In this document: positions 1 to 38,079 of the stretch, in pieces
Position numbering within the stretch: the stretch's first letter is position 1
How the letters are laid out: every line of letters begins with the position of its first letter
Origin: a virus
Lineage: Duplodnaviria > Caudoviricetes
DNA length: 38,079 nt
IMG/VR virus record: IMGVR_UViG_3300004240_000023
Coordinates: 1 to 38,079 of that record
Reading direction: 5' to 3' (one strand)
Notes under the pieces: model-generated
Databases searched by the model: none
The model's input: the letters and a program-made list of their open reading frames with translations, nothing else
Told to the model about the DNA's origin: nothing
Translations under genes and position numbers: made by a program

Positions 1-32
1 CCGCGTAGCGGTGACCCAACAAATTTTGTCAT
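1..32 (-). CDS. 5' end of a probable tail/fibre gene running off the window (MTKFVGSPLR...)
   Basis: ATG at 32-30 with GAGG about 10 nt upstream; start resembles MAQKFV of the upstream fibre gene; only 10 codons visible. Confidence 0.35.
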   Translation of the reverse strand, partial: MTKFVGSPLR

Positions 33-64
33 AGAAACTCAGCCTCAACTGTTTTCAAAATATG

Positions 65-84
65 AAACACCCCTCAAGGTGTTT
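65..84 (-). terminator. Short hairpin after the fibre gene, possible weak terminator
   Basis: AAACACC (65-71) pairs with GGTGTTT (78-84), 6-nt loop; poor U-tract. Confidence 0.3.
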
Positions 85-98
85 ATTTGTATAAATCT

Positions 99-1562
99 TT
101 AGCCTGTGATAACAACAGTATAAGCACCGTTGTCTGGAGCAACAGAAAAACTGAGTGTCACAACATTGACGGATGTGCGCACGACATCACAAATTACCGT
201 GTCATAGGTGGCTGAGTCATAAACTTGAACAGACACATTTCGTGTATTAAAATTGTGTGTTACAGCGATTGAAGTAGCCGAGTTATTGCCAATTACTTGC
301 GATGTGACGCGAGCAAGGCTTGGTGTTGAAGATGTCCGTGAACCAGTATCGCCACCAACAGCAAGATTGTCTCGTGCACCAGATTCGGTCGTTGCACCAG
401 TACCACCTTGATCAACAGGAAGGGTTCCTGTCGTGTCATCGGAGCCCTGTCCGAGATCAATGGTGTTTCTGCTAAGAACACCTGCTGTGTAGGTGAGACC
501 GTCGCCAGCAATATCGGACTTGATTTTGAGACCGTCAGAGGTGGTGGCAAGACCAGCGATAGCCGCGTCAAGTTTGATACCTACAGAATCCGAAGTAATT
601 TCAAGACCAGTTGTGGCACCAAGCGTTACAGAAAGAACACCCGCGTCATAGCCAAGACCTGCACCAGCGGCGTCTGACTTGATACGCAACGCATCGGAAT
701 GAACCTCAATACCGACACCAGTGTTGACATTAAGAACATCGCCAGTCTTTGAAAGACCGTCACCAGCAAGAATATTCCCAGCAACAGAGAATAGCGAGAA
801 GGACAGAGCGGTGGTTCCAACAGTAATGTCACCATCTGTGATGAGAACCCAACCACTGTCTGCGTTAACCGTTCCGTTCTCAACGAACGTAAACATTCCC
901 GGCGTAACTTCGGCATTATTATCAGCGTCGGTTGCTCGGGATGCTGCGCCAGAAGCGGAAGCAATGTAGATACCGTTTTCTGATGCTGTGCTTTGGTTCT
1001 TAACAAGAACACGGTCACCAGCAACAAGGGTGTAGCCGTCAATGACATCGCCAGCCTCAAGACCACTGGCGATAGTGATCGGTTCTGTAGTTGCAACTTT
1101 TACAGATGCTTTAACATCAAGCCCTGTGCGCGCCGCATCTACATAACCTTTGTTGGCAACATCAAGGTCGGCAGATGGGGTCGCGGCTTTGAAGCGACCG
1201 TTTGCGTCACGAAGAACAAGAGTATTGGCTGTTTCTGTTGCTGTTGAAGCATCAAGTTTCGCTTTATCGGCAGCCGACATGACACCGTCGTTGGACGATG
1301 TGGCAAGATTCGGTTGAATGGTTACGGCACCATTGGCTTCCGAAATTGTCAGCGCTTCTGATTGGTCACCCGTACTGGTGATGCCATGAAGCATCTTGCG
1401 CCATGCTGAGCCCGTATAAACCTTGATGGTTTTTTCGGTGCTGTTATAAATTAACCTGCCCTCAAAGTTGTCACTTGACGGGTCGGATGCAAGAACCTCA
1501 AATTTACCATTGATTAACTGGTTTTGATTGAGATTTAAATTTGTAACGAATTTTTGTGCCAT
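99..1562 (-). CDS. Tail fibre / virion fibre protein
   Basis: VKASVKVATT...IDGYTLVAGDRVLVKNQSTASENGIY motif common in phage fibres; repeated AGxGL beta-turn units; GTLPVDQGGTGAT; C-terminal THNFNTRNVSVQVYD domain. Confidence 0.75.
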   Translation of the reverse strand: MAQKFVTNLNLNQNQLINGKFEVLASDPSSDNFEGRLIYNSTEKTIKVYTGSAWRKMLHGITSTGDQSEALTISEANGAVTIQPNLATSSNDGVMSAADKAKLDASTATETANTLVLRDANGRFKAATPSADLDVANKGYVDAARTGLDVKASVKVATTEPITIASGLEAGDVIDGYTLVAGDRVLVKNQSTASENGIYIASASGAASRATDADNNAEVTPGMFTFVENGTVNADSGWVLITDGDITVGTTALSFSLFSVAGNILAGDGLSKTGDVLNVNTGVGIEVHSDALRIKSDAAGAGLGYDAGVLSVTLGATTGLEITSDSVGIKLDAAIAGLATTSDGLKIKSDIAGDGLTYTAGVLSRNTIDLGQGSDDTTGTLPVDQGGTGATTESGARDNLAVGGDTGSRTSSTPSLARVTSQVIGNNSATSIAVTHNFNTRNVSVQVYDSATYDTVICDVVRTSVNVVTLSFSVAPDNGAYTVVITG

Positions 1563-1575
1563 TGATTTTAAATCC

Positions 1576-1923
1576 TCACGTCAGATAAGCAAAACCAGAA
1601 AAAGGTGCTGAAAATATTACACTTATACTTGTATTGCTATTATACACAACATCACCCACTACAACGGTTCCTGCGCTATCAACGATGGTGACTGAAGGTC
1701 TTCCCCCAAGAGCATGAACTATGTTCCAAGTTGAAGAAGCGGAAGATTGAGTATGAATATGGCGCTCGTTATTGGTGAGAAGATTGACATTTAATTCGGT
1801 GAGAGCAGTGAAGAACGGGGTATCCGGCCAGCCCTCTTCTGTTTTCGGACCGTAAAAATCCCCTGTAAGTACGTCAATATATATATCACCAACATTGCCG
1901 TAGTCGGAAGGTTGAACAGGCAT
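1576..1923 (-). CDS. Small virion structural (fibre-associated) protein
   Basis: GDIYIDxxTGDFYGPK motif and C-terminal HTQSSASSTWNIVHALGGRPSVTIVD domain typical of phage tail accessory proteins. Confidence 0.7.
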   Translation of the reverse strand: MPVQPSDYGNVGDIYIDVLTGDFYGPKTEEGWPDTPFFTALTELNVNLLTNNERHIHTQSSASSTWNIVHALGGRPSVTIVDSAGTVVVGDVVYNSNTSISVIFSAPFSGFAYLT

Positions 1924-1924
1924 A

Positions 1925-2122
1925 TTAGAGATTTACTTCTATTTCCCACGGCACGCCTTCGCCGTAAGTAACATTTGTTCTGGAACTCGCCGCTACGCCG
2001 GGTAGCACAACCTGAATAATATTTGGTTCTTCATGGTTGATTTCAACAATATTCCGTTGGTCTTCAATGACGACGTTGAAATCGGCATTGCCCATAGTCA
2101 GTTGTGTAGAAAGATCGCTCAT
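1925..2122 (-). CDS. Hypothetical virion protein (65 aa)
   Basis: ATGA overlap with upstream gene; ends 1 nt before the next ATG. Confidence 0.6.
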   Translation of the reverse strand: MSDLSTQLTMGNADFNVVIEDQRNIVEINHEEPNIIQVVLPGVAASSRTNVTYGEGVPWEIEVNL

Positions 2123-2469
2123 CGCGAAACCTCTCTTTCAAGTTTGAATTCTCCCCTGACAACCTTGTGCACCGCACCAGTGGCTGTATGAACAATTTCA
2201 AGATCGTAAACCCCGCTTTGAGTTAGGGCTGCGGTAAGTTCTGGGGTCAGGGTCAAGGTAATTGCGCCAAGAGAGGCGTTTATTGTGATTCTTCCATTTG
2301 CAGTGGACAAACCTATAAGCGAGGAAGTTGCGTCAACCGTGCGCCGAACCTCCATGCGAGCCGTATAACCATTCAGGGAAAATACAGTCCCATCGGCTTG
2401 TTTTATCTCTATGGTGCGGGTAAAAGTTGACCCTTGATCGCACACCATATTGTATTTTCCTGCAAGCAT
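2119..2469 (-). CDS. BppU-N-like baseplate/fibre attachment beta-sandwich protein
   Basis: YNMVCDQGSTF...LNGYTARMEVR...GVYDLEI...VVRGEF pattern widespread in phage tail modules. Confidence 0.7.
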   Translation of the reverse strand: MLAGKYNMVCDQGSTFTRTIEIKQADGTVFSLNGYTARMEVRRTVDATSSLIGLSTANGRITINASLGAITLTLTPELTAALTQSGVYDLEIVHTATGAVHKVVRGEFKLEREVSR

Positions 2470-2513
2470 TAGCCCTCAATCCGTAAGGCAGCCCAAACCG
2501 CCATCACCTATCA

Positions 2514-2524
2514 AGAATACATCA
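2514..2524 (-). promoter_or_regulatory. Candidate phage promoter TGATGTATTCT
   Basis: One of four intergenic TRATGTANNNT copies, about 45 nt upstream of ATG 2469. Confidence 0.45.
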
Positions 2525-2548
2525 CTTGTATCTTGACGATTTGAAGCG

Positions 2549-2791
2549 TTAAGCCTTTTTCTTGCTTTTTGCCTGAGCGTCAACAATTGCTGTGACAGCA
2601 GAGAAGATGGCGGTGGTGTTTTTGTCGCCAATCTTGGTTGAAAGCCATGCGAACACAGAAAGTGCAACAGGCATCAGAACCGCAACAACTTCAGCCGACA
2701 TACCCCACTTGTTGGCGAGATAACCAAGTCCGCCGAGAAGCGCACCCTTTACAGCCTGATCGCTTACATTCGCTTTAATATTCTTGTCCAT
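2549..2791 (-). CDS. Small membrane protein, holin-like
   Basis: 80 aa, two hydrophobic segments, basic C-terminus KSKKKA; GGAGG upstream; no endolysin seen nearby. Confidence 0.5.
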   Translation of the reverse strand: MDKNIKANVSDQAVKGALLGGLGYLANKWGMSAEVVAVLMPVALSVFAWLSTKIGDKNTTAIFSAVTAIVDAQAKSKKKA

Positions 2792-3035
2792 TATTTTCCT
2801 CCGTAATAGGGAATTGGTATTCTCCTGAACGCATCATGTCCATCGCGGTCTCCAACATCCCATTGGCAAGCCAAGGAGTCATAGAGTCCGATATGGAGAG
2901 CACTAACTCTTGCTGAGAGTTAGACACAACTTCTGCGATAAGAACAAAATTGGTGACAAGACCCTGAGGGAGCATCCCGCGAAGGAGTTCCTCAATTTCT
3001 TTATCCATAGAAGGTTCTTTGTTCTCATCTTCCAT
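2775..3035 (-). CDS. Hypothetical protein
   Basis: Start moved to ATG 3035 (MEDENK) because GGAGG lies just upstream. Confidence 0.65.
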   Translation of the reverse strand: MEDENKEPSMDKEIEELLRGMLPQGLVTNFVLIAEVVSNSQQELVLSISDSMTPWLANGMLETAMDMMRSGEYQFPITEENNGQEY

Positions 3036-3064
3036 GGATCCTCCAATTTTCAACTTACATACAT

Positions 3065-3075
3065 ATTCTACATCA
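3065..3075 (-). promoter_or_regulatory. Candidate phage promoter TGATGTAGAAT
   Basis: TRATGTANNNT copy about 30 nt upstream of ATG 3035. Confidence 0.45.
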
Positions 3076-4350
3076 AGCAGTCAATGTGTGGGTGACAATC
3101 ATTCCCAAAGGTCTTGCTGGTTCAATTAATGACAGAATAATTGAATTGGATGAACCTACATCTTCTACAACTGTTCCGAAGGTTTCCGCTTGGCTTGTAG
3201 TGAAATCAATCTGATTTAGCCCAATTGTATAGTTGACAACTTTTGAACCAGTTAGGTTTCGTTGTATTGCGCTTGTCATTGCTTCAATCGTTCCAGCATT
3301 ATGACCGTAATATCCTGTTTGAACTTGCCATCGTGCAAATGCATCAAGACCAGCAGGCAAACCTCCAAGGTTTGTTGCATCGCTACCGAGCACATCAGGA
3401 CCGTCTAAAAGACTTGAGTTCAAAGTAAAAATTTGCCAGCCGATACCTTCTGTTGACGGTTGATATGTGACGAGAATTGGTCGCCCACGAAACTGTGCAA
3501 GCCAAGAAAGATAGGCGCTGTCACAAACTTGTGGATTCACCAATCGGCTCAATGTTGCTAAATTTGATGGGTCGCCACCCTCGCTTCTGTCAAGATACTC
3601 AAATGCTGTAAATTGATCCAAAATTTCATCTGACGTAGTTGTCATTACATCAAAAATTCGCGCGAGTGGGTATGTTGGATCATTTTTCGTAAAGTCTGCT
3701 AAATCGGACTCAAGAAATATTTCTGGGAAATAGTCAAAAGAATTACTCAAAAACCCATTAGAAAAAATTCTTTTAGATTGATGTGCGGTTGGTCTAGCAA
3801 TATGCAGATGAGCGTCTGTAAGGGTTGAAAATACAACACGGAATTGCAACTGTATAGACCACCGACCATTTTCAGGAACCTGAACAGGAACAGACCTGAT
3901 CAGTTGCCATTTCGGAGTGTCTGTTCCACCTAGCGAAACAACAGTAGAACCCTCATCGCCAATTACCTGTACGAATGGATCAATAAAAGAAAATGTTGAT
4001 GTATTTTCATCAAATTCAACTTCAGAAAGAACAGTTTTTAAATGTATAGAACAATTTTTTGTTGGTCTCACCCACATAAACGCTTCAACAAAATCACCAG
4101 CATCTTGCTCAACCGTGATTGCATACTGCGACGGAGTTTCAGACGCAGAAGAAAAATAATTATAGTAAACATAATTTTCAAGGGCGCTCGGCATCAATTC
4201 AAGCGAGCCTCGTGATGCATCTAAATATGTAACCGCATTAACAGCAAGATTGCCATCGGACGTCCAAAAGTCGCTTGTTGAAGAAGCAAAAGTTGTTTGC
4301 TCTAGAAAAGTCCTTTCGGACTCATCAAGATAGTTATAAATAATTCCCAT
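3073..4350 (-). CDS. Baseplate wedge protein (P2 gpI-like) with N-terminal beta-rich domain
   Basis: Follows baseplate J; LVNPQVCDSAYLSWLAQFRG...GTIEAM...ARPLGM pattern; start set to ATG 4350, directly after the upstream stop. Confidence 0.65.
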   Translation of the reverse strand: MGIIYNYLDESERTFLEQTTFASSTSDFWTSDGNLAVNAVTYLDASRGSLELMPSALENYVYYNYFSSASETPSQYAITVEQDAGDFVEAFMWVRPTKNCSIHLKTVLSEVEFDENTSTFSFIDPFVQVIGDEGSTVVSLGGTDTPKWQLIRSVPVQVPENGRWSIQLQFRVVFSTLTDAHLHIARPTAHQSKRIFSNGFLSNSFDYFPEIFLESDLADFTKNDPTYPLARIFDVMTTTSDEILDQFTAFEYLDRSEGGDPSNLATLSRLVNPQVCDSAYLSWLAQFRGRPILVTYQPSTEGIGWQIFTLNSSLLDGPDVLGSDATNLGGLPAGLDAFARWQVQTGYYGHNAGTIEAMTSAIQRNLTGSKVVNYTIGLNQIDFTTSQAETFGTVVEDVGSSNSIILSLIEPARPLGMIVTHTLTA

Positions 4351-4352
4351 GG

Positions 4353-5762
4353 CTACGATGTCGCTATCGTTGTGCAATCACCTATCGGAATGGCGCCCTT
4401 TTCAAGTATTGAAACATCATCACCACTATCGGTGGCAAACGATGGGGTTCCAACTACAGAAACAGTCATTGAATCAACGTATTTAACCCCAACAACTTTT
4501 GAGGCAATAGTTGTCAAATAAAGATGATTGACCGTTTCTGCAAAATCCCAACCCGCAATAGATAAATATGCTTCAATAGCCGCTGACACAGCAGTACCAA
4601 CATCTGAAGTTGAGTAGTTTGGTTCAACAACAACATTCGTGTTTACTGTTACATCAAAAGTGTTCATATCGTGGAGATACATTTTCAAACCAGCAACGAT
4701 ACGAGATTCAATATCTTCTTTAATAATCAGTTTTTGTTCGGTGCTAATATGATCACCAACAGAGTCGCAGAGGGAAATTGTTACAGCACCGCCAGCATCG
4801 GCTGTTGCAAAAAGCATCCCGTTACCAAGAACAACACTTCCAACAGTCGTTGCGGCTGAAGCAATATTTGTATTTGTTTTTGCGTAACGAAATGTCGTGG
4901 TTGAAGGAACAACCGTAATTGTGTATGTTCCGTTGTATGCCGCTGTAGCCATATCTGCCACATCAACAACATCACCAACAGAAAAACCATGAGCATACCT
5001 AGTTGTTAAAGTGACGACGTTTGAGGTGAGGACGGCGTTAACAATGTCATTTTCTTTTGCCTGCGTAAGATCATAAACCTTATATCTGCTCACCGTCGGA
5101 TAGTTGGTGGCAATATAGTTAGTCAACTGCGAGGCAGTAGTGATGGAACTACTCAATGATCCAAGAAAAGTGACTGCACGATCAAAGTATTCACTATCTG
5201 TTTCAGTGTCTGCACCGACGCTTCCGAGAGAAGTTAATGTCGCACCTAAAATAAAAGGTGTGCTTGAAACAACAGTAAGAGAAGACGGTACTGGAATGTC
5301 TGGATATAGCGATGGATTTGATGCGGTTACAGAAACTGAACCAGTGGTATCGCCAGATGCAATGGTGATGTCATTAATAGATTCGTACAGGTACTGAGTA
5401 AGCGCACCAGATGCGTCGTAAACATCATAGGAGAATACCGTACCAGCAGAAATTGTTGCACCAGTATTCACCGATAGTTCAATTTCAACCGTGCCAGTTG
5501 ATGGTGTTGCCTCAATTCGGGAAAAACCCATCAGATTCAAAATTCCTTCCATCAGACCATCTGGAAGGCGATTAATTGATGCGATCAAACTTCCTGTTGT
5601 GTGAGAAACTGCTTCAAGAAGTGCGTTTTCTACTGTCCCCACGCGCGGGGTGAACTCTGGCATTGATGTTTGCGCATATTCAACAGCGTCGTTATAGACA
5701 TCGGTAATGCTTTTATCGTTGATTGTTAAATCAACATAGTTTGAGAAATTAGGTGAAGCCAT
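4353..5762 (-). CDS. Baseplate J-like wedge protein with inserted HGF-motif beta domain
   Basis: GILNLMGFSRIEATPSTG, GADTETDSEYFDR, VVGVKYV motifs; position after gp25-like gene. Confidence 0.85.
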   Translation of the reverse strand: MASPNFSNYVDLTINDKSITDVYNDAVEYAQTSMPEFTPRVGTVENALLEAVSHTTGSLIASINRLPDGLMEGILNLMGFSRIEATPSTGTVEIELSVNTGATISAGTVFSYDVYDASGALTQYLYESINDITIASGDTTGSVSVTASNPSLYPDIPVPSSLTVVSSTPFILGATLTSLGSVGADTETDSEYFDRAVTFLGSLSSSITTASQLTNYIATNYPTVSRYKVYDLTQAKENDIVNAVLTSNVVTLTTRYAHGFSVGDVVDVADMATAAYNGTYTITVVPSTTTFRYAKTNTNIASAATTVGSVVLGNGMLFATADAGGAVTISLCDSVGDHISTEQKLIIKEDIESRIVAGLKMYLHDMNTFDVTVNTNVVVEPNYSTSDVGTAVSAAIEAYLSIAGWDFAETVNHLYLTTIASKVVGVKYVDSMTVSVVGTPSFATDSGDDVSILEKGAIPIGDCTTIATS

Positions 5763-5764
5763 TG

Positions 5765-6064
5765 TTAGATCCGTTCAAATTTTATTGCTAGGTTTGATTG
5801 CCCATTATTATTCGGAATTACTTCAACACTTGTTACACGGATATCAGGTATGAGGTTTCCAACCTGAACGCCGACTTGTCTAACCTGCTTGTTATCAAAT
5901 GTCGGATCTTTAGTTCCATAAAATGTTGATATCGGCAACTCGCCCGGCTCTATCTGTATAGCCAAACCGATAAGGGTTGCGTAATACTCATCTGATTCGT
6001 CGGGTATTGTTTCCATCTCAAAAGATTCGTGTTTGAATTTAATCGGTAATCTAATTGTGTTCAT
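5765..6064 (-). CDS. gp25/gpW-like baseplate wedge (sheath initiator)
   Basis: 99 aa, PGELPISTFYGTKDP motif, canonical position before baseplate J. Confidence 0.7.
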   Translation of the reverse strand: MNTIRLPIKFKHESFEMETIPDESDEYYATLIGLAIQIEPGELPISTFYGTKDPTFDNKQVRQVGVQVGNLIPDIRVTSVEVIPNNNGQSNLAIKFERI

Positions 6065-6474
6065 AACGACCCAACAATCACGCCTTCATCAAGGGAACCA
6101 TTTAATAATACAACAAGAACCCGCGCACCGATTGCGGGCAGGGTTAGTGTCGCGCTATACGCACCAGACAGGCTTGTAGTCGTTGCCGATAATGAAACGC
6201 TAGTAATCACAGAAGTTCCAGATACAGTTGCTGAAGTGGTCGTAAGTGTCTGTTTTACAGGAGTGGTTACAGGGAAAGTAAAAGGTGCCATAAATTTGTA
6301 AGGACCTAGTTGGGCGTCATTATTCAGTGCGGCAATTTTCACAAATCCAGTTCTTGTAGCATCATTTTTTGCAGTAAGAACCCCGAGATGAACCGAAGAA
6401 AATTCGGCATTAACCGACGCAGCCGAGTCAGGACGACTCATCTGATCAATTGAATCTCCACCTATGAACGACAT
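6061..6474 (-). CDS. Putative baseplate spike (gpV-like OB fold)
   Basis: LPAIGARVLVVLLNG...VIVG motif; lies between hub and gp25. Confidence 0.55.
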   Translation of the reverse strand: MSFIGGDSIDQMSRPDSAASVNAEFSSVHLGVLTAKNDATRTGFVKIAALNNDAQLGPYKFMAPFTFPVTTPVKQTLTTTSATVSGTSVITSVSLSATTTSLSGAYSATLTLPAIGARVLVVLLNGSLDEGVIVGSL

Positions 6475-6481
6475 TCTTTAC

Positions 6482-7504
6482 CTATCCAATAACTGTTGTT
6501 TCTGATACTTTATTATCAATTTTCTTTTTGTCTTCTGGAGCAATTTTCTCCAAAGTAGCAAAGTTTATTTTGACTGGTTCAGGTTCACCATACTGATATT
6601 GAACCGATGTAATCAAATATGCGGTTTCATCAAAACCTTTGATGCCGTATACAACGACAGTCATCCCCGCCCTTATATTATATGCGCTTCCAATATTTTG
6701 TTCGTATTTGTCGCCCACCCAAATAGATGCTGAACCTTCCGACTCCTTAGGGCTATCCATTGATCTTCTCAGTTCGGGAACAGATGTAAGGAAAAAATTC
6801 ATTTTGGCATCGTTTGGATACTTGAGCGGTATGTAAAACAGGGGGCGAACTTCTTTTTTTCCGTCAACAGTGGTGAACGTGTATGCGGGGGTTTTCTCTA
6901 TACCCCAACGCCCAAGTAGCCAATTGGGTGAACCATAGAACAATGTCGGAAGTGGCTTCGTCCCACCATCAGGAATCGCGTACATGACGAAGCATAGGTA
7001 TTGAAGATCTTTTGCCGACCGAACTAAAACATCATAAACAGACTCCTTATTTTTTTCTGTTCTGACCTTGATGGTAGTTGTTTTAACACCTTTAGGTTCT
7101 TGACCTATGAATTCTAAACCAAACTTTTTTGCCACTTTTTTAGCAAATTCGTAGCCCGTAGTAGAACGAAAAGCCTGAGGCTTCTTGTCTAGTTTCATTC
7201 GTTGTATTGCTTCGGTTCGTAATTCAAGTTTTATTTTAAAGTATTCGCCTTCACCAGCCGAAATTTCGTGACTTGCGATCATGTATCTTTCAGTGATCGT
7301 CCCATCATTAAAAAGCACGATATTACTTACCGCAAAATAATTGTTATTCCACATTGACAGTTTCTCGTCAACAAGTTCAACTGTTACCTGAGACGCGCCA
7401 TCAACCGTATAACTTACAGTGATATTGGTGACGCTTTGCGCTATTTTGCGAACTGCGTCAACTTGGTCGTGTCCAATAATTATGATTGTTGAATCTGAAA
7501 TCAT
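6482..7504 (-). CDS. Baseplate hub protein (gpD/gp27-like)
   Basis: ESVYDVLVRSAKDL, IRAGMTVVVYGIKGFD..YLITSVQY patterns; position. Confidence 0.65.
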   Translation of the reverse strand: MISDSTIIIIGHDQVDAVRKIAQSVTNITVSYTVDGASQVTVELVDEKLSMWNNNYFAVSNIVLFNDGTITERYMIASHEISAGEGEYFKIKLELRTEAIQRMKLDKKPQAFRSTTGYEFAKKVAKKFGLEFIGQEPKGVKTTTIKVRTEKNKESVYDVLVRSAKDLQYLCFVMYAIPDGGTKPLPTLFYGSPNWLLGRWGIEKTPAYTFTTVDGKKEVRPLFYIPLKYPNDAKMNFFLTSVPELRRSMDSPKESEGSASIWVGDKYEQNIGSAYNIRAGMTVVVYGIKGFDETAYLITSVQYQYGEPEPVKINFATLEKIAPEDKKKIDNKVSETTVIG

Positions 7505-8310
7505 TATCCGCAGTACCCAGGTTTACCCGGCATAATAAACTTATTTGAACCATCAGCCTGTGGACAAAGCATCCCGACTTTACCCTTAAATTTGTTTTGT
7601 GACTGACCAGCAGATGTATCTGCTTCATTTGTCGCAGAATCTGAAGTTTTTGAAGTTTTAGTTGTTTTGCACTTGTTTGGGAATTTCTTTGCATATGCAG
7701 GATCTTTGCACGTGGGATTTTGTCTCGTAAATTTCAAAGGAGGAATCAGGGCAATGTTGATGTTTGGGTTTCTATTTTCAACCAAACTAATTTTTACATT
7801 GGCGCTCGTAATCGCGTTTTCTTTGTTCCTACGAGTCACATCAATACTCATATCTGTTATAGAAAAGAACAATCCACTGAATTTTTCTTCACTCATATTT
7901 CTATAAACAAACGGGGTGCGAGTAAAAATATCATAATTCAATAACTGAAAAACTTTATCGCTACTAGAAGCAAACCTTCTTAAAGCAAAAATTTGAGGAT
8001 CTACACTTTGAATTAAACCGTCACCCGGATGAGCAATAAGTGCCGTAAAATCAATTGTCATAAGGTTGTGCGACTTAAAAGCAACAATTGGTGTCGTGCC
8101 GGGTCGCGGAATTTGTACCATCTCATCAGATAATTTTCCTACATTTATTTCCCTTGGGCTATAAGGGAAAATAAAGTCTTCTTCCGTTGAGGCATCGGAC
8201 GAACGCATACGCAAAATAAGTGGAAGCGCACCCGGTGTCGCGGATTGAAGACGGTCAGCCTCGGGTGTCGGATCTTTTAAACGAACCCAAACAGTAACGG
8301 TATTAGCCAT
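7504..8310 (-). CDS. Tail tube initiator-like protein
   Basis: FIFPYSPREI...ITDMSIDVTRR...ANVKISLVE; directly after tape measure. Confidence 0.6.
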   Translation of the reverse strand: MANTVTVWVRLKDPTPEADRLQSATPGALPLILRMRSSDASTEEDFIFPYSPREINVGKLSDEMVQIPRPGTTPIVAFKSHNLMTIDFTALIAHPGDGLIQSVDPQIFALRRFASSSDKVFQLLNYDIFTRTPFVYRNMSEEKFSGLFFSITDMSIDVTRRNKENAITSANVKISLVENRNPNINIALIPPLKFTRQNPTCKDPAYAKKFPNKCKTTKTSKTSDSATNEADTSAGQSQNKFKGKVGMLCPQADGSNKFIMPGKPGYCG

Positions 8311-8312
8311 GT

Positions 8313-11300
8313 TTACGAGTTCCTAACTGTCTGTGTGGTGCTGGTGCCTCGTTCTTTTTGCTCGCGGAGAGCCTTAGCGATTGCTTCTTCAATTTGACGA
8401 ATTGTCCCACGGTCTAGAACAGAAGCATTTACGGTCGTGTTCACAACGTTTGTTTGAGGAGCAGATGCTGGCGGTACACCAGTCATTCCGCGCGCCATAC
8501 GCTCGGCTGGAGACATTGTTGCTGTTGCGCCCAACATTGCTGGATTAACTATTCCCGTGTTCAGGAGAGCAGAAGTTTGCATCGCATTTATGGTCGGATC
8601 TGCTGACTGTTGAGCCTCAATTAGGTTGGCAAGGAATGCTGGGTCGGTTGACATTTTGCTAGTTATCATGCTCATTATTCGTGTTGCGTCAAGCGTGCCA
8701 TCTGATTTCTTGAACTGATCAAGTGCCGTATTCCCGCCCAACAAAGTTGCCAACTCCGCTGAATCAACATTTTTCAATAGACCTTCTGGTGTGGCGCCAG
8801 CATTCTTAAGTTCATTACGCAAATATTCTTTTTGCGTATCAGTAATATCTTTAAGGCTTCCTGTAGTCAACTGCTTTTCTAAAGTGGCATAAGCATTAGT
8901 TAAACCGCCAACATCGCCAAACTTGGAAACGTTGTAGTCCAACATCTGCTTAAGATATTGATCGCTTGTTGCCTCAGAAGTATCACCAGTCAAAATTCGC
9001 GCCTGCGTGGCGTTGAGCATTTTCCCTTGCTCTTTTGCTTGAGCCTTTTTGTCAAAATAACTCATCGCCTCACTGACAGCGAATGAACCTATATTTGCCC
9101 AAGCCTGTTTGATCAGACGCGCTTTTTCTTCAGCGGTTTTACCGACAAGATCCAAAACTTCTCGGAAATTCATCATCCTTTCTTTAAGATCAACTCCCGC
9201 AGCCATAGCAAGTTTGTTTAGTGATTCTGCCCCCACCCCAAAATATTTGTCCGAAATACCAACATTATTTGTGTAGTTATCTATATGTGAATTCAATTTG
9301 GCAAACTCTTCGTCATATTTCGCTACAGCCTGAGCGGCATATGCTGGATCCCCGCTTGTATTAATTAATTTCTGGCGATCCATCATCATCTTGTCGCGTG
9401 CCGCCAAAAGATCGTCAACGTTTCCACCCTCAAAACCAGCCTGAAGAGATTCTTTATATTCGTCAGCAAGATTTTTTGCGTTCTTTCTAATGTCCTTTCG
9501 CATTTTTCCTGCTTTGAGATAACCAGTTACACCTCCGATAAGCGCACCAACACCCGCACCTATAGCCGCACCAACGGCTGCACCAGGTCCTGCCCATGCC
9601 GTCAAAGCGGCACCAGCCGCGGCACCAGCCGCGGCACCACCGAGCGCTCCAGCACCAGCGGCTCCCATACGTGATTTCACAGAGTCATCATTAAATTTAC
9701 TTGCCGCATAACTTCCAAGACCGTAAGCGGCCGCGGCGCCTGCAATTGGCGCTGCGATTGCCCCAACACCAGCCGCTGTACCCGCTAAACCTGCGCTTGC
9801 GGCACCACCAGACACCAAACCACCAGCGGCAGTCACAGCACCAGATGGCAACAACATAAGCGCTGCGCCAGTTCCAGCAGCGGTAATACCAGCAACTTTT
9901 AGACCAGTTCCTTTTGCGGTGCTATATCCACCAGCCTCACTCCCCTGACCCATCAAATAACTTCCACCCATAGTCAGACCAAGCCCGCCAGCAAATTGTC
10001 CGGCTGAATAGCCCGCTGATTTCAAGAAATCTCTTGCCCTACCGAACCGCCCACCTCCCCCACCAGTCTGACCGGGGGCGCTAGGGACTGCTGAGCCATT
10101 GACGTTGACTACACCAGCCTGAACATTCATGGATCCTGTTTGTTTCATGTTTTTCCCAAACATGGTTCCAAAAACTTTGAAGAATCGTGTAGCAAGCGTA
10201 AACAATGCATATAGAGCGGCAACATTCACCAAGGCGCCAGCAACCTTGCCCAACGGACCAAGTTTTTTGAAAACATTACTTATTGTCAGGGCAGCCTTAC
10301 CGAACGCAGCAAGACCTTTGAAGAACAATTCAACGACCTTGAGCAGAATCTGTAAAGCGGGCAAAGCACCAATAAATAGTTTTCTAACAACATCGCCATA
10401 TTTACCTATAGCCACCAATGTGCTTGCAATTTGTTTTGCAAAACTTTCAATACTGCCCTTATTCTTTTCAATAGTTTCTGCAAGACTTTGCATACTCGTT
10501 GTGAAACTTGTGCCCAAAGACGAAAACAACGGTTTGAAAAAATACTCGTTGATTAACTCACCAGCGGCTTGAAACTGTCGCATCCAATCCTGCATACGGT
10601 CAAACGCATCACCGATCGCCATAAAACTATTTTTGAAGAAACCAAAAATGCTTGGAGTAGTTCCAAGGTATTTGGTCATCAATAGAATCAGTTTGTCTGC
10701 ACCTTTGTCTACGGTGTCAAGAAAACTGCCCATCTTGCCGGAAACATCAAAGTCTTGCAAAACATAACTTAAACGAGCAATAACTTTTGAAATTATTCCT
10801 TGAAGCCGACTTATTGCTCCACCAGTTTCGCCAAGATATTCTCCACCAAGATCAGTTAATTGACCCTTGATGGCGGTAACAGCCTGCTTGAACCGTCCCA
10901 TAACGGTGTTATTTAATGCATCAAGGGTGCCAGCATATTTCTCTGCAAAAGTTTCACCGAGTTTTCCTTCAGCCGCGGCTTTCAAAAACTCTTCACTTGT
11001 TTTAATTCCTAAAGCGCCTGCTTCTTTGACTATCTTTTCAAAGTCAGGACCGAGTTCTTTTGCCGCTTCTGCACCACCAGCAAGACTGCCCTTTTTTTGT
11101 ACGGCAGCCAAGAAGTCAGCAAGTTTTTGTGAGCCCTTTTCAAGATCTCCACCACTACCAGCAACGACATCCATCAAAGATGTGTACGCGGCAACAGTTT
11201 CACCAGTCACTGGTTTTACCTTGCTCAGAGTTGAGAAAGAAGCCTGTAATCCTTTAGCCCCAACTACAGCAAGTTGAGTGTTGTCAGTGAACATTGCCAA

Positions 11301-11885
11301 CGCCTGACCAGCGGCTACAAATCGGTCAGTTGTATTTACAGCACCTTTGTAGTATGCGGGCGAATTTTGAACAGCGGAAAACTCTCTTTGCGCAGCCAAG
11401 AATGTTGTGAGCGCGACGAACGCGATACCGATACTTGAAGCAAGTGTGGACATCGCCGCTTGATACATTTTCACAAAATATGTTCCTGCTTTAAAAGCAA
11501 GACTTATTCCACCTAGAGCAGCCGCCATCAATGGAAGCGAAATAAGTGAAAGTTTGTTAACAAGTTTTAAAAGCGTGCCATACGACTGAATCGCTTTACC
11601 GGCGTCTCCACGGAAATCAAAAACTTCTCCAACGAAACCTGCGTACCGAGCCCTACTTCTACTAGAGCCACCTCGTCCACCCCGTCCGCCACGACCGCCA
11701 CGACCGCCACGACCACCGTCGTCATCCCCACCGCCCCCGCCACCGCCACTACGGCGACCCCGCTCTACCTCGCGGTTATATCGTCGTTGAGCATTTGTAA
11801 GACGTTCAAGTGCTTCACGGGTAGCCTCAATCGTCGCGATATCGGAGTTGACCTCAATATCAATTACAACGCGCTCGGCTGGCAT
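8313..11885 (-). CDS. Tape measure protein
   Basis: 1190 aa, Ala/Gly-rich helical sequence with hydrophobic stretches, downstream of tube and chaperone. Confidence 0.9.
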   Translation of the reverse strand: MPAERVVIDIEVNSDIATIEATREALERLTNAQRRYNREVERGRRSGGGGGGGDDDGGRGGRGGRGGRGGRGGSSRSRARYAGFVGEVFDFRGDAGKAIQSYGTLLKLVNKLSLISLPLMAAALGGISLAFKAGTYFVKMYQAAMSTLASSIGIAFVALTTFLAAQREFSAVQNSPAYYKGAVNTTDRFVAAGQALAMFTDNTQLAVVGAKGLQASFSTLSKVKPVTGETVAAYTSLMDVVAGSGGDLEKGSQKLADFLAAVQKKGSLAGGAEAAKELGPDFEKIVKEAGALGIKTSEEFLKAAAEGKLGETFAEKYAGTLDALNNTVMGRFKQAVTAIKGQLTDLGGEYLGETGGAISRLQGIISKVIARLSYVLQDFDVSGKMGSFLDTVDKGADKLILLMTKYLGTTPSIFGFFKNSFMAIGDAFDRMQDWMRQFQAAGELINEYFFKPLFSSLGTSFTTSMQSLAETIEKNKGSIESFAKQIASTLVAIGKYGDVVRKLFIGALPALQILLKVVELFFKGLAAFGKAALTISNVFKKLGPLGKVAGALVNVAALYALFTLATRFFKVFGTMFGKNMKQTGSMNVQAGVVNVNGSAVPSAPGQTGGGGGRFGRARDFLKSAGYSAGQFAGGLGLTMGGSYLMGQGSEAGGYSTAKGTGLKVAGITAAGTGAALMLLPSGAVTAAGGLVSGGAASAGLAGTAAGVGAIAAPIAGAAAAYGLGSYAASKFNDDSVKSRMGAAGAGALGGAAAGAAAGAALTAWAGPGAAVGAAIGAGVGALIGGVTGYLKAGKMRKDIRKNAKNLADEYKESLQAGFEGGNVDDLLAARDKMMMDRQKLINTSGDPAYAAQAVAKYDEEFAKLNSHIDNYTNNVGISDKYFGVGAESLNKLAMAAGVDLKERMMNFREVLDLVGKTAEEKARLIKQAWANIGSFAVSEAMSYFDKKAQAKEQGKMLNATQARILTGDTSEATSDQYLKQMLDYNVSKFGDVGGLTNAYATLEKQLTTGSLKDITDTQKEYLRNELKNAGATPEGLLKNVDSAELATLLGGNTALDQFKKSDGTLDATRIMSMITSKMSTDPAFLANLIEAQQSADPTINAMQTSALLNTGIVNPAMLGATATMSPAERMARGMTGVPPASAPQTNVVNTTVNASVLDRGTIRQIEEAIAKALREQKERGTSTTQTVRNS
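11668..11760 (-). repeat. Gly/Arg low-complexity tract with 9-bp repeats encoding (RGG)5
   Basis: ccacgaccg-type tandem units on +; protein RRSGGGGGGGDDDGGRGGRGGRGGRGGRGG. Confidence 0.85.
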
Positions 11886-11932
11886 ACATCCATCTCCGTT
11901 TTAAGGGTTATGAATATGAGCGCTCCAGCAAA

Positions 11933-12133
11933 TTAACGGCTATTACGCCGTGCTTCTGCTTCCTGTTTTTCTCTATCCGTCTGTATAACTTTAGCACAAG
12001 CAAGACGGATGACCCATTCTTCTTGAGTGCTATCCAACAATCTGATTGGATCTGTTTTGAAGAGGTCTCCAAGCCTCGCCGCTAAAACAATGCGGAAATC
12101 GTCCGTTAACTCTCGGAAGACCTCTTCGTAGGG
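11933..12133 (-). CDS. Tail assembly chaperone C-terminal extension (gpGT-type, reached by -1 frameshift); absent from the ORF track
   Basis: -1 frame open for 66 codons (PYEEVFRELTDDFRIVLAARLGDLFKTDPIRLLDSTQEEWVIRLACAKVIQTDREKQEAEARRNSR*), no ATG, overlaps the chaperone end. Confidence 0.75.
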   Translation of the reverse strand, partial: PYEEVFRELTDDFRIVLAARLGDLFKTDPIRLLDSTQEEWVIRLACAKVIQTDREKQEAEARRNSR

Positions 12134-12654
12134 TCCAACGCGTCAACCGTGTCCCCGTAGCCAGCAGCCTCAATAATCGCAACAGCCGCGGCTTCAACAT
12201 GAGGTTCAAGACCGAAAAATGCTAAAACACAATCAGGGTGTGGACGCGAGGTATTTGTCATCGCCATAATTTCAGGTGACGCAAAAGTTACTTCAACACC
12301 ATTGCTGTCAGTAGCAACTTCATCATTCAATAAGATTCCCGTTGTAGTAGCGGCAATCAAATTTGTAGAAAACTTGAGGGTATCCATACCACCCTTGCGC
12401 TCTTCGCCAGCATTGCGACGCCAAGACTTCAGTTGCTGTTGGGTGATATTTGGTGATACACGAATCATTACACCGGGTCGCTCTGGGATCGGAATGTAAA
12501 CATCGGCACGGCGAACCTTGTCCTGAATCACTTTCTTCAAACTGTCCAAAACATTGTCTGGCTCAGCAGTAGGGTTATCTACGCGACGTGTCATTGGCGC
12601 TGTTGAAGTGGGGAAATCTGAACTATCTTCTGAGTTGAATTGAATGTTGGTCAT
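12106..12654 (-). CDS. Tail assembly chaperone (gpG-type)
   Basis: Between tube and tape measure; ends ...DPTKRSSES; start set to ATG 12654. Confidence 0.75.
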   Translation of the reverse strand: MTNIQFNSEDSSDFPTSTAPMTRRVDNPTAEPDNVLDSLKKVIQDKVRRADVYIPIPERPGVMIRVSPNITQQQLKSWRRNAGEERKGGMDTLKFSTNLIAATTTGILLNDEVATDSNGVEVTFASPEIMAMTNTSRPHPDCVLAFFGLEPHVEAAAVAIIEAAGYGDTVDALDPTKRSSES

Positions 12655-12661
12655 ACGCGCA

Positions 12662-12670
12662 ACACTAACA
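12662..12670 (-). promoter_or_regulatory. Extended -10 TGTTAGTGT, probable leaderless transcript
   Basis: TGn-TANNNT ends 7 nt before ATG 12654; no SD. Confidence 0.45.
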
Positions 12671-12710
12671 CGGCTCAAACTGTCAAAATGCAACCCCTAA
12701 ATCAGGGAAA

Positions 12711-13190
12711 TTATTGTTGTGGCGAGTTGCCTACAGAAACAGTTGCGACGCTAAATGTGAGGGTGAAAGTTGCTGGTGTTCCCGAAGTGGCGTCACCATC
12801 TGGCTCGGTCAAGCCAACAAGTAGAGCGTTGGTGTACTGACGATCCGCACCCGGTACTGCGATGTCGCAGTCAAACACATGAACATCAATGTCATAACGG
12901 ACACGACCAACAAGTGGACGCAAAGCCTGAATTTTCTGCATGAACGCTGTATCTGTTGATACATAGCCTGTTACTGTGATGTCACCAATCTCCATAGGAG
13001 CACAAAGTGTTTCAGAGAAGAGGTCGCCACCATGGTAAACCTTTTCTACCGACGCTGTGATTTCCCCACCCGAGATTTGGGTGAAGTAATCAGGGAATGT
13101 CGGAAGACCAGTTGTGCCTTGGGATGGGGTGATCTTGCCAACAATTTGGCGTTGTGTAGCAAGATTCTTGAACAGTGTTGGACGAGCCAT
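12711..13190 (-). CDS. Tail tube protein
   Basis: 159 aa after sheath; FTQISGGEITA...GDITVT...PDGDATSG..ATFTLTF. Confidence 0.85.
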   Translation of the reverse strand: MARPTLFKNLATQRQIVGKITPSQGTTGLPTFPDYFTQISGGEITASVEKVYHGGDLFSETLCAPMEIGDITVTGYVSTDTAFMQKIQALRPLVGRVRYDIDVHVFDCDIAVPGADRQYTNALLVGLTEPDGDATSGTPATFTLTFSVATVSVGNSPQQ

Positions 13191-13201
13191 TTATTCCTCC
13201 G

Positions 13202-14668
13202 TTATGCCAAAGCAGTTGTTAGATTTGACTTGATGAGATCAACTTCAATCTTGTCGCCAACACTGGAGACGCGAACACCAAGTCTTGCCTTGACTGTTCC
13301 TTCTTCAAGTTGTGAAAGAGGGTTGAGGGATGCATCACACTTGATTGTGTAACCATAATCAAGGCGACGACCATCAGCGGCGAAACCTTCGTAGAAACCA
13401 CCGTTAATTCGGATTGGTTCAACAACCGACTGAATTGCGTTGATGATATTTGCGTAGAGAGTGCTTCGTCCGTCAATAGTTGAGAACACAAGATCCTCAA
13501 GACGCTTCTCAGCCTCTGTAGCGATGTAGTTGATGGTGTCGCGAGCGGTAATGAAGCGCCACTGTGCGGTTACTGAAGAGTGTGAGCGTGCACCATAGAT
13601 GCGAACACGACCGTTAACAACACGAAGTGGGTTGACATATGAAGCGTCGCAAAGGTCTGCCTCGCCTCGGCTTACTGGCAAAGTTAAACCGCTAACAAAA
13701 TTAGCCTCTGATGCGACTCCTGCATAAGCCTTCCACGGACCTGCTGCGTTGTGGGTTCGTGAACGGACAGCGGCTACATATGCTTCTGGTGGTACATCAA
13801 CAGTTACGGTTCCGTTCGGGATTTGCACCCAAGGGTGGTAGAAAGCCATATGTTCGTGGTACAAGGTGCCTGTATATCCAGTGGATGCTGAACGAGCCTG
13901 AGCGAGTGTTGCCGATGAGGCAAAACCGCAGAGCGCAATGCGATTATAAGAAGCCGCATGTGTGCGAAGTGCATCGTAAAATGCGGTATCAGATGAGCCA
14001 GTTGCTACACCCGGTGCTGCCACACAGCCAGAACCAAGATCTTCGGTGAAAAGGCTGAATGCTGAAATGAAATCTGATTTTGCCACAGTTCCGTCAGCAC
14101 CGTTAGATGGCGAACCTGCACTCGCTGTCTTGAGTAGGTGTGATGCATCAGCGCCAGAGGTAAGGGCTGCGGTGACATAATTGGCGAGAGTTGCATCAAA
14201 GTTGACAGCCTGAATCAATTCGGTTAGATTTGTGTAACCAGAACCATCAAAAATTTCTTCTCCACCGTAGGTGATGTACACATCAAAATCTGTTGTGTTG
14301 TTTGTGACGGTGAACTCAAGATCGTTTGCCCAAACACCTTTGCTAACAGCAGTGAAAGTTACGCCAGGACCATCGCCAGTTGCGGTGACGAACGCTTTTG
14401 TTCCAGCAACACCAGCAGAAGCATTCACTTTTACGAAGTAAGCCTGAACGCCACCCTCTTCAAAGAAGGTCTTCATTGAATACCACGAATATGAGCCAGT
14501 TACATGACCACCAAATTTGGTTTCAAAATCTTCTAGAGAAGTAACAGAAACTGCTTCCGAACCGATACCACGCTCAGCGGTGCCAAGAAGAAAGAATGTT
14601 GCTGCGGGGGCGGTTCCGATGTTAATCGCGCCTGTACGAACTGCTGTTGAAATTGTTACGCCGGGCAT
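13202..14668 (-). CDS. Contractile tail sheath protein
   Basis: MPGVTIST, FFEEGG, AFYHPW, VPPEAYVAA, VNPLR...RIYGARS...WRFI motifs; GGAGG SD. Confidence 0.95.
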   Translation of the reverse strand: MPGVTISTAVRTGAINIGTAPAATFFLLGTAERGIGSEAVSVTSLEDFETKFGGHVTGSYSWYSMKTFFEEGGVQAYFVKVNASAGVAGTKAFVTATGDGPGVTFTAVSKGVWANDLEFTVTNNTTDFDVYITYGGEEIFDGSGYTNLTELIQAVNFDATLANYVTAALTSGADASHLLKTASAGSPSNGADGTVAKSDFISAFSLFTEDLGSGCVAAPGVATGSSDTAFYDALRTHAASYNRIALCGFASSATLAQARSASTGYTGTLYHEHMAFYHPWVQIPNGTVTVDVPPEAYVAAVRSRTHNAAGPWKAYAGVASEANFVSGLTLPVSRGEADLCDASYVNPLRVVNGRVRIYGARSHSSVTAQWRFITARDTINYIATEAEKRLEDLVFSTIDGRSTLYANIINAIQSVVEPIRINGGFYEGFAADGRRLDYGYTIKCDASLNPLSQLEEGTVKARLGVRVSSVGDKIEVDLIKSNLTTALA

Positions 14669-14709
14669 CTAGCACCCTCCATTTGAGTTGAAGAAATTTC
14701 CGTAAAACG

Positions 14710-14720
14710 AGTATACATTA
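14710..14720 (-). promoter_or_regulatory. Candidate phage promoter TAATGTATACT
   Basis: TRATGTANNNT copy about 42 nt upstream of sheath ATG. Confidence 0.5.
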
Positions 14721-14721
14721 C

Positions 14722-15090
14722 TTAAACTGTCTCAACAGAAACTTCATTATTTGGTTGTGTTGATTCTTTTACTTCTTTTTTATTATCATCGGCAACAACT
14801 GGACTTTCGGTGACCGAATTGGTGGATGCTTCCTCTGCTACTGCGGGTGAAGATTTCTTTTTTTTTGGAGTTTCAGCAGGTGCAGACTCGGATGAGAGAG
14901 TTATTTGTCCTTCTAAAACCTCTAGTAAACCTTGCTCAATCAGGGAGATCACTTCGGCGGTTTCCTGAACCCAAGCGGCGGTCTGCCCCTGAAGCAGGTG
15001 TCCTTCTTCGGAGACATCAAGATATCCATTGGTTTTATTCCAAACCCTCAATGCGCCTTTAAAACCCACTTTTTCGTAACTTGGTTCCAT
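14722..15090 (-). CDS. Hypothetical protein with low-complexity C-terminus
   Basis: TAATG coupling to upstream gene; typical small gene before sheath. Confidence 0.7.
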   Translation of the reverse strand: MEPSYEKVGFKGALRVWNKTNGYLDVSEEGHLLQGQTAAWVQETAEVISLIEQGLLEVLEGQITLSSESAPAETPKKKKSSPAVAEEASTNSVTESPVVADDNKKEVKESTQPNNEVSVETV

Positions 15091-15701
15091 TAATACTGTT
15101 CCTCTGTGTTTCGCATGTTATAACTTTCAATGTCATAACCAGTTATTGCGGCAATTTGATCTCTGTAAATTACTTCGTTCAATATTAAATCATAGCCTAA
15201 ATATGCTCCCGCTAATACGCGGTCACCCTTTATGAGTGTTAAATCAGAAAATTCCTCACGAATTGACGATTCTTCAACCATCACCTCGGCGTCATAAGAG
15301 GCGTCATACCTTGTCAAACATGGTTTATCCATCAGGGCTGAACGAACAACAGTTGTCAACCTATCTCGCATTAATGTCACTTCTTCGGAACCCTCGGTTT
15401 TTGTCCACACATACGTTCGCATGCTGTAAGTAACCCGATACATCGGATCGCCCTGACGACCCTGCATCATGCGCTCAAACGGAGAAGTAGCCAAACATAC
15501 CGTGATAATTGTCGGCCAGTGATCAAGAGCAATCGGTTCGTAGGTAAGGAAAAACTCTGGTGTTGGCAATTCCTTTGAATCCAAATTCCAACCAGAACGA
15601 TAACGATTAATTCTATTTGGCAAATCACTAATCAGATAGTTGTTGACATAGTATTTAGCCCATTGTGCGCCATGCATTAAATCTGTTACAGGTGTAGCCA
15701 T
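15090..15701 (-). CDS. Putative tail terminator / completion protein
   Basis: Position between morphogenesis gene and sheath; size 203 aa. Confidence 0.55.
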   Translation of the reverse strand: MATPVTDLMHGAQWAKYYVNNYLISDLPNRINRYRSGWNLDSKELPTPEFFLTYEPIALDHWPTIITVCLATSPFERMMQGRQGDPMYRVTYSMRTYVWTKTEGSEEVTLMRDRLTTVVRSALMDKPCLTRYDASYDAEVMVEESSIREEFSDLTLIKGDRVLAGAYLGYDLILNEVIYRDQIAAITGYDIESYNMRNTEEQY

Positions 15702-16166
15702 TTATCGCACTCTTCCGTCGGTTACGTAATCAGCCGCAATTATTGCGAGCCTCTCGGCAAAACCAGTTGGCTCATAAATAATTTGGCGTTTTGCCATTTT
15801 TGTTGTTCCATACTGATGAAACTTTGCATACTCAACATCAGTACCAAAAGTAGCCTTTGTTAAACCAATGCTGTTAGCAGGACCGTCAAGAGAACGAAGT
15901 TCGCGAAACAGTTTCCCCGACATTACCAAAGTTGGAGCACCCGGAAATCTTGTTGCCTTCCACGCCGCATAACGCGGTTTTAGTGGTGACCAGCCACCAA
16001 CAGGTAAACCATTAGCGGCAAAGTTTGCGGCATTTGCTCGTTCTAGTTCGCGCTTAGCCCATTTGAATACTGGACGAAAATCCTTTGAACGCCTCTCCAT
16101 TGCTCGCATTCTTGATATAGCACGACGAGCGTCAATCTTTATTTTTATCTTTAGATCGCTAGCCAT
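15702..16166 (-). CDS. Virion morphogenesis protein (Mu gpG / P2 gpS-like)
   Basis: WSPLKPRY...LVMSGKL...GTDVEYAKFHQYGT.KMAKR motif. Confidence 0.85.
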   Translation of the reverse strand: MASDLKIKIKIDARRAISRMRAMERRSKDFRPVFKWAKRELERANAANFAANGLPVGGWSPLKPRYAAWKATRFPGAPTLVMSGKLFRELRSLDGPANSIGLTKATFGTDVEYAKFHQYGTTKMAKRQIIYEPTGFAERLAIIAADYVTDGRVR

Positions 16167-16168
16167 AA

Positions 16169-17044
16169 TTAGCCGATCCTATTTCTGCGCCACCGTTTCA
16201 CAGACATCAATTCTTTTTCCAAGAAACCAGTTTCCTGAAGAGCAACCTCACGCGCGCCAAGATCTTTAATACCTACAACATCATCGTGCATATTTTGAAC
16301 CTCGCGAGCAGCGGCGCGAAGAATAAGGAGTTTAAACATCGGTATTCCGTCGCCAGCAAGACCAGCAGTATATGTGATCGTCACATTGTCGTTTGCGTAT
16401 CCGCGATAAAAATCTATGCCATATTTGCGAACCGTATAGTCGTATCCTGTAGCGACTGCGGTTCCCGCTTGGGTAAATGTTCCTGTTGTTAAACCGCTTG
16501 CGGAAACAACAAAAGTTGAAGCAGTTACAGAAGTTACAACCTTAGAAGAAACATTTAGTTGAGAGTTGCTCATTCCTGTTACAGTTGCCGATTGACCAAC
16601 AGTAAAACCATGGTTGGATGCCGTATATGTAATTGTTGAACTAGTCACAACGGCAGAAGAAACAGATGCAGATCGCTTTAATGCTTCACCAAGAACTTGG
16701 TTGTTCGTGGAAAGATTACTTATCGTTACACTCTGCACAGAGATAACGGGGGAATTGTTTAAATAGATTGTTGGTGGTGGTGTCCCATAAGTGATAATGC
16801 CAGCAGGGTCAACGTCTGTTGCATTATAAACATCATTGAATAGACTTGAACTCATTGGTAGACCAACATGATCTGACTCAAGAACATGGGTTTCTGTGAA
16901 CGAATCAACTTCAATTGGTCGGCGTAAGTAAGTTTCCAATTCGCTTTGTAGACCGTCAATAACAAATTGAGCAGCGTCTTCTTGTCTATTAGAAAAACTT
17001 ATATCCATGTAAGTCTTTAGTTCAGAAACCGTCACTAAAGCCAT
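16169..17044 (-). CDS. Head-tail adaptor with inserted HGF-motif beta domain
   Basis: MALVTVSELKTYM, ELETYLRR, PVISVQSV, VTITYTAG motifs. Confidence 0.75.
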   Translation of the reverse strand: MALVTVSELKTYMDISFSNRQEDAAQFVIDGLQSELETYLRRPIEVDSFTETHVLESDHVGLPMSSSLFNDVYNATDVDPAGIITYGTPPPTIYLNNSPVISVQSVTISNLSTNNQVLGEALKRSASVSSAVVTSSTITYTASNHGFTVGQSATVTGMSNSQLNVSSKVVTSVTASTFVVSASGLTTGTFTQAGTAVATGYDYTVRKYGIDFYRGYANDNVTITYTAGLAGDGIPMFKLLILRAAAREVQNMHDDVVGIKDLGAREVALQETGFLEKELMSVKRWRRNRIG

Positions 17045-17060
17045 CGGTTACCTCCGATTA

Positions 17061-17468
17061 TTAGCGACGACGAGTACGGCGTCTTTCAAGCCTGTTCGCG
17101 ATACCTCTAGCAACACGGGCAAGCGCACCTCGTACACCGCCACGACGAGTTGCCCCTTGAGTGGCGCGTGGAGTCACGTTTCGTGGGTTTCCAGCATTAC
17201 GACCAGCACGACCAGCGCCTCGCGCTGTTCTTTCAGCGGCACGACCACGGCGAGCGGCGTTACGGGCACCAGCAACTGCACCTCGTCGTTGGCGCCTAGC
17301 GGCGTTTAATTCTGCTTGACGACGGCGATAGTAACGGGCGTTGCCCGGCACGCTACGACCGCCCACACGGCGAGGGCGACGAATGAAACGGGCGCGACGT
17401 ACAACATTTCCACCTGTGTCAACATCTGTGCGGAATTCAACATCTTCCGTCATTCTTGGTCGTGGCAT
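17061..17468 (-). CDS. Arg-rich protamine-like basic protein
   Basis: About 41 Arg in 135 aa, no Lys; AGGAG SD and its own extended -10. Confidence 0.8.
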   Translation of the reverse strand: MPRPRMTEDVEFRTDVDTGGNVVRRARFIRRPRRVGGRSVPGNARYYRRRQAELNAARRQRRGAVAGARNAARRGRAAERTARGAGRAGRNAGNPRNVTPRATQGATRRGGVRGALARVARGIANRLERRRTRRR

Positions 17469-17496
17469 GAGTACTCTCCTAAAAAGGGCTACTCGG

Positions 17497-17505
17497 ATTT
17501 TACCA
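17497..17505 (-). promoter_or_regulatory. Extended -10 TGGTAAAAT
   Basis: TGn-TAAAAT about 28 nt upstream of ATG 17468. Confidence 0.55.
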
Positions 17506-17526
17506 CATATGAACTATCGGCAATAT

Positions 17527-18081
17527 TTAGCGATCTTTATTCGGTGGACGCTCAATATATACGGTGTCATCGGCAACAGGTTTCGCAACCTCAATCGGCA
17601 CCCACGCCCGCGAATACTCATATTTCTGCCAATTTTTCTTTTTCAAAAGACCATCAGACATAAGCAAATCAATTTCGTCGTCATGCATCAGGAAAAGATT
17701 AGATAGATCATCTTCCTCATATTTACCCGATGCCACAATCCGTTTAACCGCACGGCTGAGAGCATACGCATTTGTCGCACCGCGAGCACGATTTAATCTT
17801 ATGTGCATAACAATTGCTTCTATGTCGTCAACATCCTCGTGGATTACTGGAATAGATGATCCGTGTTTTTTCAAAAATTTTTCGTCATCTATAGAAATTA
17901 AGTACCGCTGATATCCATCAATAATCGTATTGTCAGACAATTTAACGATTATTGGCTGAACCCAACCGTATTCAATCATTGACATCTTGAGAAGCATCTT
18001 CTCTGGACGCAAAATGCTTGTTGCCCCCCACGCTGGAATTTTAAGTTTTTTATTGTCCACTAACACTATTTTCATCACCAA
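17527..18081 (-). CDS. ParB/Srx-like N-terminal domain protein (IbrB-like)
   Basis: SMIEYGWVQPIIV...IIDGYQRY...HIRLNRARG; start could be 18075. Confidence 0.85.
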   Translation of the reverse strand: MVMKIVLVDNKKLKIPAWGATSILRPEKMLLKMSMIEYGWVQPIIVKLSDNTIIDGYQRYLISIDDEKFLKKHGSSIPVIHEDVDDIEAIVMHIRLNRARGATNAYALSRAVKRIVASGKYEEDDLSNLFLMHDDEIDLLMSDGLLKKKNWQKYEYSRAWVPIEVAKPVADDTVYIERPPNKDR

Positions 18082-18578
18082 CCGTCACTTTCTTCTTGAA
18101 GTTTTTGAAGATAATCAACCAGTGAATCAAATGGTTGTAAAACTTTTTTGGGGGCGCTATAGAACCATTCCATGATCTGTCTCTTGTTATCAAATGTATG
18201 AACTTTTCTCCACTGGTTATAGGTCTTTGGAGAAATACAAACTATTCCCCTAGATTTTTGAGAAATCAAAACATAGGCAATAGGTTTTTCAACTTTCGCA
18301 TCAAATCCAGAAACTGTGTCAACAAACAAGGAATCATATGGATACTGCAAAACATCATCAGAAAAGTCTCTTGTTGATGATTTAACTTCCAAGCATTTAT
18401 CAGACCAATCAAAAATAATGTCTTTTTCAAACTTCGTCATCTGATCTCGCTCATAGTCGTTCTGAGCAATCTTCACATCTGGTGCCTCACACCGAATGCC
18501 ACGGCTATTGAGGACTTTGGCTACCTCTTTAGACCAGTATCCCCCAATGTGAAAAGACTCAACATAATCAAATGCCAT
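18075..18578 (-). CDS. Putative PD-(D/E)XK nuclease-fold protein
   Basis: KDII...CLEVKS catalytic-like motif; otherwise unassigned. Confidence 0.5.
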   Translation of the reverse strand: MAFDYVESFHIGGYWSKEVAKVLNSRGIRCEAPDVKIAQNDYERDQMTKFEKDIIFDWSDKCLEVKSSTRDFSDDVLQYPYDSLFVDTVSGFDAKVEKPIAYVLISQKSRGIVCISPKTYNQWRKVHTFDNKRQIMEWFYSAPKKVLQPFDSLVDYLQKLQEESDGW

Positions 18579-19712
18579 TTAATAATCTTCCCCTGCTTCA
18601 ATTGCTTTGAGCCTCATGGTGTGCGCTCTTGTTTTCGGACCCACAGGAGTCGGCGTGGACTGATGGAATTCGTTCAACAGCAATGTTCGTATCAGATATT
18701 CAAGTGGGAACCCATATGGGTCAACCGCCCTTTTTTTACGAAAAGCGGAAGCAAATTTCAAAGCATCCAAACGCATACCCGGGGTCAACATGTGATCGTC
18801 AATGCATTCAGACACGCCATCCCAACCATTGGATGCGTAACTAGAAATTAATGTTTCAATATCAAAGTCAGCCCAATATCTTCGTTGCGCATCTATTTGC
18901 GGAAAACAACGAACAAGTTGATCGTAAAACTCTGGCTCAGTTGCGACAACATCACCAATTCTTCGGATAGCGACAGAGTGAAGTGGGATACCCACACGAC
19001 TATTGCTACCTGTAAGTTCAGCCAAATCGTAGTACTCGCAATATTCGGCTTTATGTTCATCAATAATGAATTTGAGAACATCTTCAGTAGTCCAATCGTA
19101 AATCACTTTGGCAAACTTAAGCGGAATGGATTTTTGTAATAAAAATGGTGAAACTATGTAATTCTCGTGAAGTTTCTGAACACAAGATCTGTAACGCACC
19201 ATTGATTCGTTAGCCCTCACACCCATAACGAAGGCTGTCCTACCCTTTTTGCCTTGCATTGTGTAATAGTCAACAAGATTGGGACAAGGTTTTGATGGAT
19301 CTAAACCAAAATGCTCTGCCCTAATTGCCCACTCGGGCATATCCCTGACCAAACGACCCTCCGCTTTGCGTTGAGGAGACCACAGCAAAACATATTCCCG
19401 TCTCCCCAAAACCCAAATTTCTTGACCCGATGGAAGGCAGTACCACTCCATATCAACCCAGTCGTAGTTGCGGACTTTCTCAACAAAACGGATGACTGAT
19501 GGGCTAACCATTTCCTCGTCACGGAAAATGACTTTTACTTTGCCAAGATTTCTTTCTTCATGAATTTCTTTAGCCAAATAAATTATTGCCGTACTGTCCT
19601 TGCCACCAGAAAATTGGTAGCAAACAGTGTCAAAAGTGTCGTAAACATGACGCAATCTTTCCCGAGCGGCATCAACACATGATGTGTCAAGAAACAGGCG
19701 TTGTCGCGTCAA
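18579..19712 (-). CDS. PAPS-reductase family protein (IbrA-like)
   Basis: PP-loop FSGGKDS, FRDEE, GVRANESMVR, IYDWTTEDV; TTG start with AGGA upstream. Confidence 0.9.
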   Translation of the reverse strand: MTRQRLFLDTSCVDAARERLRHVYDTFDTVCYQFSGGKDSTAIIYLAKEIHEERNLGKVKVIFRDEEMVSPSVIRFVEKVRNYDWVDMEWYCLPSGQEIWVLGRREYVLLWSPQRKAEGRLVRDMPEWAIRAEHFGLDPSKPCPNLVDYYTMQGKKGRTAFVMGVRANESMVRYRSCVQKLHENYIVSPFLLQKSIPLKFAKVIYDWTTEDVLKFIIDEHKAEYCEYYDLAELTGSNSRVGIPLHSVAIRRIGDVVATEPEFYDQLVRCFPQIDAQRRYWADFDIETLISSYASNGWDGVSECIDDHMLTPGMRLDALKFASAFRKKRAVDPYGFPLEYLIRTLLLNEFHQSTPTPVGPKTRAHTMRLKAIEAGEDY

Positions 19713-19723
19713 AACATAATTCC

Positions 19724-20233
19724 TTAATCTTCAAGGTCATCAAAATTATTCTCTAAGTTAAGATCGTCAAACTCCCACTTTCCATCCAAAGAGGCGTGAA
19801 GCGCATAGTCAATCCGTGTTGGCTCCATCTCAAAATCCTGCATTAGTTCCCACCACTTTTTAATCGCTCGGCGATAAAAATCATCAGACAATGATTCGTC
19901 CAATTGTGATGAGGCAAGTCTCGTAACTTCATCCAGTTTTGCTGATACAAAAAATCTGAAGCGATCAATCTTGGATCTACGAATTGCAGAGTTAGCCGAA
20001 GCCTCGGCAAGGAGAAGATCTCCCTCCGCGCCCAAACCTTCATACTGACTGAGGCGCAGTTTTTCTTGCTTATCTATATCTATTATCTGATCCTCAAGGT
20101 TTTGTGAAAGGTACTGCAATGCTCGCTTCCACCTTTCCAAGTTTTCGGGCAGCGCTAAATACTTTCGCTGTGCATCTGACGCTTTATTTTTTACTTCTTC
20201 GGCGACAAGTCGCGCGAATGCTTCATCGTTCAT
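19724..20233 (-). CDS. Hypothetical helical protein
   Basis: ATGA overlap with upstream exonuclease; 169 aa. Confidence 0.75.
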   Translation of the reverse strand: MNDEAFARLVAEEVKNKASDAQRKYLALPENLERWKRALQYLSQNLEDQIIDIDKQEKLRLSQYEGLGAEGDLLLAEASANSAIRRSKIDRFRFFVSAKLDEVTRLASSQLDESLSDDFYRRAIKKWWELMQDFEMEPTRIDYALHASLDGKWEFDDLNLENNFDDLED

Positions 20234-20994
20234 TTGTTTTTACTCCATGCAGGACAAATAGGTTTAAAGTGACACCATCCGCACAACACCCCAACTTTGG
20301 TTTCAAAAACACCAGTTTGGCATCGTTCGTCTATTGCACTTCTTGTTTCAACTAGCATTGCTTTAATTTTATTCACATCTTCTTGCGTCGGGTCTTTAGT
20401 TAGTTTAATACCGTCTTTTATGTAGAGCAACTCTAAGGTGCCAATCTCTTTTTCCTCAAGTTCGGACAAAATAATTGCGTATATTAGAAGTTGGTCAAAT
20501 TTGTCGTCGCGAAATCGCAACTGTGGGACTTTGCCTGTTTTATAATCACCAATATTGACTTTGCCATCTTTTGCATCCCAACGGTCAATGAAACCTTTAA
20601 TTTTGACACCGAGTATTGGGTGATTAAGTTCAGTTTCAATACCATCAAACTCAATTTCTTGAGACGGTTCCATGGTTAAAAGGTTCTCTATGCAGTAACG
20701 CGCCCGAAGCCGAAATTCGCTAATTCGGTTTTTGTTGCCGAAATAAACATCTGCTACCGCATCCGCATATTGATCCCAAATAGCGCGGAACAATGTTCTG
20801 GCACCCAAAAGAGTGCGTTCAGACGCTTCTAGTCTGTAGAACTCTTCTAAAATTGAGTGAACATAATTGCCAAGCAAAGTATGTTCTGTGGGTGGTTCCT
20901 TGATCCCATCAATGCGTGAAAGTTTGTACTTTAACGGGCACTGTTGGAAAGTGGCTATTGAACTCGGGGAGAGATACTCGGGAGGATTGAGCAC
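20230..20994 (-). CDS. RecB/AddB/Cas4-like PD-(D/E)XK exonuclease
   Basis: YLSPSSI..FQQCP, GNYVHSILE, GFIDR, DYKTG, QLLIY, CGWC..KPIC (1+3 Cys); start set to GTG 20994. Confidence 0.9.
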   Translation of the reverse strand: MLNPPEYLSPSSIATFQQCPLKYKLSRIDGIKEPPTEHTLLGNYVHSILEEFYRLEASERTLLGARTLFRAIWDQYADAVADVYFGNKNRISEFRLRARYCIENLLTMEPSQEIEFDGIETELNHPILGVKIKGFIDRWDAKDGKVNIGDYKTGKVPQLRFRDDKFDQLLIYAIILSELEEKEIGTLELLYIKDGIKLTKDPTQEDVNKIKAMLVETRSAIDERCQTGVFETKVGVLCGWCHFKPICPAWSKNK

Positions 20995-20995
20995 A

Positions 20996-21691
20996 TTAGT
21001 CAATATCTCTGCGAGGCGGCATCTCAGGCGACTTGCTCTTCTTTGGGGCAGAAGCCTGAACGACCACAGATCCCTCAAACTGATATGAAATCAATTCAGC
21101 GATAAGTGCATCAAGTTCCTCTTCGGTGAACTCTGAAGGCTTTGGAACTGGACGACCCCCACCATAGTTAGACCAAAATGTCTTGATCTTTGCTTTGTTC
21201 TCATCTTTTGCCTCAAGCAAAGTCTTGAACTGCGCATATTTTGGTGAGACGACAGGTGCAGGTGGAGTAACAGCAGTTGCATCAATAGCCTGCTCAATCT
21301 CCATTGCTTCCTCTGAACGCGCAAGATACAAGCCGACTCCTAGTGTCTGAACCGCTTTCTTCAAAGCATCAGAGACCGCACCCTTGACTTCGTCACCGAT
21401 ATCAATTGGGTCACCTTGTTTGGACATTTTAATTTTTTGCCCACCGACACCCTCACGCGTCACAACATTTCCGCTGATTGTTGCTACAACCTGCACATGG
21501 GCGACAATTGAATTACCAACTTGTTGCCAATTCTTAACGGTGAAAGACCAATTCTCAACACCAAGAACTTTATTCATACGCGTGATGACTTCGCTCACAG
21601 GGATATAAACGAGGTTTGCACCGCCCTTGCTGAGACGCTTCTCCATCTCTGGCGGGAAATACTCCGTCAACTGAGAATATATATTGTTCAT
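20996..21691 (-). CDS. Rad52/Rad22-family single-strand annealing protein
   Basis: LVYIPVSEVITRMNKVLGVENWS...KGAVSDALKKA..LGVGLYL. Confidence 0.9.
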   Translation of the reverse strand: MNNIYSQLTEYFPPEMEKRLSKGGANLVYIPVSEVITRMNKVLGVENWSFTVKNWQQVGNSIVAHVQVVATISGNVVTREGVGGQKIKMSKQGDPIDIGDEVKGAVSDALKKAVQTLGVGLYLARSEEAMEIEQAIDATAVTPPAPVVSPKYAQFKTLLEAKDENKAKIKTFWSNYGGGRPVPKPSEFTEEELDALIAELISYQFEGSVVVQASAPKKSKSPEMPPRRDID

Positions 21692-22203
21692 GATTGTTCC
21701 TTTCTTACAATAATGCTCGTTTTTAGTTCTCCAACTTCACAATACTGATCGGCGTTAATACCAAGTTTAGAAAGTTCCTTGATACGCCAATAGGACGGCT
21801 GTACATAATCAAGAAGTTTCATCGCAATTTCACTTGATGTCATAATGACTTCACCCGTATCCATATCTACCGACAAATCATTGAGTCTTCGCAAAACCTC
21901 TGAAGCAAGATCCTCATGCTTCCAGCCCTTACGGTCAAACGCTGACTTTTTCTCAATCTTTTGCCCATTTGATGCCGTTGCTTCATCGGTTTCAATTTTG
22001 CGGGCAAACAAAGTGGAGTATTGGGTGAACATTGAAGAAATATCACTCTTGATTGAATGAAGCAGAACAAGGGTGTCATACCAAAGTTGCTCATTATCTG
22101 ACTCCAAATTTTGCAGAGCGCTTTCCTCTACCGCAAGCAACGCTTTGCGAAATTCAACGAAAGGCTTAAGCCTCTCTACATCTTTGAAAGGAAATTCGCT
22201 CAT
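21688..22203 (-). CDS. Hypothetical protein in recombination module
   Basis: ATGA overlaps at both ends; VDMDTGEV motif. Confidence 0.75.
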   Translation of the reverse strand: MSEFPFKDVERLKPFVEFRKALLAVEESALQNLESDNEQLWYDTLVLLHSIKSDISSMFTQYSTLFARKIETDEATASNGQKIEKKSAFDRKGWKHEDLASEVLRRLNDLSVDMDTGEVIMTSSEIAMKLLDYVQPSYWRIKELSKLGINADQYCEVGELKTSIIVRKEQS

Positions 22204-22451
22204 ACGAGTGAAGGGATCTTTGAGTTGAGTGATACTGAAATTCGCACCAATGTGTCAATGCTTGGCGAAAAGTGTCCGTTCTCAATGCGGTTGATCGTCT
22301 TGCGGTCAACACCAGCGATTTCCGCTAATCCTTCTTGACTTAGTTGCAGATTCGTTCGCGAGTTCTTAACCCACTCCGAAATGACTGCTTTGCTTTGATT
22401 TGTTGCTGTTCGCAACTGTGTTTTTGTTGGCGGTTTCGTTGCCTTTTTCAT
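22200..22451 (-). CDS. XRE-family helix-turn-helix regulator
   Basis: LSQEGLAEIAGVDRKTINRIENGHFSPSIDTLVRIS. Confidence 0.95.
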   Translation of the reverse strand: MKKATKPPTKTQLRTATNQSKAVISEWVKNSRTNLQLSQEGLAEIAGVDRKTINRIENGHFSPSIDTLVRISVSLNSKIPSLV

Positions 22452-22490
22452 GTGATTATTCCTTTAGGGTAATAGTGGTATAGGTTTATC

Positions 22491-23795
22491 TCACACGATG
22501 ATAGTGGCTCTTTTCCGCTGAGGCAACCCCAAACCAGTCAAAAAAGTAAACGCCCCTACCGCCGAGTCAACTTGGTCGTCGTGAGTGCAAGCCTCAGGAA
22601 ATGAAGAAATTTCATCAAGCCATTCGGTTATCCACTTTCCGCGAACAAGACGAACGTTTCCATTTGCTACAGCCGCGGCGAATGGTCTTGCCCGTGTTTC
22701 TTTGTCCCCTGACGACCTAATGCCCTGTAAGTCCCAACCCGGAACCACATATCTTGCGTACTGATCTATTAGGGCTTTACCAGACGACCCGGGTTCTTGC
22801 TCCATTCGGATGGCTACGGACTTGCCATCCTCTTGGGCTGTTTGAGAGATGAAAGTTTCAACCTTGTCAGATTTTGCTCGTATTTTTCGGACATCCATGA
22901 TGTAGGCAATCCCTTGGTCAAATAACATAAGGGTTCCGACAGTCCAGTCGGGGTCGGTATTGCCTGAGTGGGGCTCTGTTGCCGCCAAGTCCCAATATCG
23001 CACAGCACGAGCACTACTAGTGATTTCAGGGACGTCGGAGCCATCTATGATCGGAAAATCGGTTCTGTCAAATAATGTCCCAAGAGTAGTAGCCCACCAG
23101 TCACCGAACTCAAGCCTTCTACGCTCAATAGGGTCAAGAACAGACAATGCTTGACGATAAGACTCGGCGTCAATTCCTGGGTTGTCAGTTAAAAATGATG
23201 GAACAAAAAATCTCTCCTCATTTTTGCCCTCTACAATAAATCGTTGCCGAACCCAATTAGGGGCGGGGTTGGAGGCAGAACGCATTCGCAAGGGGACTTT
23301 TGACAAAGGACCCGAAGCAGGGCGACGCAAACGAGAGAACATATACCTGTAATCAGATTCACGAATTTCCGTAACCTCGTCCATACCAATAAATTGAAAC
23401 TCAGAACCCTTATAACGCAAGTAGTCATTTGTGTTATTTAAATAACCAAACGAAATTCGCGCCCCCGATGGGAAGGTCGCCACATAACTATTTGCGTTCC
23501 AATGAACATCATCATGTGCTGAAACCCAGCCACGGAAACGATCCATCAAGGCACCGGGCAAAGCCAAGTCGGCGTATGTGCGACGAAACAAAATGGCAGA
23601 ATAACCGGGGACATCCACATACTGCAAAGCAGACATGAGCAAAGCGGAAGATTTTCCTCCTCCCGCCGCCCCACCAAAAAGACCCTCAAGCGCATAACTT
23701 CTTAAGAAAACTTTTTGAGTAAGCGATGCTTCCTCTGGACAATACAAAGGCTCCTTCGGTTGCAGATACTCATAAATTTTATTCCAGTCAGCCAT
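22491..23795 (-). CDS. terL: Terminase large subunit
   Basis: Walker A GGAAGGGKS, Walker B FIGMDE, SASNP, nuclease WDLAA and HDDQVDS; start set to ATG 23795 with GAGGA upstream. Confidence 0.95.
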   Translation of the reverse strand: MADWNKIYEYLQPKEPLYCPEEASLTQKVFLRSYALEGLFGGAAGGGKSSALLMSALQYVDVPGYSAILFRRTYADLALPGALMDRFRGWVSAHDDVHWNANSYVATFPSGARISFGYLNNTNDYLRYKGSEFQFIGMDEVTEIRESDYRYMFSRLRRPASGPLSKVPLRMRSASNPAPNWVRQRFIVEGKNEERFFVPSFLTDNPGIDAESYRQALSVLDPIERRRLEFGDWWATTLGTLFDRTDFPIIDGSDVPEITSSARAVRYWDLAATEPHSGNTDPDWTVGTLMLFDQGIAYIMDVRKIRAKSDKVETFISQTAQEDGKSVAIRMEQEPGSSGKALIDQYARYVVPGWDLQGIRSSGDKETRARPFAAAVANGNVRLVRGKWITEWLDEISSFPEACTHDDQVDSAVGAFTFLTGLGLPQRKRATIIV

Positions 23796-23822
23796 AAGTC
23801 CTCGTAAATGTAGATGAATACA

Positions 23823-23833
23823 TAATGTAGTAT
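23823..23833 (+). promoter_or_regulatory. Candidate phage promoter TAATGTAGTAT in the divergent intergenic region
   Basis: TRATGTANNNT copy about 37 nt upstream of ATG 23870. Confidence 0.5.
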
Positions 23834-23869
23834 TGAATAGGTCTTTCATTTGCTAAGGTGACGGTCTAA

Positions 23870-24046
23870 ATGGATATTTTTCGCAAACTAAAGTTATTCA
23901 CTAACCGCCGCAATCTAGCAAACTGTCTGATGTCTCTATTCGTGGTAGGTGTCGCTTTGGGTGCTGGTCTTATATTTCCGCCTGCTGGATTTATAACGGG
24001 CGGTATTGCTTGCGGAATCTACGGGTATCTGTTGGGATCTGAATAA
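23870..24046 (+). CDS. Small membrane protein preceding portal (58 aa; absent from the ORF track)
   Basis: MDIFRKLKLFTNRRNLANCLMSLFVVGVALGAGLIFPPAGFITGGIACGIYGYLLGSE*; TAATG overlap with portal start. Confidence 0.75.
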   Translation: MDIFRKLKLFTNRRNLANCLMSLFVVGVALGAGLIFPPAGFITGGIACGIYGYLLGSE

Positions 24047-26253
24047 TGGCTTGGAATAGCAACAACAATAAGGATCTCCGCAACATCGCTGAAAAAGCGA
24101 TGTCCAACCCCGGAGCGCCAGTCGCGTTTGACATGTCTCGTCAAGGCAAACCATATAAAGACGGATGGGATATTGAACGCGCATACCGAGATGGTATGCA
24201 AAAAGTTACATGGGTGTTTCGCTGTATAGACGCAATTGCTGGCAACCAAGCACGCCTGCCAGTCATTCTCCGAAAAGGAAATGATCAACGCGGGGAGAAA
24301 ACAAAAAGCAACGAATCTTTATTAGAAATTTTTAACTCCAAGTCAAACGATGGTGAAAACTCATTTGCTTTTAGATACCGCATATCTGCGCAACTCTTAA
24401 TGAGCACACGAGGCGTGTTTATAGAAAAAGTCCGTTCACGAGACGGAAAAATAATTGCGCTTCAACTTCTACCCCCACAATTTACTGCCCCAATCCCTGA
24501 TCAAAAAAAGTTTGTTTCAGGTTTTGAAGTTGATATGCGCAACGGAACAAAGTTTGTTTTAAAACCAGAAGATGTTTGTTGGATTCGCAGACCACATCCA
24601 TTGGATCCATATCTTTCAATGACACCTATGGAGTCCGCTGGTATTGCAATTGAATTAGAAACACTCGCAAAACTTTATAACCGTAATTATCTGCTGAATG
24701 ATGGACGACCCGGTGGTTTGCTTGTTGTTCGTGGGGATATGGAAGATGACGACAAACAAGAATTAAAAAATCGTTTTAGGGGAAATCTTTCTAAGACTGG
24801 CTCAACAACCGTTATTGCTTCAGAAGCAGGCGTTGATTATGTTGACACATCTGCGTCACCAAGAGACGCGGCGTATTCGCAGATGCGAGAAATTCAAAAG
24901 AATGAAATCTTCGCTGCGTTTGGAGTTCCAGAGTCGGTAATCGGAAACGCCGCTGGTCGGACATTCAGTAACGCCTCAGAAGAACTGCGAGTGTTTTGGA
25001 TGGAGACAATGGCTCCACACCTGCATACAATCGCACGCGCACTTGATGAACTTGACGATAAATATTATGTTGACTTTGATACCGACGACATACCAATTTT
25101 GATTCTTGCTAAACAAGAACGCGAACGATATGTCATGGACGAATTTCAGCAGGGTCTCATTTCTCTAAATGAGTACCGCACAGCAACAGGGCGGAAAAAG
25201 GTTGAATCAGAACTTGCCGATTCGCTTCTTTCTAATCCGAACCTCACACCAATCGCTAATACAGAAAAGCCTTTCAAACCAGAGGAACAGCAACCAGTTG
25301 ATATGGCGGGTGTTGATCCGAACGCTGTACCCGGTGGGCTTCCACCGCAAGACGGTGCAATGGCTATGCCACAGCCAGCCCCACCATCGCCAGTTCCGGC
25401 ACCTGATATGCCAGCAGAAGCACCGACAGAAACAGCAACGCTTACACCAGATCAACAACTTTCCGAATTTGAAAAAATCCAACATGAAATGCAACTCAAA
25501 TTCGTTCAGGAAATTGAAACAAAAGCAGACACCGACACCGACCGTTGGACTGAAATTATTGACCGAGCCCTAGAACGCCTTTTTGAACGACAACAACGAG
25601 TCGTTATGGAGAAAGCATTTGGCAAGCGTGGTGTTAAGGCTCTAGCAAGTGGCGCCCTTACCGTAGACATGGTGTTTGACCCTGATGTGTGGAACAAGCA
25701 ACTTGCAGACGATTTGGAGCCAATCATTTCCGCTATCTACTTGGACGCAAAAGAATATGTCGCCTCGCGCACAAGTGAGCAAGTCACTCTTGACCCTCAG
25801 GAAACAGAGAAACTTGCTCAGCAACAAATTGAACGAATGCAACAAGCAAATACGGGGACGGCAGAAGAAATCGCAGCGGCGATTGCTGTCGCCCTAATGG
25901 AAGAAAACGAAGAAGAAAGATCAACTCTTTTGAGGTTGGCGCTTATCGCAATTTTCCTGAAACTTATCTCTAAGCGAAAGCGAGACATTGCCGAACATGA
26001 GGCGCAGGCTTCATACAACGGAGGTGTTTATTTGGCGGGCAAAGACAGTCAAGGTAATTTCACGAAAACTTGGCTTACACGAAAAGATTCACGCGTTCGC
26101 ACGGCACACAAGTTTCTTGAAGGTAAGACAGTAAACTTTGGCGACGGCTTTGTTGTGGACGGGATGATGTTGCGTTTCCCCGGCGATCCGATAGCCCCAC
26201 CTTCGCTTACTTTCAACTGCCGTTGCCGTCTTCGTTTTGGTTTCAGCGAATAG
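24046..26253 (+). CDS. HK97-family portal protein fused to a MuF-like minor head domain
   Basis: WVFRCIDAIA, NDGRPGGLL, IFAAFGVPESVIG, ISLNEYR; Pro-rich linker; C-terminal KTWLTRKDSRVRTAH...FPGDP...NCRC. Confidence 0.92.
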   Translation: MAWNSNNNKDLRNIAEKAMSNPGAPVAFDMSRQGKPYKDGWDIERAYRDGMQKVTWVFRCIDAIAGNQARLPVILRKGNDQRGEKTKSNESLLEIFNSKSNDGENSFAFRYRISAQLLMSTRGVFIEKVRSRDGKIIALQLLPPQFTAPIPDQKKFVSGFEVDMRNGTKFVLKPEDVCWIRRPHPLDPYLSMTPMESAGIAIELETLAKLYNRNYLLNDGRPGGLLVVRGDMEDDDKQELKNRFRGNLSKTGSTTVIASEAGVDYVDTSASPRDAAYSQMREIQKNEIFAAFGVPESVIGNAAGRTFSNASEELRVFWMETMAPHLHTIARALDELDDKYYVDFDTDDIPILILAKQERERYVMDEFQQGLISLNEYRTATGRKKVESELADSLLSNPNLTPIANTEKPFKPEEQQPVDMAGVDPNAVPGGLPPQDGAMAMPQPAPPSPVPAPDMPAEAPTETATLTPDQQLSEFEKIQHEMQLKFVQEIETKADTDTDRWTEIIDRALERLFERQQRVVMEKAFGKRGVKALASGALTVDMVFDPDVWNKQLADDLEPIISAIYLDAKEYVASRTSEQVTLDPQETEKLAQQQIERMQQANTGTAEEIAAAIAVALMEENEEERSTLLRLALIAIFLKLISKRKRDIAEHEAQASYNGGVYLAGKDSQGNFTKTWLTRKDSRVRTAHKFLEGKTVNFGDGFVVDGMMLRFPGDPIAPPSLTFNCRCRLRFGFSE

Positions 26254-26300
26254 CATTTTCAGTAAAACACCCCCCAATATACTGAAAGTGTTGCTTTTTT
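26254..26300 (+). terminator. Hairpin with T-rich tail after portal
   Basis: CATTTTCAGTA (26254-64) pairs with TACTGAAAGTG (26280-90), one G-U; then TTGCTTTTTT; 15-nt loop is atypically long. Confidence 0.45.
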
Positions 26301-26303
26301 GGG

Positions 26304-26346
26304 GCTCCAAATAGTTTATTGTTTATAAACACACAATTTTTGGAGC
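26304..26346 (+). promoter_or_regulatory. Inverted repeat covering the protease SD
   Basis: GCTCCAAA (26304-11) / TTTGGAGC (26339-46); palindrome GTTTATAAAC (26321-30) in the loop. Confidence 0.45.
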
Positions 26347-26349
26347 ATC

Positions 26350-28455
26350 ATGCCAACAACACTTTCCGAATCACAGCAATATAAAGCGCTACAAGGTCAA
26401 TTCAATATTGATGAAGCGCAAGGCGTAGTTGAATGCTTCGTCGCAGGCATCGGGAACAAGGACTCCGTAGGCGACATCATCGTGCCCGGAGCATTTACGG
26501 AGAGTCTCAAGCGACGCAAACCTCGCGTTGTATGGGGTCACAACTGGAATGAACCAATTGGCAAAGTACTTGAAATGTACGAAGTACCGCCATCAGACCC
26601 CCGCCTACCGATCAAGATGCGAGCCGCCGGTATTGGCGGTCTCTACGCCAAAGTTCAATTTAACTTGAAATCCGAACGAGGACGTCAGGCTTTCGCCGAT
26701 GTTGCGTTCTTCGGAGAAGAGCAAGAGTGGAGCATCGGATACAAAACATTAGATGCAGATTTTGATCCACAGCGTCAAGCAAATGTTCTCAAAAAAGTAG
26801 AACTGTACGAGGCAAGCCCTGTGCTTCATGGTGCTAACCAACTGACAGGAACAATCTCAATTAAGTCTGTTGAATCACACGACGGCACAGAAGCAAAAAT
26901 GCATATGCGTGACGAGAATGGCAAACTGACAGAACAGGGTCGCTCCCTCCTAATGCGAATTCTTGCAAATGCTCAACAGCAGAAACCTCGTGAAGAGGAA
27001 GAAGACGATGATGACGCAATTGACGCACCAATGCCAGAAAAAGGTCGCAAAGAAAACCTGCCCCTTGCGCTAGCAAAAAAATTCGGTGGAGCAGTTCGTG
27101 TAAGAGAATCTGACGCAAACAGCGTAATATTTGACCACAGGGGAAACCATGAAGGCATTATTACTATGCGCGTTTCCTACCATTTTGAAAATGGTCAATT
27201 CATGTTCGGAGATGCAACACGCGTAAAGCCCCAAATTGTATACATCAACGACGATGGTGATACACCTAGCGGTTCCGACGGTGAAAGACGCTATGAAGAT
27301 CGCTACCGAATGGATGAAGACCCACAAGTACCAGCAGGCGTAAAACCAAAGTCACCCGAAAAGGCTGACCCACTTGGCGGAATCATCCCTCAGGAAATTG
27401 TGACGGCACGAACCCGTGGATACGGTCCACGCCGAGGGAACCTTGAAAAGTTGTTGCGTTACTGGCGCCCAATCATGCGCAAACCGGGCGGGTTTCGTCG
27501 CTGTCGCGTAATTCTCGCCAACCACCCCGAGTTGTTCCCTCTTAGCAATATCTGTGCGTGGCTACACCATGAAACAACTGGTCTCTGGCCGAACGAAGGG
27601 TGCCATCACCCCGGTATGAAAAATTGCCGCGGGAAATTGCGTAAACAAAATTGGGACGACTCTCAATTCAACGAGCGACTATCACGCTTGATCAAACCCG
27701 GAAAATCCCTTGAATCCCTTGATGAGCAGGAAATCAAGTCAATCTTTGACTTCCTAGATAGCGAAGAAAAAGGTTATGAAATGATGGAGCAACTCGCTAA
27801 TCGCCTTGCCGAAGAAGATCAGCCCAAGGGTGAGCAAGAAATGCAACTTGAAGACGTTGAGTTTGAAAACGAAGATGAAGGCAACGAGAAGGCTTATGAG
27901 GCTCTCAAAGAGTTTATGAACGCTGAGCCGGACTTCATCAATTATATGGCTGACAAAGACAACTGGGTCATGGAGGGCGAAGATGACAATGGGTCGGTTG
28001 TTGAAATGCCATACAACCGAGGCTCAGACGATGACGACTGCGGATGCGGTGGCGGTGGCAAAAACCCAAAACAAATGATCGGGATGCTCATGGCGGCGAT
28101 ATCCGAAATGATGGGCAAAGACGCCGAGCAGGACATTGAAGTCAAGGCTGGTCGCGTAATCAATTCACGAAATATGGCGAAACTACAGAACGCTTTCAAT
28201 CTTCTCAAAGAAGTGCTGAACGCTGGCGGTGCGGTTTCCGATATTGAAGCCAAATCTCTTGCTCCTAACGAAAAAGAAACACTTCTCATTTCGTCTCCAG
28301 AGCGTTCACTTTATGAGGTGAAAGAACTCTTGGATCCGATTTTGGATTACTACCAAATCAAATCTGAAGTCACGGAAGAAGGTGTGCAGGTTGAAATCGG
28401 TGATGTTGAAGAAGACGCTTTTGAAGCACTACTTAACATCATGGACACAATGTAA
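26350..28455 (+). CDS. HK97-family prohead protease with long multidomain C-terminal extension
   Basis: DSVGDIIVPGAF, WGHNWNEPIGK (His), WSIGY (Ser), LYEASPV; KAGRVINSRN motif late in the protein. Confidence 0.93.
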   Translation: MPTTLSESQQYKALQGQFNIDEAQGVVECFVAGIGNKDSVGDIIVPGAFTESLKRRKPRVVWGHNWNEPIGKVLEMYEVPPSDPRLPIKMRAAGIGGLYAKVQFNLKSERGRQAFADVAFFGEEQEWSIGYKTLDADFDPQRQANVLKKVELYEASPVLHGANQLTGTISIKSVESHDGTEAKMHMRDENGKLTEQGRSLLMRILANAQQQKPREEEEDDDDAIDAPMPEKGRKENLPLALAKKFGGAVRVRESDANSVIFDHRGNHEGIITMRVSYHFENGQFMFGDATRVKPQIVYINDDGDTPSGSDGERRYEDRYRMDEDPQVPAGVKPKSPEKADPLGGIIPQEIVTARTRGYGPRRGNLEKLLRYWRPIMRKPGGFRRCRVILANHPELFPLSNICAWLHHETTGLWPNEGCHHPGMKNCRGKLRKQNWDDSQFNERLSRLIKPGKSLESLDEQEIKSIFDFLDSEEKGYEMMEQLANRLAEEDQPKGEQEMQLEDVEFENEDEGNEKAYEALKEFMNAEPDFINYMADKDNWVMEGEDDNGSVVEMPYNRGSDDDDCGCGGGGKNPKQMIGMLMAAISEMMGKDAEQDIEVKAGRVINSRNMAKLQNAFNLLKEVLNAGGAVSDIEAKSLAPNEKETLLISSPERSLYEVKELLDPILDYYQIKSEVTEEGVQVEIGDVEEDAFEALLNIMDTM

Positions 28456-28509
28456 ATAATCAAACTATTTTTGTGTTGGTTTCAGTTGTAACAAAAACAA
28501 AAGACTAAT

Positions 28510-30003
28510 ATGAGTTATACTTCAATAACAGGTTTACCACAAAAAACAGCAAAGTATCAGTGTTTGATGTCAGGCGAAAAACGCTTGACACCTTGCTCTG
28601 TTTGCTCTAATCCATCAAAGTGCATTGCCAAAACAATGCACTACAAGGAGTCCACGAACATGGCTAGCGAAACACCGACAGTGAAACTTTTAGCAGACGG
28701 CGGAATTGAGTGCGCTAAAGGTCTAGAACTTAAAGACTGTGGCTACAAGCCCGGTGCAAAAGTTTGTGGCAAGTGTGGAGCAAAGGCTGTCACGCAAACA
28801 GAAGAAGCAGTTCCTACTGACGCCGCACCAGAAGTTGCCGCGCCAAGAGCAGGAGAAAAATCAGAATGGGTCACCGCTGCTGATGAAAAAGGTGCAAAGT
28901 TGGAGGAAGACATTGCAATGATGGATGAAGAGACACCAACCCCTGTCGCTAAAAAGAAAAAGAAGCCAGCCGAAGTTGTTGAAATGATGGAGGCTGACGA
29001 AGAAGAAGACGACATGCCAGAAGATCTTGACGACGACGAAGAAAAAATGTATGCCGAAATTGAAAAAATGATGGAACAAAGGAAAAAGGCTCGTGCTAAG
29101 CGCATGGAGACAATGGGAGTCAAGTCGGCAGACTACGACGATCTTGCTTTTGTCTGCGCAATTGAACGACGTGTTTATGCTGGCGGTTCAGAAATATGCG
29201 CATCATGCCCAGGTGGTTGCGAACAGCAAGACACAATGCCAAGTCTTCTTGAAATTGAAGGTATGGCTGAAAGCATGTTCGCAGGAAAAGTTTTGGACTC
29301 TGGCTACGCAGACGAAGTAGATATTTTCGTTGTAGATGTTCAACGCAAAGATGGAAAACCAGTTGAAGCGTACTTTGATGGATCAAGTGGTGAATGCATG
29401 GGCTGGCACCTTCTCAACGAAGACCTCATTGGTGAAGTAGCAACCATCCCCGGACAAAAAGTAATTTCGTTCAGTGAAGCATCTTCAATCGCAACAAAGT
29501 CAATTGAAGGCGAAGTTGTTTCCGTTGATGCAGACATGTTTGACGGTTACGACGCCTACGCTGTAGAGATTGAAGGCTTGGATGGAAAGTCTTACGATGT
29601 CTATGTCGGAGTGGACGGAGAAATCCTCGGCTTTGACGAATACGATCCTGAAGAAGCCGCTGACATTGACGAAGAAGTAGCCGACATTGCTTTGAAAGCC
29701 ATGTACAGCGAAGATGAGCGCATGGAAATGGCTAAGGGTGGAATGGCTCTACCTGATGGATCATACCCAATCAAGGATGAAGAAGACCTCAAGAACGCCA
29801 TCATGGCTTATGGTCGCGCGAAAGACAAGACCAAGGCAAAGGCGCATATCAAGAAGCGTGCGATGGATCTTGGTAAAGAAGACATGATTCCAGAAGAGTG
29901 GGATGCTGAAGAAAAAGTTCTTCTTGACGATGAAGCAAAAGAGTTCTTGAGCAGTCTGATGGAACTTGAAATGCTTGAAATTGAAACAGGTCTTGACAAG
30001 TGA
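28510..30003 (+). CDS. Acidic head-associated protein: Cys4 motifs, two PepSY-like repeats, ALPDGSYPI domain
   Basis: ISFSEASSIATKSIEGEVVSVD...YAVEI...DGKSYDVYVGVDGEIL fits PepSY; alternative start ATG 28660 has AAGGAG. Confidence 0.8.
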   Translation: MSYTSITGLPQKTAKYQCLMSGEKRLTPCSVCSNPSKCIAKTMHYKESTNMASETPTVKLLADGGIECAKGLELKDCGYKPGAKVCGKCGAKAVTQTEEAVPTDAAPEVAAPRAGEKSEWVTAADEKGAKLEEDIAMMDEETPTPVAKKKKKPAEVVEMMEADEEEDDMPEDLDDDEEKMYAEIEKMMEQRKKARAKRMETMGVKSADYDDLAFVCAIERRVYAGGSEICASCPGGCEQQDTMPSLLEIEGMAESMFAGKVLDSGYADEVDIFVVDVQRKDGKPVEAYFDGSSGECMGWHLLNEDLIGEVATIPGQKVISFSEASSIATKSIEGEVVSVDADMFDGYDAYAVEIEGLDGKSYDVYVGVDGEILGFDEYDPEEAADIDEEVADIALKAMYSEDERMEMAKGGMALPDGSYPIKDEEDLKNAIMAYGRAKDKTKAKAHIKKRAMDLGKEDMIPEEWDAEEKVLLDDEAKEFLSSLMELEMLEIETGLDK

Positions 30004-30278
30004 AAAAGAAAAATCAGATTAACGACTCGGTCAGTACCTCTGGCTTAGTTTACGACACAAAAGAGGAGGCACAACCAACACCAGCAGTTGTTCAGGTTGA
30101 TGCTCCCGCTGTCGTTGTCGTTGAAACCAAAGAGGAACCTGTTGTTGAAGTTGTTGAAGAAGAAGTTGTTGTAGAGAAAAAAGTGGAACCAAAGAAGGCT
30201 TCTAGAAAAGCAGTAGAGGATGACGATGTTGTTCCACTTTCATCAATTACAAAAGCGACAGAAACCAGTAAAGAATAG
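30000..30278 (+). CDS. Hypothetical Glu/Val/Lys-rich protein
   Basis: GTGA overlap with upstream stop; low complexity. Confidence 0.65.
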   Translation: MKKKNQINDSVSTSGLVYDTKEEAQPTPAVVQVDAPAVVVVETKEEPVVEVVEEEVVVEKKVEPKKASRKAVEDDDVVPLSSITKATETSKE

Positions 30279-30290
30279 TTGGAGGAGACG

Positions 30291-31967
30291 ATGACTAAAT
30301 CGTCTCGCGCCTTTGACGCCAACGAAAGGGTCGCACAGTATCTTGATTCTGTTGCAACCGTTCAAGCGAACGTTCTTTTATTTAAAGGCTTTCTAGGTCC
30401 AACAATCAAGGACAAACCCGAATTGGGTTCTGTCGGTGCACGCGCAGCCCGAGCCGCTGGCGTAGTAGTTGACGCCTCAGGGAAACTTCGTTGCCCACCG
30501 GGGACACCTAACGCCAACCAATTTACCGACATGCAAATGTCCAACTGTTTAGTTCCTAGTGCCGAAACGGCAGCGCGTGGAGCGGCTTCTATGGCAGGGA
30601 AACTTATTGATGGTGCCAAAGGCATATTAAAAAGCGAAAACGTAAGAAACGGCGCAAAAGCAACAGCACTCTTGGCTTTACAAACATTGGATTACATGCA
30701 TGTAGACGGTTCAGGTTCCCTTACTGATTCCACACTCATGAGCGCGATGCTATTGAGGGCAGGTGGGGCGCAACTGTTGGATTTTGCTTCTGATTCGCTC
30801 CATAAACGAGGCAAAATATCTGACAAGAAAAAAGAACAGTTGGAAGCGGTTGCATCAAAACTCAAAAAAGATGCTGCGGTTGACGCAAGAAACTTTGTAC
30901 TAGCAAGCCTGAAAAAGCGTAAAGATAAAAAAGAAAAAGAAAAAGAACTTGATGATGTACGCACCCCTACAGATGACATCGCTGAGGCAAAGGAAACTGG
31001 AAGACCATTGAAGATGCTTCTAGTTGGGACTTTCCCGAGTTCGGTACAAGATAAGTATGATCGTTCGTTGCCATTAATCCAAGATCCAAATACACCAGAC
31101 AGCGAAGTAACAGATCTTATGGACGCTTACGCAAAAATAGCAACAACTGAATACGGAAATCTAGGTTTCAATTCAGATGAAACAAAAATAATTGTTGAAG
31201 CCCAAGTTGATTTACTCAGACATAAAAGATGGCAAGCACAAACTAGAGCCGGAAACGTCACCGCCTTTGATGAAAATTTTAGTGAAGAGCGTCGTTTGCA
31301 AACAGCAAAAGAAACCATAGAAAACTCGCGGGTGACAATTGCTGTACAACCTGATGTTTTAGACAAAATACTTGAATCTGGTCGTTTCAAATCGCAGTTT
31401 GAAACAGGTACATCTATGGGCACTTTGGATTTTGGTCAACGCGCACAATCAGAGGCTGTTCAGTTGGGGTACCACCCAAGTGTTGAACCCTCAAAGCGTC
31501 CTATTTACGGATATCTCACTCAAAATGGACAGATTGACCGTAATTCGTTGACCGAAGTCAGAATGTATGGTGCCGTTCAGTTAATGATGAAAAAAGATAT
31601 TGAGTCACGTTCAACATATACGGGAGGAGACAGTCTTGGAAGACCCACCTACAAACCAGCACCAATTGGCACACCAAGCGCAGATGCGGTTTGGAGCCCA
31701 CACAAAATTGAATACGCCGAAGCACAATTACACGGAGGTGTATCCGTAGGAGATGTTGAACTTGCCGTTATAGCAGTTGACGACAATGACCCATTCGGCA
31801 ACAGCGTTACTGAAAAAGACTTTGAAAGCATCAGAGAAAAACTTGAAAAAGCGGGTATCCGTGTTGAACCTGTAAGAAAAAATCAAAAGTTTGATGTGCA
31901 GTCGGGGACAATCATGGATGTCGTAAAAACAGAACAACAATTAAGAGAGGAACAATCAGTTGTATGA
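30291..31967 (+). CDS. RCP-motif protein with C-terminal DUF3626-like (ADP-ribosyltransferase-like) domain
   Basis: GGAGGAG SD before ATG 30291; GRFKSQFETGTS, RPIYGYL, YG, YAEAQLHGGV motifs recalled for DUF3626. Confidence 0.75.
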   Translation: MTKSSRAFDANERVAQYLDSVATVQANVLLFKGFLGPTIKDKPELGSVGARAARAAGVVVDASGKLRCPPGTPNANQFTDMQMSNCLVPSAETAARGAASMAGKLIDGAKGILKSENVRNGAKATALLALQTLDYMHVDGSGSLTDSTLMSAMLLRAGGAQLLDFASDSLHKRGKISDKKKEQLEAVASKLKKDAAVDARNFVLASLKKRKDKKEKEKELDDVRTPTDDIAEAKETGRPLKMLLVGTFPSSVQDKYDRSLPLIQDPNTPDSEVTDLMDAYAKIATTEYGNLGFNSDETKIIVEAQVDLLRHKRWQAQTRAGNVTAFDENFSEERRLQTAKETIENSRVTIAVQPDVLDKILESGRFKSQFETGTSMGTLDFGQRAQSEAVQLGYHPSVEPSKRPIYGYLTQNGQIDRNSLTEVRMYGAVQLMMKKDIESRSTYTGGDSLGRPTYKPAPIGTPSADAVWSPHKIEYAEAQLHGGVSVGDVELAVIAVDDNDPFGNSVTEKDFESIREKLEKAGIRVEPVRKNQKFDVQSGTIMDVVKTEQQLREEQSVV

Positions 31968-32164
31968 AAAATCAACATTTAGCCAACGTGCAACACATAG
32001 CCAACAGAGGCAAAGATAAACTTTTTTACACTCATGACAGCCCTGTGGAGGGTGTGTCTAGGCGAATGGGTTTCATACAAATGGCAAACGGCGTTCATAT
32101 GGAAGTCATGATTGACTCGGTTCTTTCCCGAGGATATTGGGAGACAGTAAAACAAAACGACTAA
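31964..32164 (+). CDS. Small protein coupled to the ART-like gene (candidate immunity)
   Basis: ATGA overlap; 66 aa; function inferred from position only. Confidence 0.6.
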   Translation: MKNQHLANVQHIANRGKDKLFYTHDSPVEGVSRRMGFIQMANGVHMEVMIDSVLSRGYWETVKQND

Positions 32165-32205
32165 AACCGTCGGCTAATACACAAATATTCAGGAAGGCAT
32201 CAACC

Positions 32206-32214
32206 TGATATTCT
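32206..32214 (+). promoter_or_regulatory. Extended -10 TGATATTCT
   Basis: TGn-TANNNT in the intergenic gap before 32291. Confidence 0.35.
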
Positions 32215-32290
32215 TTAGATAGCGGGTTGGTGCCCAGTATGCAATGGGAAAATCCCTGCCAGATCAATTAGCACCTAAAGAATTGACAAA

Positions 32291-34015
32291 ATGACCAATT
32301 ACCTCAACCAAGACTTTGAGCATTTCGCAAGGAAACTCCGCATGTCCATGCGAGAGAAAACGTTGATGAAGCGAACCAACCTTGTTTCAGGTGATGAATT
32401 GTACTTCAACCCCGAAAATGTGAAAGCACGTTTTATTTTCACTAGCGGATCAGATTTGCGTAAAGCGCCATTAAACGGCAGTAGGGCTTTGCTCAACTTC
32501 AAAGCAAAACTTTATATGAAGGCTCGTATTTCTAAATTGGGTGCCGAAACATTTATCGGTGATGAAACAAAACGTGGCGGTTTAGGAAAATGGTTTGAAG
32601 AAGAGTGGGTTGATATATCTCGCCCTAAAAAGGGTGGCGGGTTTGAGCCGTGTGGGCGGAATGATGCCGACTCTGGCAAGTATCCAAAGTGTGTAAAGAA
32701 ATCAACCGCGATGAGAATGACAGCAGAGGAGATTGATTCGGCTGTGCGCCGAAAGCGCCGAGCAGAAACATCGGAGAGCCGTGACGAAAATAAGCCAATC
32801 AATGTGTCCACATTTAAAGCAGACGAAGCAGATTCGGTAAAGGGTGTAAATATTCCTACTGACCCCGAATTGTATGCGCGAGTAAAAGCAGAGGCAAAGA
32901 AAAAATTTGCTGTATACCCATCTGCTTATGCAAATGCTTGGCTTGTTCGCGAATATAAAAAGCGTGGTGGTGGATACCGCACAGGAAAACAAAACGAATC
33001 AGAAGATATTGACATCAAAGCAGGAACTATTGGTGCAAGTTCGGGAATAGGTCGCGCCATTCAAGGAATTGGATCAACTCTTACACCCGGGAATATCTCC
33101 CCTATCACCTCCCCCATTCGTTCACGTATTTATGGTGCGCTAGTACCGGGTGGCGGTGGCGGAGCGTTGAGCCGTCTTAAGCCAAACCGCAAACGTCAAG
33201 CAAGATGTCCTGCTGGCTTTGAATTTGGCGGAAGATTCACAGACAACCGTTTTTCTACATGTGGAGCACAACTTTTTGAAATACCGGGTCCGCTAGCGCT
33301 CGCTGCTCGCGCGATACGAGCCACAACGGCACCAAAACTTCCACAAGCAAGAGCAGAAAATCTTTCAGAAGTATTAGAAGGCTCACCAACAAGTGCGCGG
33401 ACAATACAAATTCAGCGCATGGCGCAAATCCCACGAACAGGCGCATTTCAGAAAGATAAATTCAATCGCTCGGTAGGGGAATCAATAAAACTTCTTAAAG
33501 GCGCACCCGCTGGTGAAGGAAGAATGATTCGCCGAGATGGTGTTGTACTGCGACCAGTTGTTCCGTCATCTGTTCTACGTTCATTCAGCGAAAACCCCGA
33601 CATGGTTGACGGCGCAATGGTTCGCGCTATTCAACTACCAGCAGATATTGGCGCAGATGATTTAGCGCTTCTCGGCGGTCCGTCAATGAGCAAGATTGCA
33701 TTCGTTGCTCCCAATGGTGTGACTGTAAGCATTGAACGATCTCGCCCATTTACGATCGGTGAAAAACGCAAATTCCCACGCATGATTAACTCGCTAGCAG
33801 AATCAAGCAATAAAGACAACATCATCAAAAATGTAGAAGACTTTGCTAAAGCATCTGAAGGTGCTTTCAAATTCTCGGTTGACACCGCAAACATTCCCGA
33901 CGCTCTTCAACTTGTTGAATACACAGGTTTGGATGGTGTGAAACGCGAGGCTCCCCGCTGGCTGTATGAAACATTCATCAAACCAGATCTTGCCAAGGAA
34001 AGAAAGAAAAAATAA
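32291..34015 (+). CDS. Multidomain RCP-motif protein with DUF5872-like modules
   Basis: GLGKWFEEEWVD..PCGR..YPKC and PTDPELYARVKAEAKKKFAVYPSAYAN..VREYKKRGG; RCPAGFEFGGRFTD. Confidence 0.75.
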   Translation: MTNYLNQDFEHFARKLRMSMREKTLMKRTNLVSGDELYFNPENVKARFIFTSGSDLRKAPLNGSRALLNFKAKLYMKARISKLGAETFIGDETKRGGLGKWFEEEWVDISRPKKGGGFEPCGRNDADSGKYPKCVKKSTAMRMTAEEIDSAVRRKRRAETSESRDENKPINVSTFKADEADSVKGVNIPTDPELYARVKAEAKKKFAVYPSAYANAWLVREYKKRGGGYRTGKQNESEDIDIKAGTIGASSGIGRAIQGIGSTLTPGNISPITSPIRSRIYGALVPGGGGGALSRLKPNRKRQARCPAGFEFGGRFTDNRFSTCGAQLFEIPGPLALAARAIRATTAPKLPQARAENLSEVLEGSPTSARTIQIQRMAQIPRTGAFQKDKFNRSVGESIKLLKGAPAGEGRMIRRDGVVLRPVVPSSVLRSFSENPDMVDGAMVRAIQLPADIGADDLALLGGPSMSKIAFVAPNGVTVSIERSRPFTIGEKRKFPRMINSLAESSNKDNIIKNVEDFAKASEGAFKFSVDTANIPDALQLVEYTGLDGVKREAPRWLYETFIKPDLAKERKKK

Positions 34016-36697
34016 ATGCTTCGCAATGAAGTTAATTTCAAGGCGCTAACGTTTCTTTCAGAACAGACCGCTAGTACTTTTAATTATGAGGTTAAAGGTA
34101 CACGCGCTATTTGGGATCCAAGCCTCTCAATTCCGGGGACAAACCGTCGCGGTGGATGGCGGTGCCCTGTCGGTACGCGTTATGGTGGTCAGATTACTGA
34201 CCGCTTTGGGCGGTCATGTGGATGGGGTGTGGCGCGACGCATCGCGAATCAAATCGCCGATATTGGTGAGCGTTTAGAGAGTATTGATGATCGTAAACGA
34301 AATAATCGTCTCGCTAAAAGAAATGCTCGTATGCAAAGATTTTTGGCTCGCCAGCAGAAACCCGGATTGCTTGAGCGTGGCGCACGAAACATTGCAGAAG
34401 CACTTGAGGGTGGACAGACGCCACGACAAGTTAGACCCGCCGCACGCCCTGCTCGGCGTCAACCATTGGGAGGAATGATTGACCCAAATACAGGACGTGT
34501 TATCCCCCTAAGACCAGACCCCGTCATAGAACAGGCACGAGAGGTAATAGAACAAGCGAGAAATCCTCGTGCCCCTCGTAGGAGAAGAGGAAATCTTCGC
34601 GAATCGGAACAGCGAAGAATGGAACGCGAATTAGTACAACCCGGTGCACCAAGAACTGGCGAGCCACCGAAACCAAACGCACCAAGACGACGCCGACGAG
34701 TCGCCGCACAACAAGGCGCACAACGAGTAGCGAGACGTAAACCTGAAGCAGATTTTATTGACGGTGCACAACCTGAAAGACCAATTGTTGCCCCACGGCG
34801 AGTTGATCCAGTTGAAGCGCGTAGACAATATATAGAAAAACTTGATGCCGACTTGGCAAAACGCAAAAAAGAGGCGTTGCGCAACAGACCAGAAGGCATC
34901 AGCGATCGTGAGTGGAAAAAATATAAAGAGCATGTGAACGGGATCAAAAATCAATATGGATATGGCGGAAATGACAGAGTCGCCAATATTCCTTCATACG
35001 AAGAGTTCAAACAATTTGACGAAAGAATTCAACGGGCTGCTGACGAGGCTCTCGGTCGCAAAAAACCACAACCAGCAAAACCATCAACCCCAATTCCATC
35101 ACCACCACCATGGAACCCTGACGCAGAACCAGCAAAACCGAAAGCACCTGCACGACCAGCACCACCACCACTACCAGCGCTAGATATTGCACCCGACAGG
35201 GAATTCAACAAACCAGAAGATAGACCAGTTGTTCAAGCAGTAGTAGATGACGTTGAACGATACAAGCCCAACGCTTACAACAATTTGCGTAACAAACCAA
35301 AGGAAGAAGTTTTAGGCAAGAAAATTCAAGACCAAGAACTTCTCAAACGGGCTCAAGAGGGTTTTGATGAAGCGTACAAAGTCTGGCGAGAAAAACAGAA
35401 TGGAACCCCTCAAGAACGAGAACAAGCACGAGACAATTTGTTGCGCATGTGGCAGCAAAAACAAAAAATTAAACAAAATATTGATGCCGCCGACTTGAGG
35501 ATTGCGGAAATTGATGCGGGTATTGAATTCAGACAACGACCCGCTGTTGCAGGTGGGAACAACAATGTTCAAGCCCCTAACGCTCCACGAGTACAGCCAC
35601 CTGACAGACCAGCGGAAATACCCGAGCCAGAGGGCGGTTGGGATGTCTCCCCGCCAACAGCAAAAGCAGATCACGCACCAGAAAAACTAAACGCTAAAGG
35701 CGCTGATGGTCTACCTGACGTAAAACCTGTGCCCGTCGGTAATAAAGGAATTGATACTAAAGATAAAGCGGTTGCGCACCTCAACCAAGGAGGAGATCTA
35801 GCAGATGTTCCAGACGACTTCTTGGGTGATGCTTTGCATGGGGCAACACAAAGATTTGATAAAGAAGCCGCTGGCGGTGGTGTCAACGGGAATATTCCTG
35901 ACAACATGTTTAAATTCACGGACAAAGTAACTGGAAAACAATATTTCTTGAAATATCAAACTGGCGCACAGGCTGAGAACGAAGACATTCACGAAATGGT
36001 CGGCAACAATATTGCTGGAAGATTTGGCATGCCAGTAGGCGGATTGCGTCTTGACGGAAAACAGAAAGGTGGTCCTGGTGCTCCTCACAGCGCAGGGCGT
36101 TCAATAGTTTTTGAACACGCTGGAAATTATGTTGATGGCAGGCTTCGCCAAGGAAGAGATGTTGCAAATATGGGCGACATCAAACCAGCAGACAGAGTTA
36201 GAGCAACTTTAATGGATTTTGTGATTGTTAACAGAGATCGTCACGGCGGCAACTTCTTCGTTGCGCCAGATGATAACGGGAAACTCCGATTTGTACCTAT
36301 TGATCCATCTTTAGGTTTTGATGTGAATTGGGGAGGAAGAGATTTTGAGGGGTTTGGCGGGGATGACGCTGGCTTCGTTGCTTGGATGAATCACAGTTAT
36401 GGTGGTGGACGTAATGAAATGCTTAGGACTTTGCGCCAACAACACCGTCAGGGACAACTAAGCCGACGCGAAGTTATCGCAGCAATCGCTGATGTACAGA
36501 AATCAATCCGTGAGGCTGAAAGAAAAAACCCGTATCTGAACATGGTTGACGAAGTGCTCAAAGCGGGTGGAGATGGAACCCCGAATCCGCGATCTGGAGA
36601 TAGAGCACGAGATAGGATAGGCATCAAACCTCAAGAAAAAATGAAATACATAACGGATGTTGACCCATCTCGTATAGCCGATTTGATACTAGGATAG
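34016..36697 (+). CDS. RCP-motif protein with Arg/Pro-rich linker and C-terminal HipA/PI3-PI4-kinase-like domain
   Basis: GGGVNG loop, YFLKY, HE, DFVIVNRDRHGGN, VPID motifs. Confidence 0.85.
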   Translation: MLRNEVNFKALTFLSEQTASTFNYEVKGTRAIWDPSLSIPGTNRRGGWRCPVGTRYGGQITDRFGRSCGWGVARRIANQIADIGERLESIDDRKRNNRLAKRNARMQRFLARQQKPGLLERGARNIAEALEGGQTPRQVRPAARPARRQPLGGMIDPNTGRVIPLRPDPVIEQAREVIEQARNPRAPRRRRGNLRESEQRRMERELVQPGAPRTGEPPKPNAPRRRRRVAAQQGAQRVARRKPEADFIDGAQPERPIVAPRRVDPVEARRQYIEKLDADLAKRKKEALRNRPEGISDREWKKYKEHVNGIKNQYGYGGNDRVANIPSYEEFKQFDERIQRAADEALGRKKPQPAKPSTPIPSPPPWNPDAEPAKPKAPARPAPPPLPALDIAPDREFNKPEDRPVVQAVVDDVERYKPNAYNNLRNKPKEEVLGKKIQDQELLKRAQEGFDEAYKVWREKQNGTPQEREQARDNLLRMWQQKQKIKQNIDAADLRIAEIDAGIEFRQRPAVAGGNNNVQAPNAPRVQPPDRPAEIPEPEGGWDVSPPTAKADHAPEKLNAKGADGLPDVKPVPVGNKGIDTKDKAVAHLNQGGDLADVPDDFLGDALHGATQRFDKEAAGGGVNGNIPDNMFKFTDKVTGKQYFLKYQTGAQAENEDIHEMVGNNIAGRFGMPVGGLRLDGKQKGGPGAPHSAGRSIVFEHAGNYVDGRLRQGRDVANMGDIKPADRVRATLMDFVIVNRDRHGGNFFVAPDDNGKLRFVPIDPSLGFDVNWGGRDFEGFGGDDAGFVAWMNHSYGGGRNEMLRTLRQQHRQGQLSRREVIAAIADVQKSIREAERKNPYLNMVDEVLKAGGDGTPNPRSGDRARDRIGIKPQEKMKYITDVDPSRIADLILG
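34037..34279 (+). repeat. Copy 1 of diverged 243-nt direct repeat (81-aa conserved domain)
   Basis: Ungapped match to 37478-37720; 69/81 aa identical by hand count. Confidence 0.95.
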
Positions 36698-36705
36698 TAA
36701 CTATT

Positions 36706-37002
36706 ATGAGGGCTGCGATTATCACTTCAAAAGACCCGTTAGTTCAGGCTTCCCCCATTGTCATCGTTGAGGACGATAAGGGGATAATTACCTATTATTC
36801 AAAAAACCGTGAACAAGACAAGAGGGATAATGAGCATTTCCTAAATATGCGGAAATCATCACCCAAAATGGCGACACTTGAAAATATGCTCCACGGATAT
36901 TCGTATCTGCATTCTGAAATCTTAAAATACGATGGTTCCAACAAAGATACAATTAATAGTTTTCTCGTTCAATTAGGGCACCAAAAACTAGACAGCAAAT
37001 AA
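36706..37002 (+). CDS. Small protein after the kinase gene (candidate immunity)
   Basis: 98 aa, starts 8 nt after the kinase stop; function inferred from position. Confidence 0.65.
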   Translation: MRAAIITSKDPLVQASPIVIVEDDKGIITYYSKNREQDKRDNEHFLNMRKSSPKMATLENMLHGYSYLHSEILKYDGSNKDTINSFLVQLGHQKLDSK

Positions 37003-37041
37003 TATATTTACATTACCGTAAATTTAGTATCCCCCTATTAG

Positions 37042-37050
37042 TGATACCAT
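37042..37050 (+). promoter_or_regulatory. Extended -10 TGATACCAT
   Basis: TGn-TANNNT in the intergenic gap before 37124. Confidence 0.35.
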
Positions 37051-37123
37051 TTTACTGTAGCGATATTGCGACGCAAGACTTTTAGGGCTTGCTCAATGCC
37101 TTCACGAATGTGGAAAGTAAACA

Positions 37124-38079
37124 ATGAACCTAGTTTTCATTATCAAGAACCGTGACAACACACCATTTATGGTTGTTTCAACGACCCCAAAGGGATCCAC
37201 ATTCAAGCCGATGACCGAAGACGCGAAGGAACTTGTAGGAATACTCCGCGAAGAATACGCAAACACACCTATCACCAAACCCGAACTCGTTCAGTCAATG
37301 GACGCATCAAAAATTATTGAAGGTCCTAGCCCGTCCGGAACGGCTGTTCAGAAAAAAGTTGCGTCGCTTTCAGCAAATAGTGGAGAAGCAGAAGTTATAA
37401 ATACTCTGCCAGTTTTATCAATCTCCGAAGTATTGCTGTCAGAGTTCTCTAATGAAGAATTCGCAAGTGTTTTAAGTTTCAAAGCCGCTTCTTTCATCTC
37501 AGACCAAACACGCTCATCGGCGAACTTTGAGATTAAAGGCGTCCGCGCAGTATGGGATCCAAGTCTTTCAATTCCGGGCACGAACCGTCGCGGAGGTTTT
37601 CGCTGCCCTGTTGGAACAAGATATGGTGGACAGATAACCGACCGTTTCGGTCGTTCCTGCGGTTGGGGTGTAGCGCGAAGAATTGCAAACCAAATTGCCG
37701 ACATCGGTGAACGGTTAGAACAACGAGATGACGACAAACGCAAACGCAGACTTGATCGCCGTAATGCACGAATGATTCGCCGTCTTGGTGGTGTTCCTGA
37801 AACTGGTCGCGTTGAGGGTGGTCTGCGTAATATTGCCGATCGGCTAGATGGTGGTGGAGAAACACGCGCACCACGGCGTCGCAACCCTGAACGTGAGGCT
37901 CGCCGACAAGAAGCAGTAGATTTTTTCCGCGAGTTTGGTGGTGCTGTACGAGATGACATAGACAGCATTCGTAATAGGCGACGACCACAAAGAAACGAAG
38001 AAACGCCCGAAGTTGAAGCCCCATCGGCACGCGCCCCTCGCAACCGTCGTCGTGATGTAATACCAGAAACAGCACCAAC
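37124..38079 (+). CDS. Fourth RCP-motif protein, 3'-truncated by the window; absent from the ORF track
   Basis: Open from ATG 37124 (MNLVFIIKNRDNTPF...) to the end; contains WDPSLSIPGTNRRGGFRCPVGTRYGGQITDRFGRSCGWG. Confidence 0.92.
   Translation, partial: MNLVFIIKNRDNTPFMVVSTTPKGSTFKPMTEDAKELVGILREEYANTPITKPELVQSMDASKIIEGPSPSGTAVQKKVASLSANSGEAEVINTLPVLSISEVLLSEFSNEEFASVLSFKAASFISDQTRSSANFEIKGVRAVWDPSLSIPGTNRRGGFRCPVGTRYGGQITDRFGRSCGWGVARRIANQIADIGERLEQRDDDKRKRRLDRRNARMIRRLGGVPETGRVEGGLRNIADRLDGGGETRAPRRRNPEREARRQEAVDFFREFGGAVRDDIDSIRNRRRPQRNEETPEVEAPSARAPRNRRRDVIPETAP
37478..37720 (+). repeat. Copy 2 of diverged 243-nt direct repeat
   Basis: Ungapped match to 34037-34279. Confidence 0.95.

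Follow-up and report, generated by a model that had tools for sequence, protein, structure and literature searches.

A two-cysteine loop shared by putative capsid-delivered effectors in the head operon of uncultured lake myoviruses

Few cases are known of how tailed phages select proteins for packing and ejection. The locus considered here raises that question. It lies at the end of a 38,079-nucleotide stretch of a Caudoviricetes virus (IMG/VR record IMGVR_UViG_3300004240_000023; the whole stretch is called the window), where large ORFs with different C-terminal domains carry the same short two-cysteine (RCP) motif. An earlier note on this DNA, made from the sequence, had interpreted the motif as a capsid-loading tag of a new system of injected enzymes.

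Four 19-residue Cys-to-Cys peptides, each directly preceded by Arg, were indeed found in four large ORFs (slots A, B, C1 and C2); these are not consecutive as had been claimed, since small ORFs of 66 and 98 aa lie in between. A six-frame scan of the window for R-C-P-x16-C gave exactly four matches, all inside array ORFs. In two complete genomes (G001 and G004), the matches to an RCP profile (five and four, respectively, at 48–62 bits) were confined to the head operon, the next best score being 5.5 bits. Genomes of the clade carry 2–5 RCP-headed genes between the protease and capsid genes. The motif was found in 123 distinct contexts, every one of which belonged, as judged by eye, to one of the three array types, and a head gene lay within 5 kb in 58 of the 75 contexts from long loci. 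Two repeat zinc-ribbon proteins (P0142 and P0148) among the 150 matches listed were dropped as false before the profile matches, the cysteines and the slot-C domains were counted. So, the expectation of head-operon confinement was borne out by the two genomes, the distant loci and the 123 contexts, and that of several copies per genome by the relatives.

Conservation extends beyond the 19 aa, a beta-hairpin being predicted ahead of the loop in slots A and C. Depending on the protein, the first residue of the loop is at position 49–305, downstream of a predicted protease cut; its models reached pLDDT values of about 50 and about 75, a low to middling confidence. When the slot-C leader model (pTM 0.38) served as query, fold searches retrieved only helices and proteins of the same family, and an Atlas search gave no usable match. 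No published description of the motif was found in main texts, while the supplementary domain lists of Iyer et al. 2017 may bear on its novelty.

Concerning the gene context, Pfam matches agreed with the earlier note in placing a portal with a C-terminal MuF domain, and then an S78 protease, ahead of the array:

22491..23849, minus strand: terminase large subunit, divergently transcribed, context (Pfam Terminase_6C/6N)
24046..26253, plus strand: portal with C-terminal MuF domain, without toxin extension (Pfam PF04860, PF04233)
26350..28455, plus strand: S78 prohead protease with add-on modules (Pfam PF04586)
28510..30003, plus strand: acidic PepSY-like conserved head-operon protein (weak PepSY match below cut-off; syntenic in distant loci)

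The head is of the HK97 type. The S78 protease would be the enzyme cutting at the Lys sites considered below, and its WRPIM module also occurs as a fusion to slot-B proteins (P0152, P0160 and P0247). The PepSY-like protein is a possible scaffold. PADLOC and NCBIfam yielded nothing useful for the array.

The array-bearing phages form a large clade of uncultured lake myoviruses. The tail sheath encoded in the window was matched by PHROGs (E 8.5e-41), and the phage is therefore a myovirus; the sheath family PF17482 of Pfam was unmatched in five relatives. Among 50,697 phage records, tblastn gave no match to the slot-C leader or the slot-B domain, and a single weak one (E=6) to the slot-A motif. 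The only motif match in 185,579 prokaryote genomes (L115) was weak and, lying in a frame of merely 36 aa, was treated as due to chance. WhiB is encoded by all five relatives, which points to Actinobacteria as the probable hosts. Neither PF00589 (integrase) nor PF07508 (serine recombinase) was found in these five, four of them at least 90% complete. A 'prophage toxin' interpretation was rejected because the relatives have no integrase, and the array phage is probably lytic.

In slot A, the earlier guess of an ADP-ribosyltransferase gained support from the profile matches:

30279..31967, plus strand: slot A, leader with RCP loop and SopF-family (DUF3626) ADP-ribosyltransferase-like cargo (PF12294, 40.7 bits; likely start ATG 30291)
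30384..30386, plus strand: Lys36, predicted protease cut between Lys and Gly (same distance, within one residue, in 23/23 slot-A proteins)
30489..30548, plus strand: RCP loop type A, the protein's only two Cys
30955..32270, plus strand: swappable cassette of cargo and partner gene (blastn collinearity breaks, then resumes)
31964..32164, plus strand: 66-aa partner of the DUF3626 cargo, likely immunity (family S8, only behind this cargo allele)

The bit score of the cargo exceeds the DUF3626 cut-off of 27, and the cargo profile matches PDB 7dn8 (E 0.001) across the segment Y-x-E-x-[HQ]-x-H-G, with Tyr155 and Glu157 invariant in 14 of 14 rows. Median identity was 77% in the leader versus 20% in the tail. 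Slot A is absent from distant loci, and elsewhere may be cut down to the leader.

Slots C1 and C2 share a leader type and carry, or probably carry, kinases:

34016..36697, plus strand: slot C1, pro-region, RCP loop, Arg/Pro-rich linker and PI3/4K- or HipA-like kinase
34094..34096, plus strand: Lys27, predicted protease cut between Lys and Gly (invariant in 39/39 leaders)
34160..34219, plus strand: RCP loop type C, the only two Cys in the C1 protein
35720..36694, plus strand: kinase domain with intact Gly loop, Lys, Glu, D-R-H-x-x-N and metal-binding Asp (columns invariant in 16/16 rows)
36706..37002, plus strand: 98-aa partner, predicted kinase inhibitor (immunity; co-varies with kinase subfamily; complex model)
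37124..38079, plus strand: slot C2, ending at the contig end (kinase in 12/13 close orthologues)
37535..37537, plus strand: Lys138 of slot C2
37601..37660, plus strand: RCP loop type C, second copy

The invariant motif columns supported the kinase guess. PF00454 stayed below cut-off in the window (E 0.071) and passed it in relatives, with up to 34.4 bits; the catalytic loop is intact in 84 of 87 kinase domains, and beyond the catalytic and metal-binding Asp there is a further stretch of about 130 helical-looking residues. A quick tree gave about 7 deep kinase lineages. The four C-termini had been described as unrelated, the fourth being unseen; this fourth one is a kinase in nearly all close orthologues, so they are probably not all unrelated. 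Leader versus tail median identities were 93/43% for C1 and 96/25% for C2, and slot C occurs in 1 to 3 copies. In relatives, the last slot carries a GNAT-like cargo, recognized by motifs and by one Atlas cluster with PF00583 on 20% of its members; it gave no Pfam match and no PDB profile match. At least two effector domains per chain, sometimes GNAT-like plus kinase, were found in 13 of 132 long slot-C relatives and also in L114, and in none of the window's complete proteins.

The cargo is thus polymorphic, yet with a smaller repertoire than had been claimed, comprising kinases, the GNAT-like domain, the SopF-family (DUF3626) ADP-ribosyltransferase and HExxH domains. In blastn comparisons, the slot-A cassette was replaced by unrelated DNA in L005, L012 and L029 and was missing in L002, whose leader-only allele has no partner; by this measure, a cargo and the small gene behind it are exchanged as one DNA cassette. 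The partner family tracks the cargo and not the leader, 14 of 16 multi-member cargo clusters corresponding each to a single partner family, and no partner family is common to different enzyme classes. This count excludes two truncated slot-C genes behind slot B and the slot-A 'partner' of L008 and L019, rejected as the second half of an interrupted kinase.

The 66-aa partner is likely an immunity protein, in view of its restriction to one cargo allele. The complex model of the kinase with the 98-aa partner scored 0.77 versus 0.00 for the best control, the score mark being reached by 116 of 157 solved pairs and 2 of 215 mismatched pairs. Contact agreement between runs was at least 79%, and partner pLDDT at least 84. 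The modelled interface lies on the active site (Gly loop, Lys78, Asp173-Asn178, Asp195); because of this predicted plugging of the kinase active site, the 98-aa protein is likely an immunity protein.

Slot B behaved differently from the other slots:

32291..34015, plus strand: slot B, with small head modules (DUF5872), an RCP loop and a conserved JAB-like domain that lacks metal ligands
33017..33019, plus strand: Lys243, predicted protease cut between Lys and Ala
33203..33262, plus strand: RCP loop type B
33449..33889, plus strand: JAB/MPN-like domain, probably inactive (VIA top match JAMM 1r5x)

In VIA, the match to JAMM 1r5x had Z 4.8 and rmsd 3.9 over 88 aligned residues, with many MPN chains ranked high, all weak. 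Foldseek gave matches to 'Minor capsid protein' models (E 4e-4) and, against PDB, none at E<=0.001. The zinc ligands of JAMM (H-x-H...D) are absent, there being no His in the conserved columns of 22 slot-B domains. The earlier guess of a degenerate JAB domain agrees with the weak fold match and the missing ligands, and the domain is probably inactive. Slot-B tails showed 84% median identity, with 0 of 120 pairs below 35%, the slot was present in 17 of 17 distant loci, and no partner gene lies behind it. From these comparisons, slot B is a core, non-polymorphic member of the array, and the idea that all four C-termini are polymorphic was rejected. Polymorphism, with a constant leader and swapped tails, held for slots A, C1 and C2, though slot C draws on just two enzyme families. 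Likewise, the small downstream genes considered earlier behave as predicted cognate partners of most of the cargo, slot B having none.

A Lys-Gly or Lys-Ala site had been noticed upstream of each motif, and such sites were found at Lys36-Gly (slot A, 34 residues from the Arg), Lys243-Ala (slot B, 61 residues), and Lys27-Gly and Lys138-Gly (C1 and C2, 21 residues each). The slot-C Lys is followed by Arg in many relatives. HK97-type proteases have Lys specificity. Head proteins contained more Lys sites than expected (18 against 6.5, and 13 against 5.0), and other frames did not (19 against 21.5, and 12 against 17.2); this enrichment is not independent since the pattern was picked after seeing these proteins. 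The pro-region upstream of the Lys is strongly conserved within each slot and specific to it, with [FY]-K-A-x-x-F ... E-V-K in slot C. The loop holds nearly all the cysteines of the cargo proteins: after it, only 20 were counted in 153,030 residues (0.013%), versus 0.41% in tail/neck and 1.04% in non-structural proteins. Since the major capsid protein is also Cys-poor (0–1 per about 435 aa), this depletion partly reflects virion-protein status.

A widespread cysteine-free header, R-V-P-x-G-x3-G-G-x-F, matches the spacing of the RCP loop and precedes effectors, DUF3626 and PI3/4 kinase included, in unrelated phages; 13 of 65 proteins with this header contain portal, MuF or protease domains. The RCP profile scores it weakly (median 1.8 bits), so kinship between both headers rests on spacing and context. 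A D-x-D-G-D-G header occurs at like positions, with three units in one protein (L114).

It seems reasonable to interpret, with a probability of roughly 0.55, that the array consists of swappable enzyme-partner cassettes, whose enzymes would be packed in the prohead, freed at Lys by the head protease and injected to modify host proteins, the two-cysteine loop being left on them as a handle. The sequence itself shows the order: the pro-region ends in the Lys, after which come a basic stretch, the RCP loop, a long linker rich in Arg and Pro, the enzyme and then the small gene. The pro-region would carry the precursor into the prohead and then be removed, as are T4 capsid targeting sequences. The loop may be a hairpin closed by its cysteines, through a disulfide or a shared metal, that anchors the mature cargo to portal, core or DNA and sets the order in which it leaves, with the invariant slot B as the likely core partner. 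The small protein is predicted to block its own enzyme during late-infection synthesis and, since it has no RCP loop, would likely stay behind, the enzyme becoming active only in the next cell. There, kinase, acetyltransferase-like, ADP-ribosyltransferase and peptidase cargo might disarm defences or redirect host machinery.

It could be argued, as in the earlier note, that the loop itself is the loading tag, binding scaffold, portal or capsid interior and staying on the cargo like the MuF domain. It is the sole element common to all three leader types, with six residues invariant across all, and retention past cleavage is compatible with loading. However, a motif of the same spacing also heads cargo that is already part of a fusion with portal, MuF or protease, single polyproteins (P0108, P0116, P0128, P0135) contain two loops, one per unit, where one would be enough, and the conserved pro-regions upstream of the Lys are specific to each slot. 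A loading tag is thus doubtful, although it deserves to be kept in mind; the position after the predicted Lys cut and the same spacing on portal- or MuF-fused cargo favor the retained handle. It is rather improbable that the RCP proteins are mainly structural inner-core or ejection proteins, the loop being an assembly module such as a zinc or disulfide clasp and the enzymes optional passengers. Such a role would agree with the invariance and ubiquity of slot B, its resemblance to minor capsid protein domains, its fusion to slot C in some phages and the long helices after the loop; but slot A can be missing or leader-only, slot-C copies vary, and active sites are intact with cognate partners co-varying with them.

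The enzymes might also remain unpackaged and act late in the infected cell, on lysis timing or rival-phage exclusion, with the loop as a localization or folding module. Although fast-diverging toxin-immunity pairs, such as those of the deep kinase lineages, fit phage-phage conflict within the cell, this seems very improbable given the position of the array between protease and capsid, the Lys sites common to portal, protease and capsid, the fusion of the same modules to head proteins and the extreme Cys depletion.

Going beyond the retained handle, a speculative and in itself unlikely extension is that portal-packaging phages in general use the R-x-P-x-G-x3-G-G-x-F hairpin as a signal for ejection, which portal or core would read once protease maturation is over. 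The RCP form would then be a variant switched by redox state, held by a disulfide while in the virion and set free on contact with the host cytoplasm. If so, a lytic phage could deliver a whole set of kinases and transferases without their inhibitors. In any case, a short near-invariant loop on dozens of unrelated cargoes is a direct handle for testing how packing and ejection are chosen, and might serve as a tag where phages are used to deliver proteins. The array also hints that kinase-inhibitor cassettes exist in the virions of freshwater actinophages that are abundant (about 590 stored IMG/VR stretches) and probably lytic, while toxin-immunity pairs have been described, in the literature compared, mainly from temperate MuF phages.

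To call the array a new system was an overstatement, its logic being also that of T4 capsid targeting sequences, MuF polymorphic toxins and polyvalent proteins. By analogy, it is a variant within capsid-delivered effector systems. In the compared text on T4 (PMC9026906), IPI-III and Alt bear a short leader on unrelated variable cargo, including an ADP-ribosyltransferase, are cut by the prohead protease and are injected; the targeting sequence (CTS) comprises the N-terminal 10 residues, which are removed. The array resembles them in its leader on variable cargo, an ADP-ribosyltransferase included, its cutting and injection being predicted from genes. In contrast to the CTS, the RCP loop lies within the chain and is predicted to be kept, and the pro-region may fill the part of the removed N-terminal peptide. 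Further differences are the HK97-type head, the predicted cut after Lys and the cognate partner genes.

MuF toxins, in the portion of PMC12226406 compared, have a conserved N-terminal part, a variable C-terminal enzyme and a downstream immunity gene within the head module, and are described from temperate phages. The array shares this layout: computationally, slots A, C1 and C2 have swapped C-terminal enzymes and a cognate downstream gene. No orphan toxin-immunity cassette was noticed in the gene lists. In line with the independence from MuF that had been proposed, PF04233 occurs only on the portal and is absent from the array proteins of the window and from 50 array proteins of relatives. The array differs from MuF toxins, as described there, in its two to five tandem paralogues and in the lack of integrase or serine recombinase in the five relatives.

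Polyvalent proteins (Iyer et al. 2017, PMC5512222, in the text compared) are large head-region proteins with peptidase, ADP-ribosyltransferase, kinase and GNAT domains, proposed to be injected; their kinase clade, from other phyla, lacks the C-terminal subdomain. The array has similar domains in the head region, its relatives joining GNAT-like and kinase domains. Unlike them, it has a full PI3/4K- or HipA-like kinase with the C-terminal part kept, each window protein bears one enzyme, and an RCP-type header does not appear in that compared text. Finally, SopF (DUF3626) is a Salmonella type III effector acting on V-ATPase (PMC6682159, PMC10333799), and an I-Y-E triad is named for such ADP-ribosyltransferases (PMC10333799), according to the portions of these sources compared. 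The slot-A cargo is like SopF in exceeding the DUF3626 cut-off and matching 7dn8, and differs in its domain of about 220 aa, its head operon and its partner gene; a SopF relative in a phage head operon bears on the origin of such effectors.

The RCP loop, an arginine followed by a 19-residue Cys-to-Cys motif (R-C-P-x16-C), was located at exactly the four positions claimed in the earlier note, and translating the window in all six frames gave no further match to the pattern. They lie on successive large genes, or slots (relatives may add a slot C3), each with an N-terminal leader that carries the loop and a tail, the cargo:

30279-31967, slot A
32291-34015, slot B
34016-36697, slot C1
37124-38079, slot C2, up to the contig end

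Contractile-tail genes occupy the left of the window (a sheath at E 8.5e-41, a tube and a baseplate). To the right comes a head operon, in which the minus-strand terminase is followed by portal-MuF, the S78 protease, a PepSY-like protein and finally the array; in relatives an HK97-type major capsid gene lies 3′ of the array. At 22451-24046, terminase and tail genes on the minus strand diverge from the portal operon, and the GC skew turns there. A ParB-like gene adjoins a PAPS-reductase-like gene at 17527-19712, possibly as a DNA-modification module. The five long relatives all encode WhiB, a marker of actinobacterial phages (PMC6802176), and all five lack both tyrosine integrases and serine recombinases.

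Scanning IMG/VR with the slot-C leader gave 41 loci with the same gene order and up to five RCP genes, while a pattern for divergent forms gave 17 further loci, all within the portal-protease-array operon, the core being slot B together with one or more slot-C genes. The motif profile matched only the array in two complete genomes (G001 and G004). The general motif pattern, run over 14 of the 64 parts of the collection, found at least 154 loci, with an estimated total of about 590 stretches, and its 123 distinct contexts all resembled types A, B or C by eye. For loci of at least 4 kb, a recognised head gene was no more than 5 kb away in 58 of 75 contexts, and the other 17 were B- or C-type genes within long arrays. 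The slot-C leader formed 275 clusters at 50% identity. Bacterial and archaeal genomes returned one chance-like match only. Confinement to head modules, as proposed earlier, was upheld in these searches, broad occurrence outside them having been looked for and not found. The RCP array is real.

Median leader/tail identities were 77/20% (A), 93/43% (C1), 96/25% (C2) and 94/58% (C3). In the window, slot A has a DUF3626 domain, which puts its cargo in the family of the Salmonella ADP-ribosyltransferase SopF; in close relatives the same leader is followed by a kinase, by an HExxH domain, by a divergent DUF3626 or by no cargo at all. Slot-C cargo is either a kinase of PI3/4K- or HipA-like type whose active site is intact, or a GNAT-like domain, a label to be taken as a lead only; 132 long representatives comprised 70 with one kinase, 47 with one GNAT-like domain, 13 with several domains and two with neither. 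In a quick tree of 45 rows, the kinases formed about seven deep lineages, different ones riding on near-identical leaders.

Slot B departs from the polymorphic C-termini claimed by the earlier note, since its tail is as conserved as its leader (median identities 84% and 83%). Its modelled domain (pTM 0.73) resembles JAB/MPN weakly (Z 4.8), with no zinc ligands in it, and also domains of phage minor capsid proteins (E 4e-4). Distant slot-B proteins (L022:7905-9899, L039:7437-9653, L102-L108) end in a degenerate kinase-like domain that the window protein lacks. Many small modules rich in Cys or Lys (DUF5872 among them), with Lys sites between them, move among protease, slot B and pre-capsid genes:

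26350-30003, window, shuffled small modules
32291-33020, window, shuffled small modules
8758-9540, related locus L023, shuffled small modules
14512-17754, related locus L104, shuffled small modules

Other cargo arrangements were also seen. In L008:4876-7961 and L019, about 400 aa with a ParB-like domain at their end split the slot-A kinase after its N-lobe, and the C-lobe is encoded by the following ORF; the arrangement looks like insertion of a second cargo into the kinase gene. Some slot-C proteins are very large (P0081, 4528 aa; P0042), and in one representative a kinase is joined to seven GNAT-like repeats. Distant slot-A and fused proteins (L241, L314, L307, L298) of 1,200 to >2,200 aa contain exonuclease, Nudix or KTSC domains; a Pfam scan gave no match in 18 of 22 such proteins. 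DUF3626 also occurs in other phage-like proteins (P0272, P0275, P0276, P0277; L162, L189) behind other short headers with G-R-F-like turns at the end, which suggests that head cargo repeatedly draws on SopF-family domains.

The DNA of four relatives (L005, L012, L029, L002) matches the window up to about 30930-30955, breaks, and picks up again near 32130-32270. The break spans the cargo and the small downstream (partner) gene, so both were exchanged together; the slot-A allele at L002:7384-8124 consists of the leader alone (246 aa) and lacks both cargo and partner gene. Among 122 complete genes, partners follow 63 slot-C and 23 slot-A genes and no slot-B gene, two apparent cases being truncated slot-C genes. 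A single partner family went with each cargo cluster in 14 of 16 multi-member clusters; one family accompanies related kinases under both A and C leaders, none spans two enzyme classes, and none of 84 partners contains the loop. The window kinase and its 98-aa partner co-folded with a score of 0.77, versus 0.00 for the best of three controls; the mark for this score was attained by 116 of 157 solved pairs and 2 of 215 mismatched pairs. In the model (contact agreement at least 79%, partner pLDDT at least 84), the interface spans the Gly loop, catalytic Lys, catalytic loop and metal-binding Asp of the kinase, which supports, without showing, that the partner is a kinase inhibitor.

Concerning the leader, a conserved Lys precedes the loop at a distance fixed per slot, and all 39 of the slot-C leaders compared have it. 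HK97-type proteases cleave after Lys, and in G001 and G004 similar sites are about 2.7-fold enriched in head proteins, with no enrichment elsewhere, by a pattern picked after viewing such proteins. If the predicted cut is real, the loop is retained on the mature protein. Beyond the two in the loop, Cys is almost absent from the cargo. No Cys follows the loop in 136 of 147 representatives (0.013% overall, compared with 0.41% for tail proteins and about 1% for other proteins), the capsid protein being likewise Cys-poor. Models suggest a hairpin with low to middling confidence.

A cysteine-free pattern with the same spacing (R-V-P-x-G-x3-G-G-[QE]-F-[TA]) gave 119 stretches; [HQ][PA] comes before it in 72 of the 93 distinct contexts, and two contexts, in L117 and L151, have Cys on both sides in another register. 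Of 65 proteins scanned (68 had long loci), 13 bear portal, MuF or protease domains, many have ART, zeta, kinase, DUF3626, Nudix or topoisomerase domains, and 28 had no match. As the RCP profile scores this motif weakly (median 1.8 bits), the case for homology lies in spacing and context. A D-x-D-G-D-G header takes comparable positions within the RCP clade. The loop had been proposed as a capsid-loading tag; because the headers repeat once per unit and sit on portal-tied cargo, a role after loading fits better.

The likeliest sequence of events is that the enzyme would be made late with its inhibitor bound, that the pro-region upstream of the Lys would take the precursor into the prohead, and that, after cleavage at the Lys, the mature cargo would dock via the stapled loop, to be ejected and then modify host proteins. 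We give this whole chain a probability of roughly 0.55. Packaging of the array proteins is very likely and an effector-immunity relation between cargo and partner probable, both standing on firmer support than the exact role of the loop.

The main texts of the freely accessible papers searched held no description of the motif. The array has a logic in common with T4 internal proteins, with MuF polymorphic toxins (PMC12226406) and with polyvalent proteins (PMC5512222, PMC9503650). Unlike the MuF family, RCP cargo lacks MuF and the phage is probably not temperate; unlike the T4 capsid targeting sequence (PMC9026906), the loop is internal and predicted to be retained. What the window adds is the cassette swap, the co-variation of partners and cargo, including one predicted active-site inhibitor, a SopF-family domain as cargo, a slot B that does not vary and a connection to the cysteine-free header.
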